Position numbers and translations under genes: made by a program
Shown: positions 1 to 64,000 of the stretch, piece after piece
Position numbering within the stretch: the first letter of the stretch is position 1
Layout of the letters: the number at the start of each line of letters is the position of its first letter
Assembly: GCA_003482855.1 (NCBI GenBank)
Contig: DMXO01000002.1
Coordinates: 210,635-274,634, forward strand
Direction of reading: 5' to 3'
From: Candidatus Magasanikiibacteriota bacterium
Lineage (GTDB): Bacteria > Patescibacteriota > Patescibacteriia > Magasanikbacterales > UBA922
Length of the DNA stretch: 64,000 nucleotides
The notes under the pieces: model-generated
Told to the model about the DNA's origin: nothing
What the model saw: only the letters and a program-made list of their open reading frames with translations
The model's database searches: none

Positions 1-114
1 ATGATACATTAATGGACTACCTCACAGCAAGCTGACGGAATATGAATAAGTAATTTCGAAGCAATCTTTGAGGAATTAAACCCTCTCGTCCCGGCTATCG
101 TCGGAGATTAAGTT

Positions 115-295
115 ATGTTATATGTGTTATATGTCATAAATTTGTATATAAGTATATACTATTATATACAATAATATATATAAGTATAGATTAATATATA
201 CTTATAAAATAGTTATATATTATGAAGCCTTATTTGTATATATTATTATATACAAAAATACCATAATTTTATAAAATAAAATTAATACTGAAAAA
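115..295. repeat. TA-rich low-complexity/(TATA)n-like tract
   Basis: Direct reading: long run of tatata/atatat-rich degenerate repeats upstream of first ORF. Confidence 0.5.
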
Positions 296-317
296 GAATA
301 CTCTTTCCAACATCCTA

Positions 318-346
318 TTGACAAAAATAGGTATTTTTGTTAATAT
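318..346 (+). promoter_or_regulatory. sigma70-like promoter (TTGACA-17-TAATAT)
   Basis: ttgaca at 318-323, 17-nt spacer, taatat at 341-346, about 25 nt upstream of ORF start 371. Confidence 0.4.
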
Positions 347-370
347 TACTCTATACAAATATACCTATCT

Positions 371-685
371 ATGCCTGATCAAAATACACAAATAACAGGA
401 CAGAAACAAAAAGAAATCGTTCGTGTCTCTATATCAGAGGCAGCACGCTTATTTGGTGTCAACCCACAGACAATACGCAGAGCTATCAAAAGCAAAGAAA
501 TAACCTACGTAGTGGTGGCAGGTAGATACAAAATAAACTTCGAAAGCCTGGTCAAATGGTCTCAGGAAAAAACAACTGTAAAAAACAAAACAGAGAAATT
601 TGGTATAGGTCAGTATGTGGATAAATGGAAAATAAAAAACACCCTCTACTCCCCAAGTGTGAAGAGTATAAAAAATAAAGAATAA
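371..685 (+). CDS. excisionase-family/MerR-like helix-turn-helix DNA-binding protein
   Basis: Motif VSISEAARLFGVNPQTIRRAIKSKEI matches excisionase-family HTH pattern; small basic protein. Confidence 0.5.
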   Translation: MPDQNTQITGQKQKEIVRVSISEAARLFGVNPQTIRRAIKSKEITYVVVAGRYKINFESLVKWSQEKTTVKNKTEKFGIGQYVDKWKIKNTLYSPSVKSIKNKE

Positions 686-771
686 GAATGAGATATTGAG
701 ATATTAAAGATATTTTGGATATTAAACAATAAATAATCCGGATACGCCTGCAATAGGCGTTTTATTATAAG

Positions 772-2721
772 TTGGCACATCATCTCCAAAATATCCTAAT
801 ATCAATATCTTTAATATTCAATATCAAAATAATATCTAGCAAATCTAAACGTTCTTGTGTATACTATACACATATGCAATTTGTCGAAAAACACCTAACA
901 AAACACCATCTATTCCATGCCCCTCACAAATGGTTTTTTGCATTTCTTTCATCCCCTATTCACTTTGCCGAATTACATTATAAAAAGAAATACCATCTCA
1001 AATTTGTCCACGCAAAAAAATTATTTGTATTTGACATGCTCTTGCTTCTATCTACAGTAGCTATTTTTATAAGCGCTATATTTTGGTGGGCATACGACCC
1101 AACACTCACTGATCTTATTTATATTACTATTGAACCCACCAAATCTCGTATCATCAGCGGTGAGCAGGTCGGATATCGTATTGTATACAAAAATGAAAGT
1201 GACGTAGGACTTTTTGGTACCACGCTTACGCTTGCCACTCCAGAAGGTTTTGTAGAGACTCAGGTAGTACCTTTTTCATCATATTATGCTACTGCAAAGA
1301 CATTTTCTATCAATGAGCTCAAACCACAAGAGTGGGGTGAAATATATATAGAAGGAATGTTATATGGAACTCCACACAAAGAAACACCTTTGCAAGCAAT
1401 ACTTGAATACACCCAAGAAGGTAGACAAAAGAAAGAACGCAAGATTAGCCCTCATGTAACCATTGTACGTGGTTCACTACTCAAGACAACTATTGATGCA
1501 TCTACGTCTGCACTCAATGACTCAACTACCCCACTTCATATTACACTTACCAACACAGGAGAAGTTGATTTTCCTCTTGTGTCTGTACCCATTCCTTTAC
1601 CACAAGGACTTACTCTAAAAAATCCTCGCGTTGATTTTGGTAAAATAAAAGAAAATCTATGGGACATCGGCACATTAGTGCCTGGCCAAACAGCCACGCT
1701 TGATGCAATGATAGATATACACAATCCTCAAACTCAAGAAATTATTCTCGAAATCACTCCCCAAATATCATTGACTCCTGGACAAAGCATCCTTCAAGAA
1801 ACTCAGAAACATACGCTAACTATCGTATACCCGCACTTATCTGTCTCATCCTCATGGAGCGACAATAGACAATCGTCTAGGCCAGGAGAGACTCCTCAGC
1901 TTATCTACACATTATATAATGACAGTAATACCACACTATCAGATATCGAACTGCACGTGCCTCTCACCGCAGGAGTCGTACATACGAATCAGTTTGGTAC
2001 ACTCAATAAATCGCTTGTGACAAATGGCACAGGTATACTCACAAAAAATAACATACCAGAATTATCATTGCTTATCCCTGGTCAACGCGTGACTGTCCCT
2101 CTATATGTACCCATAGTACAAACACCACAGAATGGCACAGACATCATTCTCAACCTCACGCCAGAAATATATGCCCATGTATCAGGAGTAGAACATGCTA
2201 CATACACCACACAGACACAATCTCCCAAGCTTGCTATTGGTACACAAATACTACTGAACTCTCAATTACGATACTATACCAACGAAGGAGACCAGCTCGG
2301 TCGTGGTCCATTGCCCCCACAAGTAGGCAAAGAAACAAAATACTGGGCCATGATACAAATGACCAATACCACAAGCCGTATAGAAAACCTCATGTTCAAA
2401 GCACAGCTTCCTTCATATGCCACATGGACTGGCAAGACAAGCGTCACACACGGCAGCGATGTTTCATACAATCCACAGACACGACAGATTTCGTGGTCTC
2501 TTTCTAATTTAGGAGCGCATACAACTGCGGGTATTTATTTCGAGTTAGCATTCACACCAATAGAATCCCAGCAAAACACTTCGCCTGTCTTACTACAAAA
2601 CATAAGTTTAAATGCACAAGACGGCTATATCCAAGTGCCCATATACAAGACTTCAAACAATCTAGATATCTCTATCCCAGCTGATACTATTGGGAAAGAA
2701 AAAGGTACAGTAGTAGAATAA
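772..2721 (+). CDS. DUF11 ('conserved repeat domain') cell-surface protein with N-terminal TM anchor; likely true start at ATG 1036 (MLLLLSTVAIF...)
   Basis: Repeated DUF11-like units (ITIEPTKSRIISGEQVGYRIVYKNESDVG..., HITLTNTGEVDFPLVSVPIPLPQGLTL). TM helix right after Met-89. 5' part of listed ORF overlaps AT-rich repeat motifs. Confidence 0.5.
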   Translation: MAHHLQNILISISLIFNIKIISSKSKRSCVYYTHMQFVEKHLTKHHLFHAPHKWFFAFLSSPIHFAELHYKKKYHLKFVHAKKLFVFDMLLLLSTVAIFISAIFWWAYDPTLTDLIYITIEPTKSRIISGEQVGYRIVYKNESDVGLFGTTLTLATPEGFVETQVVPFSSYYATAKTFSINELKPQEWGEIYIEGMLYGTPHKETPLQAILEYTQEGRQKKERKISPHVTIVRGSLLKTTIDASTSALNDSTTPLHITLTNTGEVDFPLVSVPIPLPQGLTLKNPRVDFGKIKENLWDIGTLVPGQTATLDAMIDIHNPQTQEIILEITPQISLTPGQSILQETQKHTLTIVYPHLSVSSSWSDNRQSSRPGETPQLIYTLYNDSNTTLSDIELHVPLTAGVVHTNQFGTLNKSLVTNGTGILTKNNIPELSLLIPGQRVTVPLYVPIVQTPQNGTDIILNLTPEIYAHVSGVEHATYTTQTQSPKLAIGTQILLNSQLRYYTNEGDQLGRGPLPPQVGKETKYWAMIQMTNTTSRIENLMFKAQLPSYATWTGKTSVTHGSDVSYNPQTRQISWSLSNLGAHTTAGIYFELAFTPIESQQNTSPVLLQNISLNAQDGYIQVPIYKTSNNLDISIPADTIGKEKGTVVE

Positions 2722-2890
2722 ATAATACATCACACATAACTCAGAAAACATAACATTTTTGTAATAGTTAAAATATACAAACAATGAGTTATGTTATCTG
2801 GGTGGTAAGTCATGAAAAAGTGCTAAAATTAGCTCTTTTTTATATTGTGGATAACTTTATTTCTCGTACTACAAAAATTGCCTGCAAACC

Positions 2891-2919
2891 TTGACAAAAT
2901 AGCTAAATTATGCTATAAT
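2891..2919 (+). promoter_or_regulatory. consensus sigma70 promoter TTGACA-17-TATAAT
   Basis: ttgaca 2891-2896, 17-nt spacer, tataat 2914-2919; about 45 nt upstream of GT4 gene. Confidence 0.6.
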
Positions 2920-2963
2920 TGTCTGTTATTTTAAGATACCTTACATAGGTACGAATATCACAT

Positions 2964-4145
2964 ATGCGTATAGCATTCATTGGACAAAAAGGAATACCAG
3001 CAACCTACGGTGGCGTAGAACAACACGTACATGATCTTGCAATATCTCTTGCTCAAAAAGGCCACGACGTAACTGCATACAGCCGTGCCTGGTACACCAA
3101 ATCAAAAGCACCTACACACAAAGGTGTGTCTCTTGTGTATACTCCTTCTATCCATACCAAACATTTGGATGCTATTTCACATACATTCACATCTACTCTA
3201 CATGCAATATTCAAAAAATATGATGTGATCCATTATCACGGTGTTGGGCCATCACTTCTCTCATGGATCCCACGCCTACTTTCTCCACGTACAAAAGTAA
3301 TAACCACATTCCACTCTATTGATAGATACCACAAAAAATGGAATAGCATTGCAAAATTCTTTTTGCGTATTGGTGAATATACCGCATGTACATTTGCACA
3401 CAAGACTATTACTGTGTCACAAGGACTCAGGAATTATTGTATCAATGAATTCAATAAACATACTGCGTATATACCAAACGGTGTACATACAGAATATGAT
3501 ACAAGTACGGGTGATCTCATTTCACCATTTGGACTCACAAGAAAAAACTATATTGTCATGGTGTCTCGACTTGTTCCGCACAAAGGAGCACACCTCTTGA
3601 TTGAAGCATTCCACAATCTCAAAGCACGACATGCAGACGATCCATACATCACAAATCTAAAACTTGCGATAGTCGGTGGATCTGCATACACTGATGATTA
3701 TGTCCGTCATCTGCATATACAAGCAAGCAATGTCAACGACATCATATTTACCGACTTCCAATCTGGTGATACACTGCGTGAGCTCTATCGCCATGCTCTA
3801 GCGCTCGTACACCCATCACTCAATGAAGGATTGCCTATCACGGTGCTCCAAGCAATGAGCCACAATACACCCGTACTCGTATCTACTATTCCTGAACACA
3901 TGGAAATTATCAGCGACCCTCGTGCGCTATTTAGAGAGAATGACGTTGACTCTATTGTGCAGTGTATATATGACTTCATTAATTTGCCTCGGGAAGAAAA
4001 AGAAAAGATGATAAAAGAAAACATGCAGACACTGCACGAACGATATAGCTGGGATATCGTAGTACCTCAAATTGAAAAAGTGTATAAACAAAAAACCAAA
4101 CGACAACAAAAGTATACGCAGAGTTTGAGTGAACTACCAGCGTAA
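2964..4145 (+). CDS. glycosyltransferase family 4 (GT4)
   Basis: N-term MRIAFIGQKGIPATYGGVEQHVHDLAISLAQKGHDV typical of GT4 retaining glycosyltransferases; about 390 aa. Confidence 0.85.
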   Translation: MRIAFIGQKGIPATYGGVEQHVHDLAISLAQKGHDVTAYSRAWYTKSKAPTHKGVSLVYTPSIHTKHLDAISHTFTSTLHAIFKKYDVIHYHGVGPSLLSWIPRLLSPRTKVITTFHSIDRYHKKWNSIAKFFLRIGEYTACTFAHKTITVSQGLRNYCINEFNKHTAYIPNGVHTEYDTSTGDLISPFGLTRKNYIVMVSRLVPHKGAHLLIEAFHNLKARHADDPYITNLKLAIVGGSAYTDDYVRHLHIQASNVNDIIFTDFQSGDTLRELYRHALALVHPSLNEGLPITVLQAMSHNTPVLVSTIPEHMEIISDPRALFRENDVDSIVQCIYDFINLPREEKEKMIKENMQTLHERYSWDIVVPQIEKVYKQKTKRQQKYTQSLSELPA

Positions 4146-4164
4146 AAAATCTAAAAACATAAAA

Positions 4165-4200
4165 ACCATCCTTATAAAAGGGTGGTTTTTGTTTTGTTTA
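4165..4200 (+). terminator. rho-independent terminator-like hairpin plus T-run
   Basis: aaaaccatccttataaaagggtggtttttgttttg: stem (with one G.U pair) followed by T-run after GT4 stop. Confidence 0.5.
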
Positions 4201-4396
4201 CTATAACACAGAGTAATATCATTGGGGGTTCGGGGTGGCTACTGTTTGAGCGTCACTGCAAATAAGATGGTATATAATTCTTTGGTATAGCGAGTTTAGC
4301 CACCCCGACACTTTTTGTTACTTTTTGGTGACAAAAAGTAAGCAAGAGGGTGATCACATAAAATACCAATATCCTAATATCCAATATCTTAATATT

Positions 4397-6394
4397 TTAA
4401 AAAGCTCCTTCACTCATCCCTATAATATCATCCTTTCCATCAAAATCCACGTCCACTGCCCTCACATCTATTCCTGGATTACCAAAACTGCTATATGCAG
4501 TAAATGCACTATATTTTTCTTTGCCAGACGCATCAAATATCTTGATAATCGGCGCGCCACCTTTGCCTTTGCCAATAATAACTTCATCTACCCCATCTCC
4601 GTCTACATCTCCTGCCGCGATATGCACGCCACCATAAAATGTAGATTCAAATGCGTTGAAATGATGTTGTTGTTCAAAACTATAATTATATATAGATACA
4701 GACGATCCACCGCTCAGGGCTCCGACAAACAAATAATTGCGTCGCGATATACCTCCATTGTCTATATCCCCCACTGCCAAACTATAACCCCCGTTATATT
4801 GTTCACCAAATGGATAAAAATCATGGCGTACTTTGCGTCCATGACGTGAATATACGCGAATCGGCTCTTTGTATCCTTCGCTTGGTGCTACATACAATTC
4901 AAGATTTTGATCACCATCCAGATCCCCGAGAGCTACATGAAGTGATCCTTCATATTGCGCACCGTACGGATATACATTCATATAGAGCTGTCCATCATCA
5001 CGCCATACTTGTATGCGGTTATGCTTGACAACAATCAATTCACGCTTACCATTGGCATCGAGATCTGTATGCGCGACCTGATAGCCACCTTTTTGTCCAT
5101 CTTCAAATACAAAAAAACCGTTACGCACACGAGAGCTGTCTGGTCTAAAAAATCGTAAAAATGATCCATTGGTAAATAGTACATCGCTCAATGTCTCAAA
5201 TGTTTTGAGCAGTATAAGTCCATCTTTGCCGGGTACCATAACTTCAGACACAATTGACCCGTCATTTATACCTTCATCTTGAGTGCCATGAATTTTTTCA
5301 TATTCACCACCAAGATCCAAAACTTTTGCCTGATTTGTGCTGTTGACAATAGACACGCCATGTTCAAAATTGCGTTTCCATACATCTTCTTTGTATGTCG
5401 TATATGATTGCTGCGATGTGGCAGGAGCTATTGGTTCACCCAAATCTACATCATATTCATCATACCACCATGTCTGGCCATGATCTGTGTCACCATGGTC
5501 GAAGGAAAAATAAATATTATTTTCAAGCAAACTACTTGTAATGCCAAAGCGCATTTTTTTGTAATCATCATTATTTCCATTATTATTGGTATTACTATTG
5601 AAAATGATAATCTGCGGTTTTTTATTATCTTTTTTGATGCGTACTACATTATTCATAATGGTAGACCATGAGCCATCCCCTTCCCATGGTGTAGGAAATG
5701 TCTCAAACATGCGACCATTCACATACTGCTGAAAATCTGTGTGAGAACTACCATTCATAATAATATAATCAGTGTTCAAGTGGTCCTGCGCATATTTGAG
5801 TAAATATTGTGTACGTTCACGCCAGAGAGGGTCTGCCTCAGATGGAATATCCTTTTGCCCGTCATTATTGAGATCTATATTCCCCCCATTTGCCCATGAA
5901 ATATTTTCTGATATCATATCAAAAAATATCCCGTCTACATGCGACAAAGACATAATATAGGTATTGCAAAATTCAACAAGATATTTACTCCACGCATGAT
6001 CCATATTTATGTTATAAATACCATCCCACGTAGACACTTGTCTACCAGACGAATCACGAAGCCACCACGTATTGTCCACATTCATATGTCTAAATACGTT
6101 ATCTGAAGACCAATACGTATAGTTATAACTTTGTGAAGGAATATATGCCAATATAATAATATCTGGATTTTGTTTCTTGATAGAATCTATGGTAGATTGT
6201 CGCGCTGCTATTTGAGCAGGCGTGAGTATGAGCACATCATAACGAGCAAAATCGGCTGCGTTACCATCAGAAATCGCATTGAGATAATAATTGGCAATAT
6301 AAGGAGCATCCTGTGTATATACAAAACTACCAGCAAAGAAGCTAGCCATGATAATTATCGCAATAATAGTTTTTGCACTACACAAAATTTTCAT
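4397..6394 (-). CDS. secreted protein: N-terminal TIM-barrel glycoside-hydrolase-like domain plus C-terminal FG-GAP/VCBS repeats (likely start MKILCSAKTIIAIIIMASFFAG at 6394)
   Basis: Signal-peptide-like N-term; C-terminal repeated DGDG/DxDxDG motifs (DGDGVDEVIIGKGKGG, DLDGDQNLELYV, DIDNGGISRRNYLFVGALSGG) typical of FG-GAP. GH-like assignment tentative. Confidence 0.6.
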   Translation of the reverse strand: MKILCSAKTIIAIIIMASFFAGSFVYTQDAPYIANYYLNAISDGNAADFARYDVLILTPAQIAARQSTIDSIKKQNPDIIILAYIPSQSYNYTYWSSDNVFRHMNVDNTWWLRDSSGRQVSTWDGIYNINMDHAWSKYLVEFCNTYIMSLSHVDGIFFDMISENISWANGGNIDLNNDGQKDIPSEADPLWRERTQYLLKYAQDHLNTDYIIMNGSSHTDFQQYVNGRMFETFPTPWEGDGSWSTIMNNVVRIKKDNKKPQIIIFNSNTNNNGNNDDYKKMRFGITSSLLENNIYFSFDHGDTDHGQTWWYDEYDVDLGEPIAPATSQQSYTTYKEDVWKRNFEHGVSIVNSTNQAKVLDLGGEYEKIHGTQDEGINDGSIVSEVMVPGKDGLILLKTFETLSDVLFTNGSFLRFFRPDSSRVRNGFFVFEDGQKGGYQVAHTDLDANGKRELIVVKHNRIQVWRDDGQLYMNVYPYGAQYEGSLHVALGDLDGDQNLELYVAPSEGYKEPIRVYSRHGRKVRHDFYPFGEQYNGGYSLAVGDIDNGGISRRNYLFVGALSGGSSVSIYNYSFEQQHHFNAFESTFYGGVHIAAGDVDGDGVDEVIIGKGKGGAPIIKIFDASGKEKYSAFTAYSSFGNPGIDVRAVDVDFDGKDDIIGMSEGAF

Positions 6395-7559
6395 AGATAG
6401 ATACCAATTGTGTATAATATGCCTCTCCATTATTTTGTTCTTGCACTTGTGTCTGAAGATCTCTGCCAACTTTCACAAGTTCACGATCATCTGCGTTGTA
6501 CCACATCTCAATAGTCTGAGAAAATTCGTCTACATTTGCGGGATCACATAGCATATGTTGTGGTAACATTTCTACCACTCCTCCAATTCGTGAAGCAACC
6601 ACTGGCTTGCCATACGCTTTTGCTTCGAGAATGCTCAGGGGATAATTTTCATACCACTGCGAAGGCACGACAACCACACGCGCATTACACATAATTGTAT
6701 CCAATTCTTTGCCTGATGTATATCCAACATATACTATATTGGGGATAGCCAAATCTTCTAGTTGTTTTTTCAAAGGGCCATCTCCCACGACCGTGTATGT
6801 GATATGTGGTGTCTTTTTTGCGATTTCGGGAAGCAAAAGTACACCTTTCTCTTGACCCAATCTGCCAATATATAGCACCCCACGTCCTGGTACTACGCCG
6901 ACTTCTTGTGGATTAAAATCAAATGGATTATGTATAACATGTATGTCGCGTTCAAACCCGCATGATACAAATTTTTCTTTCAAAAAATTACTCGGACTAA
7001 TATATGTATCTATCGCACGTGCCCACTTCTTCCATGCCCTCACACAAGCTTCACCTGTGGCAATAATACTTTCACCACCATGTTCCATACAATTATTGAG
7101 CAAACATCGATAATAATGTGACCCACAACAACTTTCATCGATTTTACCGTGATGAAACAAATTATAATTAGGACTTATCATCTTGTAATCATGCAATGTC
7201 ATAACGCATGGGATACCTTTTTCTTGTACAACGTCGAGCAAAGAAAAAGAAAGCTGATGATATATATTATGAATATGTATAACCTCAGGTCCAAAATCTT
7301 CAACCAATTTCCTAAACTTATTTTTTGCGTCTACATTATATATAGATTTCAATGCATCTCGCACCCTACCAAGGCCTCTCACCTGTGAGTAATCTATGAA
7401 GTCAATAAAATAATCATTCTCAATAGTATTTTCAGGATGTTTCATGCCAAAAATTTGAACCTCATGGCCATGTTCCTCAAGCAATTTCTTTGTAGCAAAA
7501 ACAACGCGCTCTGCCCCGCCACGGATGTACCAATATTTGTTGACGAGTAAAACCTTCAT
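6378..7559 (-). CDS. glycosyltransferase family 4 (GT4)
   Basis: MKVLLVNKYWYIRGGAERVVFATKKLLEEHGHEVQIFG; C-terminal GT4 sugar-donor binding region. Confidence 0.85.
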   Translation of the reverse strand: MKVLLVNKYWYIRGGAERVVFATKKLLEEHGHEVQIFGMKHPENTIENDYFIDFIDYSQVRGLGRVRDALKSIYNVDAKNKFRKLVEDFGPEVIHIHNIYHQLSFSLLDVVQEKGIPCVMTLHDYKMISPNYNLFHHGKIDESCCGSHYYRCLLNNCMEHGGESIIATGEACVRAWKKWARAIDTYISPSNFLKEKFVSCGFERDIHVIHNPFDFNPQEVGVVPGRGVLYIGRLGQEKGVLLLPEIAKKTPHITYTVVGDGPLKKQLEDLAIPNIVYVGYTSGKELDTIMCNARVVVVPSQWYENYPLSILEAKAYGKPVVASRIGGVVEMLPQHMLCDPANVDEFSQTIEMWYNADDRELVKVGRDLQTQVQEQNNGEAYYTQLVSIYENFV

Positions 7560-8560
7560 AAATCCCTCATCCCCCCAACCTTATTTTTCACTATCCAACA
7601 TGCAACTTTGTGTGGATTTTTCTTGATTGCCGTACGCGCGGTACATATCATCCATGCAGGCCGTCCAATCGTACGCACTTTCTCTCGTGCATCATCTGCA
7701 CGCGGTCCATACCACAGATCATCCCACGTACCATAATTTTGAATATTTCCCATGGGGTAATTGTGCACCACAGACGGATACACAACACCACGCGGATCAA
7801 GATAAAAAAACTTAGTCCCCGGGTCATTATTCAAAACTTGTTTTTTCTCTATGCTAAATTTGTATAGTCCGTGCGAAAAAAATGCCCGCACCCATTTTTT
7901 GGGATGCCATGACGAAAGCTCGCTATTGATGATATGCAAATATTGTTTTTTGAGTTCATTCAGATCTGGTTTATTATCATCATTATTTGCTCCACCAAAA
8001 TAATGTTCAGAGGTCTGAGCAAATGCATGAGTAAATTGAATTCCCCTCTTTTGTGTTTCATCATAGACACGACCAAAATCTTGTATGTTTTGCGGTAGTA
8101 TGGTGAATGCCATACGCAAATTTTTCATACCCAATTTTTGCAATCGTTCTATAGTCTCTGTCACTTTGTCCCAAGCTTGAGGGATGCGTCGTATCTTTTC
8201 GTGCATATCCCCATATCCATCTACTGACACCGCCACACCGATATCTGGCTTCACTTTCAAAACATCTTTCATCTGCTTTTCGATAAACGCGGGCATGAAG
8301 CCGTTGGTAGAGATAACCATACGCGCTTTGGGAGCAGCCTTTTGTGCTGTCGCAATAATATCTGCAATATCTTTGCGCAAAAATGGCTCGCCACCAGAAA
8401 TGTTGATATCACGTAATGTGGGTGGAAGCTTTTTGTATTCTTCGACTGGTAACTCAGGAAATTCTTTAATTTTCCAAATATCACACATCACACAGCGAGC
8501 ATTACAGTTGTACGTGATGCCGAGGACGCAGTCGATGGGGAGTTGAACTTTGGACGACAT
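7556..8560 (-). CDS. radical SAM enzyme (CX3CX2C)
   Basis: GITYNCNARCVMCDIWK contains the canonical CxxxCxxC 4Fe-4S/SAM motif; ATGA overlap with downstream GT4. Confidence 0.75.
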   Translation of the reverse strand: MSSKVQLPIDCVLGITYNCNARCVMCDIWKIKEFPELPVEEYKKLPPTLRDINISGGEPFLRKDIADIIATAQKAAPKARMVISTNGFMPAFIEKQMKDVLKVKPDIGVAVSVDGYGDMHEKIRRIPQAWDKVTETIERLQKLGMKNLRMAFTILPQNIQDFGRVYDETQKRGIQFTHAFAQTSEHYFGGANNDDNKPDLNELKKQYLHIINSELSSWHPKKWVRAFFSHGLYKFSIEKKQVLNNDPGTKFFYLDPRGVVYPSVVHNYPMGNIQNYGTWDDLWYGPRADDAREKVRTIGRPAWMICTARTAIKKNPHKVACWIVKNKVGGMRDL

Positions 8561-8562
8561 AA

Positions 8563-8625
8563 CAAATATTAAGATATTAAGATATTAAGATATTGTGTAA
8601 CATAATATCTTAATATCACAATTTC
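8563..8625. repeat. TTAAGATA tandem repeat (x3) plus inverted copy AATATCTTAATAT
   Basis: atattaagatattaagatattaagatatt ... aatatcttaatat, directly upstream of radical SAM start. Confidence 0.6.
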
Positions 8626-8633
8626 TCAGTTTC

Positions 8634-10127
8634 CTATTCCCCTTCCAATATATTCCCCTTATGCTTTTCTCTATACCAACAAAGTGCGACGATCCCTACA
8701 ATTGTCCAATAATAAAACATAAGTGTACGGAATTCAAAATACGGGCCAAAAAAACCAATACACATTACCCCTGCAGTCAGACCAACAAGCCCTTCGGCAA
8801 TGACATGTTCAAACACGTCGTGTACACTCTTGCGAACTACACAGGCCATGCGCATGATAGTAACAAATATACCAAACCACACGATGAGTCCTATCGTACC
8901 AAACTCTCCCCATATGCTCATCCAATTATTATCAATCTGTCCATATAGATTCTGAATGCCAAACGGCATATGCAGACGGTCATACATATCGGTATGCAGT
9001 AGTGCAGCTGCGACACCTCCGCCGTACTGTCCTGGTCCCACGCCAAATAATGGATACTGTGATACGACCAAACGAGGCGTATTGATAATAAAAAATATGC
9101 GCCCATATCCATCATAGCTATCACGCCACGCTTGAAAACTAAAAGCTTCAAACACACGCTCGCCAAATGATTGTGTCGGTTTCTCAGTCACTGATGTGAC
9201 ATTGGTCTTCACTAATGCAAACCCGACCAAATATATGAGTACGATACTTACAAAAATTCCAAGCCCGACTGCCACGCGTCTATCGCGTCGTAATGCAAGT
9301 CCTATGACTGCGATACCTACAAAAGCCGCAATCCAACTCGCGCGTGATGATGTGAGGAAGAGTACCACAAGCCCGGCAAACCCCGCCACCATATACCAAA
9401 TTTTACGAGTAGATTTATCTCGGGTAAAAATCCACGGGAAAAACATCACAAGGCCAAGCGCGACAAAACTCCCGAGTTGATCATATCTTCCCATGGTTGC
9501 AAATACACGGCTTCCTGTTGTCCAAAACTGTTCAAGTCCACCAAGAAGTGCTGCATTGCCTACCATGACCGTACGTGTAGAAAACAAATACTGATCCAGA
9601 TAACCACCTGACACATATTGAATAAGGCCAAATACAATTTCAACCACCATCATGGTACCACCAATCATTACCATGTTTTTCAATATTTCTTTGTCATATT
9701 GGATCCACAGTATGACAAAGAGCATCAATACAAAACGCAGTATCTGTCGCAATCCAAATGCCCATATCCATGGGCTATACCAATTCACAATGAGTGACAA
9801 ACACGCGACAAGGACAAAGCCAATAAACCATGCATTGAGTGGCTGTCGCGGTAATAATTTCTTCTTTCTACGGACAAACGATATCAGACTTCCACCAACC
9901 AAACCATACATGATAACTTCAGGGATATACTTCACATACGCGAAATAATCTATAGGTGTATACATGAGTACTAGACTTTCCAAAGGAAACCAAACAAGGA
10001 GACCATAAATGATCCACTCACTTTTCCTTATGGTAAATGTAAACAAAAAGCCCAAAACAAATATACAACATAACAAAAAAAGACCAATAAAATTGTTCGG
10101 TAAATAAGCTAACATCGTATCAATCAT
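8634..10127 (-). CDS. O-antigen ligase/polymerase (Wzy-like) polytopic membrane protein
   Basis: About 12 TM helices; TSSRASWIAAFVGIAVIGLAL segment resembles Wzy_C/O-antigen ligase signature region. Confidence 0.7.
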   Translation of the reverse strand: MIDTMLAYLPNNFIGLFLLCCIFVLGFLFTFTIRKSEWIIYGLLVWFPLESLVLMYTPIDYFAYVKYIPEVIMYGLVGGSLISFVRRKKKLLPRQPLNAWFIGFVLVACLSLIVNWYSPWIWAFGLRQILRFVLMLFVILWIQYDKEILKNMVMIGGTMMVVEIVFGLIQYVSGGYLDQYLFSTRTVMVGNAALLGGLEQFWTTGSRVFATMGRYDQLGSFVALGLVMFFPWIFTRDKSTRKIWYMVAGFAGLVVLFLTSSRASWIAAFVGIAVIGLALRRDRRVAVGLGIFVSIVLIYLVGFALVKTNVTSVTEKPTQSFGERVFEAFSFQAWRDSYDGYGRIFFIINTPRLVVSQYPLFGVGPGQYGGGVAAALLHTDMYDRLHMPFGIQNLYGQIDNNWMSIWGEFGTIGLIVWFGIFVTIMRMACVVRKSVHDVFEHVIAEGLVGLTAGVMCIGFFGPYFEFRTLMFYYWTIVGIVALCWYREKHKGNILEGE

Positions 10128-10231
10128 AGTACCTATATATTATCATATAGTAAGCATTTTTCAAAGATCAAATCTAGACCAGGCACGAGACACTTATTAA
10201 AACAAAAAACTCCATTTTATAGGAGCCATTT

Positions 10232-10345
10232 TAAATTCACCTAACTGTCCAATTCCCAATTCACCTAATAAAATTCAAATGTATAAATTGAAAATTATAT
10301 TATTGGACATTTTATTAGGTAATTGGAAATTAGGTGAATTAGAAA
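10232..10345. repeat. imperfect inverted repeat (aattcacctaa...ttaggtgaatt arms) at left edge of high-GC island
   Basis: aattcacctaactgtccaattcccaattcacctaataaaat ... attttattaggtaattggaaattaggtgaatt. Confidence 0.5.
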
Positions 10346-10581
10346 TTTTTATAGTAACCCTCAACACCTTCATAAACTTTTATAAAAGTGTAGTTGGGTT
10401 GGGATTCGGCGCGCAGTCGAATCCCTTCCCTCCTTTCCGCCTCCCGAGGGAGACGATGCGCCTGGACAGTGCCGCCAGGCTCGGCGTGGTTCACTCCCCG
10501 TGATCAGCTCTGCGCGAGCCGCGGATCATCATGAACGTGAATGTTTTCGACGCGGCGGCGGAGATAGAGGGTCGAGACGAC

Positions 10582-12573
10582 CTAGTTCTCCGGGGCGCAG
10601 TACACGCCCTCGTCGTTCCAACCGGTGCAGCCCACGGGGCCGGCGGGGTCGGCCACGCACCAGGGCGCCGTGTAGCAGCAGGAGGTGGCCGCCGTCGGGT
10701 CCGTGGTCGGCGTACCGCCGATCCACATCTCCTTCACGGGCGAGGCCATGCACGCCGCGAACAGCGGGTAGGTCGGCGCGGGCGTCGGCGTGTACACGCA
10801 GGTCATGTTGACGCAGGTGTCGATCGTGGCGCCGTTGCCGTCGTCGCAGTTCGCGTCGATCAGGCACTGGACGCAGGTCGCGTCGCCGCCACCGAGGTCC
10901 TGGCAGACGCCGGTCGTGCAGAGCGGCCCGCTGCTGCAGACGCCGGCCGTGCAGGTGTCGGCCGTGCAGGCATCGCCGTCGTCGCACTCGCCGTCGGCGG
11001 TGCAGTCCGGCACGCAGGCCGGGTCCGCCACGCAGTCGGGGTCGAGGCAGTCGGCGAGGCCGTCGGCGTCGTTGTCGAACGTGTCGGAGCAGGCGGCCTC
11101 GGTGTCGCAGTAGCCCGGGGCGCACATGGTGCAGCCCTGGACGTCGCGGCACTCCATGACGGCTCCGAGCGGACCGCACTCCTCCTCGTCAGCCCACAGG
11201 CCGACCTGCGTGCCCGGGATGAGCGTGCAGATGCGGTGCGTGAGGATGGCGGGGCCGGTGGTCTGCTCGACCTCGACGCAGAGCCCCTTGACCGTGACGC
11301 CGGCCTCGATCTCCTGCGCGGTGAACGTGCAGAAGTCGAGCGTGCAGATCGCGTCCGCGGTGCACACGCCGTTGCCGTCGGGCAGCTCGCAGAGCGAGCC
11401 CGTGGCCATCGGGTCGTGGCTGACGGCGCCGTTGGCCGAGTCGCACGCGTCGAGCGTGCAGGGGTTATCGTCGTCGGTGTCGACGTCGATGCCGACGCAG
11501 AGGCCGGCGACCGAGCAGGCGTCCTGCAGGGTGCAGGCGTCGCCGTCGTCGCAGATCAGGCTCGGCTGCGGAACGTGGGTGACGACACCCTCGATGTCGC
11601 ACGCGTCGAGCGTGCAGTCGTTGAGGTCGTCGATGTCCGACTTGGGCTCCGCCTCGCAGAGGCCGACGATGCACATGTCGTTCATGGTGCAGGCGTCGCC
11701 GTCGTCGCAGGCGAGCCCGTCCATGGCCTCGGTGTCGAAGTCGCAGCCCGTGACCGAGTCGCACGTGTCGACCGTGCAGTCGTTCTCGTCGTCGCAGACG
11801 AGCGACTCGGACTCGCACCAGCCCGTGACGAGGTTGCACGTGTTCACCGTGCAGGCGTCCGCGTCGGTGCAGTCCGTGTTCGACTCGCACTCGACGAGCT
11901 CGCGGCAGTAGCCGACCGCGGCCGGGGTGAGCGCCTCGGGGTTGATGGCGCACTCCTGCTCGTGCCCGTTGGGGCTCACGGGACAGGGGTCCACGATCGG
12001 GACGAGGTGGCAGTTGCCATCCACGTCCAGGTGGGTCACCACGGAGAAGCGGCCGACGTACACCTCGAGCTCGCCCGTGGCCGGGTTGTACCAGAGGTCG
12101 CCGTCCTCGGCCGTGTCGCACGACACGAGGTAGCGGGGGCCGATCGGGCCGTAGCAGTCGGAGCCCGTGATGCCCGGCTGGAACGTGAGCGCCGACCGCG
12201 TGGTCATGGTGCCGTCGCCGTTGTCGATGATGCCGAACTCCTCGTTGAGGTTGATCTGCGCCGTGTTGTAGCGCTCCACGATCGCCTCGTACGAGAGGGG
12301 CTCGACGTTGACGCTGGCGGGGTAGGCCGAGCAGCCCGTGTTGCGGTCGACCATCGGGTTCTCCGAGATCGGGCCGCAGTAGGTGTAGCCCTGGGGCGAC
12401 ACCGCGAACACGTGCTGCACGCTGACCTCGTCGGTCACGCTGGCGTACCACCAGGTCGAGTCGACCTGGAGCTGGTTGGTGGGCGCCTCCTTGTCGCCCA
12501 GGTTCGGGTTGTTGGCCTCGCAGCCGATGATGCCGATGACGCCGAGCACGAACAGAACCGTCGCCTTGCGCAT
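10582..12573 (-). CDS. lipoprotein with Cys/Asp-rich tandem repeats (Myxococcus-type cysteine-rich-repeat-like)
   Basis: Lipoprotein signal MRKATVLFVLGVIGIIGC. Repeated units CDDGDACTxxDxC and DxNDCTxDxCD. SD GGGAGG 7 nt upstream of ATG. Confidence 0.65.
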   Translation of the reverse strand: MRKATVLFVLGVIGIIGCEANNPNLGDKEAPTNQLQVDSTWWYASVTDEVSVQHVFAVSPQGYTYCGPISENPMVDRNTGCSAYPASVNVEPLSYEAIVERYNTAQINLNEEFGIIDNGDGTMTTRSALTFQPGITGSDCYGPIGPRYLVSCDTAEDGDLWYNPATGELEVYVGRFSVVTHLDVDGNCHLVPIVDPCPVSPNGHEQECAINPEALTPAAVGYCRELVECESNTDCTDADACTVNTCNLVTGWCESESLVCDDENDCTVDTCDSVTGCDFDTEAMDGLACDDGDACTMNDMCIVGLCEAEPKSDIDDLNDCTLDACDIEGVVTHVPQPSLICDDGDACTLQDACSVAGLCVGIDVDTDDDNPCTLDACDSANGAVSHDPMATGSLCELPDGNGVCTADAICTLDFCTFTAQEIEAGVTVKGLCVEVEQTTGPAILTHRICTLIPGTQVGLWADEEECGPLGAVMECRDVQGCTMCAPGYCDTEAACSDTFDNDADGLADCLDPDCVADPACVPDCTADGECDDGDACTADTCTAGVCSSGPLCTTGVCQDLGGGDATCVQCLIDANCDDGNGATIDTCVNMTCVYTPTPAPTYPLFAACMASPVKEMWIGGTPTTDPTAATSCCYTAPWCVADPAGPVGCTGWNDEGVYCAPEN

Positions 12574-12872
12574 GGGTTAACCTCCCGTGTTGCGCCGTTG
12601 CACGACCTCTCCCTCCCCAGACCTGGGGACAATGCCCTGGCTAAGGGGCGGGAGATAGAAAGCACTAGCCACTGACCTGAACAACTTTGTTATTCACTCA
12701 GTGGCTAGCACTTTCAAAAATACACTATATTGGATTGAAAGGTACTTCACCACCAAACTTATACAGTTTGATGATGACGATGCCTTTCCCCTCGTCCCCA
12801 TTCAGACACGCGCTTGGTAGCGACGCGTCCGAACAGCGGGGACGAGGGAAGGCGGAAGGACATGCGGCTCGA

Positions 12873-14147
12873 TCAGCCGCCGATGACGTCGGACCAGCCG
12901 AACCAGGTGGTGCCGCCGTTCTGCGAGCAGCCGTGGGCCGGATCGGCCTGGCACTCCGTGGCACCCACCGAGGTGGAGCCGCAGGTGACGACCTCGACCC
13001 ACATGCCGCTGGTGCAGCGGGCGAGCGAGGTGTTGCCCGTGGCCACGAAGTCGTAGCAGACCACGGCACCCTCGGTGCACTCGCTGGCCGTGACGGCCGG
13101 GGCGCAGTGCGCGAGGAGGCCCTGGTAGGGCTGGCACACGGTGCCCTCACCGCAGGGGTCGATCTCGACGCACGTGCCGTTGACCATGGTGGCCACGGTG
13201 CAGACGTTGCCGTCGGACTCGACGCACTGCGGGTCGCCCTCGATCACCTCGATGTGGTGGCAGCCGGAGGCCGCGTCGCACGTGTCGAAGGTGTCGTCGT
13301 TGGCGTCGTCGCAGGAGAGCGACGTGTTGGCGCAGTGGCCGTTGACCAGGCACTGGTCGAGCGTGCAGGCGTTGCTGTCGAAGCAGTCCTGGTTGCTCGT
13401 GCAGAGCTGGCGGCAGATGCCGACGTCGCACCACTGCGACTCGGGGTCACAGAGAGGCGCGAACTCGCACTCCTCGGTCTCCCAGTTGCACGTCGGGACG
13501 ACGCACGGGTCGGCCGACTCGCACGAGTTCAGGCACGCCGGCGGGAGCGACATGTGGCCGCAGTGGCCGGTGGCCTCGTCGCAGGAGTCCTGCGTGTTCG
13601 ACATGCCGTCGTCGCAGAACCCCACGTACACGGGGTTCCCGTTGACGTCGCAGAGGTCGGTCGTGCAGAGGCTGCCGTCGTTGGCGTCGCACACGCCGAC
13701 GTACTCCTCGACGCACACGCGCTCGCCGTTGTCGTCCGCCTTGCAGACGGACCGATAGAGCGGGTCGCTCGGGATGGGGCACGTGTAGGCGTAGCGCTTG
13801 ACGTTCCCCGTCATGTTGTCGCACACGTCGACCGTGCAGGGGTTGCCGTCATCGACGTTGGAGCACTCATGCTCCTTGATGACGCAGGCACCGAGCCAGC
13901 ACGCGAACGGCTCACCGCACTGCACCTCGTCGGTCGCGATGCACTCGCCGTTGGCGCACGTGCGGGTCTCGCAGGTGTCGGGATTCTCGGCGTAGCAGTC
14001 GGCCGACGTGAAGCACGTCAGCCCGACGTCGTCGGGGGTCGGCTCGCGCTGGACGGGCGGGGTCGTGGAGTTGTCGTCCTGGTTGAGGTACGGGTTGCCG
14101 TTGCAGGCCGCGAGGAACGCGAACACGAACAGGATGCTCTTCTTCAT
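12873..14147 (-). CDS. lipoprotein with Cys-rich repeats (paralogous architecture to 10582..12573)
   Basis: Lipobox MKKSILFVFAFLAAC. NPCTVDVCD / SLCTTDLCD / NACTLDQC repeats. SD GGAGAG upstream. Confidence 0.65.
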   Translation of the reverse strand: MKKSILFVFAFLAACNGNPYLNQDDNSTTPPVQREPTPDDVGLTCFTSADCYAENPDTCETRTCANGECIATDEVQCGEPFACWLGACVIKEHECSNVDDGNPCTVDVCDNMTGNVKRYAYTCPIPSDPLYRSVCKADDNGERVCVEEYVGVCDANDGSLCTTDLCDVNGNPVYVGFCDDGMSNTQDSCDEATGHCGHMSLPPACLNSCESADPCVVPTCNWETEECEFAPLCDPESQWCDVGICRQLCTSNQDCFDSNACTLDQCLVNGHCANTSLSCDDANDDTFDTCDAASGCHHIEVIEGDPQCVESDGNVCTVATMVNGTCVEIDPCGEGTVCQPYQGLLAHCAPAVTASECTEGAVVCYDFVATGNTSLARCTSGMWVEVVTCGSTSVGATECQADPAHGCSQNGGTTWFGWSDVIGG

Positions 14148-14224
14148 CTGGATCTCTCCGTCGGTTGGCCCGCACTCCGTGAGTCGGGCTCTGGTTCTTG
14201 TTCTCGATCTTCTTGCTTGAAGGA

Positions 14225-14833
14225 TCAGTACGCCCAGTACACTCCGGCGCCGGCTTCCTGGCGGTAGAGCGGGTCATCCCCGCCACCGAACCAGCCCGGC
14301 CCGAAAGTGTAGCGCGCCTCGAACCCGAAGTGTTCCCACGGTTGCCATCGCATGGCTACCGAGGCCACGAACGAGTTCACGACGTCGCTGTTCTGGGTCG
14401 TCGACATGCGGTCGTAGCCGATACCGGCGAGGCACTGGATCTTGTCCAGATGCGTCCGGTACGCGGCCTGGATCAGGCCCGTCATGAAGAGGGTGTCGAC
14501 GCCCTGCTCCATACCACCGGTCTCCACGCGCATGTAGCCGAAGTTCCCGAGGAACTCGAGACCGAAGTGCTGGGTCAGGGAGACCCAGCCCATGATCTGG
14601 AGCTTCGGGACTCCGGTCTGCACCTCGCCCGCGCCGCTGAAGTAACCCAGGAGGGCCACCTTGAAGCGGAACGAGTCGAGCTCGTGCGACATGGCGACCG
14701 ACTCGATCGCCGCGCGCGGGATGCGCGGGTCCGGGACCTGATACACGGTCGGCGCGGGCTGGGCCCGCACCGAGTTGGGGTTGAGGAACAGGACGAGGAA
14801 CAGGACGCTCAGGAACAGGTTCGCGCAACGCAT
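14225..14833 (-). CDS. outer-membrane beta-barrel protein (OmpA-like/OMP_b-brl), start at MRCANLFLSV...
   Basis: Signal peptide MRCANLFLSVLFLVLFLNPNSVRAQ, alternating hydrophobic beta-strand pattern, C-terminal aromatic (…GVYWAY), SD GGAGGGAG upstream. Confidence 0.55.
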   Translation of the reverse strand: MRCANLFLSVLFLVLFLNPNSVRAQPAPTVYQVPDPRIPRAAIESVAMSHELDSFRFKVALLGYFSGAGEVQTGVPKLQIMGWVSLTQHFGLEFLGNFGYMRVETGGMEQGVDTLFMTGLIQAAYRTHLDKIQCLAGIGYDRMSTTQNSDVVNSFVASVAMRWQPWEHFGFEARYTFGPGWFGGGDDPLYRQEAGAGVYWAY

Positions 14834-15059
14834 CGGACTCCCTCCGTCTGGGTGTGTTCGCAACTCGCGACTCTCGAAACGAAAGACTATAAATGTCCTT
14901 CCGCACTCCGACCCACAAGGCCGGAGATTGGAAATGTGTCTCCTAAGCACTCATACATATACAAAAAATACATTGTATATGCATACGTACTTAGGAAAAC
15001 ATTTGTAAAGAACAAAGGAATTCTTACCCTGTACCTTTATGGTACTAGGGTTATTCCCA

Positions 15060-15125
15060 TTTTCTGACAACATCTGATACAGATATTGTCACAAAGCGGG
15101 TGGGGTGGGGTATCGTCGTAAACAG
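15060..15125 (-). terminator. GC-rich hairpin (gcgggtggggtat/ataccccacccgc) downstream of 15201..16691 gene
   Basis: 13-bp stem, about 25-nt loop, followed on minus strand by TTTGTG; sits in AT-rich spacer inside island. Confidence 0.4.
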
Positions 15126-15200
15126 TCTCAAACTCATACCCCACCCGCAGATGTCCGTGGATCCTCCCGGTTCCTCGGACGTCGTGTCAAAATGCCCTGG

Positions 15201-16691
15201 TCACGGGCAGGTGGCGAGCACCCAGTTGCGGGCGTCGGCGCAGCGGCGGGGGTCGCCGTTGACCTGGCACACCATCTGGGTGTACTCGCTCTTGCCGCAC
15301 ACGATCGTGGCGGCGCCGGTCACGTCGCCCGCGAAGCACTCGACCGCCTTCGAGTCCTTCTCGATGTAGGTGCCCGAGCAGGTGCCCGAAGCGGTCGGGG
15401 CGGCGGCGCCACCAGTGGGGGCGGTCGGGGCGACGGGGGCGGTCTCGTGCACGATGCGGGTCGTGTGGCTGGTGCGGGTCACCGTGTTGTGCACGTTGAT
15501 CTCGCCCTCGGCCGTCACGTCGCCCGCCTTGACCTCACCGGCGCGCACGATGCCCGCCTTGACCTCACCGGCCTCGACCGTCTCGATCGTGACCGGGAAG
15601 GTGCGGGGCGCGGCCTCGGCGGCGAGGCGGGCGGCCTCGGCGGCGGCGGCGACCTTCTGGGAGAAAGCCGCGTCGTCACGGGCCGACTTCACGTCGTCGT
15701 TGCTCGGGTTGAGGGCCCAGAGCAGGAAGAACGTGAGGAGCGCCGCGCTCCCGATGATGCCGGCCATGATCCACCACGGCCGGCTCGCCTTCTCCGCGCG
15801 CTTGGCGTCGTCGTCGCGGACGATCGACGGGTTCAGAGCGAGGAGCTCCTTCACCGTCAGGTCGCCGACGATGGCGTTGCCGCCCGAGCGCCCACCGTTG
15901 GTGATGTTGTCGCGGAGGGCGACGAACACGGTGCGCTCCTTGGGCTCGGCGGAGACGACGGGGGCGACGACGGTCTGCGAGGGGCAGAGCTCCTTCATGA
16001 GCCGGAGGCTCGTGAGGAGGTCGTCCTTGCCCGCGGTGCGCGCGCGCTCGAGGTCCTCGGCGCTGATGGCCGGGACCGTCGTCGTGGTGTGCGCGTCGTC
16101 GTGGCCGTGGCCGTGGTGGCCGCCGTCGTTGGTCTCGCGCTGGGCGAGGACGTCGGCGACGCGCCGCTCGATCCCCTTGCGGGTGAGCGTGGTCATCGGC
16201 TTGCCGGTGCCACCGATCAGCACGAGCTGCTCGGGGTCCGACTCGTCGATGCCGAGCACGTGACCGGTGTTGATCGCGTGCTGCTCGGCGCGGGGGTTGA
16301 GCTCCGCCTGCTGGACCTGCGGACCGCCGAAGACCACGTTGGTCGTGCGGTTGCTGGCCAGGAAGGCGAGGAGGTCGCTGAGGCCGGGCTCGCTGGTGCG
16401 GGCCGAGGCCGGGCGGCGGGGCTCGTCGGTGGACGGCTGGCGGCGGGGCTCGGGCTCGCGGCGGGTGTCGGTGCGGGCCGAGGCCGGGCGGCGGGTGTCG
16501 GCGTTGCTGCCGCGGGTCCGCTCGTCCTTGCGCTTCTTGTTGCACCGCTCCTCGGTGTGCCCGGGCTTGCCGCAGTACGCGCAGGTGACCTGCTCGCGCT
16601 CGGTGGCGGGGGCCGCGTCGTCGGTGTGGGCGGCGGCGGTGTCGGTGGTGATCTCGGGGGCCTGGGTGCTGGGGTCGGTCGCGGTCGTCAT
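15201..16691 (-). CDS. membrane protein with N-terminal CCHC zinc knuckle, Arg/Pro-rich linker, single TM and repeat-containing Cys-bearing C-terminal domain
   Basis: CAYCGKPGHTEERC = CX2CX4HX4C. RRPASART duplicated. TM WWIMAGIIGSAALLTFFLLWAL. AGEVKAG x3 tandem. SD GGGAGAGAG upstream. Confidence 0.55.
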   Translation of the reverse strand: MTTATDPSTQAPEITTDTAAAHTDDAAPATEREQVTCAYCGKPGHTEERCNKKRKDERTRGSNADTRRPASARTDTRREPEPRRQPSTDEPRRPASARTSEPGLSDLLAFLASNRTTNVVFGGPQVQQAELNPRAEQHAINTGHVLGIDESDPEQLVLIGGTGKPMTTLTRKGIERRVADVLAQRETNDGGHHGHGHDDAHTTTTVPAISAEDLERARTAGKDDLLTSLRLMKELCPSQTVVAPVVSAEPKERTVFVALRDNITNGGRSGGNAIVGDLTVKELLALNPSIVRDDDAKRAEKASRPWWIMAGIIGSAALLTFFLLWALNPSNDDVKSARDDAAFSQKVAAAAEAARLAAEAAPRTFPVTIETVEAGEVKAGIVRAGEVKAGDVTAEGEINVHNTVTRTSHTTRIVHETAPVAPTAPTGGAAAPTASGTCSGTYIEKDSKAVECFAGDVTGAATIVCGKSEYTQMVCQVNGDPRRCADARNWVLATCP

Positions 16692-17063
16692 GGTACTCTC
16701 TCCCTAGTCCTGCCCCTGGTGGGGGCGCAGTGAAAGCGCGCCCCACGTTGGGGCTTTGGTAACCTACCGTAGGCCTCGCGACACACGTCGCGTGACCATA
16801 TCCGGATACTGTATATGATCATAGAGATCATAGCCTGTACCCGGATATGGTATTTTATTTTTTTGTAGCTATTTTGACACGAATTCTTGTAAAGAGCGAC
16901 ACTCACCCTATTTTAGGATGAACAGAAGATTATATCATATATTGTGTAGTTTGTCAAGAGATAAAGGCTCTATATTTTCCCTCGGGAGAACAGATATTTT
17001 TTGCTTAATATAGAGAAAAAAATGAAAAACAAAAAAGGCTTTATTGAGCCAATTTTGCTATCA

Positions 17064-17145
17064 CTCGAACACTTGAACACCTAAGCACTGGAGCACCAGG
17101 TCACTGAAGCATTTAAGCACTAGGACATTTAATTACTTAAACACC
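17064..17145. repeat. array of degenerate TAAGCAC/GAGCACC/TGAACACC ~9-bp units (intergenic motif family, copy A)
   Basis: cgaacacttgaacacctaagcactggagcaccaggtcactgaagcatttaagcactaggaca... Confidence 0.55.
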
Positions 17146-17202
17146 TATCATAATATGCTTCGGACTACAAAAACCATACAAATTATTTTTTTCTTCTGCA
17201 CT

Positions 17203-17265
17203 GCAACTCACCCCCGTCCCCTCTCTTAGTAAGAGAGGGGTGCCCCGAGTACTCGGGGTGGGGTG
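17203..17265. repeat. nested palindromic GC hairpins (aactcacccc…ggggtgagtt enclosing cccctctctt/aagagagggg and ccccgagtactcgggg)
   Basis: Direct reading; perfect 16-bp palindrome ccccgagtactcgggg inside larger inverted repeat. Confidence 0.5.
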
Positions 17266-17284
17266 AGTTACATAAAAAAAATAT

Positions 17285-17322
17285 AACAAAAAGCTCCCCG
17301 ATGATGAGAGCTTTTTTGTACT
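17285..17322 (-). terminator. rho-independent terminator of giant ORF
   Basis: Minus strand: aaaagctctcatcatcggggagctttttgtt immediately after stop. Confidence 0.5.
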
Positions 17323-17329
17323 AACCTGT

Positions 17330-20300
17330 TTATCTATTTCCACCACGTGGTCCACCACCCCGAGGACCGCCGCCTCCACCACCTTTTTTACGCCCGCCTT
17401 GTCCTTGTTGTCCTCTGGCATTATCAGGTCTATTGTCAGGACGCTGACCACGATCCTGTTGTCCAGATCTATTGTCACTACCTTGTTGACCCTGACGTCT
17501 ATCATTCCCTTTCTTTTCTCTTTGTCCCCTATCTCGATTACTTTCATCTGAGCCACCACTCCTATCATTGTTTCTATCTCTACCGCCATTGCGTCGATCT
17601 CTGCCATTTGGTCGTCCACTGTCTCTATTGTTTGATCTGTTTGCAGACCCTTCGCCAGCACCAAGACCGAGATCATCACGAACCTGTTCATCGAGCAACG
17701 AAGCTACATCTATAGACATACGCGTCTGCATATCACGCGCAATATCTCGAGCTTGTGTACGAATAGCATCTGTTGCTTTGCGTAATGATCTATCACCACT
17801 CTCTTGTCCTAATCTTCGCACCAGTTCAAGTGCGGCAAGTTGTTTAGTAGCTTGTTCAAAATCTACCTTGTTTGTCTCTCCACCACGCGCTACATCTGGC
17901 ATCTCAGTACTACCAAACAATAACTCACGCGCCTGATCTCCGTTCAAAGACATCTTACTTACATCAAAAGATAGAGACCCTTTATCTTTTTTCACCCCAA
18001 TAGATCCATACGAACCAAGATTGAAATACGTAGTATCTGGATTTGCTTCAGATGTATCTGAGCCGGTGCCTTCAGCACTACCTTGTGCATGTGCCGTGTC
18101 ATCATCCATTGCTTCTACATCATCTGTCTGCTCTGCTTCATCTTGTGTTTGTGCAGGTGGTTGTGTCTCTACTACAGGAGCAGGAGTAGTACCTGCATCC
18201 ACTCTCGACGTAGAAGTTGAAGTAGTATCTCCCTCTCCAGCGGTAGGAACTTGTTCTCCTTGTCTTGCGCCCTTACGTTCGTACGCAGGACGAGGAGCAT
18301 CCTTCATACCACGAGACACATCTTCGAGTACAGGTCGTTCTCGTGTGGCAAAATATAGAGCTCCTGCTGCGAGCGCACCTCCACCAGCCACAGCATTGAG
18401 CATGGCAAGTCTACCATATGAAACATCAAACGATCGTCCATCTTCCATACCAAGTCTGACACCCTTGCCATCTGGTGTAGGCTCTGCATCTGTAGCACCA
18501 TCTACATGTATATTTGCTTCTTCGCCAGTATTGGTATTACGTACGGGTATATCTGCGCCACTACCAGTCACACGTGGATCTGCCACTGGCTCTACACGCG
18601 GTTCACGCGCGCGAGCTGCTGCCAATTCTTCAAGACGTTGCTGCGCATCTTCAGCCTGTGCTATCTGTGCCAAAGCAAGAGATTTACGATCAAGATCTCC
18701 GGTAGTAGGAGCATACTCATCAGCATCTCCTGTAGTACGCATACCACTGGCAATAAATCTATCTGGACTGCCACCGGTGCTTGTCTCGTTCATACCCATA
18801 TAGACAATTGGTCTACCTGGTTCTGCACGAAGTGGTGTCCTGCCACCTGGTTGATTATCAAACAATTTTACATTATCTGCTAAATAATCATCTCTGTTGG
18901 CATCATGCTGAAGTGCAGAACCGAGGCGTCGGATGAGATCACCACTACGACCACCTGCTGGCTGGTCAATAACCTGCGCTTTGTATTCTGCAAGGAAATC
19001 TGCAAGCGCCTTGTCTGTATCCTGCGGTATACCATCGGGAAATAATTTACCCAAAGATACACGATTGAATCCTTGACTCTGCAAAAATCTCAGTGCCTCG
19101 TCTGTATGCCCTGTCTTCATCATTTCTCCGACCATAGTGAGATCACGTTCGCGTTCAAAATGTAAAATCCATTGTGGATCACGAAACTTTGCCTCGGGGA
19201 ATAATGTATCTTCGCTACCTGTACCATGATCTGTGGCAGACTCAAGTACTGATCGCATAGCATCGGCATTGCCAAGACTCGGGTACGCGGTAACCCACGC
19301 ATCCATTTCTTTTGCTGCCGCAGGTGATAAATGAAATTCTTTTATGATATCGAGACGATCTATATCCCAACGAGCTGACTCGGGCACTGGCGGTACTTCT
19401 ATTGTCTCTGCTCGCGGAGTGGGCTCTCCTGATGGTGGTGCATCTACATCTCTGCCTCCATGTGCACCCACATCTGGTGATGTGTCGTGTGCATGATCTG
19501 CTACTTGAGCGCCTGTACCCGCTGCTGTTCCTGTTTCTTCTGGGATTCTTATGCCTAATTTTTCAAATGCCCATGCTCCAATGTCTTTGCTAAAATAGCC
19601 AAGACCAGCACCAATTACGCCACCGACAACCATACCTTTGAGAGCTCCTGCATGGCGTTTGATGAAGCCACCCTTATCTTTTAATTTATCAATAGTCTGT
19701 TGGCGTTCTGATTTGAGCAAGCTCACATCTGTATCAAGCTCTGCTAAAAGTGCTTCTGCTCCTGCATGTCTCAGGCGTTTGTCGTATGTCTCATATTCAA
19801 TACTGCGCAATACGTTACGTGCGCGCACTCGCAATAGTTCGCTATTGTTCAATAGACCAAGAGACATGGCAACACGAATATCTTTTGCGAGTTTCTGAAG
19901 ACCGGTATCACTTAGGCTTTCAGTCTTCTTGCTATCTATGCCAAGCGTAGACAATGCAAGCTCTGCTTCATCTATACGTCTCTCTACCTCTGTACGCATC
20001 TCTTCTTCACGTGCTCTAATATCTTTCATATTGCCCAGATGCGTTCCCAAATATGCACCCGCAAGTCCAAGCACTGCAGCGCGTACTTCTGGTGCAAAAC
20101 TTGATGCGACACCTATGGCTCCACCAGCAATAGCGCCCATTACTTTTTTGGCTAATTCATTTTGATCAAGTACCTCGCCATCGGCTTTGAATAATGATTG
20201 TACATCGCCACGCTTCAAAGCCATAGCTTTTTGTAATACGCGCATCATGCCAGGATTCTCACGAATGATATCTGCGACTGCGTCTACTGTCTGGCCACTA

Positions 20301-23300
20301 TACAACTCTGAAACCAAATGATCGAGACGAGCGTCCTGAGCTTCTTCGCGGGATATCTCTCCACGCGCAGCTCGAGTACGTGCATCGAGCGCTATTTCAC
20401 GACGCCCAGCTTGCAAAAGCAATATTGCCTGCGCGCGTATAGTATCATCATCCACTACTTCTGCACCAAGTCGAGCCTCATCGCGAGTAACTGCAGAAGA
20501 TGCATCTGTGCGACTCACACGATATGAAGCAGTGATGAGACCATCACTCATAAATACCGCAAGACGATCTATAAGTGTCTTGTCTCCACCTTGTGGAGTT
20601 CCATCAGCCCCTTTTGCCAGACCAAATCTTTGCATAAGTCTCTGACGAAATTCTGGCGTATTTCTAAATGTTTGTAATATTTCATCTTCTTTTTGTTTAA
20701 TTTTTTCTTCCACGTCTTGAGTACGATTGAGTGTGCGTTCACGTCCCGCTTTGGTGCTTCGCTCTGCTGCATACCAACCACCAATAGCTCCAGCTATGCC
20801 ACGCACTACCATCGCAGGAGCTTTGGCAACCGTGCCTGCAAGAGACGCGAGTCCGACTACAACAGCAGCAGGACCTACCGTGACTAAAGCATTTTTGGCT
20901 TTCTCCCACACTTTGGTCATGCCACCATGATAAAACTTTTTCATGTCTTGAAGTACATTGGTTTCTTCGCTCGCGACAAACAAACGGATACCATACATAG
21001 TCTCACGGTATCCTTGTTGCTTTTCCCAAAAACCAAGAAAATCTTCTGCATCTGTATACCCAGCACGACGAGCCTCTTCGCGGAGACGGCGTTCATCCAC
21101 ACCTTCTTGTCTAAATATATGTGTAATGTATTCTTCTACATCGCCTGCTGCAGTAGGATCTGTCATGAGATGCAATAATTTCGTGTATCTCTCACGGCCA
21201 ATTATTTCAATCAACACATGTGGGCGTATGTCTACTATGCCATGCTCAAACTCTTCGACAGTCCCCTCTGGCATATTGTTCAATCTGCGATGCAAATCTT
21301 CGGCTGCATTGTATTTGTCTGCAGCACTACTCCATACCGTACCGTCAGGAGTAACTTCAAACGTTTCTCCGTGGGATATATGCGCACGCATCACCTGTTG
21401 TCTATCTATGACTGAGTCAGTATAGAGCGGTTTGAGACCGCGCGCCTGCAGTTGATCCGGGCTTTCGATGCAAAAACGTTTGATACCAAACAGATGCTCA
21501 TCTGGCGATATAATGACGCACATACCTTGGTTACGCGCTTCTGCACATAGGGCGGATAACCTTCCAACGACTGTGGTGTCCAATGGTGCATCTGCGCTAC
21601 CAAAATTGCCCACGTCAAACCCAAACACGGAAGATAATACAGATGCACCTACACCTGGAGGCATACCATATTCACGCGCTAGGCGTGCCATCGTAGCTTC
21701 TGGCGTTTCAACAGCTGTCTCTGCCGAAGCACTATCTGACACTGCAGTACTTTCTCCTGTTGTCTCTTCAATATCAGGAAGTTCTATTCTCGGATGTGGT
21801 TTGCCTACTTCAGAAGATTTGGAAACCAAACCTCTCAAACGCTGGCCTATAGATTTTTTGCGTACAGCAAAATTGTATGGATCATCTGATACGAATTCAT
21901 ATCCTTTCGCAGGATAATACGTATTGTTACCATCTTCATCACGTGCCGCGTATACTCTTCCTGTATCCAATGCATATGAAAGATCAACAAAAGGAATATC
22001 TTCTTCTTCAGCACGTTTTATTGAATCTATTTGTTCTGAATTCAACAAATTTTGCATCATATCTTCAAACCACCAATCAGGATCTTCTGCTCCATCCAAT
22101 GATGATACATGGATCCTCGAAACATCCGGATGTTGTTCACGAGTATGTCTAAACTGCGCCAATAATCTGCGCATTTCTTCACGGCGCTCTGATGGTATAT
22201 ATGGCCTTCCATGCCAATCACGCCCTTCGTCATCCATGAGACTCACACACGCAAACATAGCATCAGCAAGACGTCCGAGTTCTTGCGCAGGATTCTCCTG
22301 CTCATGTGCTTCTACGTCAGCACCCTGCTCTGCTGGTGATTGTTCACTAGCCTGCACCACATCACGCACAGCAATTCTTCTATCGGACAAGACTACTACC
22401 TCTTTGCCTTGTGACCTCATTATATCTATATACTGCTGTACAACTTCGGCAGAAAACTCTGCAGGGATATCATTGATTTCAAATCCCAAAGTGCGCAATT
22501 CTTCTGGAGACATACTTTCCAAAGGGATATCTACATCGTAAACTCTTGAAGAATCCGCGGATGCAGAATCTGCAGAAGCGTCAGCATGACTTGCTTCATC
22601 CTCACGAGCTGTATCACCCTCTCCCTCACCATGCAGAGCTGGAAAATTATCACCGGATAATGCTTCATCACCTGTTCGTCGCGCAGGAAGATTATCCCTG
22701 CCATCAGGGATAGCTGGCAGATGATCTGACGGCAAAACATCCTCTGGAGCTTCGGCACTAGACTGTGTAGCTTTCACAGCAGAGGGACCAAATACTGATT
22801 CGGGATTACCACCAAGCACACGAACTAATTCGCGACTCGAGTCTTTGATAGTAGGATCAATATATAATGCAGTACCCCTCATTTCATGTTGTCCATTTGG
22901 TGATATATGTATTTCAGTAATATATCTATCATGTTCACCAATAGAACGATGTATAATACCTAGTAACCTCTGCGCATACTCAGGGCTCAACATGCCTTTT
23001 GGTTTGGTAAATTCACCCCAAGACTCCCTCAACCTGCCCCAATTTTTTGCAAATGTGTTTATTCTAAAACGAGGATCTATTTTCTGAAGTTCTTTTTCTG
23101 CAGGACCCAAAATATCCAACAATGCTTTTTCTACACCTACTGGTTCTTCGGGATTGGTAGATCGACCTGCGTTCGGGTCTGCCTGTTCTCCACCCGGAAC
23201 TGAAGCCTTTTCTTTTCTGCGTCTTTTTATTTTTTCTGATTCACCTTTTTTGGTTGCATCTGATGACTCAGTAATTTTTACTACTTCTATAGATAAATTA

Positions 23301-24931
23301 TCTGCAGAACCTGCTTTCCATTTTTTCTTTTTCATGAATTGTCCTGGTGCATACTCAATATCAAATGGACCGTCAGCATTGCCACGCGCAAATGTCTCTT
23401 TCCATAAACGTTCTTGGACTTTACGCGCATCACCACCCTCTTCTGCTGTCCATTTCTCTACTTCATATTCAGATACAATGTCCCACAAACCATCTGACCC
23501 GAGCACTATAATATCTCCATCTTGACCTTGAAATTCAATTTGTTCTGGACCTTGCTCATGTATATCTGCTGTACCATGTCCGAGTGAACGAGAAATAATG
23601 TGATCAATAGGACTATTGAATATCTGCCCTGTTTCGTATCCTTCACGTATGGTTTCAAAAAAAGCGCGTAATTCCTCGTCATCTCCCACTGCTCTTCTAT
23701 GTCCCATATAAAATATGCGGGCCCAATGATCCTGCGTATCTTCTTTACTCAAATCAAGAAGATCCGGATTTTCGCGCATCTGGGCCACGACTTCTACCGC
23801 AAAATTATGCATCTTTGTCGTGCCCTCTTCTAACTTTTTGCCACCACGCACCGTCATTGCTTTTGAATCTCCTATATATGCAAGTTGAACTTTCCTATCT
23901 CTATCTATGCGAGCGATAACTGCTGCGGTGTTGCCATTTGATAATTCATTCTCAATCCTCGCATGACCATCAATCATTGCCTCCCTCAAATCTGTCTCTC
24001 CAGCTCTTATCATACCTACCACTGCCTCATTGACAAGACGACTTGCCTGGCGTCCGTTGCCCATACCACCCGCACCATCGATAACACCTGTCACGAGAGC
24101 GCCATCAGGTCCGACCACGGTGAGTATGCTATCTTCATTTTTTGTTTCAATAAAATTTTCAGGAGTCCGTATTTTCTTGTTTGCAGCATCTCTATTATAC
24201 TCTGTATATTTGGAAAATGGTCCTCCATAATGTGAACGCCCGTCTACAACCGCCTGCTCAGTGACGATATGTATGTCTGTCTTATTTTCTTTATTATCTG
24301 GATCTGTTACAAATCTATCTTCAAACATAATTTGACGTGATTCTCCAGGTTTGAGCAACTCACGTGATTCTATGCGTACTTTTTCAGGAGTTAATTCACC
24401 CAAAGGCAAGTAATTGATTTCTGTGGAACCTAATATCCCCAAGGATAATAATCCCTTCTCTGTATCTGGTATTTCTTTTACTATATATTTCCTCACACTA
24501 CCATCAGAATCTGTATACTCAATTACATCCCCCACACTCAGACTTCCAGCAGGTGTTTCTATTTTTCCTTCACCGATTCCAATACCCCGGACCAAAGCCT
24601 CTGCAACATCCCCAATTTCACCATCTGTTAAAGTTGGTTTCTGTAATAATACTGCCAATTTCTCTTCAGCCGCGTGCAATTTTCGACTAAACTGATCAAG
24701 ATGTATTTGTAATTCGTCTGCATGACTCATTCTTTGTGGTATTTCACCCAAAGACTGCACGAGTTCATCTCTCTCTTGCTGTAAATCCTCAATCTGGTGA
24801 CCGAGTGCCTGTATCCGTGCTTCAAAATCACGATGGGCTTCGTGAGCTTCTTCTCGGTTACCAAAGGATTTTCTCATTTCTTTTCTTTTGACTCCATCTG
24901 GTGCTTGCTTTGGTGATGTTTCTTCTGGCAT
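17330..24931 (-). CDS. giant (2533 aa) multidomain protein: N-terminal coiled coil, PP2C-family Ser/Thr phosphatase domain, acidic linkers, several Gly-zipper hydrophobic segments, C-terminal RGG/RD-rich low-complexity tail
   Basis: PP2C motifs VIDGAGGMGNG and IIVLGSDGLWDIVSE. Tail ...GGRKKGGGGGGPRGGGPRGGNR. Uninterrupted 7.6-kb ORF. Confidence 0.8.
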   Translation of the reverse strand: MPEETSPKQAPDGVKRKEMRKSFGNREEAHEAHRDFEARIQALGHQIEDLQQERDELVQSLGEIPQRMSHADELQIHLDQFSRKLHAAEEKLAVLLQKPTLTDGEIGDVAEALVRGIGIGEGKIETPAGSLSVGDVIEYTDSDGSVRKYIVKEIPDTEKGLLSLGILGSTEINYLPLGELTPEKVRIESRELLKPGESRQIMFEDRFVTDPDNKENKTDIHIVTEQAVVDGRSHYGGPFSKYTEYNRDAANKKIRTPENFIETKNEDSILTVVGPDGALVTGVIDGAGGMGNGRQASRLVNEAVVGMIRAGETDLREAMIDGHARIENELSNGNTAAVIARIDRDRKVQLAYIGDSKAMTVRGGKKLEEGTTKMHNFAVEVVAQMRENPDLLDLSKEDTQDHWARIFYMGHRRAVGDDEELRAFFETIREGYETGQIFNSPIDHIISRSLGHGTADIHEQGPEQIEFQGQDGDIIVLGSDGLWDIVSEYEVEKWTAEEGGDARKVQERLWKETFARGNADGPFDIEYAPGQFMKKKKWKAGSADNLSIEVVKITESSDATKKGESEKIKRRRKEKASVPGGEQADPNAGRSTNPEEPVGVEKALLDILGPAEKELQKIDPRFRINTFAKNWGRLRESWGEFTKPKGMLSPEYAQRLLGIIHRSIGEHDRYITEIHISPNGQHEMRGTALYIDPTIKDSSRELVRVLGGNPESVFGPSAVKATQSSAEAPEDVLPSDHLPAIPDGRDNLPARRTGDEALSGDNFPALHGEGEGDTAREDEASHADASADSASADSSRVYDVDIPLESMSPEELRTLGFEINDIPAEFSAEVVQQYIDIMRSQGKEVVVLSDRRIAVRDVVQASEQSPAEQGADVEAHEQENPAQELGRLADAMFACVSLMDDEGRDWHGRPYIPSERREEMRRLLAQFRHTREQHPDVSRIHVSSLDGAEDPDWWFEDMMQNLLNSEQIDSIKRAEEEDIPFVDLSYALDTGRVYAARDEDGNNTYYPAKGYEFVSDDPYNFAVRKKSIGQRLRGLVSKSSEVGKPHPRIELPDIEETTGESTAVSDSASAETAVETPEATMARLAREYGMPPGVGASVLSSVFGFDVGNFGSADAPLDTTVVGRLSALCAEARNQGMCVIISPDEHLFGIKRFCIESPDQLQARGLKPLYTDSVIDRQQVMRAHISHGETFEVTPDGTVWSSAADKYNAAEDLHRRLNNMPEGTVEEFEHGIVDIRPHVLIEIIGRERYTKLLHLMTDPTAAGDVEEYITHIFRQEGVDERRLREEARRAGYTDAEDFLGFWEKQQGYRETMYGIRLFVASEETNVLQDMKKFYHGGMTKVWEKAKNALVTVGPAAVVVGLASLAGTVAKAPAMVVRGIAGAIGGWYAAERSTKAGRERTLNRTQDVEEKIKQKEDEILQTFRNTPEFRQRLMQRFGLAKGADGTPQGGDKTLIDRLAVFMSDGLITASYRVSRTDASSAVTRDEARLGAEVVDDDTIRAQAILLLQAGRREIALDARTRAARGEISREEAQDARLDHLVSELYSGQTVDAVADIIRENPGMMRVLQKAMALKRGDVQSLFKADGEVLDQNELAKKVMGAIAGGAIGVASSFAPEVRAAVLGLAGAYLGTHLGNMKDIRAREEEMRTEVERRIDEAELALSTLGIDSKKTESLSDTGLQKLAKDIRVAMSLGLLNNSELLRVRARNVLRSIEYETYDKRLRHAGAEALLAELDTDVSLLKSERQQTIDKLKDKGGFIKRHAGALKGMVVGGVIGAGLGYFSKDIGAWAFEKLGIRIPEETGTAAGTGAQVADHAHDTSPDVGAHGGRDVDAPPSGEPTPRAETIEVPPVPESARWDIDRLDIIKEFHLSPAAAKEMDAWVTAYPSLGNADAMRSVLESATDHGTGSEDTLFPEAKFRDPQWILHFERERDLTMVGEMMKTGHTDEALRFLQSQGFNRVSLGKLFPDGIPQDTDKALADFLAEYKAQVIDQPAGGRSGDLIRRLGSALQHDANRDDYLADNVKLFDNQPGGRTPLRAEPGRPIVYMGMNETSTGGSPDRFIASGMRTTGDADEYAPTTGDLDRKSLALAQIAQAEDAQQRLEELAAARAREPRVEPVADPRVTGSGADIPVRNTNTGEEANIHVDGATDAEPTPDGKGVRLGMEDGRSFDVSYGRLAMLNAVAGGGALAAGALYFATRERPVLEDVSRGMKDAPRPAYERKGARQGEQVPTAGEGDTTSTSTSRVDAGTTPAPVVETQPPAQTQDEAEQTDDVEAMDDDTAHAQGSAEGTGSDTSEANPDTTYFNLGSYGSIGVKKDKGSLSFDVSKMSLNGDQARELLFGSTEMPDVARGGETNKVDFEQATKQLAALELVRRLGQESGDRSLRKATDAIRTQARDIARDMQTRMSIDVASLLDEQVRDDLGLGAGEGSANRSNNRDSGRPNGRDRRNGGRDRNNDRSGGSDESNRDRGQREKKGNDRRQGQQGSDNRSGQQDRGQRPDNRPDNARGQQGQGGRKKGGGGGGPRGGGPRGGNR

Positions 24932-24942
24932 ATTAAGGAATA

Positions 24943-25149
24943 TTAGTGGTGAGGTAAATCAATGATATTTTGTAAAACGTCAGAAATTTTGTGCTGATCA
25001 AGCGCACCCAAAATACGGACTTTCAACATACGTCCCTCTTGTTGTAACGCGCGGACATCCTTTTCCAATTCACTGCATAGATAGACCAAATCATTCTCTG
25101 ATGCTGACGTAATCTCGTGTTGTCCAGATTGTATAGGACTGACAGGCAT
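24943..25149 (-). CDS. hypothetical small protein (68 aa), immediately upstream of giant ORF
   Basis: ORF only; same strand, 12-nt gap to giant gene. Confidence 0.35.
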   Translation of the reverse strand: MPVSPIQSGQHEITSASENDLVYLCSELEKDVRALQQEGRMLKVRILGALDQHKISDVLQNIIDLPHH

Positions 25150-25157
25150 ATATACGA

Positions 25158-25493
25158 TTAGGCTGTCTTGGATAAAATTGCACTTACCTTTTCTCCAAAC
25201 GCAATAATTATTTTTTTCAAATCTTCTTCAAATGTAGGAATAGAAGCATACCAAAAATCACGCCACTGCTCTCCTGTGGTATTTTCACTTTCTGCAAATT
25301 TGGCAAATTGCGTGAGTTGTGGCTTGGATAATTTTGGTAACATTTCAAGCCCAATACGTTCTTCGAGACGAGCAAGTACCTGGGGCACGTAAATACGTCG
25401 TTGTTCATCAGTCAATGTACTCAGCCCATTTTCATATAATAATTTTTCGACATACGCTGACAAGAAATCAAATTGGTGTGTGTCTTGAGTCAT
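25158..25493 (-). CDS. hypothetical protein (111 aa)
   Basis: ORF with plausible composition; co-directional array. Confidence 0.45.
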   Translation of the reverse strand: MTQDTHQFDFLSAYVEKLLYENGLSTLTDEQRRIYVPQVLARLEERIGLEMLPKLSKPQLTQFAKFAESENTTGEQWRDFWYASIPTFEEDLKKIIIAFGEKVSAILSKTA

Positions 25494-25508
25494 ATAAATA
25501 ATATTATA

Positions 25509-26111
25509 TTAATTCTTTTTTAAAATCATAAGACCAGAAAGCAACACTCCCACAATAAATCCAAGCACTGCATTTAAAACTACATTTGGTCGCACGGGAA
25601 ATCGCGTAACGATTGGTTCATTCACCACCTTGATGGTGACATCACCACCAACATATTCCCAACCTTTGGACGAAAGTGCATTTACTGCAGCTCCCGCAAG
25701 CATCTTGGCCTGTTCTGCATCAGGATGATATGCACTCACATTCAATACTCCAGTCCCATACACCACAGAAGGATTCATGGATTTTTGCCATAATTTTCTT
25801 TTCTCACGTTCATTTTTATTGTCAAAATATGACCAATCAATGGCAAACTCGGGTTGTGCTTTCACTTTGTTATAAAAGTCATTGGTCCTCATGACCTGGG
25901 CTATATTTTCACCCACGCGTTCGGCAGAACGTACAACCGTATACGGATCTACGCCGTATCGAGACTGAGAAATAATGAGCACCTGAGCATCAGCACGATA
26001 ACTCAATGGGAACAGCGCGGTGGCAATACCTGACAACGCGCCACATATAATAGCTATAACAAGGATGACTTTCCAACGCTTCTGAAGAAGATGGAGGGGA
26101 GAGGTGAACAT
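25509..26111 (-). CDS. Wzz/chain-length-determinant-like bitopic membrane protein
   Basis: N- and C-terminal TM helices flanking about 150-aa periplasmic region, as in Wzz/YveK-family proteins. Confidence 0.45.
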   Translation of the reverse strand: MFTSPLHLLQKRWKVILVIAIICGALSGIATALFPLSYRADAQVLIISQSRYGVDPYTVVRSAERVGENIAQVMRTNDFYNKVKAQPEFAIDWSYFDNKNEREKRKLWQKSMNPSVVYGTGVLNVSAYHPDAEQAKMLAGAAVNALSSKGWEYVGGDVTIKVVNEPIVTRFPVRPNVVLNAVLGFIVGVLLSGLMILKKN

Positions 26112-26273
26112 AGTAAAATGTTTAATTTAAAATTTTAAATTTAAAAATTTTGAATTGTCCTAGACCCAGACCTAAAGGGTTCTCAAATTCGAAATTTTAA
26201 ATTCAAAATTAACAAATGAATATACCACAAAATCCCTCTTTTGTCAATCTATACAGCAAAAAAATTAGTTCTT

Positions 26274-27359
26274 TTACTTGTGCATTAGTATATCAGATTC
26301 TTTGCCTTTACGCCACACAGTCACGCCAAATTCATCGGGAGCAGTGTATAATTGCCGGTGCAAAGTCTCGGGAGCCACCGTATCATTTTGCACACGAATA
26401 ATTATATCTCCTGGCATGAGACCTCGTGGCAAAGCACCCACGCTTGAAATATAAAAACCTGAAGCCGGCACATCATCGTCCCCTTCTTCACTACTACGAT
26501 ATACAAAATATCCATTCCATGTAATAGCAAAATCATCGAGTGCATCATTTCCCAATACAAAAGGCAATTGATATTCTATACTCCATCCTGTATGCAATTC
26601 ATCATTGTCATCAACAAAACCAACAAATTGACCTTGACCAGTCATTGCTATCCCCTGCTTTGAAACAGTAGGATCTACATAAAAGCGCGTATACGCATCG
26701 AGCGCATTGTATGCACCACTAGATACTGCGTTGCGAGCACCCAATATGCGGTGATGCCATGAACCGCCATGATCTGACCATACATCGAGACCTGTATCAA
26801 CATCAGTCCAATTCACAAAAGGCAATACATGAAATTCATTTCCTATACATTTGATATATACATACCCCGAGCGTGCGTCTACAAGAACCTTTTCTATTGC
26901 ATAAGAAATACCTCTATAATCTACTGCTTCAAGTTTGGGTATAAGTGATTGATTGAAATCGGGCATATACGATACTCCCCACCCATTCGAGCTCAACATC
27001 ACTGCTTGCCCCACACGCGCATTATCTGCATAAAAATCTCCTGACAATTTTTGCGTCTTGTCAAATAATCTCATCGTACCCATCTGATACCGTTGTATCA
27101 CAAGTACATCGGGTCGCTCGGTAGAGCCATACAATTGTGATGAACGATTAACAAAATATAATCCCGCTGAATCAGAATAAAATGTAGGATTGATCCATGC
27201 GGTCACGACAAGCGCCCCTGTAATCCCCGCGAATACTGACAGCACAACCAAAATAACAATGGCAGATATACGAATCCATAATTCACGCGCATTACGAGAA
27301 CATGTTTTGTTTGGAAGATGAGGAGGGAGCATATAATAAATTTCAAATTTTAAATCCAC
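26274..27359 (-). CDS. membrane-anchored secreted protein with C-terminal PDZ-like segment
   Basis: N-terminal TM. C-term GLMPGDIIIRVQNDTV resembles PDZ GD(I/V)I motif; otherwise uncharacterised. Confidence 0.4.
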   Translation of the reverse strand: MDLKFEIYYMLPPHLPNKTCSRNARELWIRISAIVILVVLSVFAGITGALVVTAWINPTFYSDSAGLYFVNRSSQLYGSTERPDVLVIQRYQMGTMRLFDKTQKLSGDFYADNARVGQAVMLSSNGWGVSYMPDFNQSLIPKLEAVDYRGISYAIEKVLVDARSGYVYIKCIGNEFHVLPFVNWTDVDTGLDVWSDHGGSWHHRILGARNAVSSGAYNALDAYTRFYVDPTVSKQGIAMTGQGQFVGFVDDNDELHTGWSIEYQLPFVLGNDALDDFAITWNGYFVYRSSEEGDDDVPASGFYISSVGALPRGLMPGDIIIRVQNDTVAPETLHRQLYTAPDEFGVTVWRKGKESDILMHK

Positions 27360-28114
27360 TTAATGACATACAGTACGACAAAGAACAAGAAAGCATTTAC
27401 TCCCAAAAACCACTTTTGTCGTTTCCACAAAATACCAGTAAGGCTCAAATGAAAACGGACAAATAACTGTACAATATACCACAACCACACGAGCAAAAAA
27501 GCAGAAGCAAAATAACCAAAGGGCAGTAGTTTCATCACCCACATGATCTCTACGATGCTCAATAAAACAAGTATACACCACACGACAAGCTGTTCAAATG
27601 TAAACTTGAAATACAAACTCCAAATCATATAGGCGCCGGTAGCAGCATATACACCTCCGATGATACTCAGTAAAGCAAATGAAAGCTGATTAAAATATAT
27701 ATGCACCGCAAACAAAGCTACAAACAATGCATACACATTGAACACATAGAGCATCATCATCATGCGACGAAGAGGCTTCTCTTTGATATGGATGGCATGC
27801 TCTATACGTGGTTCAGACCAATACGCAATAAAGAAAAAAATAAACACAGATGCGCCGACGAGAAACCATCTCATATACAGAGATTCAATAAGCAATAATA
27901 ATATAATAAAAGAAACTGCGGTCATACTATTGAGAGCAGTCTGGTGTTTCTCGACATGGTACTTCACATGCAATAACACAAAAAAAGAAAACCACACAAC
28001 ACATGATATGATAAATACGTATGTATGGGGAAATACATGGATCGCCAATAATACACTCGGTGCTACCAGTGTTGAGACAATACGTATCCACCATGGACGT
28101 TGTTCATCTGCCAT
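27350..28114 (-). CDS. polytopic (about 8 TM) membrane protein, unknown function
   Basis: Hydrophobicity pattern only. Confidence 0.45.
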   Translation of the reverse strand: MADEQRPWWIRIVSTLVAPSVLLAIHVFPHTYVFIISCVVWFSFFVLLHVKYHVEKHQTALNSMTAVSFIILLLLIESLYMRWFLVGASVFIFFFIAYWSEPRIEHAIHIKEKPLRRMMMMLYVFNVYALFVALFAVHIYFNQLSFALLSIIGGVYAATGAYMIWSLYFKFTFEQLVVWCILVLLSIVEIMWVMKLLPFGYFASAFLLVWLWYIVQLFVRFHLSLTGILWKRQKWFLGVNAFLFFVVLYVIKWI

Positions 28115-28116
28115 AT

Positions 28117-28593
28117 CTAATTGGCTATAAGTGATTGTATAAGTGATACAACAGAATCTCGCATCTCAGCAGGAGACTGTTGCGTCTGTGCGCGCAATCG
28201 CGTCACACTCAAAACTACATTGAGATGTTTCTCTTGCATATCTTTTGGCACACGCACAGCAAGCAATGTATCCTCTACTGATGCAAGGATATTATCAATT
28301 GATTGTGAACTCTGCGTAGTATCTGAGACAATACGCGATATGCTTTCTCTATACTGTGTAACAAGTTCTTCGGACGTTGCTTGGGTATTTTGATTATCCT
28401 CGGCTTGAATATCTTGGCCAATATCGACAGATGGTGCTTGACTATCCGGTGCCACGTCTCTTTGTCTATCATGAGAAAAGAGCATCGTCACCAATATACC
28501 CACTGAAATAATAATACCAAGAGCAACAGCACCAAATACAAAAAATAACAAAAATGAAGACTGTTTTTTGTGTATAAACATATAATAATGCAA
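28117..28593 (-). CDS. membrane-anchored hypothetical protein
   Basis: Single N-terminal TM (FLLFFVFGAVALGIIISVGILV) then polar domain. Confidence 0.4.
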   Translation of the reverse strand: MHYYMFIHKKQSSFLLFFVFGAVALGIIISVGILVTMLFSHDRQRDVAPDSQAPSVDIGQDIQAEDNQNTQATSEELVTQYRESISRIVSDTTQSSQSIDNILASVEDTLLAVRVPKDMQEKHLNVVLSVTRLRAQTQQSPAEMRDSVVSLIQSLIAN

Positions 28594-28664
28594 TTATGTC
28601 ATAATAATAAACTAAGTATACAATATTTGCCTAAACCTTGCAAAATAAGAAAAAAACGCTATAC

Positions 28665-28765
28665 TAAGAACGCCTTAGCACTACAGCACCTAAGCACCTG
28701 CCTGCGCAGGCAGGCTCAAGCACTTTTTCTAAGATAAACTTTTTTGGTGCAACGTGCTTAAGTGT
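28665..28765. repeat. TAAGCAC-family motif array (copy B) with embedded perfect 18-bp palindrome cctgcctgcgcaggcagg (28697-28714)
   Basis: ctaagaacgccttagcactacagcacctaagcacctgcctgcgcaggcaggctcaagcac ... gtgcttaagtg, in divergent promoter region between minus-strand array and smpB. Confidence 0.55.
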
Positions 28766-28777
28766 TTACATTAATAT

Positions 28778-29224
28778 ATGCCCTCATACGCAAAAAATAA
28801 AAAAGCACTTTTTGACTATGAACTCCTCGAGACACTCGAGGCTGGGTTAGTATTATCTGGACATGAAGTGAAGTCGGTGCGAAGTAAACATATACGACTT
28901 GCAGGAAGCTTTATAAGCATACACGACAATGCAGCATTTCTCACCAACGCACATATAGCTATGTATAGATATGCAAATGTGAAAAACTATGACCCTACAC
29001 AGCCAAGAAAATTGTTGCTTACCAAAAAACAAATCTGTTATTTAACAGGAAAAACTCATGAAAAAGGCTTGACAATTGTGCCTCTCTCTGTCTATACTAA
29101 GGGTCGTCTACTCAAAATGGAAATAGGTATCGTTCGAGGAAAAAAGAAATACGATAAGCGAAGAATTATAAAAGAACGAGAACAGAAAAGAGAAATAGGA
29201 AGAGCAATGAAAGAAATAAATTGA
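28778..29224 (+). CDS. smpB: SsrA-binding protein SmpB
   Basis: KALFDYELLETLEAGLVLSGHEVKS... canonical SmpB; adjacent to tmRNA. Confidence 0.9.
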   Translation: MPSYAKNKKALFDYELLETLEAGLVLSGHEVKSVRSKHIRLAGSFISIHDNAAFLTNAHIAMYRYANVKNYDPTQPRKLLLTKKQICYLTGKTHEKGLTIVPLSVYTKGRLLKMEIGIVRGKKKYDKRRIIKEREQKREIGRAMKEIN

Positions 29225-29404
29225 TGATGTAACTCATCCTCAACGAAAAGTGGTACCACGAGGTGGCGCCATTGATAAATATTCTGCAACACAAAATAAA
29301 GGTATACCGCGTAGTGGCGATATTTATAGTTAATTGAGTGCCGCGTAAAACCCTAACGGGTCACGCGGCGCTCAAGTGGCTCCATAAAATTCGCCACTTT
29401 ACGC

Positions 29405-29795
29405 GGGGATGACAGGGTTCGATAGGTGGACCTATGTTATCTACTATATGCATGTCGAGGTGGTATACGATCCTCGTAAAACCCGTATACAATTCTCAAG
29501 TGCAAACTTGGTAAGTCGAGTGAAAAACGCAGTAGCGCAAGCTTTCCGCGTCCCAACATTCGCATCTGTAGTGGCCTAATAGGCCTGCTACCATCATTCC
29601 CATGATACTCGGTAATGGATGAATGGTGTCAACCTATCGAGTGTAGGATATATGTGCTTTCTGTCGCATATACTCGAAATAAATACAGGATCAGTTGATT
29701 GCTATTTTGCTGATTTCTAAGCAATCAATAAAACACCAAACCAGCTATACATGTAGATTGTGGTGGTAACCCATCTAGACCCGGGTTCAATTCCC
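29405..29795 (+). ncRNA. ssrA: tmRNA (ssrA)
   Basis: 5' GGGGATGACAGGGTTCGATAGG. 3' T-arm ccggg-ttcaatt-cccgg then acceptor catctcc pairing with 5' ggggatg incl. G3.U wobble. Internal ORF ending in stop inside ggcctaataggcc hairpin. CCA not encoded (..tccaCGA). Confidence 0.7.
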
Positions 29796-29934
29796 GGCAT
29801 CTCCACGAAAAGCGGTGCAACCGCTTTGAGTGACGCGTGATGAGCGAAGCGAATTTTACGCGTCACAACCAATAACTGCTTTTTCAACGGCACCGCCTCG
29901 TGGCGATGCCATAGTAAAATTAGCAAGGAGGATT

Positions 29935-30198
29935 ATGTATTACGTTGTTTATTTTTTAGAATCTACAAAATATCCACAACGTCATTATATAGGTTACACG
30001 ACAAATTTAAAGAATAGGATTCAATACCACAATAAAGGATTAGTTACATCGACAAAAAATTTCAAACCATGGAAAATAATATATGCTGAGATGTATCTGA
30101 ATAAAAAAGATGCAATGGGAAGAGAGAAATTTTTGAAAAGTGGATCCGGATGGAAATTTCTAAAAAAACAATTGACACATTATTTTCAAAATAAATAA
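29935..30198 (+). CDS. GIY-YIG nuclease-family protein (small, about 87 aa)
   Basis: YYVVYFLES...YIGYTTNLKNRIQYHNKG GIY-YIG motif; perfect SD aaggagg 5 nt upstream of ATG 29935 (listed ORF start 29830 is upstream extension). Confidence 0.7.
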   Translation: MYYVVYFLESTKYPQRHYIGYTTNLKNRIQYHNKGLVTSTKNFKPWKIIYAEMYLNKKDAMGREKFLKSGSGWKFLKKQLTHYFQNK

Positions 30199-30203
30199 TA
30201 TCT

Positions 30204-30752
30204 ATGAGAATATCCCGTAAAAAACGACCAGACAAACCGCTCATTCCGCATTACAAAAAAAATGCGGAGATTGCTGCTGCAGAATTACTCTTGCTTGATG
30301 AGGATGGACAACGCATTGGCGTGATGACAAGACAAGAGGCGATTGATCTCGCATTCGAAAAAGAATTTGACCTCGTAGAAATCAATCCAAAATCTGATCC
30401 TCCTGTAGCAAAACTTGTCGACTTTTCTGAATTCAAATACCAACGAGAAAAAGAGGCCCGCAAACAAAAAGCTCACTCACGAACGAGCGACACCAAAGGA
30501 GTGCGTCTCTCCATACGTATCAGTGACCATGACAAAGAAACAAAACAAAAACAGGCTGAAAAATTCCTTGACCGCGGTGACAAGGTAAAAATAGAACTCA
30601 TGCTCAGAGGAAGAGAAAATGCTCGCCCAGATCTTGCTGAAGCACTAATACGCAATTTCATTGGTAATATACAAAAGACAGTCGAGGTACGAACAGAGCA
30701 AGATATAGTTAGACAAGGAAAAACAGTAACTGCCATTATCGTAAAAAAATAG
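30204..30752 (+). CDS. infC: translation initiation factor IF-3
   Basis: Canonical IF-3 N- and C-domain sequence; followed by rpmI-rplT. Confidence 0.9.
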   Translation: MRISRKKRPDKPLIPHYKKNAEIAAAELLLLDEDGQRIGVMTRQEAIDLAFEKEFDLVEINPKSDPPVAKLVDFSEFKYQREKEARKQKAHSRTSDTKGVRLSIRISDHDKETKQKQAEKFLDRGDKVKIELMLRGRENARPDLAEALIRNFIGNIQKTVEVRTEQDIVRQGKTVTAIIVKK

Positions 30753-30879
30753 ACACCCTCAAATATGACATTCCTCCCCTACTCGGGGAGGTTTTCTATA
30801 CACAAGGAAACACCTTGACGAACGAGCCTACATACGGTATACTCATCCCGCCCTAAGGTACACATAATTTGTTTATACT

Positions 30880-31089
30880 ATGCCAAAAATGAAGACACAC
30901 AAAGCTACTGCAAAGCGATTTCGTGTGAAAAAATCATCAAAAGGTACAAAAGTCTTGAAACGCACTGACGGACAAGACCATTTTAATTCACGTGAAAGTG
31001 GCAACACAAGACGCAACAAACGGTCAGATAATACTGCTTCTGCCCCTCTTGCAAAGACTGTTTTGAAAGCATTGCCATATCAAAACTAA
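30880..31089 (+). CDS. rpmI: 50S ribosomal protein L35
   Basis: MPKMKTHKATAKRFRVKKSSKGTKVLKR. Confidence 0.9.
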   Translation: MPKMKTHKATAKRFRVKKSSKGTKVLKRTDGQDHFNSRESGNTRRNKRSDNTASAPLAKTVLKALPYQN

Positions 31090-31108
31090 TTTTTGAATTT
31101 TAAACTGT

Positions 31109-31453
31109 ATGCCACGAGTAAAACGAGGATTACACCATGTAAAACGCCGCAAAGGAATCATGAAGCGCGTAAAAGGGTTTGAGGCAGGACGCAAAAACCT
31201 CATCAAGCTCGCACAGACAGCGCAAACAAAAGCTGGAGCACACGCATATCGTGATCGCAGAGTGAAAAAACGTCTCACTCGCCAACTATGGCAAGTGAAG
31301 ATAAATGCTGCAGTTCGCGCACTTGGTATGAGCTATAGCGTATTCACCGGAGCTCTCAAAAAACACAATATCATGATTGACCGAAAAGTACTTTCTCAAA
31401 TTGCAGAAAAACACCCAGCAGTGTTTACCAAAATTGTAGAGGAAGTAAAATAA
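31109..31453 (+). CDS. rplT: 50S ribosomal protein L20
   Basis: MPRVKRGLHHVKRRKGIMKRVKGFEAGRKNLIKLAQ. Confidence 0.9.
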   Translation: MPRVKRGLHHVKRRKGIMKRVKGFEAGRKNLIKLAQTAQTKAGAHAYRDRRVKKRLTRQLWQVKINAAVRALGMSYSVFTGALKKHNIMIDRKVLSQIAEKHPAVFTKIVEEVK

Positions 31454-31486
31454 AAATGATACAATACATAACGTAGATAAAATTAA

Positions 31487-31520
31487 AACCACCCCAAATA
31501 CTCGGGTGGTTTATTTTTGC
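31487..31520 (+). terminator. rho-independent terminator after rplT
   Basis: aaccaccccaaatactcgggtggtt + tatttttg. Confidence 0.6.
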
Positions 31521-31582
31521 CTATATTTTAGTGTATAAAAAATTAATTACGAAATAAGTATATCACAAAAAATAACAAACAA

Positions 31583-31625
31583 AAAAAGCACTCCGCATTA
31601 CCGGAGCGCTTTGATAAGTACTATT
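31583..31625 (-). terminator. rho-independent terminator after rplL
   Basis: agcactccgcattaccggagcgct hairpin followed (minus strand) by TTTTTTTGTTTG. Confidence 0.5.
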
Positions 31626-31631
31626 GAAGTA

Positions 31632-32033
31632 TTATTTCAATGTTACTTTTCCACCTGCTTCTTCAATCTTTTTCTTCATCGCTTCTGCTTCTTCTTTCTT
31701 TACATTTTCTTTGACATTCTTTGGAGCGCCATCTACAAGTCCTTTTGCATCAGCAAGTCCAAGACCAGTGATTTCTTTTACTACTTTGATAACACCGATC
31801 TTGTTGTCACCAACTGCAGTAAGTTCAACATTAAATTCTGTTTTTTCTTCGGCAGCAGGAGCAGCAGCAGCAGGACCAGCCATCATCATGGCAGGAGCAG
31901 CAGCTGATACGCCAAATTTTTCTTCAAAAACTTTTACAAGTTCTGCGAGATCGAGTACAGACATCTTTTCAACTTCACTGACGAGTGATTGAAATTTTGC
32001 TGGTACTTCGACAACTTTTTTTTCGTCTGACAT
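31632..32033 (-). CDS. rplL: 50S ribosomal protein L7/L12
   Basis: [42 protein letters not shown]... Confidence 0.9.
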
Positions 32034-32132
32034 AGTATGTATGTTATAAATGTTTTAATTGTTGTAGATGTTGTAATTGATATTCATTTCCAACAAACGA
32101 AGTGATACAACATCTTAACAGCTTTAACTTTC

Positions 32133-32654
32133 TTACGCTTTCGCGTCTTTGATATTGTTTAATACACTTACAAGCCCGCGCAAATTGCCGGCAAGTACAT
32201 TTACAAAGCCAGATATTGGCGCATTGAGAGAGCCAACCATCTTTGCGAGGAGTTCGTCTTTGCTTGGTAGTTTGGATAACTCGGTGACTTTGGTTGAATC
32301 AATCGCCTGTCCTTCGAGCATACCACCAAACATATGTACAATCTCATGACTTTTTGCAAACTTTGCAACGATTTGTGCAGGGGCTACTTCATCTTGTAAA
32401 CCAAGTACGACAGCAGGACTGCCCTCGAATACTTTGGTATCAACATCAAATCCGATTTCCTTGAGAGCACGCTTGAGAAGCGTCTTCTTGGTCGCGACAT
32501 ATGTCACGTTTTGTGCGCGACACATATTGCGAAGCTCTTCAGACTCTTTGACCTTGAGACCCTGAAAATTTGCAAAAACCGCTGACTTTGCTGTTTTCAA
32601 GCCTTCAGCTAATTCTTGTATAGCTTGTTCTTTTGTTTGTCTTGTCTTAGCCAT
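32133..32654 (-). CDS. rplJ: 50S ribosomal protein L10
   Basis: Canonical L10 sequence, upstream of rplL. Confidence 0.9.
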   Translation of the reverse strand: MAKTRQTKEQAIQELAEGLKTAKSAVFANFQGLKVKESEELRNMCRAQNVTYVATKKTLLKRALKEIGFDVDTKVFEGSPAVVLGLQDEVAPAQIVAKFAKSHEIVHMFGGMLEGQAIDSTKVTELSKLPSKDELLAKMVGSLNAPISGFVNVLAGNLRGLVSVLNNIKDAKA

Positions 32655-32845
32655 AATATCTAAGTCTTCTAAGCTCTCTAAGCTTTCTCAGTTCTTCTGA
32701 GATTAGCATAGTGCTTAGTATAAAAAAACTGTGGTTGTAAACCACAGACACTCTGTAACCCTCGACCTTTTTGTCTAGCTAAAATAATTTAGAAAACCTA
32801 GATAGCTTAGACGACTTAGAGGTTACCTCGGCAGGAAATTGAGTC
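32655..32845 (-). promoter_or_regulatory. putative rplJ 5' leader (L10-leader-like) containing 9-mer tandem repeats and GNRA-type hairpin
   Basis: tctaagtcttctaagctctctaagctttctcag tandem units; perfect hairpin ctgtggtt-gtaa-accacag; position upstream of rplJ. Confidence 0.35.
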
Positions 32846-33101
32846 TTGCGACACCTGCTGTCTATGGTAGAACGAGTATACATCAAGCCTGTATTTCTGT
32901 CAAGTAACCGAATGTATCACCTCAATCATATAAATAAATTATACAAAAATCCAGCACATTTTCGTACTGGATTTCATGTGTCCAATACTTCTCGGTATTC
33001 CAGAAAATATATTGTATTACATTCTCTGGGTCACGACCGAGAAGCGGGCGGACCAAATCTTTATTCTTTGGTCTCCTCTTAAGATCAAGCCGACGAGTCT
33101 T

Positions 33102-33392
33102 CTAGTTCGGCTGCCGGCGATTTGGGTGTCGATAGTCGCGGTAGATCCAGATGACGAAGACCACGACACCGATTGAGAGGACGGAGACCCACCAGTACTC
33201 CATGGCGAACTCCGCGACACGGTTGTCCGCGACCTGATATTTCCAGGCCTTGACCTTGTCGATCTGAGCCATCTCGATCAGGCCGATGAGCACCCTGATC
33301 GGCATGACGACGTAGAGTCCTACCAGGGCCGTGGCGATAATGCCGTAGGCCATCGATAGAACGAGTCGGCCGAACTCTTCGATGATGAACAT
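33102..33392 (-). CDS. small two-TM membrane protein encoded in an orphan ~57% GC patch
   Basis: MFIIEEFGRLVLSMAYGIIATALVGLYVVMPIRVLIGLI... ; local GC clearly above flanks; longer ORF start 33461 also possible. Confidence 0.4.
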   Translation of the reverse strand: MFIIEEFGRLVLSMAYGIIATALVGLYVVMPIRVLIGLIEMAQIDKVKAWKYQVADNRVAEFAMEYWWVSVLSIGVVVFVIWIYRDYRHPNRRQPN

Positions 33393-33496
33393 CTGAGGAG
33401 CCCTCCAGTAGCCCGAGGTAGAATCGATCCGCGTCCAGATTTGGACCAAAAAATATAACACAAAAAAAAGCTTTTGTCAAGCTTTACTTATGTGTG

Positions 33497-33517
33497 ATTG
33501 TGGTAGCGCCACGGGGA
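33497..33517. repeat. partial direct duplicate of tRNA-Glu 3' end (…gatttccccgtggcgctaCCA), att-site-like
   Basis: Plus strand tggtagcgccacggggaaatc vs tRNA 3' end tgtagcgccacggggaatcgaacc at 33677-33700. Confidence 0.6.
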
Positions 33518-33647
33518 AATCTCACTCGTCGCTTCGCTCCTCCTGGGAAAACCTTCGGGTTTTCCCAACCTTTCCTCAGAAAGAGAAAACTCCCGTTTTC
33601 TCCCTTTCCCGTTCGATTCCCCTCATCGAACCCCAACAAAAACAAAA

Positions 33648-33676
33648 AACGAGCTTACGGCTCGGTTTTTGTTTTT
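33648..33676. terminator. bidirectional hairpin terminator (cgagc-ttacg-gctcg flanked by A/T runs)
   Basis: aaaaaacgagcttacggctcggtttttgtttttg. Confidence 0.5.
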
Positions 33677-33677
33677 G

Positions 33678-33749
33678 TAGCGCCACGGGGAATCGAACCC
33701 CGATTACCAGGATGAAAACCTGATGTCCTAACCATTAGACGATGACGCC
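33678..33749 (-). tRNA. tRNA-Glu (anticodon TTC)
   Basis: Manual fold: acceptor ggcgtca/tggcgct, D-arm gtct-aatggtta-ggac, anticodon stem tcagg/cctgg with loop ttTTCat, T-arm cgggg-ttcgatt-ccccg, discriminator A. Confidence 0.8.
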
Positions 33750-33877
33750 ATAACAAACGCAAATAGTATATATAAAAACAAAAAAAATGTCAATGAACAA
33801 CCAGAGGATAATATTGCTTTTTCTCAACATATGACCTATAGTAACAATACAAGTTATTACTAACACATATATTATAT

Positions 33878-34804
33878 ATGAATACAACTACCAAAATACT
33901 CATAAGTCTCGTAGCTATTACAGGCATATTGGGTTTAACTATAGTAATTTTGAGATTTTCTTCGCCCGAAGATACGTGGATATGTAGTGACCAAGGCTGG
34001 ATAAAACATGGCAATCCAAGCAATGCGATGCCTACCTCAGGATGTGACAATGACAATAAAAATCCAATAACATCAACTAATAATCAATATGCCAATGATA
34101 TAGTTGTTGATATACCCCACACAAACCAAGAAATATCGAGTCCGTTCACTATTACAGGCAAAGCACGCGGAACATGGTATTTCGAAGGATCATTCCCTAT
34201 ACAACTTTTTGATAATCAAGGAAATAAACTTGCGGATAGCTATGCAATGTCTCAGGGTGAATGGATGACTACTGAATTTGTACCATTCACTTCGACGCTT
34301 ACCTTTGATATAGGTGAAGCGACTTCAGGAATACTTGTAATAAAAAATGATAACCCCTCTGATAATCGAACACTTGATAAAGAAATACGTATTCCCCTAC
34401 TATTCAAACAAGAAACTACACAAGTTTTGGTATTTTTTAATAATATAGAAAGAGATCCTGGACTCGTGGATTGCTCTGTAGTGTATGGCGTGTCGCGGAC
34501 AATCAAAAAAACACAAGCAATAGGTCGTGCCACTCTTGAGCAACTATTCAAAGGCATTTCCAAAGAGGAAGAATCAGAAGGCTTTGTAGATAATATACCC
34601 GCTGGAGTGACAATACAAAAACTAACCATAGAAAATGGGGTTGCAAAAGTTGATCTTAGCAAAGAACTAGAACAAGGAGTTGGTGGGTCATGCCGTGTGA
34701 CCGCTATCCGAGCCCAAATCACTGAAACGCTCAAACAATTCCCTACAGTAAGTGAGGTAATTATCTCAATAGACGGCCGAACTGAGGATATTTTACAACC
34801 ATAA
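33878..34804 (+). CDS. GerM-like lipoprotein (Gmad2 Ig-like + GerMN domains)
   Basis: N-terminal TM/signal. PFTITGKARGTWYFEGSFPIQLFD (Gmad2-like). VLVFFNN...DCSVVYGVSRTI (GerMN-like). Confidence 0.55.
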   Translation: MNTTTKILISLVAITGILGLTIVILRFSSPEDTWICSDQGWIKHGNPSNAMPTSGCDNDNKNPITSTNNQYANDIVVDIPHTNQEISSPFTITGKARGTWYFEGSFPIQLFDNQGNKLADSYAMSQGEWMTTEFVPFTSTLTFDIGEATSGILVIKNDNPSDNRTLDKEIRIPLLFKQETTQVLVFFNNIERDPGLVDCSVVYGVSRTIKKTQAIGRATLEQLFKGISKEEESEGFVDNIPAGVTIQKLTIENGVAKVDLSKELEQGVGGSCRVTAIRAQITETLKQFPTVSEVIISIDGRTEDILQP

Positions 34805-35102
34805 GTCACACTTGAATAAACCATATAAAACAGGTACTATAAGGTGGCTATAATAGCCACCTTTATCATATGAATACATCAAAAACAAAACAGAATTATC
34901 CGTCGGTTATTTTACAAAGTATGGTGATGGCGGCGTTGATCTACTTCCGATTGAAGACGGTAAGGATCTCGAGGAATTTGAAGAACGTGATGTAGAAACA
35001 GATGATAAAACATGCGGGACATAAATTAAAAATGTCTAAAATTTGTAGTCTGTCATCCACTCTCCGCTTAGGGCGGATCGGTCGGAATGGCAATAAGAAA
35101 AT

Positions 35103-36464
35103 ATGAAAAAAGCCCTCTTTATCGGCCGCTTCCAACCATTTCATCAGGGGCACTTGGATGCTCTAAAACAAATCTCTGAATCCGAGGTTATTATTGGCAT
35201 TGGCAGTTCACAATACAGTGAAACTGACGACAATCCGTTGAGTTTTGAGGAGCGCAAAAAAATAATTGAAGAAAAACTTAAAAATTTAAATCTAAACTAC
35301 AAAATCATTGGCATCCCTGATATCCACGAAGAAACAGAATGGGTTGATCATGTAAAAAAAATAGTTGGAAATTTTGATATGGTTTATACCGGCAATGAAT
35401 TGGTACAGACATTGTTTGAACAAAAAGGATATGTGGTCCATGGAATCAAAAAAAATATTGACATCAGTGCCACAGAAATACGCACAGAAGCCAAACGACT
35501 TTTCGAAAAATTAGGAAAAACCAAACGCACTTTTAGTTATTGTCTGGGCATAGCGCCTATTACTCTTGAAATAAACCGACTCAAAAAAAAACAAAACGCA
35601 ATCATCCTCGCCCACTCGTACCAAACAACCGACATTATGTACGGTGTTGCAGACTTTATTGGTGACTCATACGGGCTCGCAAAGATTGCATCACAACATG
35701 ATGCACAAAAAATAATTTTCTGTTCTGTTCATTTCATGGGTGAAACTGCAAAAATTCTTAATCCTGAAAAAGAAGTCTTCGTTCCTGCGGTTGCAGGATG
35801 TTCTTTGGCAGAAAGCATTACTGCCGAAGATGTACGAAACTTAAAAACAAGATATCCGGGAATACCCGTGGTTACCTATGTAAATACAAGCGCTGAAGTA
35901 AAAGCAGAGAGCGACATCTGTTGTACTTCGTCTAACGCGCTAAAGATTATTGAATCATTGCCGGATGAAACTATCATCTTCATTCCAGACATTCTCATGG
36001 GTCAAAATTTACAAAAACAAACAAAGAAAAAACTAATCTTATGGAATGGTACCTGTATTGTTCACGAACAATTTGATCGTCAGGCAGTAGACAATATCCG
36101 TGCACAATTCCCCGGTACCAAAATTCTCGCACATTACGAATGTACATCTTCTGTTGCGGATGCAGTAGATATGGTTGGTAGCACAGGAGATATGCTCAAA
36201 TATGTAAAAGAAAATCCAGCAGAACACTATATGCTCATCACAGAATGTGGAATTACTGACAGAGTTCAAACAGAATTTCCAGACAAACACATTGTAGGTA
36301 GTTGTCAGCTGTGTCCATATATGAAACAGATCAAGTTGGAGGATGTGTTGAATGCACTTAAAAGTCCTAAGAAAGAACAGATTATTGAATTGGATAAAGA
36401 AATTTTAGAAAAAGCGAAGAAAAGTTTGGACAGAATGATGGAAATAAGTACCAAAGCAAAATAA
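35103..36464 (+). CDS. nadA: bifunctional fusion: NMN adenylyltransferase (archaeal-type NadM, N-term) + quinolinate synthase NadA (C-term)
   Basis: N-term GRFQPFHQGHLDAL cytidylyltransferase motif. C-term ILAHSYQ..HFMGETAKIL..CIVHEQF NadA signatures. Single uninterrupted 453-aa ORF. Confidence 0.75.
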   Translation: MKKALFIGRFQPFHQGHLDALKQISESEVIIGIGSSQYSETDDNPLSFEERKKIIEEKLKNLNLNYKIIGIPDIHEETEWVDHVKKIVGNFDMVYTGNELVQTLFEQKGYVVHGIKKNIDISATEIRTEAKRLFEKLGKTKRTFSYCLGIAPITLEINRLKKKQNAIILAHSYQTTDIMYGVADFIGDSYGLAKIASQHDAQKIIFCSVHFMGETAKILNPEKEVFVPAVAGCSLAESITAEDVRNLKTRYPGIPVVTYVNTSAEVKAESDICCTSSNALKIIESLPDETIIFIPDILMGQNLQKQTKKKLILWNGTCIVHEQFDRQAVDNIRAQFPGTKILAHYECTSSVADAVDMVGSTGDMLKYVKENPAEHYMLITECGITDRVQTEFPDKHIVGSCQLCPYMKQIKLEDVLNALKSPKKEQIIELDKEILEKAKKSLDRMMEISTKAK

Positions 36465-36553
36465 GCAGAATAAGGATTGGAACAAAAATTGCTTAATCTG
36501 CTTACTGACTTAATCTACTTGATTAATAAACAAAAAAAACGGGACAATAGTAT

Positions 36554-37429
36554 ATGACCAAACGCCAAAAACTCACAAAACACTTCAATCAATACGAAAA
36601 GCTCACGCTCAAAAATCCAAAATACCTCCGCCAAGTCAAACGTCTGACAGAGGATTTTTTGGCTGAAGATTTGGATACCCGGGGTGATATTACGAGTGAC
36701 ACAGTAATAAAAGGAAACCCAAAAGTCACAGCTATAGTAAAGGCAAAAGAAAACGGCATTGTCGCTGGATTAGAAGAAACAAAATGGTTTCTTACAAGCT
36801 ACAAGCTACAAGCTACGAGTTACAAAAAAGATGGAAATAAAGTAGGAAAGGGAGAAAAAATATTTCAACTTAAAGGTGGTATAAAAGATGTTCTAAAAAT
36901 TGAACGGACAATTCTCAATCTACTTCAAAGAATGTCAGGTATCGCAACACAGACTACCAAACTTGTTAAACTTACCCACGGTAAAGTCCTTATCTGCCCT
37001 ACCCGTAAAACACAATGGGGCCTACTTGATAAAAAAGCCGTTGTTCTCGGTGGCGGAGGAACACATCGGCTTGGACTTTACGATTGGATTTTGGTAAAAG
37101 ATAATCACATCACTCACTCTAAAACCTATAACCTAAAACCTATAACCTCTTTCTGGGAGATTGAAGCAAAAACAAAAAAACAAGTTTTAGAATTTGCCAA
37201 ATTAAATCCAGATGCTATCATGTTTGATAATTTTAAACCAAAAAATATCAAAGGGATATTAGAAGATACTGAGATATTGAGATATTCAAAAGATATCATT
37301 TTTGAAGTGTCGGGTGGAATTACGGAAAAAAATATTACCGAGTATGCAAAAACTGGAGTGGATATTATTTCGCTCGGTTCACTCACCCACTCTACAAAGG
37401 CTTTAGATATTAGTTTAGACATTATTTAA
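36554..37429 (+). CDS. nadC: nicotinate-nucleotide (quinolinate) pyrophosphorylase
   Basis: LQRMSGIATQT...LGGGGTHRLGLYDWILVKDNHI; carries in-frame heptamer repeat insertions. Confidence 0.85.
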   Translation: MTKRQKLTKHFNQYEKLTLKNPKYLRQVKRLTEDFLAEDLDTRGDITSDTVIKGNPKVTAIVKAKENGIVAGLEETKWFLTSYKLQATSYKKDGNKVGKGEKIFQLKGGIKDVLKIERTILNLLQRMSGIATQTTKLVKLTHGKVLICPTRKTQWGLLDKKAVVLGGGGTHRLGLYDWILVKDNHITHSKTYNLKPITSFWEIEAKTKKQVLEFAKLNPDAIMFDNFKPKNIKGILEDTEILRYSKDIIFEVSGGITEKNITEYAKTGVDIISLGSLTHSTKALDISLDII

Positions 37430-37472
37430 AACTACTTACTATTTACTGCTTACTATTTACTAAAACTATTCT

Positions 37473-39005
37473 ATGGGCAAAAAAAATGATACGATCAAAG
37501 CCGATTTTTTAGTAATAGGATCAGGCATTGCTGGCCTGAATTTTGCGTTGGAAGCAAGCAAATATGGCACTGTCGCGATTGTAACCAAAAAAGAACTCAT
37601 GGAAAGTAACTCAAATTATGCTCAAGGTGGCATTGCTGCAGTTTTGGATACAATGGACAGCTTTGAAAAACATATTGAAGATACTATGAAAGCTGGGTGC
37701 TACTTGAATGACAAAAAAGCTGTAGAAATAATGGTGAGAGAAGCTCCCAAACAAATACAAAAACTCATAGATATTGGTGTCGGATTTAGCAAAGAAAACA
37801 ATAAATTGTCTCTTACCAAAGAAGGCGGACATTCTATGCGGCGTATCGCGCATGTGCATGATACGACAGGTAAAGAAATTGAACGGGCGTTGATTCACCA
37901 AGTACGGCATAATGAAAACATCTCTATCTTTGAATCGTACGTAGCATTTAGACTACTAACACCCGAGCACAAAAGCACAAAAGCACAAAAGCACTGTGTC
38001 GGCGCTTTGGTTCTCAATACTGAAAAAAATGAAGTGACTACATTTATTGTCAAGGCAACGATACTCGCGACAGGCGGAACAGGACAAGTATACAAACGAA
38101 ATTCAAATCCAAAAATTGCAACAGGTGATGGCGTGGCACTTGCACATGAAGCAGGGGCAGAAATTTGTGACATGGAATTTATACAATTTCATCCCACAGC
38201 TCTTGCAAAAAAAGGCAAACCAGCACTGCTTATTTCTGAGACTGTACGTGGCGAGGGCGGTATCCTTGTTCACAAAGATGGCAAACGATTTATGCCAAAC
38301 TACCATAAACTCGCCGAGCTCGCACCACGTGATATTGTCTCGCGCGCGATGTTTGAGGAATTAAAAAAAGGTCCAGTTTACCTCGACATCCGACATAAGG
38401 GAAGTACCTATATAAAACAACGATTCCCCTATCTCTATAATGAACTCTGGTGGTACGGAGTAAAGATGGATAAAGATCTTATTCCTGTCGCACCAGCCGC
38501 ACACTTCACCTGCGGTGGAGTTCATACAAATCTAAATGGCGAAACAAATATTCCCGGACTTTTTGCGTTTGGTGAAGTCGCGCATACCGGCGTTCATGGA
38601 GCGAATCGGTTGGCATCGAATTCGCTCTTAGAGTGTATGGTATTTAGTAGTAGGGCAGTAAATTCAACTAAAAAATATATCAGAAAAATGCAAAATGCAA
38701 AATGCAAAATGCAAAAAATCCCTATAACCTATAACCTAAAACCTAAAACCTTGAATGAAATTAGAAAGATGACATCTTCGATTCAAAAACTTATGTGGAG
38801 CAATGTTGGTATCGTCCGTGAAGAAAAAAAGATGAAAAAAACATTAAAAATATTAGATAGATATGAAACAAATATTAAACAGGTACTAAAGACTGGAATA
38901 AACAGAGACATTCTTGAATTAAAAAATATCTGTAATGTTGCCAAACTTATTACACAGGCGGCGCTTGAAAGAAAAGAAAGCGTAGGAGCTCACTTTATAG
39001 TATGA
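37473..39005 (+). CDS. nadB: L-aspartate oxidase
   Basis: DFLVIGSGIAGL FAD motif, YAQGGIAA, RLASNSLLE; carries in-frame repeat insertions. Confidence 0.85.
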   Translation: MGKKNDTIKADFLVIGSGIAGLNFALEASKYGTVAIVTKKELMESNSNYAQGGIAAVLDTMDSFEKHIEDTMKAGCYLNDKKAVEIMVREAPKQIQKLIDIGVGFSKENNKLSLTKEGGHSMRRIAHVHDTTGKEIERALIHQVRHNENISIFESYVAFRLLTPEHKSTKAQKHCVGALVLNTEKNEVTTFIVKATILATGGTGQVYKRNSNPKIATGDGVALAHEAGAEICDMEFIQFHPTALAKKGKPALLISETVRGEGGILVHKDGKRFMPNYHKLAELAPRDIVSRAMFEELKKGPVYLDIRHKGSTYIKQRFPYLYNELWWYGVKMDKDLIPVAPAAHFTCGGVHTNLNGETNIPGLFAFGEVAHTGVHGANRLASNSLLECMVFSSRAVNSTKKYIRKMQNAKCKMQKIPITYNLKPKTLNEIRKMTSSIQKLMWSNVGIVREEKKMKKTLKILDRYETNIKQVLKTGINRDILELKNICNVAKLITQAALERKESVGAHFIV

Positions 39006-39673
39006 GTAAAAAACAAATATTCTACATATTCATTATCCCCGGACTATGTATTCAGTTCGTCGGGTCATTTTTTTATTTTGTCATACTCAATGGTACGGGG
39101 ATTTCAAATATCATTTACACGCTGACAAAAATTCTGGTTATTGTCTGGCCATTATATTGGATATTTAAACGAGACAAAGACAAACAAATACCTCATAGAA
39201 AAAAATCCGTTATGTACGGTCTCATATTCGGACTTGGGGTAAGCGCCCTTATACTCATTATTTTCAACGCATTTTTTGATTACTTTTCACAATTTGCGAC
39301 GAACATGAAAGATGCAGCGGAAAATCTCGGCATACTGAACTACTACATCCTATTCTCACTTTTCTTAAGTATTGCCCACTCTGGAATTGAGGAATACTAC
39401 TGGCGCTGGTTCATATTCAAAGGACTTCAAATAAAATTTAAACCTCTCATCGCCGCGTCTATCTCGAGTCTCGCCTTTTCCCTGCATCACTTCATTGTAC
39501 TGTCTCAATTTTTTAATATTTGGATAACTATGCTCTTCGGGATAGCGGTCGGGGTTGGTGGCCTGATTTGGTGTCTTATATATTACAAAACACGATCAAT
39601 ACTTGGCAGTTGGATCGGTCACCTATTCGTAGATCTCGCTGTGATGACTGTAGGTTATATATTGATTTTCTAA
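39002..39673 (+). CDS. CPBP-family intramembrane metalloprotease (CAAX protease-like)
   Basis: EEYYWRWF...HHF motifs typical of CPBP/Abi family; polytopic. Confidence 0.7.
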   Translation: MSKKQIFYIFIIPGLCIQFVGSFFYFVILNGTGISNIIYTLTKILVIVWPLYWIFKRDKDKQIPHRKKSVMYGLIFGLGVSALILIIFNAFFDYFSQFATNMKDAAENLGILNYYILFSLFLSIAHSGIEEYYWRWFIFKGLQIKFKPLIAASISSLAFSLHHFIVLSQFFNIWITMLFGIAVGVGGLIWCLIYYKTRSILGSWIGHLFVDLAVMTVGYILIF

Positions 39674-39699
39674 CTTTCTCATGGTTTAATAAAACCACT

Positions 39700-40839
39700 A
39701 TGAAAATCCTTGGCATTGAATCCTCATGTGACGATACATCTGTCGCGTTACTCGATATAACAGATGAAAAAATAGAAATCTTGGCTGAAAAAACAGCAAG
39801 CCAAATTGATGTACACAAAAAATATGGTGGTGTGGTACCAGAAATTGCCGGACGAAAACATGCTGAAAAAATTATTCCTCTTGTTGATCATATTCTCGAG
39901 GAAGCCCATATTACAAAACCCGATGTTATTGCGGTAACTTCAGGACCAGGTCTTATTACTGGTCTTGTAGTGGGAGTTGAAACAGCAAAAGCGCTTTCAT
40001 ATTTGTGGAATGTACCAATCGTTGCAGTAAACCACATTGAAGGGCATATACACTCCGTATTGATTGGACTTCAGCAATCAGACTTCAGCAATCAGAATAA
40101 AAAGAAATCTGAAGTCCGAAGTCCGAAGTCAAAAATAGATTATCCAGCTTTATGTATTATAGCTTCTGGCGGACATACAGAATTGATCTTTGTGTCAGAC
40201 GTAAATAAATATGAACGAATTGGCGGGACAGTAGATGACGCGGCGGGAGAATGTTTTGATAAAGTAGCAAAATTGCTCGGATTTGATTATCCAGGAGGAC
40301 CGAAAATTTCAAAATTTGCAGAGGAAGGAAACCCACGTGCAATTGAATTTCCACGACCTATGATTAATAGTAAAGATTTTAATTTTAGCTTTGCGGGTCT
40401 CAAAACTTCAGCACTGTATTGGCTCCGAGATAATCAACTGTCTGCGATGAATATAATTCCGTATAAGCTACCCACAGGAATCTATGGACAGACGCAAGAA
40501 CCTCCCACAATCAACGATTTCTGCGCAAGCTTTGAACAAGCAATAATTGATGTTCTTGTCACAAAAACCCTTAAAGCAGCGAAGCAATACAAACCAAAAA
40601 CTATTATTCTTGGCGGTGGAGTTTCTGCAAACAAAAAATTAAGAGAAACTCTTGAAATGACAATCAAACAAGAAACTCCGAACTCCGAACTCCGAACTCC
40701 GAACTTGAAGTATGCCATGGACAACGCCACCATGATCGCGGTTGCCGCGTACCATCATGCAAAAAATAAAGAGTTTACCTCATGGGACAAGTTGGAAGCG
40801 AATCCTAATTGGAAAATAACAGATTTCACAAATTTCTAA
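39700..40839 (+). CDS. tsaD: tRNA N6-adenosine threonylcarbamoyltransferase TsaD (start MKILGIESSCDDTSVAL)
   Basis: Kae1/TsaD N-terminus and HIEGH motif; two repeat-encoded in-frame insertions; listed ORF 39520 start overlaps previous gene. Confidence 0.85.
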   Translation: MKILGIESSCDDTSVALLDITDEKIEILAEKTASQIDVHKKYGGVVPEIAGRKHAEKIIPLVDHILEEAHITKPDVIAVTSGPGLITGLVVGVETAKALSYLWNVPIVAVNHIEGHIHSVLIGLQQSDFSNQNKKKSEVRSPKSKIDYPALCIIASGGHTELIFVSDVNKYERIGGTVDDAAGECFDKVAKLLGFDYPGGPKISKFAEEGNPRAIEFPRPMINSKDFNFSFAGLKTSALYWLRDNQLSAMNIIPYKLPTGIYGQTQEPPTINDFCASFEQAIIDVLVTKTLKAAKQYKPKTIILGGGVSANKKLRETLEMTIKQETPNSELRTPNLKYAMDNATMIAVAAYHHAKNKEFTSWDKLEANPNWKITDFTNF

Positions 40840-40878
40840 CAAATTATACAAATTACGAATTACTAGTTACTAATTACC

Positions 40879-41820
40879 ATGTCTCTCAAAATTATCAGTG
40901 GAAGCAGTCATAGACAATTTACTGAAAAAGTTTGTCAATTTTTAGGTATTGAAGAGACCAAAATGACGATCAAAGTTTTTAGCAATGAAAATAGATTTAT
41001 AAAAATAGAAGAACCAGTTCGAGGCGATGATGTATTTGTGATACAAACTCAAGCATCACCCGTTGACGCACACATCATTGAATTACTCATGATCATACGC
41101 ACCCTTCGCGATGCCTCGGCAAAACGAATCACCGCCGTCCTTCCCTATCTGCCCTATATCCGCTCTGATAAAAAAGATCAACCTCGCGTTTGTCTTGCCG
41201 CGCGCCTCATGGCAGACATGATTGAGATAGCGGGAGCAAACCGCGTACTTATCATGGAGATGCATTCCCCCCAAACACAAGGATTCTTTTCTATCCCAAC
41301 CGACCATATAATTGCCGCTCCAGATATTGTTGAACACCTCAAGGAACATTGGGATCTACATAATTATGTACTCGTTGCTGGAGATAGCGGAGCTGCAAAA
41401 CTACTTCAACCTTACGCAGACAGCCTCAACCTGCCTGTTGCCATGATGGACAAACGCCGTATCGGTAATGAAGAACGTGTCACTATCAAAGGAGTGGTTG
41501 GTGATGTTAGAGATAAAAAAGCATTAATCATTGATGACGAGACATCCAGTGGTGGAACATTGATTGAAGATGCAAAGTATTTATTGAACCAAGCCGGCGT
41601 ACAAAGTGTGGACGTATGTTTCATACATGCGGCACTGGGCAAAGGAACTGTGGAAAAATTAAATAGTTCCCCTATTGGACGTTTTGTTACAACCGATACT
41701 ATTCCTCTCTCTAGCGAACTCCGTAACGTAGAAGTTGTTTCAGTTACCAAACGTTTCGCAGAATTTATTGGAAGAATCCATGATGACAAAAGTGTGAAGT
41801 CGATAAACGACCTCACATAA
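40879..41820 (+). CDS. prs: ribose-phosphate pyrophosphokinase
   Basis: MSLKIISGSS...NRFIKIEEPVRGDDVFVIQ...DLHA-like PRPP synthetase core. Confidence 0.85.
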   Translation: MSLKIISGSSHRQFTEKVCQFLGIEETKMTIKVFSNENRFIKIEEPVRGDDVFVIQTQASPVDAHIIELLMIIRTLRDASAKRITAVLPYLPYIRSDKKDQPRVCLAARLMADMIEIAGANRVLIMEMHSPQTQGFFSIPTDHIIAAPDIVEHLKEHWDLHNYVLVAGDSGAAKLLQPYADSLNLPVAMMDKRRIGNEERVTIKGVVGDVRDKKALIIDDETSSGGTLIEDAKYLLNQAGVQSVDVCFIHAALGKGTVEKLNSSPIGRFVTTDTIPLSSELRNVEVVSVTKRFAEFIGRIHDDKSVKSINDLT

Positions 41821-41869
41821 TTTCGAATCTCAAAACAATTTAAAAATTACTTAATTAAAAATTTCGTCT

Positions 41870-42130
41870 ATGCCCTACATTTCCCAACCAGATCGTGACC
41901 GTCTAGATAACGCGATTGAAAATCTCGCTAAACTTATCAGTCCAAATCAACGCGCAGGTGATTTAAATTATTCTATCACCCGCCTTTTACTTTTGAGTCA
42001 GGGTGAGGGACGATACAAAGATTGGAATGAACTTATCGGCGTGCTTGAATGTGCAAAACAAGAATTTTATCGCAAAAAAATAGGTCCGTATGAAGACAAA
42101 AAAATAAAAGAAAATGGTGACGTATACTAG
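41870..42130 (+). CDS. hypothetical small protein
   Basis: ORF only. Confidence 0.35.
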   Translation: MPYISQPDRDRLDNAIENLAKLISPNQRAGDLNYSITRLLLLSQGEGRYKDWNELIGVLECAKQEFYRKKIGPYEDKKIKENGDVY

Positions 42131-42155
42131 TTAAAAAACTCCCACGCAAGGGAGT

Positions 42156-45100
42156 TTAATTATCATTGACTATCAATTTGTCTGCGCCCACACATTGTTC
42201 AAGCTTTATTCTCAACTCATCCCCCCACTCCACTTGCGACTGAGCACGAATAGTATTCAAACCAACTTTTACATACACGTCATACTCGCCCGGGTATTCC
42301 TCAAACAAATGCTTAAGATCATTTGTATATTTTTTAAGTTCTTCTTGAGTCAAACTAATAGTAATATATCTATTGTCCTTCAAGTTTCCCTTTGCGCTGT
42401 CTGAGCTCAACGAAAGGTATTTACTTACCTCAGCTACGTTTTCTTTTGTAAGCACGTACGCCTTTTCTACAAAAATCTTGTTATCTCCTTCTTCGCGTGG
42501 AGTTTTGCCCACAATACACACCACATTACCCTCTTGCCAAACATCCTTGGTTGTCTCATACGTCTTGGGAAATACAAGCATCTCTATACGTCCTGTTTGA
42601 TCTTGAATCGTGGCAAACATCATAGCTGATCCTTTTTTAGTAATTTTCTTTTTGAGTGTATCTACTACCCCGCCTACAACAACCCAAGAATCTCTAGGTC
42701 TGTTCTCTATATCAGCAACTTTGGTCACCTTCCCCTCTAAAAAAGTTTCATAGTATGAAAAAGGATGGGAAGAGACGTAAATACCAAGTAAATTTTTTTC
42801 CCATACAAGTTTCTGGTCAAGGGTCGCCACTTCTGCGTCATCTATCCTTACTTTGGTGTCGAGTGATATGTCAGTGCCTGCAAATAAAGAATTCTGACTA
42901 CTCGACCGTTTTTCTTTTATCTGATGCAAATACCCAAGTAAATTTTCACTATTTACCGACAATATGCCTCTATCAATTCCAAAACAATCAAGCGCGCCTG
43001 CCTGTATGAGGCTCTCGATAGATTTTTTATTTAGATCTTTATCATCGACACGCTCGAGAAAATCTTCAACACTTTTATATTGACCATGATCTTTCCTTTC
43101 ACGATATATAACTTCACAAATATGCTCTCCTACATTTTTTATAGCAGTCAATCCGAATCTAATACGTCCCGCTTCTCCAGGCTTTGAAACCATAGCAAAT
43201 GATCTGAAACTTTCGTTGACATCAGGAGGCAATACTTCAATACCAATTCGTCTACATTCGCCAACTATTTCAGCAACTTTGTCAGCATCGCTCGATTCTG
43301 CCTGCAATACTGCAGTCATATACTGCACAGGATAATGCGCCTTCATGTACGATGTCTGATAGGCAACGATACCATAACTTGCGGCATGCGCTTTGTTGAA
43401 CCCATACGCGGCAAATGGCTCTATAGCATGCCAAAGTTCATCAATAATTTCTTGTTTCAATTTGCCGTGATCACGACACCCTTGATAAAATTTAATTTTT
43501 TGTTTTGCCATTTCTTCAGGAATTTTTTTACCCATAGCCTTGCGAAATTTGTCTGCTTCCATCCAGTCATAACCTGCGAGATGAATAGCAGTCAACATCA
43601 CATCATCTTGATATACAAGAAGACCAAAAGACGCACTCAGATAATCCTTCATGCGTGAATCAAGATATACAACAGACTCAGAATTATGTTTGCGTCTAAT
43701 ATATTCAGGGATAGACTCCATAGGCCCCGGACGATAGAGCGCTACCATGGCCATAATATCATCGATAGTTGTAGGCCTCAGTTCCTTGAGCCAGCGTGTC
43801 ATACCACTGCCACCAAGCTGAAACGTGCCCATTGTTTCTCCGCGAGCCAACATATCAAATGTCTCTTTGTCATCAAGCGGCAAATGATAAATATCAATTT
43901 TGTCTCCTGTAGTTTTCTGTACAATTTCAACAGACTTCCCTAATATAGAAAGATTCCGTATTCCAAGAAAATCATTCTTGAGAACTCCTGCTGTCTCCAC
44001 TGCATGCATTTCATATTGAGTGGTAATACGTCCACCTCCAGTCTCGTGTTGGACAGGAGTAAAATCAGTAAGAGGCGCAGGAGATATCACCACACCGGCT
44101 GCGTGAATAGACGTATGACGGGCGCATCCTTCCACCTGTTGTGCGAGATCAATAAGACGTTTGACATCTCCATTGGTATCATACAATTTTTTCAAATCGG
44201 GTTCCTCTACGAGCGCACGTTCAATGGTCATAGGAAAACCTTGTGACCCTTGTGGAATCATTTTGGCAACTTGATCACAAAATCCGTATGAAAGACCAAG
44301 TGCCCTACCAACGTCACGTACACTTGCCCGAGCCGCCATAGTTCCAAATGTAATAATTTGAGCAACTTTATCAACTCCATACTTATTAGTCACATATTCT
44401 ATCATTTCCTCTCTACGATCATCTGCAAAGTCAGTATCGATATCTGGCGGACTTGGTCGAAACGGATTCAAGAAACGTTCAAAAGGCAACTTGAATCGCA
44501 TAGGATCAACTGTTGTAATACCCAAAACATATGAGACAAGCGACCCAGCTGCAGATCCACGAGTAGATTCGACAATACCATTGCGCTTGGCATAACCAAC
44601 GTAATCAGCAACACAAATAAAATAAGGAGAATATCCTTTGGTCTTTATAATATCAAGCTCATAATCAAGGCGCTTTTTTATTTCATCCGTGACAGAATCA
44701 TAAAATTTTGTTATTGCATCGTATGCACAATCAGACAGATACTCATCAACATTTTTGCCTGGAGGCAATCCAACAGGTGCAAAATGCCAGACATTTAAAG
44801 GTATCTCAACATGGATACGCTCTGCAATCTTTACCGTATTTTCAAGGGCATCGGGCACATGGCGAAAACGAGATATAATATCATCTCCGGTATTGAGAGA
44901 TCTGTCTACATGACGTTTATCTTCTCGTCCAAGTTGGTCTACTTTCCATCCCTGTGAAATACAACGCAATATATCTTGTGCTTCTGCCTCTTTGAAATCT
45001 AGATAATGAACATCCCGAGTCACAACAAGTGGTATATGAGTATCTTTTGATAATTGAATCAATTTTGTGTTCACGTCAATCTGCCCCTCTATGGCTGGAT

Positions 45101-45632
45101 GATCCTCCAGTTCAAGATAAAAATTTTCCTGCCCAAAAATGGCATTGTATTCTTCAGCAACAACTTGTGCCTCATCTATTTTCCCTTCTTTGAGCAATTG
45201 TGGTATCTCACCTTCTATAGGACCAGACAATGCAATAATACCATTATGAAATTGACGAAGTAATTCTTTGTCCAATCGCGGTTTATCATTAAAAAAACCT
45301 TCCAGATGACCATAGGATGACAGTCTCATCAAGTTTTGATAACCCCCGAAATCCTCTGCAAGTAAAATCAGATGATACAAACGTTTATCTTGTTCGGGAT
45401 CTTTGTCAAAACGAGAACGTGGGGCAATATATGCTTCAAATCCGATAATGGGCTTGATCCCTTCGGCAAGACACGTCTGATAAAACTCTATAGCCCCATA
45501 CATAGACCCATAATCAGTGAGCGCCAGAGCATCAAAACCCCGTTGTTTTGCAACACGAACAAGGGGTTTGATCTTGGTCAACCCATTGAGCAGAGAATAG
45601 TGCGAGTGAGTATGTAAATGGACAAACCCCAT
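42156..45632 (-). CDS. dnaE: DNA polymerase III alpha subunit
   Basis: PHP domain MGFVHLHTHSHYSLLNG..., polymerase core, 1158 aa. Confidence 0.9.
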   Translation of the reverse strand: MGFVHLHTHSHYSLLNGLTKIKPLVRVAKQRGFDALALTDYGSMYGAIEFYQTCLAEGIKPIIGFEAYIAPRSRFDKDPEQDKRLYHLILLAEDFGGYQNLMRLSSYGHLEGFFNDKPRLDKELLRQFHNGIIALSGPIEGEIPQLLKEGKIDEAQVVAEEYNAIFGQENFYLELEDHPAIEGQIDVNTKLIQLSKDTHIPLVVTRDVHYLDFKEAEAQDILRCISQGWKVDQLGREDKRHVDRSLNTGDDIISRFRHVPDALENTVKIAERIHVEIPLNVWHFAPVGLPPGKNVDEYLSDCAYDAITKFYDSVTDEIKKRLDYELDIIKTKGYSPYFICVADYVGYAKRNGIVESTRGSAAGSLVSYVLGITTVDPMRFKLPFERFLNPFRPSPPDIDTDFADDRREEMIEYVTNKYGVDKVAQIITFGTMAARASVRDVGRALGLSYGFCDQVAKMIPQGSQGFPMTIERALVEEPDLKKLYDTNGDVKRLIDLAQQVEGCARHTSIHAAGVVISPAPLTDFTPVQHETGGGRITTQYEMHAVETAGVLKNDFLGIRNLSILGKSVEIVQKTTGDKIDIYHLPLDDKETFDMLARGETMGTFQLGGSGMTRWLKELRPTTIDDIMAMVALYRPGPMESIPEYIRRKHNSESVVYLDSRMKDYLSASFGLLVYQDDVMLTAIHLAGYDWMEADKFRKAMGKKIPEEMAKQKIKFYQGCRDHGKLKQEIIDELWHAIEPFAAYGFNKAHAASYGIVAYQTSYMKAHYPVQYMTAVLQAESSDADKVAEIVGECRRIGIEVLPPDVNESFRSFAMVSKPGEAGRIRFGLTAIKNVGEHICEVIYRERKDHGQYKSVEDFLERVDDKDLNKKSIESLIQAGALDCFGIDRGILSVNSENLLGYLHQIKEKRSSSQNSLFAGTDISLDTKVRIDDAEVATLDQKLVWEKNLLGIYVSSHPFSYYETFLEGKVTKVADIENRPRDSWVVVGGVVDTLKKKITKKGSAMMFATIQDQTGRIEMLVFPKTYETTKDVWQEGNVVCIVGKTPREEGDNKIFVEKAYVLTKENVAEVSKYLSLSSDSAKGNLKDNRYITISLTQEELKKYTNDLKHLFEEYPGEYDVYVKVGLNTIRAQSQVEWGDELRIKLEQCVGADKLIVNDN

Positions 45633-45705
45633 AGCGTCCCTATTATTTGGTTAAATACTCAAGTTAGTTTATAATATATCCATTACAAAATCAAATCTCC
45701 TTTTT

Positions 45706-47187
45706 ATGAAAAAATATATACTTGAGTCAGCAGTTTTTATTAGCGGAGCAGTTGTAATGGTCTTCGAAATCGTAGGATCTCGCGTCCTTTCTCCCTATAT
45801 AGGGACATCTATCTTTGTGTGGACCAGCCTCATTGGTGTCATACTCGGAAGTCTTAGCATTGGCTATTGGCTTGGAGGCAAAATTGCTGACAAAAAAACA
45901 AACTATCAAAAATTTTCTTGGATCATTTTTATGTCTGCGCTACTTATTGGTGTAGTAACAATTATCAAAGACCCTATTTTGGTATTGTTCCAATCATCTA
46001 TTGAGAATTTTAAACTCCGGACAATAATAAGTACATTCACACTTTTTTCACTGCCAAGTGTACTGCTCGGGATGGTATCTCCATACGCAGTAAAACTCAA
46101 AATAAATTCTCTAGAAACTTCTGGCTCAACCGTAGGCAATCTGTACGCGATATCAACTATCGGAAGTATTGTTGGGACATTTGGAGCAGGGTTTTTTCTT
46201 ATTCCGACATTTGGTACTACAAAAATTCTATTCATATTATCCATCACACTTATACTTTCATCTATATCTCTTTTCACGCAAAAAGGAGTAATTATGAAAT
46301 TATATATTCTTGTTCTATTTATTTTATCCATCTTTATTGTAGATATAGTATATGCTCAGCAGGTCAAACATGGAATCATTGACACAAATACAACATATAG
46401 CCATATCATCATTCACGATGATGTCGATAAAGCGACAGGAAAAAATATAAAACGTATGAGGATAGACGGAAGCTCAAGCTCTGCCATGTTTGCTGAGGAT
46501 GATAATCTGGTATTTGAATATACAAAATATTACAACCTCGTAAAACATTTTAATCCTAATTTCAAAAAGGCTCTCCTACTCGGTGGAGCTGCATATTCGT
46601 ACCCAAAATACTATCTCATGACATACCCAGAGGCAACGTTGGATGTAGTGGAGATAGATCCAGGCGTAACAAAACTTGCACAAACATATTTTCGTCTCAA
46701 AGATAATCCACGACTACGTATTTTCCACGAAGATGGCAGAACATTTTTGAATTCAACACCTGAGACATATGATGTCATATTCGGCGATGCATTTGCGTCC
46801 TTTTATTCAATCCCTTATCAATTGACAACAAAAGAGGCAGTACAAAAAATGTACGATAAACTTACAGATAATGGCATCGCCTTAGTCAATATTATTTCAG
46901 CGATTGAAGGAGACAAAGGTTCATTCCTTCGTGCTGAATACGCCACATACAAGAGTATATTCCCACAAGTTTTCATCGCGCCAGTGGCAGACACAGAAGA
47001 TCCAACACGATTCCAAAATATAATGCTTATTGCTCTCAAACATACACAAGAAATATCTCTAGAAACAGAAGACCCTGAGCTAGCTTCTTTCCTCAGCCAT
47101 ATTTGGAAAAATGAAATCTTGAATGATATGCCTATATTGACTGACAATTATGCGCCAGTAGATTATTATATGTATCAACTTTTATAA
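45706..47187 (+). CDS. membrane-anchored polyamine aminopropyltransferase (spermidine synthase-like) fusion
   Basis: N-terminal multi-TM domain; C-terminal VVEIDPGVTKLAQ...DVIFGDAF spermidine synthase motifs. Confidence 0.7.
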   Translation: MKKYILESAVFISGAVVMVFEIVGSRVLSPYIGTSIFVWTSLIGVILGSLSIGYWLGGKIADKKTNYQKFSWIIFMSALLIGVVTIIKDPILVLFQSSIENFKLRTIISTFTLFSLPSVLLGMVSPYAVKLKINSLETSGSTVGNLYAISTIGSIVGTFGAGFFLIPTFGTTKILFILSITLILSSISLFTQKGVIMKLYILVLFILSIFIVDIVYAQQVKHGIIDTNTTYSHIIIHDDVDKATGKNIKRMRIDGSSSSAMFAEDDNLVFEYTKYYNLVKHFNPNFKKALLLGGAAYSYPKYYLMTYPEATLDVVEIDPGVTKLAQTYFRLKDNPRLRIFHEDGRTFLNSTPETYDVIFGDAFASFYSIPYQLTTKEAVQKMYDKLTDNGIALVNIISAIEGDKGSFLRAEYATYKSIFPQVFIAPVADTEDPTRFQNIMLIALKHTQEISLETEDPELASFLSHIWKNEILNDMPILTDNYAPVDYYMYQLL

Positions 47188-47373
47188 CACATAACAAAGA
47201 AATGAAATTGCGAGGAAGGTGTCACTTAAGTCGGCGATCTCTGTACCGCCAACAGCGACAGTACAATCCTACTTAGTTGCCGGAGGTTTTGCACCTTCTT
47301 TTCGCAAAAATAGCCAATAACAAAAATCGTCCCCAAATATTCAGGACGATTTTAAATTGATGTAAAATAAATG

Positions 47374-47706
47374 TTACTTCTTTTTGGGACGGTCTGTTTT
47401 CTTTTTTCGTTGCGATAATTTTTCTTCCAATTTATCAGACAATTTACCAATCACAAATTTATTGAGAAAACTTGATGCAACACCACTCACCGCACCCATA
47501 TGACTTGACATACTGTCTACTTTCTTGCGAATAAATTCCACTGCTTCAGTGATGAGCTCCAATTTTTGGGTTAGCGTCTCGACAATTTTATTTACATTGC
47601 GTAATGTGCGTGCTGCTTGGTACAACAACCAGCACACAAACACGGTGAACCAAACGAGTGAAAGAGACAGGACTACATATAGTAAGTCCTTACTTGTTTC
47701 AAACAT
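47374..47706 (-). CDS. small membrane protein (hypothetical)
   Basis: Single TM, Lys-rich C-terminus. Confidence 0.4.
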   Translation of the reverse strand: MFETSKDLLYVVLSLSLVWFTVFVCWLLYQAARTLRNVNKIVETLTQKLELITEAVEFIRKKVDSMSSHMGAVSGVASSFLNKFVIGKLSDKLEEKLSQRKKKTDRPKKK

Positions 47707-47771
47707 ATGACAGGCGAATTAAATAAAATAAAGTTAGATCTAGTATAACACATTTCAATTGTCATGCAAAA

Positions 47772-49226
47772 TTAACCAAGAAAACCACGCATGTGTGCCG
47801 CTACCAAAACCTGTTCACCTACATCACTCGCTGGATTTTCTTTGATACGGTTGGCTATATCATCAGTCAACTCTCTAGAGTCTTTGTTTGGTTCTACATC
47901 TCCAAACCTCCTATCAATATAAGCCTTCAATTCCAGAGGAACAAATGGAGAAAGAGGATTATAAAACGTAAGTGCGGAGCGCATATCGTATTCAAAATTG
48001 CCATAGCATTCTCCCAATGTCTTGATATCCTCATCTGACAACGCATTCAAACCCAATAGTTCAGGAGGAATACCAAGAGAATATAATGAAGCTGTAAACG
48101 TAATAGCGCGAGGTAATTTGGAGTCATCAAATGCGCGAGAATAACCAAAGAGCCCAACATGGAGCTTACGTTTACGACGTTTCGGCACATGCGATGCAAC
48201 CGCATTAATAACAGGGACAAGCGCCATGAGCTGACGCTGGTATTCGGCAGTGAAGCGATCAATAATATCAAGTATCTTTTCCTCATCTGCATGCACAGGT
48301 TCTTGCTGTTCATGTTGTTGTATGCGATTGATTGCTCTTTGAACTGTATCAGGTGCATTATCAAATTTAAATGAAGACTGAATGGTAAATGTCTGCACGC
48401 TTGGATAACCTTTGAGAATTTGGTCAACAGTCTCTGGACGAAAATTACCACGGAAAGGAGCAGAACCAACACCCAAAATAGGATATATAGAAATACCTAA
48501 TTCTTGTGAAAGCTTATGGAGTCTTTGCAACGCAATTTTATTGAGCAAAATTGCAGATAAATTTCCATAATTAACCGCAGGGTCAGAACGCGCCAAAAAC
48601 ACACGCTGGTATTCCACTTCTTTATCTTTCAAATAATCACGTACTATATCTGAACTCCTGAGTAAATGATCTTTATCTTCAAACAATGGAATTACATTAA
48701 TTTGTTCTGGCTTAAATTCCCCTATCCATTCTCTAATAGTTCCTCTATCACCAATAGTCTTATGCTGTTTGCCAACCACAAAATCTTTATAATAGTAATA
48801 CATCTTGTTGAGACTCTCGGCCGAAGTTGTCATGGGCAAAATAATTTCAAAAATGGGAGCTATATCACTACCATAAAATAATTTGGCTGCATCATATGAA
48901 CGCGGGATACTCTCAAGTGTTTCGAGCAACATTTTTGCTTCGGCTTTTTCTACTTCTGGATTAGGTACGCGCAACGTGAGCCTTACATCTTGTCCAAGTT
49001 TCTTTTCTCTAAAAAATGATTCATTTTTTGTAAGTAATTTTTTCACTACGAAATTGTCCACTTCTTTTCCTTCAAAATCCCACATTTGTTCATCACACCC
49101 GAGATGTGAGAATGCATAAAATGCTTCTTGTACCTCATCTTCACCACCCAAGAGTCCATTCTCAACAAAAAATGGCTGACGGACGTTGTCAGGATGTTGG
49201 GTGGACATTGTCTTTGGTATGTACAT
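47772..49226 (-). CDS. archaeal-type phosphoenolpyruvate carboxylase (PEPcase_2 family)
   Basis: N-terminal …PKTMSTQHPDN… signature and size (about 484 aa) match archaeal-type PEPC. Confidence 0.6.
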   Translation of the reverse strand: MYIPKTMSTQHPDNVRQPFFVENGLLGGEDEVQEAFYAFSHLGCDEQMWDFEGKEVDNFVVKKLLTKNESFFREKKLGQDVRLTLRVPNPEVEKAEAKMLLETLESIPRSYDAAKLFYGSDIAPIFEIILPMTTSAESLNKMYYYYKDFVVGKQHKTIGDRGTIREWIGEFKPEQINVIPLFEDKDHLLRSSDIVRDYLKDKEVEYQRVFLARSDPAVNYGNLSAILLNKIALQRLHKLSQELGISIYPILGVGSAPFRGNFRPETVDQILKGYPSVQTFTIQSSFKFDNAPDTVQRAINRIQQHEQQEPVHADEEKILDIIDRFTAEYQRQLMALVPVINAVASHVPKRRKRKLHVGLFGYSRAFDDSKLPRAITFTASLYSLGIPPELLGLNALSDEDIKTLGECYGNFEYDMRSALTFYNPLSPFVPLELKAYIDRRFGDVEPNKDSRELTDDIANRIKENPASDVGEQVLVAAHMRGFLG

Positions 49227-49275
49227 AGTACCTTTTTCATATAAAGACCAGTTTTGTTATGACTGGTCTTTGGTA

Positions 49276-51735
49276 TTATTTTCTCACTTCTGCTTTGAAT
49301 TTCTGTTCAAGCAGTTTGACCAGCTTGGCATGTATCTTGTCTACATCAGCAGTCTCAAGTGTCTTCTCTTTTGAGACATATGTAATATGATAGGCCAAGC
49401 TCTTTTTATTTTGACCGAGGTTCTCACCTTCGAAGACGTCAAATAATTCTACATTACCAATCAGTAAATCAACAGCTTTAATTTCTTTTACCACATCTGT
49501 ATGCAGGACAGTCTTGTGTACTACAAATGCAACATCACGCATTACTTCTGGATATTCTGAAAGTCTATGATATACACTCTTGAAAGAAATGAGTAGTAAT
49601 AGAGAATTCAAATCTATTTCGGAGAGAGCAACTTGAGATACTATACCAAATCGCGTCTGCTTCTCTGGATGAAGCTCTGCAATATATCCGATGCGGACAC
49701 CACCAACTTCCACATGAGCAAAACGACTCGGATGAAACCATGACGCCATATGGTCAGTCGATGATTCTAATGTACATTCAAGCCCCAGCCTCTGTAATAT
49801 TGTAGTCACGACATGCGACACTTCAAAAAATGGCTTTTTGTCTCCTTTTGCTGAATATGCCACTCCCCACATAGTATCCTGTTTCGGAAGCAAATAATCA
49901 CTTCCTTTCCACTCTCGCTCCCCTACCTCTTCTTTCCAAAAAACTTTACCAATTTCAAACAAACGAACTTCATCAAATGAATGTATATTCTTTTCAATAT
50001 TTTCCAAAAGATTTGGTATAAGACTTCTACGCAAATAAGGACGATCTTTTGCAATCGGATTATCAAGCTCAATATGTTCTTCGAGATTCAAGTCCAATAA
50101 CTTCAATATATGTGGTGAAACAAACGAATAATTATAACTTTCTGCAAAATGGTGTTCAAGCGAAACTAAATCTTTTATTTTTCGCTCAAGCGCACGTAGT
50201 TCATTTTTTTCTGGTGGCGTAATTGAAAAAATCGGTAATTGTGATTCAATATTACCAAATCCATATATACGTGCCACTTCTTCGACAATATCTTCGGCAA
50301 TAGAAATATCTTTTGTCGCGCGCCAAGTTGGAATTTTTATCTTCATTACATTCTTCTTTTCTTCAACAGAAAAGCCTAATCTGTACAAAATAGCAACAAC
50401 TTCTTTATGATCTATTTCCTTCCCAATCTTTTTGGTAAGAAAATTGAGGTCAAATTCAATTGGTCCTTGATACAAATGAAAATTTTTAATATCGGCGACA
50501 TTACTCACGACTTTTGCTTGAGGACACATCTCCAAAAGCAATTCTATAGCCCGCCTCATTGCCAATTCTACATTATGAGGATCCTGACCTTTCTCAAAAC
50601 GCATAGACGCATCAGAGCGTATGCCATACTTAGTTGAGGTTTTACGAATATTTGTTGCATCAAAATTTGCTGCTTCGAATACAACTATCTTTGTTTCATG
50701 TGTTATCTCACTATTCTTACCCCCCATTACACCACCAATATCTACTGCCTTTTCTTCATCTGCAACCAAAAGAACGTTATTATCAAATGTATATTCTTTA
50801 TCATCAAGTGTAGTAAATTTCTCTCCTTCTTGAGCTCGTCTAATAACAAAAGTTAATTTATCTTTCTTGACTGTCAATTTTGACGCATCAAACGCATGCA
50901 TGGGTTGACCTAAATCGCAGGTAATGTAATTAGTGATATCCACAATATTATTTATTGGACGCACACCCACTGACATCAAACTTTTTTGTAGCCAAATAGG
51001 TGAAGGACCGACAACAACTCCGTCCACTGCGACCGACATATAACGATAACACAAATCCTTTGTTTGGTTATCAATTTTAATGTTTATCCCTTTCCCAGGC
51101 TTAATTTCTGATGTCTTATATTCTTTCAAATCTTTTTTGAACAGTACACCAACTTCTCGCGCTATACCATAATGTCCCCATAAATCTGGACGATGGGAAA
51201 GAGATTTATTGTCGATTTCAAAAATAGCATCATCCAAATCAAGTGCTTTAGCAAGAGGCTGCCCAACCTTTTTTTCACCGACCACGGTCAAATCCAAAAT
51301 TTCTTTTTCATCTTTTAGAGGAAACATCTCGCCCAAACCGATTTCAGTTGATGCACAAATCATACCGTATGATTCGATATCACGAATCTTTACTTTTTTT
51401 AATTCAACCAATTCACCCTCTCCGTGCCAACGTACTTTTGCCCCCAAACCTGCCAAAGCAACGAGCATTCCCTCACGTACATTTGAACCCCCACAGACTA
51501 TTTGCACTGGGTATTTTTCACCAAATTCTACAGTACACACATTCAGTTTGTCAGCGTTGGGGTGTCTTTGTACACTTGCCACCTTGCCCACAACAATATT
51601 ATCAAGATATTTGCCTTGGTATTCAATTTTTTCTACTTCAACTGTACTTAATTTTAATTTGTCGGCAATATCTTGTACAGAAATTGAATTAGGGAGATCA
51701 ATATATTGTCTAAGCCAATTGTAACTAATCAACAT
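49276..51735 (-). CDS. pheT: phenylalanine--tRNA ligase beta subunit
   Basis: tRNA-binding N-domain, B3/4, B5, FDX-ACB; 819 aa. Confidence 0.9.
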   Translation of the reverse strand: MLISYNWLRQYIDLPNSISVQDIADKLKLSTVEVEKIEYQGKYLDNIVVGKVASVQRHPNADKLNVCTVEFGEKYPVQIVCGGSNVREGMLVALAGLGAKVRWHGEGELVELKKVKIRDIESYGMICASTEIGLGEMFPLKDEKEILDLTVVGEKKVGQPLAKALDLDDAIFEIDNKSLSHRPDLWGHYGIAREVGVLFKKDLKEYKTSEIKPGKGINIKIDNQTKDLCYRYMSVAVDGVVVGPSPIWLQKSLMSVGVRPINNIVDITNYITCDLGQPMHAFDASKLTVKKDKLTFVIRRAQEGEKFTTLDDKEYTFDNNVLLVADEEKAVDIGGVMGGKNSEITHETKIVVFEAANFDATNIRKTSTKYGIRSDASMRFEKGQDPHNVELAMRRAIELLLEMCPQAKVVSNVADIKNFHLYQGPIEFDLNFLTKKIGKEIDHKEVVAILYRLGFSVEEKKNVMKIKIPTWRATKDISIAEDIVEEVARIYGFGNIESQLPIFSITPPEKNELRALERKIKDLVSLEHHFAESYNYSFVSPHILKLLDLNLEEHIELDNPIAKDRPYLRRSLIPNLLENIEKNIHSFDEVRLFEIGKVFWKEEVGEREWKGSDYLLPKQDTMWGVAYSAKGDKKPFFEVSHVVTTILQRLGLECTLESSTDHMASWFHPSRFAHVEVGGVRIGYIAELHPEKQTRFGIVSQVALSEIDLNSLLLLISFKSVYHRLSEYPEVMRDVAFVVHKTVLHTDVVKEIKAVDLLIGNVELFDVFEGENLGQNKKSLAYHITYVSKEKTLETADVDKIHAKLVKLLEQKFKAEVRK

Positions 51736-51743
51736 ATTTTTAT

Positions 51744-52802
51744 TTAAAATTGATTGAGAAATTTGAGATCACCACTCTTCATCACGCGTATTTCATCAAT
51801 CCCATATTTAAGCATCACCAGACGATCCAAACCAAAGCCAAATGCAAAACCCTGATACTCTTTTGGATCCAAACCACACTCTTTGATAACGTTTGGATGA
51901 GTCATCCCTGCGCCAAAAATTTCAAGCCAGCCAGATTGCTTGCATACCCGGCATCCTGACCCTTTACATAGTGAACAGGTGACTTCTCCATTTACACCAG
52001 GCTCAACAAATGGATAATACTTCGGACGAAAACGCACCAGGGTTTCTTGCCCATACAAATGCTTGGCAACAACTTCCAATACTGCTTTCAGATGAGAAAA
52101 ATTAATATCTTTGTCGATGACCATGCCTTCTACTTGATACAAGGTGTGTTCATGCCGTGCATCAGTTGCTTCATTACGAAAACAGCGTCCTGGTACAATC
52201 ATACGGAGTGGCGCACCATATTTCTCCAACGCACGTGCCTGATTTGGTGATGTATGTGTGCGCATGACCCACGGTGATTGATCATTGGATACATCACCTT
52301 GGTTATGTCCTTTGATATAGAAGGTGTCTTGCATATCACGTGCTGGATGTGTAGCAGTAATATTTACTGCTTCAAAATTGTAATAATCACTCTCAAGTTC
52401 AGGCCCATCAAGCACCATGAAACCCATAGAAGTAAATAAATCCTCCAAATCATTTTGTACAAGTGTAATAGGATGCAAATGACCTTTTGGTTCTACGGAT
52501 AGTTTTGGTTGTGTTATATCAATACATTCTTTCTCCAGAATATTCCCCCATTCGTGCTGTTGCAACTCACCTTTTCTCTTCGTATATATTTCTTCAAGCT
52601 CACTTTTGACCTGATTCGCCAACTTGCCAAATTCTTTGCGCGCTTCACCAGATAATTCTTTTAAATTTTTCATGATTTCGCTCATTTCACCGGACTTGCG
52701 TGAAAAAAATCTTTGATAGAGTTCATCAAGCTTTAAAATATCATTGACTTCGCTAATCGATTTTTTGAATTCTTGTTCTAATTTTTCAAGTTGTTGTTTC
52801 AT
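51744..52802 (-). CDS. pheS: phenylalanine--tRNA ligase alpha subunit
   Basis: Class II aaRS motifs; adjacent to pheT. Confidence 0.9.
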   Translation of the reverse strand: MKQQLEKLEQEFKKSISEVNDILKLDELYQRFFSRKSGEMSEIMKNLKELSGEARKEFGKLANQVKSELEEIYTKRKGELQQHEWGNILEKECIDITQPKLSVEPKGHLHPITLVQNDLEDLFTSMGFMVLDGPELESDYYNFEAVNITATHPARDMQDTFYIKGHNQGDVSNDQSPWVMRTHTSPNQARALEKYGAPLRMIVPGRCFRNEATDARHEHTLYQVEGMVIDKDINFSHLKAVLEVVAKHLYGQETLVRFRPKYYPFVEPGVNGEVTCSLCKGSGCRVCKQSGWLEIFGAGMTHPNVIKECGLDPKEYQGFAFGFGLDRLVMLKYGIDEIRVMKSGDLKFLNQF

Positions 52803-52852
52803 AAAAACAAATTATTTTCTATTTCCATTTCTAGGACTACGAAAATCAGGCC

Positions 52853-53239
52853 TCAAAAGTTCCCACCTGTTTCAGTGCCTTCATCTGGTCTCTCGCCTCG
52901 TCTAGCTTCTGGATGCAAGACATCAGTCACTTCTTGACCCAATGTTCTTTCAAAAGCACGCAAACGTTCCAAAATACCATTATAATCCAATTGTGTATCG
53001 TGGGCTACTTCCATCTCATGGGCAAAAGACTCTGCTAATCTCTGAAGTAATAGACCTAATGCAATTTCTACATCTCTTAAAGGTATATTTTGTTGATCCA
53101 AAACAGCAAGCATGTCACACAAAAAAGCCTCGCTATCATCGCCAACACCAAAATCAGCAACCCGAGGAAATTGTTCTCTAAATCGTCTTTCCAAAATCTT
53201 TTTTATGCGGGCCCTTTGTAATTCATCGAGTGGATCCAT
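52853..53239 (-). CDS. hypothetical acidic protein
   Basis: ORF only. Confidence 0.4.
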   Translation of the reverse strand: MDPLDELQRARIKKILERRFREQFPRVADFGVGDDSEAFLCDMLAVLDQQNIPLRDVEIALGLLLQRLAESFAHEMEVAHDTQLDYNGILERLRAFERTLGQEVTDVLHPEARRGERPDEGTETGGNF

Positions 53240-53255
53240 AGTGCCTAATTACAAA

Positions 53256-54425
53256 CTAAAACAATTTCACCACATCTCTAAATGTCACCACAACCACAAG
53301 CCCCATCAATAATACAAAACCTATCGTATGTGCGAGCTGTTCATACTTCATAGGCACGGGACGTCTAATTATTTTGCCTATCAAAATAAATAATACACGA
53401 CCACCATCAAGCGCAGGTATAGGCAAAATATTGATTGCAGCAAGACTAAGCGACAGCATCGCAGTAACATTTAAGAGATAACTAAAACCTAACCTTGCAC
53501 TCTGCCCCACAATCGTAGCAATGCCCACAGGTCCTGCAACATCAAATAGAAGTCCTTGACCCAAAATCAAATTTTTCAATAAATAATAAAACGCGATAAA
53601 AATATTGATAAGCCCAAAAAATGCAGCAACAAATCCTTTGTATATCGCAATATACCACGGATAACGAATAACTCCTGCTTCAGCAATAGCAACCCCGATG
53701 TTGGGATCTTGTCCTCCCTCAATTATACGTGGTGTAACCATGACATTCAATTCCTCTTCTCCACGCATGATATGAACAACAATTTCTACGCCTTCGTGTG
53801 CGTCTATATATTCATTCATTTGTGCTGCGCTAGCTATTTTCACACCATCTAATCCAACCAATTTGTCGCCAAACTGTATCCCAGCTTCTGCTGCTGGAGT
53901 ATCAACTTGAACTTGTTGGATGACAACACTTGGTTCTTCGACAACTATAGCAGAGGCATCAACACCCGCTGACATGTCTGCTGGCAAACCAGCCATAAAT
54001 CCTATACCAAGTACCACGCCTGCCAAAATCACATTCATAGTGACCCCTGCAACAAGCACGACGACACGTTGCCATGCCTTCTTACTGCCAAAGCTGTCTG
54101 AATCCTGTGCTTCGTCTCCATTTTCTCCCTTGATACGCACAAATCCTCCTATAGGCAATAGGTTAATTGACCACAACATGCCAGGAAATTCATCCTGCTG
54201 TTCATCTCCAGAAATTGTCTTTTTGAGACTACTCTTCCCTTTACCCCAGACGATTTTTATTTTCTTTGTCTCAGGATCTCTATAAAAACTAAAAACTCGG
54301 GGTGGATACCCAAACCCAAACTCATATACTTTCATCCCGCTCATACGCGCAGTGACAAAATGTCCAAACTCATGCCCCAATACGAGAATACCAAGGATGA
54401 TAATAAAAATAAGTAATGTCATCAT
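53256..54425 (-). CDS. rseP: RIP site-2 metalloprotease (M50, RseP-like) with PDZ
   Basis: LGHEFGHFVTAR HExxH, PDZ segment, LDGG motif. Confidence 0.8.
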   Translation of the reverse strand: MMTLLIFIIILGILVLGHEFGHFVTARMSGMKVYEFGFGYPPRVFSFYRDPETKKIKIVWGKGKSSLKKTISGDEQQDEFPGMLWSINLLPIGGFVRIKGENGDEAQDSDSFGSKKAWQRVVVLVAGVTMNVILAGVVLGIGFMAGLPADMSAGVDASAIVVEEPSVVIQQVQVDTPAAEAGIQFGDKLVGLDGVKIASAAQMNEYIDAHEGVEIVVHIMRGEEELNVMVTPRIIEGGQDPNIGVAIAEAGVIRYPWYIAIYKGFVAAFFGLINIFIAFYYLLKNLILGQGLLFDVAGPVGIATIVGQSARLGFSYLLNVTAMLSLSLAAINILPIPALDGGRVLFILIGKIIRRPVPMKYEQLAHTIGFVLLMGLVVVVTFRDVVKLF

Positions 54426-54515
54426 AGATAAAAACAGCTAAACCATTGACTAAATACAACAAAATTATGTAAAATAACAGTACTATTATCTCATATAGTA
54501 GTAGGTAAATCAATA

Positions 54516-55112
54516 GTGGAACATTATCCACATAATACACTCGTATATATGACTTTAATTTATGTGATCTTGGCTGTCCTCGCTGTATTCATCCTCTGGA
54601 TGATTGGCGTATACAATGGCCTGATCCGTCTTCGCAATCGTACCAAGGAAAGCTGGAGTGACATCGATGTCCAATTGAAACGTCGCTATGACCTCATTCC
54701 AAATTTGGTATCAAGTGTCAAAGGTTATATGACACATGAACGAGGACTCCTCGAAAATGTAACCAAATTCCGTGCAGAAGCCATGAAAGCACAAGAAGCT
54801 GGCGACACTCAGGGTATTGTTCGTGCAGAAAATCAACTCGGTGGATTTATGCGCGACCTCAAAGTGGCAATGGAAGCATACCCAGATTTGAAAGCAAACC
54901 AACAGGTCGGGCAACTTATGGATGAACTCTCTGACACTGAAAACAAAATTATGGCATCTCGCCGTTTCTACAATGGAAATGTCCGCGACTTCAACACCAA
55001 GATGGAAGTATTCCCTACCAATATGATCGCTAGCATGCTTAAATTTACTAAGTTTGAATTTTTTGAGATTGAAGATGCGAAAGAGAGACAAAATGTTGAG
55101 GTAAAACTATAA
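54516..55112 (+). CDS. lemA: LemA-family protein
   Basis: N-terminal TM + LemA core (NGLIRLRN...SWSDIDVQLKRRYDLIPNLV). Confidence 0.8.
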   Translation: MEHYPHNTLVYMTLIYVILAVLAVFILWMIGVYNGLIRLRNRTKESWSDIDVQLKRRYDLIPNLVSSVKGYMTHERGLLENVTKFRAEAMKAQEAGDTQGIVRAENQLGGFMRDLKVAMEAYPDLKANQQVGQLMDELSDTENKIMASRRFYNGNVRDFNTKMEVFPTNMIASMLKFTKFEFFEIEDAKERQNVEVKL

Positions 55113-55197
55113 AAGCTCATAAGGCCGACGAGGCTTACAAAGCCCATGATGCTTTTGTAAGCCTTGCAAGCATTGTAAGCTTTATAAACCTTTTATT

Positions 55198-56085
55198 ATG
55201 TACAATCAAATCGATTCTAACAAACGAAAAACAAACCTCCTTATACTTATTTTTACCGTATTCATTATAGCTATTGGCTGGTTTCTCAATGTATATATGG
55301 GGTATGGCTATGGGAGTGTTGTACTTGCAGTCATTATTTCAGTTGTTATGACACTTCTAAGCTATTACAAAGGCGACGCCATAGCCTTGCGCTCGACAGG
55401 AGCAAAACAAATTCAGAAAGAAGAAAATCCTTACGTGTATCGCATGGTAGAAAATATGGCGATTACTGCAGGACTACCTATGCCAAAAGTGTATATAATA
55501 AACTCCCCAGCCCTCAATGCTTTTGCAACAGGGCGTGACCCGGAGCATGCATCTGTTGCCGTAACAACTGGTATAGTACAAGCACTTGAAAACGAAGAGC
55601 TTGAGGGTGTCATCGCGCATGAAATGTCACATATAAAAAACTATGACATCCGTGTCATGACTATTGTGGTCGTCCTCGTCGGCGCAATTTCTCTTTTGAG
55701 TAATTGGTTCTTCCGTGCACGCCTTCTAGGGGGTGACCGACGTGGTGGAAACAAAAGTGGTGGCCAGCTTGGCTCAATCATTATGATTGTAGGTCTTGTT
55801 CTTCTCATCCTCTCTCCTATTATTGCAGAACTTATCAAACTCGCCATTTCACGTAAACGAGAATATTTGGCTGATGCATCAGGATCTCTCCTCACTCGCT
55901 ACCCCGAAGGATTGGCTCGAGCACTTGAAAAAATATCCAAATCGACCGAACCATTACCAACGGCAAGTGCGGCTACTGCCCATCTTTTTATTTCAAATCC
56001 ATTCAAAAAACAAAACTTCACCAGCCTTTTTTCTACTCATCCACCAATTACTGACCGTATTGAAAAACTACGAAACATGGCTTAA
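55198..56085 (+). CDS. htpX: HtpX-like M48 zinc protease
   Basis: HEMSHIKNYD HExxH, four TM segments; lemA-htpX pair. Confidence 0.85.
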   Translation: MYNQIDSNKRKTNLLILIFTVFIIAIGWFLNVYMGYGYGSVVLAVIISVVMTLLSYYKGDAIALRSTGAKQIQKEENPYVYRMVENMAITAGLPMPKVYIINSPALNAFATGRDPEHASVAVTTGIVQALENEELEGVIAHEMSHIKNYDIRVMTIVVVLVGAISLLSNWFFRARLLGGDRRGGNKSGGQLGSIIMIVGLVLLILSPIIAELIKLAISRKREYLADASGSLLTRYPEGLARALEKISKSTEPLPTASAATAHLFISNPFKKQNFTSLFSTHPPITDRIEKLRNMA

Positions 56086-56187
56086 CAAACACAGGTCTAC
56101 ACGTCATAAACTGCCACCACCTGGAGGGCAGTTTTATTTATTGTTAGTCTTTCTTTTTGCTATTGAGAGTGGTACTATATAAACATT

Positions 56188-56850
56188 ATGAAGACATATA
56201 GACATCACATAATAACCAACTTCCCCCAAAACACATCCATTTTCAAAAAACTTTTTGCAAATATAATGTTTCTGGTTGGTGTCACCAAGATAACAACACG
56301 CCCCAATGGACTAACAAAAGATGATTATCACAAAGCACTTCATGTGGTGCGCAGAGGAGATGTTATATTGGTGGGAAGTTTGAGACGAGTAAGCAAATTT
56401 TTCATACGCGGGCCGGTGACTCACGCCGCACTCTACATTGGCAAAGGCAAAGTCATACACGCTATATCTGACGGGGTGCAAAAAGATATATTTAGAGAAT
56501 TTTTTTCTGAATATGACACACTCGCCATAATGAGGGCAAACATAGAAGCAGATAAAAAACAAATTATAAAAAAATCTATTTCATACGCCAAAAAACAAAT
56601 AGGTAAACCATTCAATTTTTTTCTCACACCAAGCCAACAAGAATTATTTTGTAGCCAACTTATAAATAATGCATTCCACCACGCCAACTTCAACACAGGA
56701 ATAACAAATTATAGCGAAGCAAAAGATATTATACGCAAAGAGATTGCAGCAACGAGAGCACTACACCCAAAAAACTTTGTTTATGCAAATTTTTCACTCA
56801 TCTTTGCATCTTCCTCACTCAAAAAATATATAGATGAAAAAATAATCTAA
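56188..56850 (+). CDS. YiiX-like permuted papain/NlpC-P60-like hypothetical protein
   Basis: Weak: conserved Cys/His arrangement (ELFCSQLI…HHANF); low confidence. Confidence 0.35.
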   Translation: MKTYRHHIITNFPQNTSIFKKLFANIMFLVGVTKITTRPNGLTKDDYHKALHVVRRGDVILVGSLRRVSKFFIRGPVTHAALYIGKGKVIHAISDGVQKDIFREFFSEYDTLAIMRANIEADKKQIIKKSISYAKKQIGKPFNFFLTPSQQELFCSQLINNAFHHANFNTGITNYSEAKDIIRKEIAATRALHPKNFVYANFSLIFASSSLKKYIDEKII

Positions 56851-56856
56851 ACCATT

Positions 56857-57549
56857 ATGACACCACATACCAATGAAGCTGTGTGCCCCATCTGTCATGT
56901 GACACTCTCATATAATCCACGCTACCCACAGTATGTGTGCAATGCATGCACGATGCGTGCTCAAGATAAAAATGGAAGAAGATTAGAATTTTTTAATACC
57001 GATATATCTGGCGGATATACAGCGCGATACGCTGACACACAGGAGGTATACACTAGCCACGAATGCTACATAGATGGTGTACCATGTGAAGCTCAAGAAG
57101 CTAAATTTGGCGGTATCGTCATTATCCCCATAGAAAAATCAAATACATCCATAAAAGTCAAGTTGAACAAAAAATTCACATACCTCATGTGGATACTTGG
57201 CATATGCAGTTTTGGTTTTATACCCCTTCTATACAAATTACTTGTACTCAAAAGATATCCACTTGTGGTAGATAACGTGGGCCTAACTATGCGAAATAAA
57301 AAAAAATATTTGTGGGGTGATATACAACGTATTGAACAAGCACATGTTTCAGTATATGGCGTGACCCAAATACCAGGGGCTATAGAGTTATACTTCAAAG
57401 AGAATGACAAAATTAAATATGTAGCTATACCATTAAAATTTATATATGAGGGAGAAAAAATAATGAAACTCATTACAGACATGTGTGAAACAAAACATAT
57501 ACCTATCACACACAAAACTTTGTCTCCTCACATTCCCAAAAAAATATGA
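56857..57549 (+). CDS. zinc-ribbon-containing membrane protein (hypothetical)
   Basis: CPICH…CNAC pairs; TM WILGICSFGFIPLLYKLLVL. Confidence 0.4.
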   Translation: MTPHTNEAVCPICHVTLSYNPRYPQYVCNACTMRAQDKNGRRLEFFNTDISGGYTARYADTQEVYTSHECYIDGVPCEAQEAKFGGIVIIPIEKSNTSIKVKLNKKFTYLMWILGICSFGFIPLLYKLLVLKRYPLVVDNVGLTMRNKKKYLWGDIQRIEQAHVSVYGVTQIPGAIELYFKENDKIKYVAIPLKFIYEGEKIMKLITDMCETKHIPITHKTLSPHIPKKI

Positions 57550-57971
57550 AACTTATAACCCACGACGAAAAAAGGAGTATCTACATACTCCGCCTCGACC
57601 GCGGTGATGAATTGAAAGAAACGCTTGCACAATTTTGTACAGAAAACAAAATTACTGCTGGATATTTTTCTGGCATTGGTTCAACTGACAACTGTGTACT
57701 GGCATACTATGATGCGCAACAAAAACAATATATAGACCATACATTTATAGGGCACTACGAGGTCATTTCTATACATGGTAATATAAGTTTGATTGACGAA
57801 AATCCACTTATTCATGCCCACGTAGTCATTTCGGGATCAGATATGACAGCAAAAGCCGGGCATGTACAAAGTTTGATGACATACATCACCAATGAAATCA
57901 TGCTACAAAAACTTGATGGCGCAATTACGCGCAAACATTCCCCTGAGGATAATTTATTTTTGATAAAATAA
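57546..57971 (+). CDS. PPC/DUF296 domain protein
   Basis: Composition and length consistent with DUF296 (PCC) domain; tentative. Confidence 0.5.
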   Translation: MKLITHDEKRSIYILRLDRGDELKETLAQFCTENKITAGYFSGIGSTDNCVLAYYDAQQKQYIDHTFIGHYEVISIHGNISLIDENPLIHAHVVISGSDMTAKAGHVQSLMTYITNEIMLQKLDGAITRKHSPEDNLFLIK

Positions 57972-57972
57972 T

Positions 57973-58623
57973 ATGATATTCAATGGTGACAAAAAGGTTG
58001 GACAATCTATTCTCCACATTCCAGAAAAAAAATTTGTCGATGCCTACACCCCCAAAATTCCCCGATTTATAGAAACATATCATCTCACGTATATGACCAT
58101 ACTCTGGTCTGGTCTCATTGTGCTATTTGGATATTTAGCACAGGAAAACTTCCAATGGCTTTGGGGAATGTCAGTGTGTATTTTCATGCAATGGTTAACC
58201 GATGCATTCGATGGAGCTGTCGGACGCCTACGCAATACAGGTCTCATCAAATGGGGATACTACATGGACCATTTTCTTGATTACATATTCCTATGCTCAA
58301 TCATCATCGCGTATTCATTTATCATCCCCAATGAATATAAGCATCTTGTGTTTTTCATATTCGCGATAGTTGGTGCATTCATTGTCAACTCGTATCTGTC
58401 TTTTGCAGCGACAAATGAATTTCGCGTCAGTTATCTGGGAGTTGGACCGACTGAAGCACGCATTGTGTTTATTATTATAAATACACTTCTCATCATTTTT
58501 GGAAAAACATATATGGCATGGTCAATACCTCTTATCACAATGGGCGGAATGATAGGACTCATCTTCGTAGTACACCAGACGCAGAAATATATTTGGAATA
58601 TAGATATGAAGAATAAAAAATAA
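57973..58623 (+). CDS. CDP-alcohol phosphatidyltransferase family protein
   Basis: DAFDGAVGR…G…DHFLD matches D-G-x2-A-R…D-x3-D motif; polytopic. Confidence 0.6.
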   Translation: MIFNGDKKVGQSILHIPEKKFVDAYTPKIPRFIETYHLTYMTILWSGLIVLFGYLAQENFQWLWGMSVCIFMQWLTDAFDGAVGRLRNTGLIKWGYYMDHFLDYIFLCSIIIAYSFIIPNEYKHLVFFIFAIVGAFIVNSYLSFAATNEFRVSYLGVGPTEARIVFIIINTLLIIFGKTYMAWSIPLITMGGMIGLIFVVHQTQKYIWNIDMKNKK

Positions 58624-58627
58624 GACT

Positions 58628-59269
58628 ATGGACAAAAAAACACTAAAAGAATTCTTTGATTTTTCCTTTCTAACCAACAAAATGAAATACATTGAACGAT
58701 TCAAAGGACATTATTTTTGGCGTGAATACCCACAGCCACCGCGCTATGATTCTAATGCTGACCACAGCTGGCATCTTGCTATGCTCGTACTTCTGTTTTC
58801 TGACAAACTTTCCAAACCTTTCAATGTCGAAAAGGGACTTAAAATTGCTCTCTTGCATGACTTGGTAGAAATATATGCTGGAGACACTGATCCTTTGGGT
58901 GCCGAAGGAACAGGCGCTGATACGCATGCATTCAATAAAACTGCAGAACAAGAAAAAACAAAAAAGGAAGAAGCATCCGCACAAAAAATCTTTGCCACAC
59001 TACCAGAAAATAAACGTAAAGAATTCTATGAACTATGGCAAGAATATGCAACAGGTTCAAGTTACGAAGCTATGGTGATCAAGGCGCTTGATAAAATAGA
59101 AGCGACCATGCAAATCATTGAGTGGCGCGATGGCAAAGTATTTCCCGAGCATTTACAATTTAGCATAAAATATTTACATAAATACGCGGATGTTGACCCC
59201 GCAATCTCAGAATTTGTAGAGCTTATCACGAAAGAGTTAAAAAAACGATATAAAGATTTTACTGTATAA
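58628..59269 (+). CDS. HD-domain phosphohydrolase (YfbR-like 5'-nucleotidase)
   Basis: HSWH…LHDLVEIYAGD HD motif. Confidence 0.65.
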   Translation: MDKKTLKEFFDFSFLTNKMKYIERFKGHYFWREYPQPPRYDSNADHSWHLAMLVLLFSDKLSKPFNVEKGLKIALLHDLVEIYAGDTDPLGAEGTGADTHAFNKTAEQEKTKKEEASAQKIFATLPENKRKEFYELWQEYATGSSYEAMVIKALDKIEATMQIIEWRDGKVFPEHLQFSIKYLHKYADVDPAISEFVELITKELKKRYKDFTV

Positions 59270-59378
59270 AAACTAGCATATTAAATAGTCTTGGGATATA
59301 TAAACTCAGGCAAGCATTTTGTATAAAAAATACTAAAACTCCCTCATACTAAGGGAGTTTTGATATATAACTGGGGCA

Positions 59379-61235
59379 TTATCCCAAGACTTCGAACCTT
59401 TCTCCACCTGAAGACATACCTTCTGCCAATACGACAAACTCTTCCAAAATTTTATGCACCAATTCATCTACTTCTTTTTTTACTTTAGCATACTCATCCC
59501 AACTTTTATCAACCCCTACTTCTCTACCCACTGCGGCATAAAATTTTATTTTGGGCTCAGTACCTGAAGGACGCACGACGACGCGTATTGTTTTTTCTGT
59601 GTTTAAATAAAACACCAATGCATTGTCTGAAAATCCTTCATACGTGCCCACGATCAAACCCGTGCGGGGATCTATAACTTTTTTGGTTAATTGGTCCAAG
59701 ACAGTTTCCACGCGCAAACCACAAAATTCTTTGGGTAAATTTTTCCTCAAAACATCCATTATCTTCAACATTTTATCCATGCCGTCCATGCCATAAAAAA
59801 ATACAGCCTGCAATAATTCACGATAATAACCATACTCTTTTTTGATATATTCCAATTGTTCAAAGAGTGTCCTCCCTTCTTGTTTGAGAAGCGCGGCATA
59901 TTCACAGATAAGCAGTGCAGCCACAGCACCATCCTTGTCACGCGCATAATCTCCATACAAATATCCATGGCTTTCCTCTGCTCCGAACAAAAATTCTTTA
60001 CCATTCAGACGAGTCTCTATAGCATCGGCAATATATTTGAAGCCAACAGGCAAATCTGTAATCGAATCAATGTCATTGTCAGCGGCTATCTTGACCAGGA
60101 GGTCTGTGGTTACAACTGTTTTTATCATCATTTTGCGAGATAAATCTTCATGTATATCTTTTAATCTCTTAGTTATATAATCAAAAATCAACACACCAAT
60201 CTGATTACCATTCAAAAAAATATAATTGTCACTATCTAGACGGTCTCTGCTGACAACACCAATTCTGTCTGCGTCAGGGTCAGCTGATAACACAATATCC
60301 GCCTTTTTCTTTCTTGCATAATCAGTGGCCAGTTCCAAAGATATAGGCACTTCAGGATTGGGGATCTGTTTGGCTACATGACTGAAGTCAGGGTCTATAG
60401 ACATCTGTTCCTCAACTTCAAAAATAGAACCGAAACCCACACGTTTCAAAACAGGCAAAAAAGAAGTCGTAGCACAGCCATGCAATGGCGTAAATACAAT
60501 ATCTATATCTCGATAATCACCAAGAGAAAGTTTGCCAACTGTTTCGTGATAAGATGTATCAACACTGTCATCAAGCATTTCAATAATCCCCTTTTCTTTT
60601 GCTTCCTCGAAATCCAACCGTTCTATGTGTCTGACCCTACTAACTTTTTCTATGATATTTGCATCATGAGGAGGAACCACTTGTCCACCAGTTTCCCAAA
60701 ATACTTTTATACCATTATCTGTTGGAGGATTATGACTTGCAGAAATCATGGCTCCGCCAACAGCATTCTTGTATCTGATAGAAAATGATAACTGTGGAGT
60801 AGAACGCACTCCTTCGTAAAAGTAAACCTTAATATTATTGGCAGCAAACACAGAGGCAGCTATCTTGGCAAATTTTTCTGAATTATGTCGTATGTCGTAG
60901 GTCACGACAACCCCCCGGATCTTTGCCTGATTTATCCCAAAATAGTCAATAAGGTAGTCTGAAAAACCTTGTGCTGATTCTGCAATGGTTCGCGCATTAA
61001 TACGATTTGTCCCAACACCCATTTTGCCTCTTCGCCCTCCAGTGCCAAATGGAATAACTTTATAAAAAGCATCATTTAACTCATCTATGTCTTCTTTTTC
61101 AATTAAATCCAAAATATCACTCTTAAATTCTACATACTCATCATCTTCAAGCCATTTTTGTATATTCAAAAAAGCATTTTCTACAAGCCCTTTCTCTCTC
61201 AAAGTTTGTAATCTAGATATAGTATCCATAATCAC
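59379..61235 (-). CDS. phosphoglucomutase/phosphomannomutase family protein
   Basis: Active-site loop SASHNPPTDNG; four-domain length. Confidence 0.85.
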   Translation of the reverse strand: MIMDTISRLQTLREKGLVENAFLNIQKWLEDDEYVEFKSDILDLIEKEDIDELNDAFYKVIPFGTGGRRGKMGVGTNRINARTIAESAQGFSDYLIDYFGINQAKIRGVVVTYDIRHNSEKFAKIAASVFAANNIKVYFYEGVRSTPQLSFSIRYKNAVGGAMISASHNPPTDNGIKVFWETGGQVVPPHDANIIEKVSRVRHIERLDFEEAKEKGIIEMLDDSVDTSYHETVGKLSLGDYRDIDIVFTPLHGCATTSFLPVLKRVGFGSIFEVEEQMSIDPDFSHVAKQIPNPEVPISLELATDYARKKKADIVLSADPDADRIGVVSRDRLDSDNYIFLNGNQIGVLIFDYITKRLKDIHEDLSRKMMIKTVVTTDLLVKIAADNDIDSITDLPVGFKYIADAIETRLNGKEFLFGAEESHGYLYGDYARDKDGAVAALLICEYAALLKQEGRTLFEQLEYIKKEYGYYRELLQAVFFYGMDGMDKMLKIMDVLRKNLPKEFCGLRVETVLDQLTKKVIDPRTGLIVGTYEGFSDNALVFYLNTEKTIRVVVRPSGTEPKIKFYAAVGREVGVDKSWDEYAKVKKEVDELVHKILEEFVVLAEGMSSGGERFEVLG

Positions 61236-61297
61236 CCAAATTTAATTGATAAATAAGGATTTTTATTATATAATAACTACAGTTCTAAAGCAACTTT

Positions 61298-61385
61298 TAT
61301 GCCTTAGCACTGAAGCACAAAAACACTCCCATCAAAAGTGTTGTGTTAATATAATGTGCCCAAGTGCTTTAGTGCTCATGTGACA
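61298..61385. repeat. TAAGCAC-family motif array (copy C) in divergent PGM/Clp promoter region
   Basis: gccttagcactgaagcacaaaaacac ... aagtgctttagtgctcatgtgac; 12-mer gccttagcact identical to copy B. Confidence 0.55.
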
Positions 61386-61392
61386 CAAAATT

Positions 61393-63924
61393 ATGGATGC
61401 CCAAAAACTTATAGACAATTTTTCTTCACACCTCAAAAATGTTATAGCGCGAGGTATTGCACTTGCTACTCAATTAAATCACGCCCAAGTGCAACCTATT
61501 CACCTACTCTATGCTTTATCAGAAGAACAAGGGTGTGTTGCCGCAGAGATTTTGAAAAAATGTGATATCACCTCTGACCTAATCAAAGACAATAGTCCCC
61601 TGCTACAACATATACAAAAGACAATAAGTAAACAAACAGGACTCCCCGAACTTAGTCCGTCTTCACGTAAAACCATAGAAAAAGGACTTATACTAGCTCA
61701 TGAAATGGGACATACCTACATTGGTACAGAACATCTCCTCCACGGACTTATAGAAATAAAAGATAGAGATGTTGATGATCTGTTGTCTACGATAGAAATA
61801 AAACATACACAAATTCAAGACCAACTCGGCACTGCATTTCACAATGTATCTCGATTTTCACACATGGGAGAAATGACCGACGTTTTAGAAAATATGGAAG
61901 ATATGTCATTACCAAATATAGGCCAAGAGGCACACGATATGATGATACCCCCCATGATGGGACGACCAAAAAAAATAAGCGCAATAGCACAATTCACTAC
62001 CAATCTAACTTCAAAAGAAAGCCAACAAAAAATTGACCCTGTCATTGGTCGTGAAGAAGAGATAGAACGTATTATCAATATCCTCGCACGCCGAACAAAA
62101 AATAACCCTATACTCGTGGGCGAACCGGGGGTTGGCAAGACAGCTATTGTAGAAGGGCTTGCTAAAAAGATAGCAGAGGGAGATGTGCCCGACATACTCA
62201 GACGCAAAAAGGTTATTTCGCTTGACCTCACTCTCCTTGTTGCAGGCACTATTTATCGTGGCGAATTTGAATCGCGACTCAAACAAATTGTGGATGAATG
62301 TGCCAAAAATCCCAACTATATTCTATTTATCGATGAATTACATAACATTATTGGTGCTGGATCAAATCAAGGAACTATGGACGCAGCAAATATCTTGAAG
62401 CCAGCGCTTGCCCGCGGACAATTGCGATGTATTGGCGCGACGACCTACGACGAATACAAAAAATATATTACGAGTGATCCTGCGCTAGAACGAAGATTCC
62501 AAATGATAGATGTCGAAGAGCCAGATCAAACACAAACACGCGCTATCCTTGAAGGAATAAAAAAATATTACGAAACATTCCATCACGTAGTCATTACAGA
62601 AAAAGCTCTAGATGAGGCTGTCAAACTCAGCACACGATATATCCACGACAACTACCAGCCAGACAAAGCAATAGATCTCATCGATGAAGCCGCGAGTTCA
62701 GTGAAGACTCACCAAAAGACGTCGACAGACGACAAAAAACTACACATACTTGAGAAAAAAAGAGAAAAATATGAAGAAGAAAAGGAACATGCTATACGCG
62801 AAGAACAATTGCAACGAGCTCTTGATATAAAAAACGACATTGCACAACTTGATAAAAAAATAGATAAAGCAAAACAAATTTTAAAACAAAAAACACAGCC
62901 AGCGCTACGGGTAACAGAAAAAGATATACGCACCGTACTGAGCAAAAAAATGCATATTGACGAGATAATCTTGTCACAAAACGAATGGGACAATATTCAA
63001 ACATTACATGCACGGCTTTCACAGCATATTATTGGACAAGATGCTGCCATAGACACCACGATACACGCTCTCAAACGTGGGCTCCTTGGCATACAACAAA
63101 AAGATAAGCCATTCTGTTCACTTCTGTTTGTAGGACCAAGTGGCGTAGGCAAGACAGAGCTTGCCAAATATCTTGCCAAAGAACTCTACCATGATGACAA
63201 AGCACTCATAAAACTTGACATGAGCGAATTTAGTGAAAGTCATAGCGTATCCAAGCTCCTTGGTTCACCAGCAGGATACATAGGATACAAAGATAGAAAT
63301 CCATTCATTGAAAAAGTAAAAAAACGACCGTATTCAGTAATTTTGTTTGATGAAATAGACAAAGCACACCCCGATGTTACCAAACTACTGCTCCAGATAT
63401 TGGACGAGGGTGTGCTTACTGATAGTAATGGAAGAAAAATTCATCTCAATCATGCTATTATTATTCTCACTACCAATCTCGGATCTGAATTATTCAAATC
63501 GCAAGGTATAGGATTTGGCAACACACACACCACCTCCGCCACCTCAGATTTCATGGATGCTACATTCAAAAAGCACATACAAGACAAAGTAACCGAAACA
63601 CTCGGGTCAGCTCTCGTAAGTAGAATTGATACCGTGTGTATCTTCAACGCACTCACGCAAACACATGTTGAACGCATTGTCGCTCAACACATAGAAAGTC
63701 TAAGCAAACATTTCATGCACACACAACATTTCGGCATTATACCTGATGCTTCTGCCCTATCCTCACTTGCACAATCATCACTACATCCTGATATGGGAGC
63801 GCGTAACGTAGAGAAAAAAATACAAGAACTAATATACGAATTGACACTTGCTACCATGCAAAACAAGACAAAGAAAAAACAATATAAGCTTGTGCACGAA
63901 AAAAATACCTATCACCTAAGTTAA
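61393..63924 (+). CDS. AAA+ Clp chaperone ATPase (ClpC/ClpB family)
   Basis: Clp_N repeats, two Walker A ([16 protein letters not shown]), coiled-coil M-domain. Confidence 0.9.
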
Positions 63925-64000
63925 ACGCACTCGTATGGCCAAACACAATACCCAAAGACAACAAGCCATAGCATTGCATAGAGCAAAGCAACGTGCGCGC

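Follow-up and report, generated by a model that had tools for sequence, protein, structure and literature searches.

Genes and repeat arrays of the locus

The window analysed here, a stretch of 64,000 nucleotides from a Candidatus Magasanikbacteria genome, opens with genes that are probably related to surface glycans. Gene calls are crude, being the longest ATG open reading frames, and bear out those of the preliminary description (HTH_17, DUF11, GT4, GHL15/FG-GAP, GT4, radical SAM, Wzy_C and NadC). The excisionase-family HTH_17 gene (371-685, plus strand) has a promoter TTGACA-17-TAATAT at 318-346 and an intrinsic terminator at 744-770 on the same strand (ACGCCT-gcaat-AGGCGT followed by a T run). 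Downstream lies the DUF11/CLIPPER surface-protein gene (874-2721, plus strand). The minus strand carries the gene string rSAM, GT4 and GHL15/FG-GAP (4397-8560), whose upstream neighbour is Wzy_C (8634-10127); the string is probably co-transcribed with Wzy_C from a promoter-like site at 10164-10137.

Five arrays of GATATT or its complement AATATC are found in the window, four in non-coding spacers (A-D) and one within nadC. The copies listed in the preliminary description are all present, at most a few bases from where it placed them. Array A (690-723, plus strand) starts 5 nt past the stop codon of the HTH gene, ahead of its terminator, and consists of four head-to-tail GATATT hexamers at 692, 700, 709 and 718, all direct, with a period of 8-9 (TRF periods 8, 9 and 18). 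Array B (790-836, plus strand) has five AATATC and one AATATT and is the inverted partner of A, so that the terminator at 744-770 sits in the loop between them. The -35 position of the putative DUF11 promoter follows closely downstream of B, and the array ends 23 nt before a -10-like TATACT (860-865) ahead of the DUF11 ATG (874); B is probably upstream of this promoter and outside the DUF11 mRNA. Array C (4368-4396, plus strand; detected by TRF) comprises three AATATC and one AATATT and is a solo arm without a local partner. It directly adjoins the minus-strand GHL15 stop codon (4397-4399), and on the minus-strand transcript it reads GAUAUU, in the 3' UTR ahead of a two-way terminator at 4159-4192. 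Array D (8566-8617, not assigned to a strand) fills the spacer between Wzy_C and rSAM; it brackets the rSAM-GT4-GHL15 string on the 5' side, as C does on the 3' side. It is built from (ATATTAAG) repeated 3.6 times (8566-8594, 100% identity between units in TRF), a 9-nt loop and the inverted arm AATATCTTAATATC at 8604-8617. On the minus strand its last unit, TAATAT, stands 5 nt ahead of the rSAM ATG (8560), and the array overlaps the -10-like box of rSAM. The array within nadC (37244-37286, plus strand) contains AATATC, GATATT and then GAGATATTGAGATATT, is in frame (..NIKGILEDTEILRYS..) and sits in a length-variable segment of NadC.

The arrays are real and far from random. Clusters of at least three hexamers number five, against 0.01 expected from 300 block-wise dinucleotide shuffles, while the 83 hexamer matches outside clusters resemble background. 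The 16-mer GAGATATTGAGATATT, whose recurrence in nadC had been noted before, occurs exactly at 690-705 and 37271-37286 and nowhere else in the window (2 occurrences, 0 expected), and the 13-mer AATATCTTAATAT with at most one mismatch is found 9 times against 0.3 expected, all within the five sites. Four of the five clusters fall into the non-coding 11.9% of the window (P = 9e-4). B and C share GATATT(G)GATATTAGGATATT, and A shares GATATTGA(G)ATATTAAAGATATT with the reverse complement of B. These common spacer bases, which extend beyond the hexamer, show at the level of sequence that the copies are related by descent.

Short-unit arrays in related genomes

Arrays of this kind form a wider class. 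In 1.29 Mb of related loci TRF detects 108 arrays of period 7-9 compared to 4 in shuffled sequence, and 138 compared to 21 when periods 7, 8, 14 and 16 are taken together. Their density is 0.52 per kb in spacers and 0.07 per kb in coding sequence, as scanned in k-mer windows in which one 6-mer occurs at least four times in 60 nt. The window itself holds hairpin arrays of other units at 10228-10346, 26117-26223, 32654-32825, 40064-40133 and 55112-55183. Many unit families coexist per genome, even in adjacent spacers, and array pairs share a unit in 13.9% of cases within one locus versus 5.0% between different loci. In the relatives L011, L017, L015, L066, L030, L049 and L067 the corresponding spacers carry TTCGTA, ACTAGT, AAACAT, GACTTC, GTTAGTA and TATCAC arrays, and some relatives have no array at the positions of the GATATT sites. 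Array positions are conserved between species while the unit turns over, and orthologous arrays change their unit in concert. Arrays with 7-9-bp units abound in this genome and in some of its relatives, and GATATT/AATATC is one local family among the many fast-evolving tandem and inverted arrays of 7-9-base units in this Magasanikbacteria genome. The suggestion that the copies are a dispersed repeat is supported, both by their common spacer bases and by their place in a genome-wide class.

Arrays also sit in frame within nadC, nadB and tsaD. At the first nadC site the window has TACAAGC where L102 has TACGGC/TACGAC between identical flanks. The second nadC site, the tsaD hot spot, where in-frame hairpin inserts are found, and the first nadB site (37966-37994 in the window) each carry different units at one position. 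In the rplJ leader the CTAAG unit is kept in two species, which argues that at least some arrays are sequence-constrained.

Origin of the arrays and alternative readings

With modest confidence we lean towards the view that the GATATT/AATATC copies are one family of microsatellite-like arrays, amplified locally and retained at sites that tolerate them, and that the HTH protein does not read them. The sites taken are transcribed spacers, after a stop codon (A, C), between cistrons next to a start codon (D) and upstream of a promoter (B), and, for one copy, an in-frame, length-variable coding segment (nadC). We infer a mechanism of slippage and template switching from the array sequences: the head-to-tail copies would come from replication slippage and the mirrored arms from intrastrand template switching of the kind seen in quasipalindrome correction, and short-range ectopic copying could place a unit at several sites inside a stretch of a few kilobases. 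Arrays would then survive only where a change in length is tolerated. Array D would be an apparent tandem expansion of an 8-mer that holds the -10-like TAATAT box before the rSAM start. Effects on the glycan genes, if any, would be exerted in cis via DNA or RNA structure, without sequence-specific recognition. They could involve the stem that A and B form around the HTH terminator, the hairpin of D by the rSAM start or a possible C-D pairing of the operon 3' and 5' ends. Neither slippage intermediates nor copy-number variants were seen among the contigs compared, which are consensus sequences: A and B are identical in eight contigs from several independent assemblies, C and D in four. A scan of 35 window open reading frames, mostly of at least 150 aa, detected no transposase, recombinase or reverse transcriptase domain, and the arrays match no Rfam family.

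As a counterpoint, the recurrence of a single unit in four spacers of a functional locus, where on the transcribed strands GAUAUU follows stop codons and AAUAUC precedes start codons, could instead reflect co-regulation. An array position that is conserved between species can signal function as well as tolerance. The retained CTAAG unit of the rplJ leader also counts against the favoured reading, as do the crude gene calls and the inflation of weak k-mer statistics by AT-rich DNA.

It is possible, although rather unlikely, that the transcribed arrays are cis-acting or trans-acting RNA modules that coordinate the glycan genes. GAUAUU arrays of 3' UTRs (A for the HTH mRNA, C after GHL15) would pair with start-side AAUAUC (D at rSAM, B upstream of DUF11), leading to RNase III-type processing, pairing of the operon mRNA 5' and 3' ends, or a 3'-UTR-derived regulatory RNA. 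The predicted structures are strong. A with B, and likewise the two halves of D, are predicted to form long AT-rich hairpins (A-B fold -35.7 kcal/mol, z -5.0; D hairpin -21 kcal/mol, z -4.6). Array C is predicted to be unstructured on its own. Its complement is found in that part of D which lies nearest the start codon (31 nt, 90% inverted match, bracketing 4.2 kb), and the predicted C x D duplex has -36.1 kcal/mol (z -8.7). Array D lies 5 nt from the rSAM ATG, and in relatives many arrays stop 10-30 nt short of a start codon or directly adjoin a stop codon. L066 has a like layout of HTH stop codon, (AAACAT)x4 and terminator, with ATGTTT arrays adjoining other start codons, and in L011 inverted repeats of different sequence bracket the same operon. 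Precedents exist in the RNase III-cut heptamer hairpin of the hmw 5' UTR (PMC12721329) and in TAACTGA repeats before start codons (PMC4679880). However, co-directional spacers that contain arrays do not fold preferentially on the sense strand (sense better in 22, antisense in 16, p = 0.22), whereas array-free ones do (p = 3e-7). Many arrays are direct-only and unstructured, just 3 of 28 species have inverted repeats that flank the operon, B is probably not part of the DUF11 mRNA, and coding sequence also holds arrays. A Shine-Dalgarno motif is absent from 44 of the 47 genes, a genome-wide trait, and hence the arrays are no special substitute for ribosome-binding sites.

An improbable reading is that the arrays are DNA operators for a fast-evolving repressor of ribbon-helix-helix type that polymerises on 7-8-bp units and co-regulates surface-glycan genes. 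Ribbon-helix-helix operators include the omega heptads WATCACW, the ParR iterons and the 8-bp metboxes of MetJ, and the arrays resemble the omega and MetJ sites in architecture, with contiguous units of 7-9 bp, direct and inverted, at gene boundaries and next to promoters. One unit at four boundaries of a single functional locus would fit, as would the placement of B by the putative DUF11 -35 and of D over the rSAM -10-like box. Yet in such systems each regulator has a single unit and its ribbon-helix-helix gene lies adjacent, while here one genome holds many unit families, even in spacers next to each other. Units turn over between close relatives whose neighbouring proteins are all conserved, and like arrays lie within enzyme coding sequences. 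Among open reading frames of at least 80 aa at 1-10.6 kb, no ribbon-helix-helix or other regulator gene was found besides the invariant HTH.

Still less probable are contingency (phase-variable) repeats, in which D, and perhaps A-C, would slip in copy number and so switch the surface-glycan operon or adjust its expression level. D is indeed a perfect 8-bp repeat (x3.6) between the -10-like box and the start of the glycan operon, one relative has 7-bp repeats (x5 and x4) within a GT4 coding sequence, and glycosyltransferase loci are classic contingency loci, with the hmw heptamer as a precedent (PMC12721329). But no difference in copy number was seen among 4-8 independent assemblies, most arrays are imperfect and short (3-5 units), and like arrays occur in housekeeping nadC, nadB, tsaD and the rplJ leader, where switching makes no sense.

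The preliminary description took the arrays as possible operator sites of the adjacent HTH_17 protein, which is very improbable. The HTH gene ends 5 nt from array A, all four spacer sites are at most 8 kb from it, and recombination directionality factors are known to bind head-to-tail repeats. However, the protein is 75-97% identical across more than 2000 homologues, and its HTH region is invariant, near-identical also between genomes whose neighbouring arrays have unrelated units or none. Of 79 loci, taken from a collection with one genome per species, only that of this genome has GATATT arrays beside the HTH gene. The HTH-DUF11 spacer of relatives varies from 0 to 420 bp and has strong arrays in only about a quarter; the arrays are dispensable in many relatives. 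What is conserved with the protein is a different motif, a TTGTATA/TATACAA palindrome upstream of the HTH gene's own promoter (92% of loci, 9% background). No integrase or att-like context surrounds the gene; its synteny with genes for an ECF-type sigma factor, DUF11 and GT4/GHL15 is conserved. Judged by these comparisons, the HTH_17 protein does not read the GATATT arrays.

A mobile palindromic element (MITE, REP or RPE-like), or an invertible segment between C and D, is equally hard to credit: A-terminator-B (about 145 bp) and D resemble units bounded by inverted repeats, C and D form the 31-nt inverted pair around 4.2 kb, a 135-bp inverted pair (91%) encloses 4.8 kb in L053, and the tsaD inserts recall Rickettsia palindromic elements, but copies have only the arrays in common and not internal sequence, target-site duplications are not evident, gene orientation is uniform across all assemblies and relatives, and a search of 74 kb revealed no transposase, RAYT or invertase. 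Orthologous sites carry arrays of different sequence, which speaks against a common element having inserted there.

Comparison with described repeats

The closest described counterparts of the arrays are the heptamer repeats of cyanobacteria and Beggiatoa; the cyanobacterial STRR sequences were reportedly described by Mazel et al. in 1990. Direct repeats of the heptamer TAACTGA are known from Beggiatoaceae, Cyanobacteria and Bacteroidetes (MacGregor 2015, PMC4679880). Like the arrays, they have short units (7 bp) in groups of 2-6, lie mostly between genes and often stop a few nucleotides short of the start codon of genes without Shine-Dalgarno motif; some lie within ORFs or upstream of ribosomal-protein genes, and no mechanism or reader is known (PMC4679880). 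They differ in that one or few units are used genome-wide, shared across phyla and almost always direct in one orientation (PMC4679880), whereas here many unit families with periods of 7-9 coexist per genome, hairpin-forming mirrored arrays are frequent, and units are genome- and site-specific, with each family confined to a few kilobases.

The (ATCTTTC)n repeat in the hmw 5' UTR of Haemophilus influenzae forms a hairpin that is processed by RNase III (PMC12721329). It is likewise a 7-bp tandem repeat in the transcribed 5' UTR of a surface-structure gene and one arm of a long hairpin, but has at least 11 units, shows polymorphism and, in experiments, phase variation, and forms its hairpin with a G-rich, non-repeat region as the second arm (PMC12721329). 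Here, 3-5 units are present, both arms are arrays and polymorphism was not seen.

Genic repeat units of Borgs are described as multiples of 3 and direct only, and Rickettsia palindromic elements (RPEs) are mobile palindromes of 100-150 bp with conserved sequence, unlike the units of 7-9 bp found here, which keep the reading frame by total length only. Borg tandem repeats are pervasive, evolve rapidly and lie in spacers as well as in frame within genes (PMC9879509). They share this with RPEs and the present arrays, as well as the variable, low-complexity protein segments to which in-frame genic repeats give rise.

The GATATT arrays of the glycan locus

The window sequence matches contig MFQX01000013.1 of assembly GCA_001783195.1, a groundwater Candidatus Magasanikbacteria (Patescibacteria/CPR). 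The glycan locus encodes an HTH_17/excisionase-family protein (HTH protein, 371-685), a DUF11/CLIPPER protein (874-2721) and a GT4 glycosyltransferase (2964-4145) on the plus strand, and a GHL15/FG-GAP protein (4397-6469), a further GT4 (6378-7559), a radical SAM protein (rSAM, 7556-8560) and Wzy_C (8634-10127) on the minus strand. A divergent ECF-type sigma factor gene sits upstream of the HTH gene, and the gene order of the locus is kept in dozens of Magasanikbacteria, Uhrbacteria and Falkowbacteria. The preliminary description had listed GATATT/AATATC repeats at gene boundaries of this locus and within nadC, and had read them either as operator sites of the adjacent HTH protein or as a dispersed repeat. 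All listed copies were found in the window. They form four arrays in spacers, A (690-723), B (790-836), C (4368-4396) and D (8566-8617), and a fifth copy inside nadC (37244-37286); the 16-mer GAGATATTGAGATATT, said to recur in nadC, occurs at exactly two positions, 690 and 37271. Clusters of at least three GATATT/AATATC hexamers number 5 against 0.01 expected from block-wise dinucleotide shuffles, and the 13-mer AATATCTTAATAT with at most one mismatch occurs 9 times against 0.3 expected, while the hexamers beyond the five clusters are background-like. Non-coding DNA makes up 11.9% of the window and contains four of the five clusters (P = 9e-4). Array A and the reverse complement of B have GATATTGA(G)ATATTAAAGATATT in common, B and C share GATATT(G)GATATTAGGATATT, and C and D share AATATTAAGATATT. 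The four arrays therefore are copies of one another and not independent matches to a consensus, which supports the dispersed-repeat reading.

Array A consists of four GATATT units with a period of 8-9; it begins 5 nt past the HTH stop codon and ahead of the intrinsic terminator of this gene (744-760 plus T run). Array B, five AATATC units, lies 3' of the terminator, and together A and B are predicted to form a long stem that encloses it (-35.7 kcal/mol, z = -5.0). A -10-like TATACT follows 23 nt past the end of B, 8 nt ahead of the DUF11 ATG, and reads TATAAT in the closest relative; B is therefore probably no part of the DUF11 mRNA but lies 5' of the DUF11 promoter. Array D fills the spacer between Wzy_C and rSAM with a perfect 8-bp repeat (x3.6, 100% identity in TRF) and an inverted 14-mer, and a repeat copy is indeed placed directly upstream of the radical SAM/GT4 genes, 5 nt from the rSAM start. 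A 14-bp hairpin is predicted here (-21 kcal/mol, z = -4.6). The last unit of D is TAATAT, 5 nt ahead of the rSAM ATG, and D overlaps a -10-like box; with GAATAT or TAATGT at this position in relatives, D looks like a tandem expansion of an 8-mer carrying that box. Array C lies directly against the GHL15 stop codon. It has no partner nearby but matches D in inverted orientation over 31 nt at 90%, and in minus-strand RNA a pairing of about 34 bp with the start-proximal part of D would be possible (predicted -36.1 kcal/mol, z = -8.7). On the transcribed strands GAUAUU stands past the stop codons (A and C) and AAUAUC ahead of the start codons (B and D), and only B and D are oriented towards start codons. 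The spacer between a two-way terminator (4159-4192) and array C, at 4196-4340, is itself strongly structured, with a 12-bp G+C-rich stem and another of 10-13 bp (predicted -39 to -43 kcal/mol, z -3 to -4.5), and has no match in Rfam.

Short-unit arrays in spacers and reading frames

The GATATT arrays belong to a wider class. In the window, array hairpins with other units lie upstream of Wzy_C (AATTCACCT, 10228-10346), of the ATG at 26111 (AATTTAAA), of the ATG at 55198 (TAAGCYT) and of the HTH gene (TATATAC), and one of GACTTCAG/GAAGTCC lies at 40064-40133. Another, CTAAGnnnn with a period of 9, occupies the minus-strand rplJ leader (32654-32696 and 32783-32825) and abuts the rplJ ATG; its units build an outer stem around the L10 leader (Rfam L10_leader, 32714-32885). 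Related loci repeat this layout of direct array, loop and mirrored array; every locus uses a unit of its own, frequently at several places within 10 kb, for example AAACAT at four or more sites in L066, AAAGTC in L063 and AAGTTTATA at seven sites in L028. With arrays detected by 6-mer counts and TRF and genes called as longest-ATG ORFs, 402 TRF arrays were found in 1.29 Mb of related loci versus 75 in shuffles, which keep dinucleotides only. Arrays of period 7-9 amount to 108 versus 4 (about 27 times chance), and those with periods of 7, 8, 14 and 16, none a multiple of the codon length, to 138 versus 21. From this genome the survey covers 64 kb plus 10 kb, and from each relative about 20 kb, all as assembly consensus. 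Array density differs widely between genomes, from 0 to 5.5 per 10 kb, and is about 7 times higher in spacers than in coding sequence; many orthologous spacers are free of arrays. A typical array begins at the stop codon of one gene and ends 10-30 nt short of the following start. Dozens of genome- and site-specific units were seen, in both orientations, and units are shared by 13.9% of array pairs from the same locus versus 5.0% of pairs from different loci.

Arrays of 7-8 bp also lie in frame in nadC, nadB and tsaD, at 36793-36825, 37119-37148, 37966-37994, 38685-38751, 40067-40130 and 40674-40705, with three to five units and several at 100% identity. TRF places TACAAGC (x4.7) and CTAAAAC/CTATAAC (x4.3) in nadC in addition to the GATATT copy, and AGCACAAA (x3.6), AAAATGC (x4.6) and CCTAAAA (x4.4) in nadB; the unit CCTAAAA/CCTATAA is common to the third nadB and the second nadC array. 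In tsaD it finds an in-frame hairpin of GACTTCAGCAATCA (x2) and GAAGTCC (x3), and an array of AACTCCG (x4.6). Since nadC carries several in-frame arrays, its GATATT copy is thus one of these and not a special regulatory site. The three reading frames remain open across the arrays, and the encoded peptides map to length-variable protein segments; in TsaD, insertions of 0-60 residues past NHIEGHIHS make this site a hot spot throughout the family. The syntenic stretch L102, from the same relative as locus L011, has arrays at the same codon positions with other units. The first nadC site has identical flanks in both (tggtttcTTAC...TTACAAAAAAGATG), while the unit is TACAAGC in the window and TACGGC/TACGAC in L102; this is an orthologous array whose unit has changed in concert. 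At the second, CTAAAAC in the window corresponds to CAAATTT (x5) in L102. Unlike most other arrays, those of the rplJ leader consist of CTAAG in both.

Two further cases were seen in relatives. The GT4 coding sequence of L011 (also L029) holds CAATATC, with the core of the window's unit, five times at 860-905 and four times at 978-1012; these arrays encode repeated NIQYPIS peptides in two loops, and their lengths (35 + 28 = 63 nt) restore the frame. In L053 an inverted pair of 135 nt (15048-15182 and 19973-20107, 91%) is made of CTCAAAAC-type units. It is situated downstream of GT4-GHL15 and of a 483-aa gene, which are transcribed divergently, and therefore both transcripts would share their end sequence.

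The combination of features fits microsatellite-like arrays, as far as can be read from sequence. It comprises many unit families with periods of 7-9 in direct and mirrored arrangement, arms mirrored down to the spacer bases, locally shared units, positions that stay fixed while the unit turns over, and arrays in coding loops where the total length alone is constrained. In addition, no transposase, recombinase or reverse transcriptase domain was found in the 74 kb examined. Replication slippage would create and maintain such arrays; mirrored arms would result from template switching, and a unit would spread by short-range ectopic copying. A MITE, REP or RPE-type element is not supported, as the copies share the arrays only, orthologous sites differ in sequence and no transposase domain was found in the 74 kb. 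An invertible segment is not supported either; the inverted repeat of C and D is present, but all assemblies and relatives show one orientation only, and no recombinase was found.

Possible functions of the arrays

The arrays may have a role in cis, acting through DNA or RNA structure independent of their sequence. The arrays form strong predicted structures beside a terminator and start codons, and the polarity on the transcribed strand is consistent. A mechanistic precedent for a role at the RNA level is the heptamer hairpin in the hmw 5'-UTR of H. influenzae (PMC12721329). However, in array-bearing spacers the sense strand folds no better than the antisense strand, whereas it does in array-free spacers, and selection at the RNA level was not supported by this comparison. 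Inverted repeats flanking the operon are significant in only 3 of 28 species and are thus no conserved feature, and orthologous spacers often do without arrays. A substitution for Shine-Dalgarno sequences was rejected because 44 of the 47 window genes lack such a motif anyway. Given the missing sense bias, the few flanking repeats, the patchy arrays and the genome-wide absence of Shine-Dalgarno motifs, a structural role in cis is therefore possible but unproven. Rfam, at gathering thresholds and at E <= 1, returned nothing meaningful over the arrays. The arrays do not qualify as intrinsic terminators, since their stems are built solely from A and T, without a T run; none of 16 terminator hits falls on an array, and in array-bearing spacers only 744-760 and 4159-4192 were flagged. 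A canonical promoter built from the repeats was rejected, with weak 9/12 matches only; the strong promoters of sigma-70 type are found at 318-346 and 2891-2919, away from the repeats. The rSAM gene has no strong promoter directly ahead; the best candidate for the entire minus-strand gene string is at 10164-10137. Many window genes, among them DUF11, Wzy_C and rSAM, show a TATAAT-like box 5-12 nt ahead of the ATG, and leaderless mRNAs may be widespread in this genome.

A sequence-specific reader of the arrays is unlikely. The operators of omega, ParR and MetJ are a precedent for regulators binding DNA arrays, and the architecture of ribbon-helix-helix operators is seen here, with periods of 8-9, A in direct and A/B and D in inverted arrangement, and D over a -10-like box. 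Such operators have one unit per regulator, and the many unit families per genome speak against this explanation; no cognate small repressor gene was found among ORFs of at least 80 aa in 1-10.6 kb. D also resembles the repeat of a contingency locus, being a perfect 8-bp repeat (x3.6) 5 nt from the rSAM start; repeat numbers are identical across eight contigs for A/B and four for C/D from several independent assemblies, all of them consensus sequences. A metagenome pattern scan with the flanks of D matched no contig and thus is silent on repeat number.

A more far-reaching possibility, which we regard as quite improbable, is that an active, lineage-specific process writes and maintains 7-9-bp arrays at fixed slots in spacers and protein loops, with matched arrays serving as address codes. 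Such a process could extend over Magasanikbacteria and perhaps other Patescibacteria, and could be an unusual repair or template-switching activity. Where one transcript has an array in its 3' UTR and another has an array of that unit beside its start codon, the two would then pair, here GAUAUU after the HTH gene and GHL15 with AAUAUC before rSAM and DUF11. If true, this pairing would couple the expression of surface-glycan genes, and since concerted changes of the unit can occur, each strain would have a code of its own.

Comparative evidence (homologues, neighbouring arrays and spacers) speaks against the first explanation offered in the preliminary description, operator sites for the adjacent HTH protein. 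The HTH protein (104 aa) has more than 2000 homologues; for the best 120 listed, identity over the aligned part is 75-100%. An alignment of 12 homologues, chosen from genomes with unrelated adjacent array units, shows virtually no differences in the HTH and wing regions of any of them, while the units near these genes are GATATT, TTCGTA, GTTACT, ACTAGT, GACTTC, GTTAGTA, AAAGTC, AAACAT, TATCAC, ACGAATAT and CACGCA. The locus of the window genome is the only one of 79, sampled as one genome for each species of the collection, with GATATT arrays beside the HTH gene. The HTH-DUF11 spacer measures 0-420 bp in relatives (0-20 bp in several), and only about a quarter of them have strong arrays in it. 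A different motif travels with the protein: in 92% of 78 loci the 450 bp ahead of the HTH gene contain TATACAA, the 7-mer of TTGTATA/TATACAA palindromes, versus 9% of background windows. In the window these palindromes lie at 228-262 and at 330-361, the latter overlapping the HTH promoter, and they occupy the same region in the related loci L009-L094. With an invariant protein, GATATT arrays in one of 79 loci and a different motif that accompanies the gene, the GATATT operator reading is therefore not supported. The palindrome is a candidate for the conserved site of the HTH protein, if it has one, and a far better operator candidate than the arrays, be it for this protein or for the divergent ECF-type sigma factor. 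Annotators should not take GATATT arrays as the regulon of the neighbouring HTH protein. The protein has an invariant C-terminal motif, GIGQYVDKWKIKNTLYSPS, and its gene is in fixed synteny with the ECF-type sigma factor, DUF11 and GT4/GHL15 genes in Magasanikbacteria, Uhrbacteria and Falkowbacteria. Despite its excisionase-family label it is not part of a mobile element; an integrated-element (tRNA/att-site) context was rejected, with no tRNA near the locus and no integrase present.

Known repeat systems and further features of the window

The nearest described phenomena are TAACTGA heptamer repeats and the cyanobacterial STRR. The STRR are short units, mostly intergenic, often ending just ahead of start codons without Shine-Dalgarno motif and occasionally found in ORFs, and they are not known to have a reader. 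TAACTGA repeats of Beggiatoaceae, Cyanobacteria and Bacteroidetes are likewise mostly intergenic, often end just before such start codons, occur occasionally in ORFs and are without known reader (PMC4679880). Like these systems, the arrays described here are tandem sets of short units that lie mainly between genes and greatly exceed chance expectation. They lack the single or very few units used genome-wide, shared between taxa and set in one orientation towards starts; unlike in TAACTGA repeats and STRR, the units are numerous and specific to genome and site, periods are 7-9, mirrored arms are frequent and families are local. For in-frame repeats, Rickettsia palindromic elements are a precedent, and so are the Borg tandem repeats (PMC9879509). 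In the literature searched, such arrays are not described for the Candidate Phyla Radiation, which is not proof of novelty.

Streamlined candidate-phyla genomes are usually thought to be poor in repetitive DNA. Here, arrays of period 7-9 fill spacers beside start codons, sit in frame in essential enzymes (NadC, NadB, TsaD) and hold their positions across species while the unit sequence turns over. Such a pattern suggests that these uncultivated bacteria replicate or repair their DNA in an unusual way, or that they use repeats structurally. The arrays break short-read assemblies, and the pattern also accounts for contigs of these genomes that end at such sites. In the closest relative (L095, HTH protein 97% identical) the contig stops exactly at the first base of array A. 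Many independent assemblies (L002-L004, L007, L008 and L095) begin or stop in AT-rich repeats upstream of the HTH gene, corresponding to window positions 1-370.

Several other features of the window deserve mention. At about 10400-17000 the G+C content rises from about 38-42% to 62-66%, over four long ORFs (10531-12675, 12687-14267, 14198-15067 and 15105-16733) that gave no Pfam or NCBIfam hits. This stretch is bordered by the array hairpins at 10228-10346 and a 26-nt palindrome (16795-16851), its junction is also present in the independent assemblies L002 and L003, and it may be a foreign island. A giant ORF of 2533 aa (17330-24931) shows only faint PP2C-like hits, and a direct array of AAGCAC-type units (17060-17140) lies just beyond its 3' end. 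The NadA ORF (35103-36464) carries a cytidylyltransferase-like domain at its N terminus (residues 5-128), a fusion also seen in L102, and a tmRNA gene is located at 29405-29808.

Follow-up and report, generated by a model that had tools for sequence, protein, structure and literature searches.

Given that four cell-surface genes, with codons ending almost exclusively in G or C, form a 6.4-kb block within AT-rich DNA, the locus raises the question of whether this block is an assembly artefact, an import from a GC-rich donor or a resident whose composition is maintained. The stretch analyzed (64,000 nucleotides, hereafter the window) belongs to a Candidatus Magasanikbacteria (CPR) population from Rifle aquifer groundwater with an AT-rich genome, in agreement with the CPR-like host guessed in the initial annotation. 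In 1-kb windows, GC content was 0.62-0.70 at positions 11001-17000 and 0.30-0.49 in the rest of the 64 kb. At a resolution of 100 nt, it rose from 0.27 (10300-10399) to 0.68 (10400-10499) at the left edge, with the step at about 10396, and fell from 0.66 (16700-16799) to 0.35 (16800-16899) at the right edge, with the step at about 16800. The GC jump described earlier is real, but the block is a mosaic rather than uniform, with two AT-rich spacers inside it (12660-12790, 40% GC; 14880-15095, 37.5% GC), and the functional unit runs beyond 16800, up to a promoter at 16929-16957. The island is composed of three GC-rich transcription units (g4; g3 and g2; g1) with AT-rich spacers between them:

8634..10127, minus strand: host flank, Wzy_C O-antigen ligase/polymerase-like membrane protein; GC3 0.39, host-type composition
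10228..10346, no strand: AT-rich palindromic element (inverted repeats I3, I4) immediately beyond the left GC boundary
10396..10581, minus strand: g1 3′ UTR, 64.5% GC; its terminal hairpin (~10400-10425) marks where the GC block begins on the left
10582..12573, minus strand: g1, 663-aa lipoprotein; lipobox IIGC (Cys18), disulfide-rich Dicty_CTDC repeats; GC3 0.98
12574..12872, minus strand: g2-g1 spacer; g2 terminator hairpin ~12783-12850, AT-rich block 12734-12801, leader hairpin ~12658-12712
12873..14147, minus strand: g2, 424-aa lipoprotein; lipobox LAAC (Cys15), Dicty_CTDC repeats; GC3 0.97
14225..14833, minus strand: g3, 202-aa secreted beta-rich protein; signal peptide, C-terminal YWAY; GC3 0.91; stop 77 nt ahead of the g2 start, without an intervening AT-rich spacer
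14834..15200, minus strand: g4-g3 spacer; g4 terminator hairpin ~15095-15150, AT-rich block 15051-15103, leader hairpin 14941-14996
15201..16691, minus strand: g4, 496-aa bitopic membrane protein with one TM helix (~305-330); GC3 0.97
16692..16965, minus strand: g4 promoter and ~230-nt leader; AT-rich conserved leader, hairpin, then non-conserved GC-rich leader with the Shine-Dalgarno (SD) site
17330..24931, minus strand: host flank, giant protein of 2533 aa; host-type codon usage, GC3 0.29

The 34 host ORFs in the window had a GC3 of 0.336 ± 0.040 (range 0.275-0.424), placing the island genes about 14-16 standard deviations away; A-ending codons made up 0.4% of the island genes, and GC1 and GC2 were raised as well. 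The host ribosomal protein gene rplJ showed no such shift (GC3 0.385). Reading frames and upstream sites bore out the earlier description of four minus-strand genes with strong SD sites: GGGAGG, GGAGAG, GGAGGGAG and GGGAGAGAG directly precede the four starts, and strong sites were present in 4/4 island genes versus 2/33 host ORFs (hypergeometric p ~2e-4). Long plus-strand ORFs across the island were rejected as genes, their GC1 of 0.88-0.96 being an antisense signature. The island is located between wzy and the giant-protein gene plus wzz, in a Wzy/Wzz-type surface-glycan locus, and the flanking Wzy_C gene is also found in NCBI MAGs as OGH91740 and HAT03351. As noted previously, its edges carry neither integrase nor tRNA: the neighbors are the Wzy_C and 2533-aa protein genes, and the sole tRNA of the window lies at 33677-33749. 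No direct repeats bounding the island were found.

Whether the DNA of a high-GC organism had been joined to a CPR contig during assembly, as raised earlier, was addressed through independent assemblies. The left junction is spanned by contigs from Logan SRR2177986 (83 kb), JGI 3300009031 (540 kb), ENA SRR2177953 and Logan SRR5855242 and by a 617-kb contig carrying HAT03351 and HAT03353, and the right junction by the same Logan SRR2177986 and JGI 3300009031 contigs and by Logan SRR5855241; identity to the window is 99.99-100% in every case. Many assemblies do break at 10345-10535 or within the island, and the NCBI MAG contig MFQX01000013.1 stops at window position 11041; such breaks would, however, be expected from Illumina under-coverage of 70-86% GC DNA. 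A chimera would moreover need at least six junctions because AT-rich spacers lie internally, and homologous mosaics occur in unrelated samples. Since at least five assemblies from differing samples and assemblers span the junctions identically, we regard a chimera as excluded for practical purposes, its probability being minute.

The four products point most plausibly to a joint surface or attachment module, with g4 bitopic, g3 secreted and beta-rich, and g2 and g1 lipoproteins. The lipoprotein assignment of g1 (63 Cys, 75 Asp) and g2 (49 Cys) held up in both lipoboxes and in the Cys/Asp-rich repeats; Pfam identifies these repeats as Dicty_CTDC (E 3.6e-15 and 1.1e-10) and not as the proposed TIGR02232, and NCBIfam returned no match. 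Likewise, the OmpA-like outer-membrane beta-barrel proposed for g3 is unproven: Pfam, NCBIfam and PDB returned no match, leaving a signal peptide and about eight predicted amphipathic beta segments. In g4, described as a CCHC-zinc-knuckle membrane protein, the single TM helix and an N-terminal CX2CX4HX4C motif (residues 37-50) are present and a Cys-containing C-terminal domain is predicted to be extracellular, but the knuckle scored 12.2 bits in Pfam against a threshold of 20.8 and is absent from both g4 homologues.

Related cassettes bear on whether the block was recently imported; only three or four were found, on short metagenomic contigs except for L021 and L147. Contig L026 carries homologues of g4, g3, g2 and g1 in the gene order of the window with conserved spacers, at amino acid identities of 42% (g4), 48% (g3), 29% (g2, full length) and 30% (g1), and its cassette has a GC3 of 0.78-0.88 versus 0.24-0.32 in flanking genes. 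In L027, a homologue of the giant-protein C-terminus (residues 2303-2424; tblastn 29.5% identity, E 1.3e-12) likewise flanks the cassette and is followed by a promoter and by g4-like, barrel-like and Dicty lipoprotein genes (GC3 0.79-0.88 versus 0.22). L021 contains syntenic GT-GHL15-GT-GT-Wzy genes and then four Dicty_CTDC lipoprotein genes (GC3 0.70-0.85 versus 0.46-0.53), and L147 a single Dicty lipoprotein gene (0.76 versus 0.32-0.48) with Wzy_C nearby. A search of 5.8 billion proteins with g3 matched only g3 itself, and its relatives are confined to L026 1469-2077 (48% identical) and, distantly, L027 2511-3272. For g4, 1.84 billion representatives yielded only two homologues, P0130 (41% identical) and P0132 (35%), and both genes lie in GC-rich cassettes within AT-rich contigs.

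Conservation of the spacers exceeded that of the proteins (blocks 71-85% identical versus 30-48% for the proteins). The g2-g1 spacer matched L026 3497-3564 at 84% identity over 69 nt, the g4-g3 spacer matched L026 at 78% over 54 nt, the g4 promoter and leader region matched L027 680-797 at 71% over 124 nt, and positions 10311-10350, at the end of the palindromic element that separates the 3′ end of g1 from the start of wzy, matched an internal spacer of the L027 cassette at 85% over 41 nt. The trend for conserved spacer positions to be AT-rich was non-significant overall (rho -0.26, p 0.11). Upstream of g4 lies a perfect TTGACA-17-TGnTATAAT promoter (16957-16929, 12/12 positions), followed by a leader hairpin of at least 15 bp on the GC boundary (16795-16851, dG -34.3 kcal/mol, z -8.1), whose L027 counterpart reaches -37.9 kcal/mol (z -9.8). 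Strong hairpins were also detected in the g2-g1 spacer (-53.8 and -38.2 kcal/mol, z -7.0 and -10.0; counterparts in L026), in the g4-g3 spacer (-33.8 kcal/mol, z -10.3; the equivalent L026 hairpin differs in sequence) and at the g1 3′ end (-17.8 kcal/mol, z -3.3). Overall, leader hairpins had z of about -5.5 to -10 and occupied equivalent positions with differing sequences, and strong SD sites recurred in the L026 and L027 cassettes. Furthermore, fourfold sites at conserved residues agreed between the window and L026 at 0.34-0.51, compared with 0.32-0.47 expected from composition; they are saturated while GC3 is still 0.78-0.98 in both cassettes.

These observations bear directly on the high-GC diderm donor suggested initially and on the rival reading of recent, independent transfers, in which the surface-glycan locus would be a hotspot for DNA from unsampled, high-GC, SD-using bacteria (Myxococcota-like diderms), with the GC3 of the donors not yet ameliorated. 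Glycan loci are classic hotspots of horizontal transfer, high-GC bacteria typically have such codon usage and strong SD sites, both of them alien to the host, and lipoproteins with a possible beta-barrel would suit a diderm. At the level of the repeats, g1 and g2 match best to Myxococcota-like contigs of uniformly high GC (60-70%), and the GC3 excess of CPR Dicty genes grades from 0 to +0.63. Nevertheless, recent import is unlikely because three AT-rich genomes conserve the cassette and its AT-rich spacers between syntenic host genes, synonymous sites are saturated, and g3 and g4 have no homologue in high-GC genomes among 1.84-5.8 billion proteins. Donors would also need spacers of 35-40% GC, and the GC3 of the best-match high-GC contigs (0.66-0.91) is below the 0.98 of the window; the C-versus-G choice for Leu, Arg, Ser and Gly (CTC, CGC and TCG preferences) is as in the host and unlike the Myxococcota-like contig. 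High-GC donors could lie among unsampled genomes. The island shares sharp compositional edges, a Wzy/Wzz glycan locus, surface products and foreign-looking codons and SD sites with classical genomic islands and transfer-acquired O-antigen or capsule loci, but differs from them in the absence of integrase, tRNA and direct repeats, in the syntenic conservation of cassette and regulatory spacers across diverged AT-rich genomes, and in genes (g3, g4) lacking donor homologues.

With the cysteine-rich Dicty_CTDC (PF00526) lipoproteins of Myxococcota, g1 and g2 have in common CTDC-type repeats and a lipobox at the N-terminus; hundreds of matches have E 1e-40 to 1e-91. The similarity is limited to the repeats (30-46% over 22-70% of the query), whereas the regions unique to g1 at both termini are unmatched in the top 120 homologues, its N-terminal 230 aa included, and the Myxococcota genes, unlike g1 and g2, sit in uniformly GC-rich genomes. 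The Dicty_CTDC genes may ultimately stem from an ancient transfer from a Myxococcota-like lineage. That the high GC is a passive residue of a single anciently transferred block, ameliorating slowly, is strongly disfavored and very improbable. The lower GC3 of L026, L027 and L021 (0.70-0.88) than of the window (0.91-0.98) could represent differing stages, but saturation of fourfold sites between orthologous cassettes implies complete turnover of synonymous sites, and A/T-ending codons still amount to 3% (window) to 16% (L026) versus 66-76% A/T third positions in the hosts' own genes. The A3 of 0.4% in the window is at or beyond any plausible donor.

Because the cassette is conserved between lineages whose synonymous sites have diverged to saturation, we infer that its high GC looks maintained rather than left over from a recent transfer; judged from comparative sequence data, the island is probably a genuine chromosomal surface-gene cassette of Magasanikbacteria-like CPR whose GC is actively maintained. 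A fixation bias toward G/C would act on the three transcription units and sustain a GC3 of 0.91-0.98 against 0.34 in the genome. In each unit, a conserved AT-rich regulatory region is combined with a long hairpin in the leader, a strong SD site and a GC-rich 3′ hairpin.

The main alternative for the source of this bias, with a probability ranging from low to fairly low, is GC-biased gene conversion or mismatch repair linked to homologous recombination that often exchanges alleles of the surface proteins, with the conserved AT-rich spacers and flanks as anchors. Such a process would account for an effect that is locus-specific, seen where the locus is linked to wzy (in the window, in L021 and in L147, which has Wzy_C nearby) but missing from the Dicty genes that L022 and L149 carry next to murB-secA, for the raised GC1 and GC2, and for conserved blocks flanking strongly diverged coding DNA as in antigen-cassette loci. 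A precedent is the vls locus of Borrelia burgdorferi s.l., where a GC-rich composition is maintained in association with gene conversion: its surface-lipoprotein genes have 49.1% versus 28.6% G+C in the genome, in all strains and despite divergence, which its authors ascribed to strong selection maintaining composition (PMC11499132). In both systems, surface genes lie far above the G+C of an AT-rich genome, and the contrast here (65-73% versus 39% GC, GC3 0.98 versus 0.34) exceeds that of vls. However, vls combines a G-rich coding-strand skew and G-runs/G4 with a promoterless silent-cassette array and segmental conversion, whereas the island consists of four unrelated genes with their own promoters, without silent copies, and its coding strand is C-rich at third positions; neither strong coding-strand G skew nor G4 motifs were found in it. 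These absences count against GC-biased conversion, as do the razor-sharp boundaries (~10-20 nt), the unaffected neighboring host genes and the Rifle population, which is clonal across samples and in which recombination was not seen. The non-conserved, unconstrained UTRs, at only ~57-65% GC, are far below the third positions (GC3 0.98), which also counts against it; neither a bias acting on the region alone nor a simple model of mRNA GC matches this pattern completely.

For the maintained cassette, our leading guess, tentative but considered the most likely, is that selection on the mRNA causes the GC pressure. Features known to stabilize mRNA include a GC-rich body, stem-loops at the 5′ end, strong SD sites and 3′ hairpins, and long-lived bacterial mRNAs include ompA, with its 5′ stem-loop, and Bacillus thuringiensis cry, with its STAB-SD and 3′ retroregulator. 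By analogy, the leader stem-loop, strong SD site and stable 3′ hairpin of each unit may resemble this stabilizing architecture, although ompA and cry, unlike the island, are not known to have the whole ORF recoded to G/C-ending codons. Because the mRNA would be structured and GC-rich, translation would require an SD site in an otherwise SD-less organism. Strong SD sites within an SD-poor genome are at the same time a foreign-looking trait that counts against maintenance, as do the unshifted GC3 of rplJ and the non-significant AT trend of conserved spacer positions. Among the Dicty genes of other CPR contigs, GC3 is host-like in L149, mildly raised in L022 and strongly raised in others, a gradient that also resembles an amelioration series.

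Outside ~10396-16800 the window has approximately 39% GC, and within this interval the content of 1-kb windows rises to 0.62-0.70. In 100-nt windows, the rise is from 0.27 to 0.68 (at 10400) and the drop from 0.66 to 0.35 (at 16800), in agreement with the initial annotation, which placed a jump at about 10391 and a fall at about 16800. The island described there as a single GC-rich block is real but not uniform: two internal AT-rich spacers, 12660-12790 (40% GC) and 14880-15095 (37.5% GC), split it into three GC-rich blocks carrying g1, g2 with g3, and g4. Codon-position analysis gave a GC1 of 0.88-0.96 for the longer plus-strand ORFs over the island, the mirror image of antisense frames, so the minus-strand ORFs are the real genes. 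The features referred to below are the following.

10582-12573, minus strand: g1, lipoprotein of 663 aa, GC3 0.98
12873-14147, minus strand: g2, lipoprotein of 424 aa, GC3 0.97
14225-14833, minus strand: g3, protein of 202 aa with a signal peptide, GC3 0.91
15201-16691, minus strand: g4, protein of 496 aa with one transmembrane helix, GC3 0.97
16795-16851, 14941-14996 and ~12658-12712: leader hairpins, one per unit, long and near-perfect (dG -34 to -38 kcal/mol, z -8 to -10)
17330-24931: giant protein of 2533 aa, with host codon usage (GC3 0.29) and a high GC1 (0.62)

Comparison with the flanks confirmed that codon usage in the island is anomalous: the 34 host ORFs have a GC3 of 0.336±0.040 (maximum 0.424), and only 0.2% of the codons in g1, g2 and g4 end in A. 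The locus thus shows the sharp deviation from its host by which recent genomic islands are recognized (GC 0.62-0.70 vs ~0.39; GC3 0.91-0.98 vs 0.34±0.04). The stretch at 16400-16499 reaches 86% GC and encodes tandem Arg/Pro/Ala/Ser-rich repeats near the g4 N-terminus; it contains the direct repeat D17, whose copies are 89% identical and 75 nt apart, and two assemblies (L003 and L005) stop within it, at 16448.

Wzy_C from the flank, and DnaE, are identical to proteins of two Candidatus Magasanikbacteria MAGs at NCBI (OGH91740/OGH92270 and HAT03351/HAT03380), and the suspected CPR-like host is thereby confirmed. The window also contains a tmRNA, a tRNA-Glu and an L10 leader; the tmRNA (29405-29808) has an unusual predicted tag, AVAQAFRVPTFASVVA. 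Exact-protein look-up retrieved 20 Rifle groundwater contigs, assembled by different pipelines and 99.99-100% identical to the window, with the exception of a gap-containing scaffold, L015 (~99% identity). What sets L015 apart comes down to Ns or contig-end errors, which dismisses population polymorphism; the Rifle population is clonal. The left junction is crossed by contigs from Logan SRR2177986 (83 kb), JGI 3300009031 (540 kb), ENA SRR2177953 and Logan SRR5855242, as well as by a 617-kb contig bearing HAT03351 and HAT03353, and the right junction by contigs from Logan SRR2177986, JGI 3300009031 and Logan SRR5855241. An assembly chimera, which the initial annotation had kept as an option, is rejected: identical junctions recur in independent assemblies, from Logan, JGI and ENA, that represent different samples (a comparison at assembly level), and the AT-rich spacers inside the island raise the number of false joins required for a chimera to at least six.

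Many independent assemblies nevertheless break at 10345-10535, on the GC boundary or slightly within it, and the GenBank MAG contig MFQX01000013.1 ends at window position 11041, leaving the deposited genome without most of the island; poor Illumina coverage of 70-86% GC DNA is the likely cause of the breaks. For the long contigs and the HAT MAG, the publicly annotated genes are antisense or wrong-frame (10531-12675, 12687-14267 and 15105-16733 on the plus strand; 14274-14906 on the minus strand), producing artefacts of 714 (HAT03353.1), 498/526, 542 and 210 aa, and the true proteins were called only where the island was assembled as short contigs. These antisense calls explain why exact look-up of g1 found no match. 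Scanning the g3 alignment against genome, metagenome and viral contig collections likewise gave no match; evidently, the window's own genome lacks g3 in these collections. This is a blind spot: gene callers trained on an AT-rich genome yield antisense or wrong-frame ORFs, and assemblies are interrupted where the GC content changes. The annotated sets of long contigs and MAGs consequently lack these candidate surface or attachment proteins, which belong to an episymbiotic lineage, and proteomic searches built on those sets miss them too.

Both g1 and g2 have a signal peptide ending in the lipobox pattern [LVI][ASTVI][GAS]C, namely IIGC at residues 15-18 (Cys18) in g1 and LAAC at 12-15 (Cys15) in g2, and contain 63 and 49 cysteines, respectively. 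The disulfide-rich Dicty_CTDC repeat (PF00526) scores 55.9 bits over four stretches of g1 and 41.6 bits in g2, both above the Pfam gathering threshold of 27 bits. Their reading as two lipoproteins with Cys-rich repeats thus stands, and the repeat type is Dicty_CTDC instead of the proposed TIGR02232, as no NCBIfam family matched any of g1-g4 at E<=0.1. The N-terminal 230 residues of g1 had no counterpart among its top 120 hits. The top g1 and g2 hits whose context was checked lay on Myxococcota-like contigs of uniformly 60-70% GC, with a GC3 of 0.66-0.91, below that of the window.

The g3 protein has a signal peptide, approximately eight alternating amphipathic beta segments and a C-terminal YWAY, which is YWAITP in its orthologue on the related contig L026 and FWFW in its relative on L027. 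The OmpA-like or 8-stranded outer-membrane barrel initially proposed would be expected to have a signal peptide, an even number of amphipathic beta strands and a C-terminal aromatic residue; no corresponding family or fold was matched (Pfam even at E<=10, NCBIfam, and the family profile against PDB), and the barrel assignment is a guess. Single-sequence AlphaFold2 models of g3 (pLDDT 38) and g4 (pLDDT 41) were too poor for use. For g4, initially described as a CCHC-zinc-knuckle membrane protein, we located a canonical CX2CX4HX4C motif, CAYCGKPGHTEERC, at residues 37-50, one transmembrane helix at ~305-330 and a Cys-containing C-terminal ectodomain. The knuckle itself, however, scored below the 20.8-bit cut-off of zf-CCHC (PF00098; 12.2 bits, E 0.2), gave only sub-threshold zinc-knuckle matches in PDB (nucleocapsid, E 0.14-0.9) and is missing in the g4 homologues P0130 and P0132. 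These were the only two real relatives recovered by exhaustive HMMER among 1.84 billion representatives; word-indexed searches with g4 and g3 returned nothing or the query alone. The g4 zinc-knuckle segment CAYCGKPGHTEERCNKKRKDERTRG (residues 37-61, window 16582-16543 region) resembles CLYCGKPGHDVASCYAKQRDERTSG of P0133, a eukaryotic retroelement Gag-like protein (46% identity over 47 aa, E 5.6e-7).

The genes around the island belong to a surface-glycan locus, whose order is DUF11 protein, two GT4s, GHL15/FG-GAP, radical SAM, Wzy_C, the island, the 2533-aa protein and Wzz, and we infer that g1-g4 constitute a co-regulated surface or attachment module. The giant protein has weak PP2C-like and KIF21A-like matches, and a complex GC-rich hairpin terminator lies beside its gene at ~17180-17320. 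As the initial annotation had stated, the island edges carry neither a tRNA (none within 16 kb) nor an integrase, the flanking genes being Wzy_C and the giant protein. No flanking direct repeats were found, and PHROGs and PADLOC gave no matches.

Related cassettes reside in other AT-rich genomes. L026, the contig bearing P0130, carries homologues of g4, g3, g2 and g1 in the gene order of the window (42%, 48%, 29% and 30% identity); the cassette has 60-68% GC, its two AT-rich spacers correspond in position to those of the window, the flanking DNA has 25-36% GC, and the cassette GC3 is 0.78-0.88 vs 0.24-0.32 in the flank genes. A membrane protein flanking it has no significant similarity to Wzy. 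On L027, which bears P0132, the order is an AT-rich gene homologous to the giant-protein C-terminus (29.5% identity, E 1e-12), promoter, g4-like gene, spacer, barrel-like gene (FWFW end), spacer and Dicty_CTDC lipoprotein gene (GC3 0.79-0.88 in the cassette vs 0.22). L021, from a CPR MAG named 'Azambacteria', is syntenic over GT-GHL15-GT-GT-Wzy (32-35% identity for GHL15 and one GT, 24% for Wzy), and four Dicty_CTDC lipoprotein genes follow Wzy (GC3 0.70-0.85 vs 0.46-0.53), again with AT-rich spacers. Between these lipoprotein genes lies a 135-aa coiled-coil gene (L021 13643-14050) whose GC3 of 0.29 is below the host range of 0.46-0.53, so the mosaic runs both ways. A 171-aa GC-rich gene at L021 18877-19392 encodes an N-terminal CPTCGH Cys/His motif, one transmembrane helix and a short Cys-containing ectodomain, an architecture like that of g4 with no detectable homology to it. 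L147 has a lone Dicty_CTDC lipoprotein gene (GC3 0.76; neighbours 0.32-0.48), and the Dicty_CTDC genes at the murB-secA locus of Uhrbacteria-like contigs have a host-like or only mildly raised GC3. Homologues of g3 and g4 occurred only in cassette contigs with AT-rich surroundings, and no donor lineage of the kind a recent island would have was found. The proposed high-GC diderm donor is accordingly unlikely as a recent source, given the syntenic cassettes in L021, L026 and L027 and the absence of g3 and g4 homologues from the high-GC genomes searched.

The noncoding blocks are far more conserved than the island proteins. Window 12734-12801 is 84% identical to L026 across 69 nt, within which one 31-mer differs at a single position, and 15051-15103 is 78% identical to L026; 16838-16958 matches L027 at 71% over 124 nt, and 10311-10350 matches an L027 spacer at 85%. 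A perfect TTGACA-17-TGnTATAAT promoter at 16957-16929 lies in the 16838-16958 block, so the g4 unit reaches past the GC boundary. L026 and L027 have leader hairpins in equivalent positions, with partly different sequences, and each unit is closed by a GC-rich 3′ hairpin. Searches with the leaders against Rfam gave only chance sub-threshold matches and no family, the hairpin pattern CCATATCCG..CGGATATGG was unspecific across genome contigs (chance matches in unrelated taxa), and the conserved 31-mer had no match across metagenome contigs. Spacer conservation correlated only weakly, and not significantly, with AT-richness. The four Shine-Dalgarno (SD) sites reported earlier are present, one per minus-strand gene, and strong in all four; the cassette genes of L026 and L027 carry SDs too. 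A GGAG/GAGG core precedes the start in two of 33 host ORFs (five when starts anywhere within the first 40 codons are considered), and the upstream regions of host ORFs are AT-rich, a pattern that suggests SD-independent initiation in this Magasanikbacterium. This contrast with the SD-led island genes may point to two modes of translation initiation within a single CPR cell.

At residues conserved between the window and L026, the observed fourfold-site agreement (0.34-0.51) approximates that expected from composition (0.32-0.47), indicating that synonymous sites are saturated. A/T-ending codons nonetheless make up only 3% in the window and 16% in L026, vs 66-76% A/T at third positions of surrounding genes, and passive amelioration cannot yield this combination. 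The preferred G/C-ending codons are CTC, CGC, TCG and GGC in both island and host, and CTG, CGG and TCC in a Myxococcota-like contig. Repeated, separate recent imports from diverged high-GC donors are unlikely: they would need donors that share all four genes as well as the 35-40% GC spacers, insertion by the same host genes, and sources unseen so far, since g3 and g4 had no homologue in any high-GC genome searched. Collectively, these findings show that the cassette is resident and conserved, with its own promoter, leader and SD architecture and a composition kept far from that of the genome. Atypical GC is usually taken for recent HGT or contamination, and CPR bins are routinely composition-cleaned; here, a block that departs from its genome by 30 GC points is native and conserved, and its composition is apparently kept that way. 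A composition specific to certain genes can thus be maintained, even in this extreme form (GC3 0.98 vs 0.34), under genome-wide AT pressure.

We tentatively favour mRNA-level selection that would keep the transcription units GC-rich, because the GC-rich zone matches the extent of the transcribed units and because a 5′ stem-loop, a strong SD, a 3′ hairpin and the absence of AU-rich stretches are classical determinants of long-lived bacterial mRNAs, as in ompA and the STAB-SD of Bacillus thuringiensis cry. In an SD-less organism, moreover, a message this structured and GC-rich would need an SD. The UTRs, however, have just 57-65% GC, and rplJ shows no GC3 shift. The locus specificity speaks for GC-biased repair tied to recombination, and so does the precedent of Borrelia vls, whose surface-lipoprotein genes are kept at 49% GC against 28.6% for the genome (PMC11499132); against it stand the razor-sharp boundaries, the clonal population and the lack of silent copies and G4 motifs. 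We hold it to be slightly less likely than mRNA-level selection, and less likely still when listed as a separate rival. A DGR-like, adenine-specific loss does not apply, as T3 is depleted as well as A3. A highly improbable reading is that the cassette is meant for expression in, or matched to, the high-GC diderm host cell of the CPR bacterium, whose translation system would then hold the composition by selection. G/C-ending codons, strong SDs in an SD-less genome, universal consensus sigma-70 promoters, and lipoproteins with a beta-barrel-like protein would constitute such a foreign dialect, the lipoproteins and the barrel-like protein being presumably dispensable to a monoderm CPR cell; if true, the cassette would be a bacterial analogue of Agrobacterium T-DNA or of an effector-gene delivery system. 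The cassette offers a tractable natural case for separating mRNA selection from biased gene conversion.

Literature searches turned up no description of such GC-rich cassettes from CPR, and vls is the closest documented analogue, sharing high GC in a surface-lipoprotein locus. It differs in mechanism, and it has coding-strand G skew, G-runs and silent cassettes, whereas the island's coding-strand third positions are 64% C and 33% G, with no G4 motifs in the island and no silent copies within 64 kb. A vls-like locus was rejected on the absence of G skew, G4 motifs and a silent cassette array. The locus deviates in composition as a genomic island does, but lacks the mobility signatures of one, and no donor was found among the genomes searched; we rate it as a compositionally deviant, probably selectively maintained surface-gene locus. 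An integron array or CALIN was also rejected: there is no integrase, the palindromes lack RYYYAAC/GTTRRRY attC cores by eye, and the units are not promoterless, having promoters and leaders of their own. Nested AT-rich palindromes (TTCACCTAAT...ATTAGGTGAA type) occur at the left island edge (window 10228-10346) and inside the L027 cassette (2300-2420), and may be an operator or terminator element common to both.

Follow-up and report, generated by a model that had tools for sequence, protein, structure and literature searches.

A GC-rich four-gene module with paired cysteine-rich lipoproteins at a polysaccharide locus of a CPR genome

Why would a CPR genome of 39% GC hold a short run of genes with about 97% G+C at third codon positions, and what might these genes, two of which encode cysteine-rich lipoproteins, do for the cell? 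We examined this question in a 64-kb window (the whole stretch of DNA analysed, from the assembly of a Candidatus Magasanikiibacteriota, an ultra-small groundwater bacterium). The rpoB of the window showed a best identity of 79% to CPR/Magasanikbacteria MAGs, and a search of 185,579 GTDB species genomes turned up no close relative.

Two paired cysteine-rich lipoproteins

Both lipoprotein genes were recovered on the minus strand, with the same boundaries as in an earlier sequence-only reading of this DNA:

Gene A, 10582..12573, minus strand: 663-aa lipoprotein, GC3 0.98
Lipobox of A (I15-I16-G17-C18), 12520..12531, minus strand: IIGC, in a protein starting MRK; the Cys aligns with the lipobox Cys of A-orthologues
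Gene B, 12873..14147, minus strand: 424-aa lipoprotein, GC3 0.97
Lipobox of B (L12-A13-A14-C15), 14103..14114, minus strand: LAAC, in a protein starting MKK

A GGAGG-type ribosome-binding site lies 7–9 nt 5' of the ATG in both genes. The N-termini (MRKATVLFVLGVIGIIGC in A and MKKSILFVFAFLAAC in B) combine a basic n-region, a hydrophobic core and a lipobox fitting [LVI][ASTVI][GAS]C, which bears out the two lipoproteins that the sequence-only reading had proposed. The product of gene B is identical to HAT03354.1 (Candidatus Magasanikbacteria MAG), and its lipobox Cys is kept in at least 90% of the 20 aligned B-family members. The cysteine content is 9.5% in A and 11.6% in B; mature A contains 62 and mature B 48 Cys, both numbers being even once the lipobox Cys is removed. 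A and B are almost certainly extracytoplasmic and disulfide-rich, in line with the surface proteins suggested before. Both are inferred to be lipidated, disulfide-bonded and exposed on the cell surface, with possible glycosylation and binding. Neither an lgt nor an lspA gene lies within the 64-kb window; Lgt is encoded by other CPR genomes (PMC4736985).

The short Cys/Asp-rich repeats described earlier were confirmed by motif counts far above shuffled sequences and by a profile match. In particular, C[TS]x[DN]xC occurs six times in A and three times in B (0.12 expected, 2000 shuffles), and the D-rich lead-in 11 and five times (0.2–0.3 expected). Most Cys-Cys gaps measure 5–6 residues, and the DNA repeat families are spaced by 75, 81 or 162 nt. 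The peptides named in the sequence-only reading were located at residues 264–277 of A (NDCTVDTCDSVTGC), 341–359 of A (CDDGDACTLQDACSVAGLC) and 102–115 of B (NPCTVDVCDNMTGN). Pfam PF00526 (Dicty_CTDC; gathering cut-off 27 bits) scored 55.9 bits in A with six stretches and 41.6 bits in B with 2–3 stretches, and all 20 aligned B-family sequences matched it. The combination that would have told against such repeats, no Cys-repeat model and no internal periodicity, does not apply because PF00526 matches both proteins above its cut-off.

On these profile matches we assign the A/B family to Dicty_CTDC; membership of the Myxococcus cysteine-rich repeat family that had been suspected is not supported. 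In the NCBIfam scan, TIGR04201 Myxo_Cys_RPT (cut-off 25 bits) had no match to A or B at E<=1 and reached a sub-threshold 15.5 bits in one relative (P0124). For TIGR02232, the model proposed in the sequence-only reading, NCBIfam gave nothing for A or B, and the two Myxococcota-type proteins with a CCGDG..EECDDGN motif that served as positive controls drew no match either. A link to Myxococcota holds in another way: the nearest non-CPR relatives are Dicty_CTDC arrays of about 570–1160 aa, and those that are named come mostly from Myxococcota-type MAGs. The best non-CPR identity is 30–48%, in the repeats only.

A and B match each other with 31% identity (BLASTP E = 5e-14), and the alignments reveal a common C..G.W.....CG....EC module outside the repeats; they are paralogues, as previously claimed. 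Protein A comprises the signal peptide, a unique N-terminal domain (~25–225), a Dicty_CTDC hairpin region (~229–460), the C..G.W.....CG module (~449–475) and a Cys/Asp-rich C-terminal extension. In B, a Thr/Pro/Asp linker comes after the lipobox, then about 16 modelled beta-hairpin modules and, at the C-terminus, a conserved C..G.W.....CG domain.

The AlphaFold model of B (pLDDT 76, pTM 0.35) contained only beta-hairpins, about 16 in number, and residues 220–460 of the A model, its confident stretch, resembled it. Both proteins are predicted as strings of disulfide-locked beta-hairpins. Neither the beta-solenoid nor the knottin-like fold for which a structure prediction had been suggested appeared. 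The "tens of units" of the sequence-only reading overstate the repeats recognisable in sequence (six in A and 2–3 in B by Pfam) and are about right for structural modules, because of the ~16 hairpins of the B model. Among PDB entries, Foldseek matched that model best to the heavy chain of the Entamoeba Gal/GalNAc lectin (E 3e-8, probability 1.0), with a TM-score of only 0.14 and 16–18% identity, which we read, for a predicted model, as local module similarity only. TNFR-type cysteine-rich domains were not significant (E>=0.3). The N-terminal domain of A is not reliably modelled (pLDDT<50), and for this reason no ligand can be named.

A conserved neighbourhood and its base composition

A and B represent two lipoprotein families of CPR bacteria, whose genes are always neighbours. 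B-type proteins (~385–600 aa) have the lipobox, Cys skeleton and C-terminal module in common, and A-type orthologues align over their full length. We found two further GC-rich genes beside them, and a polysaccharide gene directly downstream:

Membrane protein Wzy_C (O-antigen ligase/polymerase-like), 8634..10127, minus strand: directly downstream of A, GC3 0.39, host-type
Non-coding tail 3' of A, 10396..10581, minus strand: GC 0.65, terminal hairpin GGGATTCG...CGAATCCC
B-A intergenic region, 12574..12872, minus strand: hairpin CCCTCGTCCCC...GGGGACGAGGGG at ~12788–12848, AT-rich core at ~12716–12790
Gene C, 14225..14833, minus strand: 202 aa, cleavable signal peptide (SVRA/QP), beta-rich, C-terminal YWAY
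D-C intergenic region, 14834..15200, minus strand: AT-rich core at ~14940–15090 (GC 0.25–0.38), imperfect palindrome at 14932–15004
Gene D, 15201..16691, minus strand: 496-aa single-pass membrane protein, GC3 0.97
Region upstream of D, 16692..16957, minus strand: perfect promoter match TTGACA-17-TGnTATAAT at 16957..16929

The promoter match upstream of D is followed by a palindrome with 26-nt arms (16795–16851) and a GC-rich leader; the B-A region also contains a palindrome with 18-nt arms (12658–12715) and then a GC-rich 5'UTR with an SD site. Gene D has a long charged N-terminal part with a CxxC..H..C knuckle below Pfam cut-offs, a transmembrane segment (~333–355) and a Cys-containing ectodomain of about 140 aa. 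No homologue of D was found in the databases searched, and gene C (GC3 0.91, or 0.85 for a longer ORF) matched exact copies only. Positional counterparts of C with like size and character occur in L096, L098 and L099. Since C and D are without homologues and their positional counterparts in other loci are barely similar, the status of a module rests on position and protein type.

The order of the surface-polysaccharide locus is Wzz, giant protein, D, C, B, A, Wzy_C, glycosyltransferases and GHL15. Synteny of the module extends to five other CPR loci (L096, L098, L099, L100 and L081), in all of which Wzy_C is its conserved neighbour. The flanking proteins of those CPR lineages, at least five in number, are 42–69% identical to those of the window.

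The pooled GC3 of genes A–D was 0.97, versus 0.32 for the flanking genes of the window; the sequence-only reading had overlooked this extreme gene-body GC of A, B and two neighbours in an AT-rich CPR genome. High GC is limited to gene bodies, and AT-rich, host-like promoter stretches lie between the GC-rich genes. At the left edge (~10395) GC falls sharply to 0.26, and the right edge of the block lies at ~16800. The adjacent glycan genes have a normal composition. The frequency of A at third positions is 0.00 in genes A, B and D, and T is likewise depleted there; the codon usage, with some GGT codons left, resembles that of natural high-GC bacteria. Island and flank GC3 in six other CPR loci were 0.79/0.45, 0.86/0.43, 0.93/0.50, 0.78/0.52, 0.37/0.13 and 0.53/0.39, the island values differing widely between lineages and not following host GC3. 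FYMINK residues were depleted in all seven loci and GARP residues raised in four of the seven.

Origin of the GC-rich block

The abrupt composition shift, together with the many assemblies that break within the block and give short contigs, could point to an assembly or binning chimera. We consider this very improbable, given an independent Logan contig from another run that is 100% identical over 7.8 kb across the right junction (including 1.7 kb of AT-rich host DNA), the synteny in L099 that backs the left junction, the host-like promoter stretches between the GC-rich genes, and five unrelated assemblies from other studies in which the same GC-rich genes are joined to the same CPR neighbours.

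A recent island from a very high-GC donor (e.g. Myxococcota), its composition not yet ameliorated, would account for the step in GC3 from 0.32 to 0.97, for its sharp edges and for the codon usage of A–D. The named top non-CPR homologues of A, mostly Myxococcota-type Dicty_CTDC arrays, fit such a source, as does a donor-type contig (L083, 70% GC) bearing such a gene in its native composition. However, at least five other CPR lineages, with flanks as diverged as given above, carry this module in an identical position; A and B have CPR-specific architectures (their lipobox, A's N-terminal domain, B's C-terminal module) that align full-length with CPR proteins only, non-CPR identity being confined to the repeats; and C and D are without homologues in the databases searched. 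Searches for signs of mobility found no integrase, no mobility domain in genes neighbouring the island, no direct repeats flanking it and no tRNA gene beside it, the nearest tRNA being 17 kb off. Among genomic-island criteria, atypical composition was thus present, and mobility signatures, patchy presence and a recognisable donor were not. AT-rich host-like promoter cores and intergenic DNA shared with L097 would also be unexpected in a fresh import. A recent donor island is, in our judgement, quite unlikely.

The comparison with L097, the nearest relative, a contig that carries the island genes only, bears on both readings. Third codon positions of B were 0.46 identical between the window and L097, the value expected by chance, and the B-A intergenic region was 0.61 identical, contained an 84% block and was better conserved than flanking coding DNA. 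Third positions at chance beside better-conserved intergenic DNA make both a chimera and one recent transfer unlikely. Even in L099, the closest host relative, coding identity of the module is only 27–33%. Finally, in L096 a stretch of 257 nt (promoter, 5'UTR and first 19 codons) is 95% identical before two adjacent genes, a near-copy that we take from the sequence as evidence of recombination (local conversion or duplication) inside such islands.

The most probable cause of the extreme GC confined to gene bodies would be a persistent GC-biased process acting in place, a candidate being gene conversion that favours GC at a recombination hot spot subject to diversifying selection. We rate one recent acquisition as less probable than such a process. 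A conserved CPR four-gene module under a long-lived, gene-body-restricted GC-biased process (gene conversion or a targeted GC-biased mutator) is a tentative reading, to which we give somewhat less than an even chance, and its basis is seven loci and one close pair (the window and L097, the latter without host flank). If it is true, no stronger local composition bias would have been described in any bacterium, and base-composition evolution would be tied to surface-antigen diversification in episymbionts. In eukaryotes, hot spots of GC-biased gene conversion show accelerated protein evolution, and a weak signal of the same kind is found in recombining bacterial genes; A–D are similar in their very high GC3, fast protein evolution and signs of local conversion or duplication. 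We know of no bacterial case of such magnitude (GC3 0.97 versus 0.32 over four gene bodies, conserved across lineages), and a literature search for comparable bacterial GC bias found none.

The sharp edges of the GC-rich block also fit insertion. The nearest non-CPR relatives come from natively high-GC genomes, and a transfer origin of the repeat module therefore stays plausible.

The locus might instead be a hypervariable surface-antigen cassette site, at which homologous recombination repeatedly swaps in whole alleles from an unsampled high-GC pool. Conserved flanks and intergenic linkers could act as anchors at a fixed position beside Wzy/Wzz, and the extreme coding divergence from L099 next to conserved non-coding linkers, the wide differences in island GC3 independent of host GC3, and a phage-type Bro-N gene inserted at the edge in L100 are all compatible with swapping. 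Yet breakpoints would be required at every gene boundary to spare the AT-rich promoters, and no high-GC reservoir with the module was found: among the contigs of five B-type proteins, all four with flanking genes showed lower-GC, CPR-type neighbours, the fifth being L097. We know of no CPR genome of ~70% GC. We therefore hold cassette swapping to be unlikely, if less so than a recent donor island. A diversity-generating retroelement target was rejected, with no RT domain in the window genes scanned, no near-identical repeat pair in or around the block, and third-position T depleted besides A.

O-antigen and capsule loci of Gram-negative bacteria are likewise hypervariable loci at a fixed site near wzy/wzz and compositional outliers in many lineages. 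Their GC usually lies below that of the genome, and they encode sugar-pathway enzymes, not surface-exposed proteins. A–D resemble them as a hypervariable, compositionally odd surface locus in a fixed place by wzy/wzz, and differ in that the outlier genes are GC-saturated whereas the adjacent glycan genes are normal.

Putative function and related systems

We propose that Sec would export A and B and that a lipid on the lipobox Cys would anchor each of them to the outside of the cytoplasmic membrane, with a short Thr/Pro/Asp linker next to the anchor. The remainder would form a stiff rod of small, disulfide-locked beta-hairpin modules (the Dicty_CTDC CTxDxC units), bearing the C..G.W.....CG module at its distal end in B and ahead of the C-terminal extension in A. 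Together with D (single-pass membrane protein) and C (secreted, beta-rich), they would most probably build a projecting cell-surface structure for envelope architecture and for contact with or attachment to other cells. Surface-lipoprotein rods in a four-gene module, combined with a persistent GC-biased process at the locus, are the explanation that we consider reasonably probable overall.

Like Dicty_CTDC, a Dictyostelium extracellular-matrix repeat, and the Myxococcota-type arrays, A and B are secreted, Cys-rich proteins with a ~24-aa DDxNxCTxDxCD..GC unit and an alternating CDDGDACTxxDxC..G.C unit. The Myxococcota-type arrays are mostly ~1000 aa long, with near-perfect tandem repeats in a native high-GC context, whereas A and B are shorter, with degenerate irregular units, a lipobox and family-specific non-repeat domains, and form a fixed pair in CPR genomes. 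The string of disulfide-locked beta-hairpin modules predicted for A and B resembles the cysteine-rich part of the Gal/GalNAc lectin heavy chain of Entamoeba histolytica (PDB 9gjc and others); the lectin is a eukaryotic membrane protein with another anchor, and the likeness is one of build, not of family membership.

Large cysteine-rich extracellular proteins with a proposed attachment role were described in CPR Peribacteria by Anantharaman et al. 2016 (PMC4736985). Those proteins (1655 +/- 751 aa, in a 14-gene cluster of a 58% GC genome) have a signal peptide, a very high Cys content, a weak likeness to Myxococcus Cys-rich repeats and a noted strain-to-strain variability (PMC4736985). A and B likewise come from CPR of the same aquifer type (Rifle), and their signal peptides and Cys content fit, while their sizes (424 and 663 aa) fall below the >1000 aa of that group, which has no formal model. 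Unlike A and B, the Peribacteria proteins have no described lipoprotein pair, conserved four-gene module or compositional anomaly.

Most likely A and B are surface or attachment proteins that evolve fast. They diverge faster than their own promoters, which points to an interface that is under diversifying selection. That they are not adhesins but structural or envelope-scaffold proteins, e.g. anchors or substrates for the Wzy_C/GT4/GHL15 glycan, is possible though doubtful. Wzz, Wzy_C, glycosyltransferases, GHL15 and a DUF11/CLIPPER protein always accompany the module, and Thr/Pro-rich linkers follow the lipobox, as a scaffold would allow, but structural scaffolds are usually conserved and the nearest fold match is an adhesin stalk. 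Glycosylation of A and B by the neighbouring enzymes is possible, and the scaffold and adhesin roles are mutually compatible.

The paired Cys-repeat lipoproteins

We analysed two adjacent Cys-repeat lipoprotein genes (A and B) and their two neighbours in the same GC-rich block (C and D):

10582..12573, minus strand: gene A, 663-aa protein (translation)
12873..14147, minus strand: gene B, 424-aa protein (translation)
14225-14833, minus strand: gene C, signal-peptide protein
15201-16691, minus strand: gene D, ORFan membrane protein

GGAGG-type ribosome-binding sites precede both A and B, and both translations start with a classical N-terminal lipoprotein signal (A, MRKATVLFVLGVIGIIGC; B, MKKSILFVFAFLAAC), as the sequence-only reading had stated; the peptides that it quoted were also recovered in the translations. 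The Cys content is 9.5% in A and 11.6% in B, and the mature proteins contain 62 and 48 Cys residues, respectively, without the lipobox Cys, an even number in each case, as complete pairing would require. The repetitive build was evident as internal periodicity: the CTxDxC core and its Asp-rich lead-in each occurred 25- to 50-fold above the shuffled expectation in A and B, and DNA-level repeat families in the region were spaced at 75/81/162 nt. Judged by their sequences, A and B are paralogues, in agreement with the earlier proposal (BLASTP E = 5e-14), and they have in common a C..G.W.....CG....EC module outside the repeats.

The Pfam model PF00526 (Dicty_CTDC; cut-off 27 bits) matched A with 55.9 bits and B with 41.6 bits, which assigns both to a Cys-repeat family. 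The NCBIfam scan of A, B, C and D gave no match, nor did the positive control chosen for TIGR02232. TIGR04201, a Myxococcus repeat model, matched one relative only, below its cut-off. The likeness to Myxococcus repeats put forward in the sequence-only reading was thus not confirmed in that form, but there is a link to Myxococcota: the named relatives of A outside the CPR (the bacterial group of the host) were mostly Dicty_CTDC arrays of ~570-1160 aa from Myxococcota-type MAGs. Exhaustive phmmer with B recovered a set of lipoproteins of ~385-600 aa with lipobox, Cys skeleton and C-terminal module in common, and PF00526 matched all of them. Searches with A found no close relative among GTDB genomes or in JGI metagenomes (one weak match in the latter), and the contig collection held no gene on record with a sequence exactly equal to protein A. 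Two regular-repeat Dicty_CTDC lipoproteins were also present in a Candidatus Uhrbacteria contig (L082, 10001-13267), between mur genes and not beside Wzy_C. Cys-rich secreted repeat proteins are already known, CPR included, and those of the A/B type are deposited as 'hypothetical'.

AlphaFold2 with the family alignment modelled B as a flexible string of ~16 beta-hairpin modules with practically no helices (mean pLDDT 76, pTM 0.35); this predicted fold is neither of the two envisaged earlier, a beta-solenoid or knottin-like units. In a Foldseek search against PDB, the B model matched the Gal/GalNAc lectin heavy chain of Entamoeba histolytica in its Cys-rich part (E 3e-8, probability 1.0, TM only 0.14), followed by TNFR cysteine-rich domains and follistatin with non-significant E-values. 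The A model was confident for residues 220-460 only, a part that resembles the B model, and gave no information on the domains at either end. The B-family profile had no significant match among PDB sequences, and the viral fold library returned weak fibre-like matches only. A and B may be pictured as rods that would be anchored by lipid and stiffened by disulfide locking, and putative calcium binding by their Asp-rich motifs is plausible.

The four-gene module and its neighbourhood

The DNA of the window is that of an ordinary CPR chromosome, with the host genes rpoB, L10, IF3, PheRS, Clp ATPase and tmRNA; the best identity of its rpoB (79%) was to Parcubacteria/Magasanikbacteria MAGs, and protein B is identical to HAT03354.1 from a Candidatus Magasanikbacteria MAG, recorded on a contig of 274.8 kb. 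The Rfam gathering thresholds were exceeded both by the tmRNA (29405-29808, plus strand; tag peptide AVAQAFRVPTFASVVA) and by the L10 leader that precedes rplJ (32714-32885, minus strand). We also found an archaeal-type PEP carboxylase (PF14010, E 1e-189; 47772-49226, minus strand) and, at 35103-39005 on the plus strand, NadA fused to a cytidylyltransferase-like domain, NadC and a NadB-like gene, so that de novo NAD synthesis appears to be encoded by this CPR genome.

Contigs encoding B-family proteins showed a recurring gene order: D-type membrane protein, C-type secreted protein, B, A, Wzy_C, glycosyltransferases and GHL15. The full order with D-, C-, B- and A-type genes was present in two contigs (L096 and L098), while L099 contained C, B, A and Wzy_C in order, L100 contained B, A and Wzy_C with a Bro-N gene between the last two, and L081 had a related arrangement. 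Upstream of the module, in the window too, lie genes for a giant PP2C-like protein and for a Wzz-like one. Flanking proteins of the related loci were 42-69% identical to their window counterparts, but A and B only 27-33% in each comparison. The two-family lipoprotein pair and the conserved four-gene module beside Wzy_C are new.

The homologue search for D found nothing and that for C exact copies only; their positional counterparts in related loci were alike in size and topology, with marginal similarity only. The N-terminus of D contains a CxxC-x4-H-x4-C 'zinc knuckle' below Pfam cut-offs, its ectodomain contains AGEVKAG-type repeats, and two internal Arg/Pro-rich repeats (16395-16431 and 16470-16506) are 89% identical. 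In C, beta-strand-like segments alternate and the C-terminal residue is aromatic (YWAY), a pattern reminiscent of outer-membrane barrels; in a cell lacking an outer membrane this would be surprising. The giant ORF (17330-24931, minus strand; 2533 aa) has a weak PP2C-like region at residues ~263-520, a Gly-rich C-terminus, and GC1 of 0.62 vs GC3 (GC at third codon positions) of 0.29; the syntenic PP2C-like protein of L098 is 34% identical to it. An ORF of 184 aa (17137-17691), called in one assembly, overlaps its 3' end. The phage-type Bro-N domain gene of L100 (4370-5182, GC3 0.31) lies between the A-orthologue and Wzy_C, indicating that the module edge can accept insertions.

An attached life on other cells is assumed for CPR bacteria, and their attachment machinery is, to our knowledge, largely unknown. 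This conserved and easily recognised module, two lipoprotein rods with two partners beside surface-glycan genes, is a concrete candidate for the CPR attachment interface. A and B are probably exposed at the surface, and the module probably takes part in envelope architecture and cell-cell contact, as suggested by its glycan-locus context, its adhesin-like build and the precedent of Cys-rich extracellular proteins in CPR Peribacteria, which were proposed for attachment (PMC4736985). We infer that the module is under diversifying selection.

Base composition of the module

The window has ~39% GC, and the block (10396-16800) 62-75%. GC3 was 0.98 in A, 0.97 in B, 0.85-0.91 in C and 0.97 in D, and 0.28-0.42 in the 15 other window genes; adenine was essentially absent from third codon positions of genes A, B and D. 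GC was raised too at codon positions 1 and 2, in the 3' tail of gene A and in the leaders, while ~100-150 bp cores between transcription units were host-like and AT-rich (GC 0.23-0.40). GC3 was elevated over the flanks in all seven loci examined.

GC3 of the islands and of the genes flanking them
Locus, island GC3, flank GC3
Window, 0.97, 0.32
L099, 0.79, 0.45
L100, 0.86, 0.43
L096, 0.93, 0.50
L081, 0.78, 0.52
L098, 0.37, 0.13
L082, 0.53, 0.39

That GC3 is raised, if less so, in L082 too, where the pair is not beside Wzy_C, implies that the GC tendency follows the protein family and not one locus alone. Literature searches for the compositional anomaly returned nothing relevant and no description of lineage-persistent GC saturation of gene bodies, which is above all what is new here. 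This GC3-saturated module in an AT-rich genome, recurrent across lineages, is a natural experiment on the determinants of bacterial GC.

Three candidate causes were rejected: translational selection, since GC3 is ~0.3 in host genes with high expression and UTRs and codon positions 1 and 2 are raised in GC as well; amino-acid composition, since GC3 is the affected position; and a DGR, since neither RT nor template repeat was present and the depletion affects T in addition to A.

A chimera made in assembly is all but excluded. The block was present at 99-100% identity in 10 contigs from other runs and assemblers, a 7.8-kb Logan contig ran across the right junction into 1.7 kb of AT-rich host DNA with 100% identity, and the left junction (A beside Wzy_C) was reproduced by synteny in L099, L096, L098 and, with Bro-N between, L100. 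Rifle contigs were 99-100% identical, the differing one having Ns.

A single recent transfer of the module ranks third among the explanations. A 70% GC contig of donor type (L083) carries a Dicty_CTDC gene in native composition; however, the elevation recurs in every locus compared, no genome of high GC turned up that carries the cassette, and neither mobility genes, an adjacent tRNA gene nor flanking repeats were found at the block. The closest island found (L097) encodes a B protein 36% identical to that of the window, and third codon positions of the two B genes are 0.46 identical, exactly chance. The intergenic region between B and A (12574-12872) has an identity of 0.61 to L097 1435-1741, including an 84% block, and is better conserved than the flanking genes. 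With chance-level third positions beside conserved linkers, the locus is thus of shared descent, its synonymous sites are saturated, and its coding DNA changes more quickly than the regulatory DNA that belongs to it; high GC3 must then have been maintained or regenerated, and is not a leftover. We favour a persistent GC-biased process acting in place, which might be GC-biased gene conversion (gBGC) at a hot spot of recombination or a bias that targets gene bodies, and place second the recurrent replacement of alleles by others from a high-GC pool that is as yet unsampled. Because time-series metagenomes of this population already exist, gBGC, mutation and selection can be tested against each other at this module.

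Non-coding DNA of the block

Hairpins and promoter-like blocks of the B-A intergenic region are common to L097 and the window; a terminator-like hairpin, the block AAAGGNATCGTCATCATCA, a CACTAGCC...GGCTAGTG hairpin and a CCCC..G..TGGGGAG hairpin are kept. Rfam had no family for this region, and a permissive scan of the block gave sub-threshold chance matches only. In L096, a stretch of 257 nt that runs from the promoter through the 5'UTR to codon 19 of the signal peptide is 95% identical before adjacent C-type and B-type genes (5552-5808 vs 6681-6937), which indicates duplication or gene conversion within such islands. The AT-rich cores carry promoter and palindrome elements. About 240 nt upstream of D (16929-16957, minus strand), the sigma-70 consensus with extended -10 (TTGACA-17-TGnTATAAT) is matched perfectly (12/12), followed in the D leader by a palindrome with 26-nt arms (16795-16851). 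Palindromes also precede A (12658-12715) and C (14932-15004); each of the three is different, and they could act as operators or RNA hairpins.
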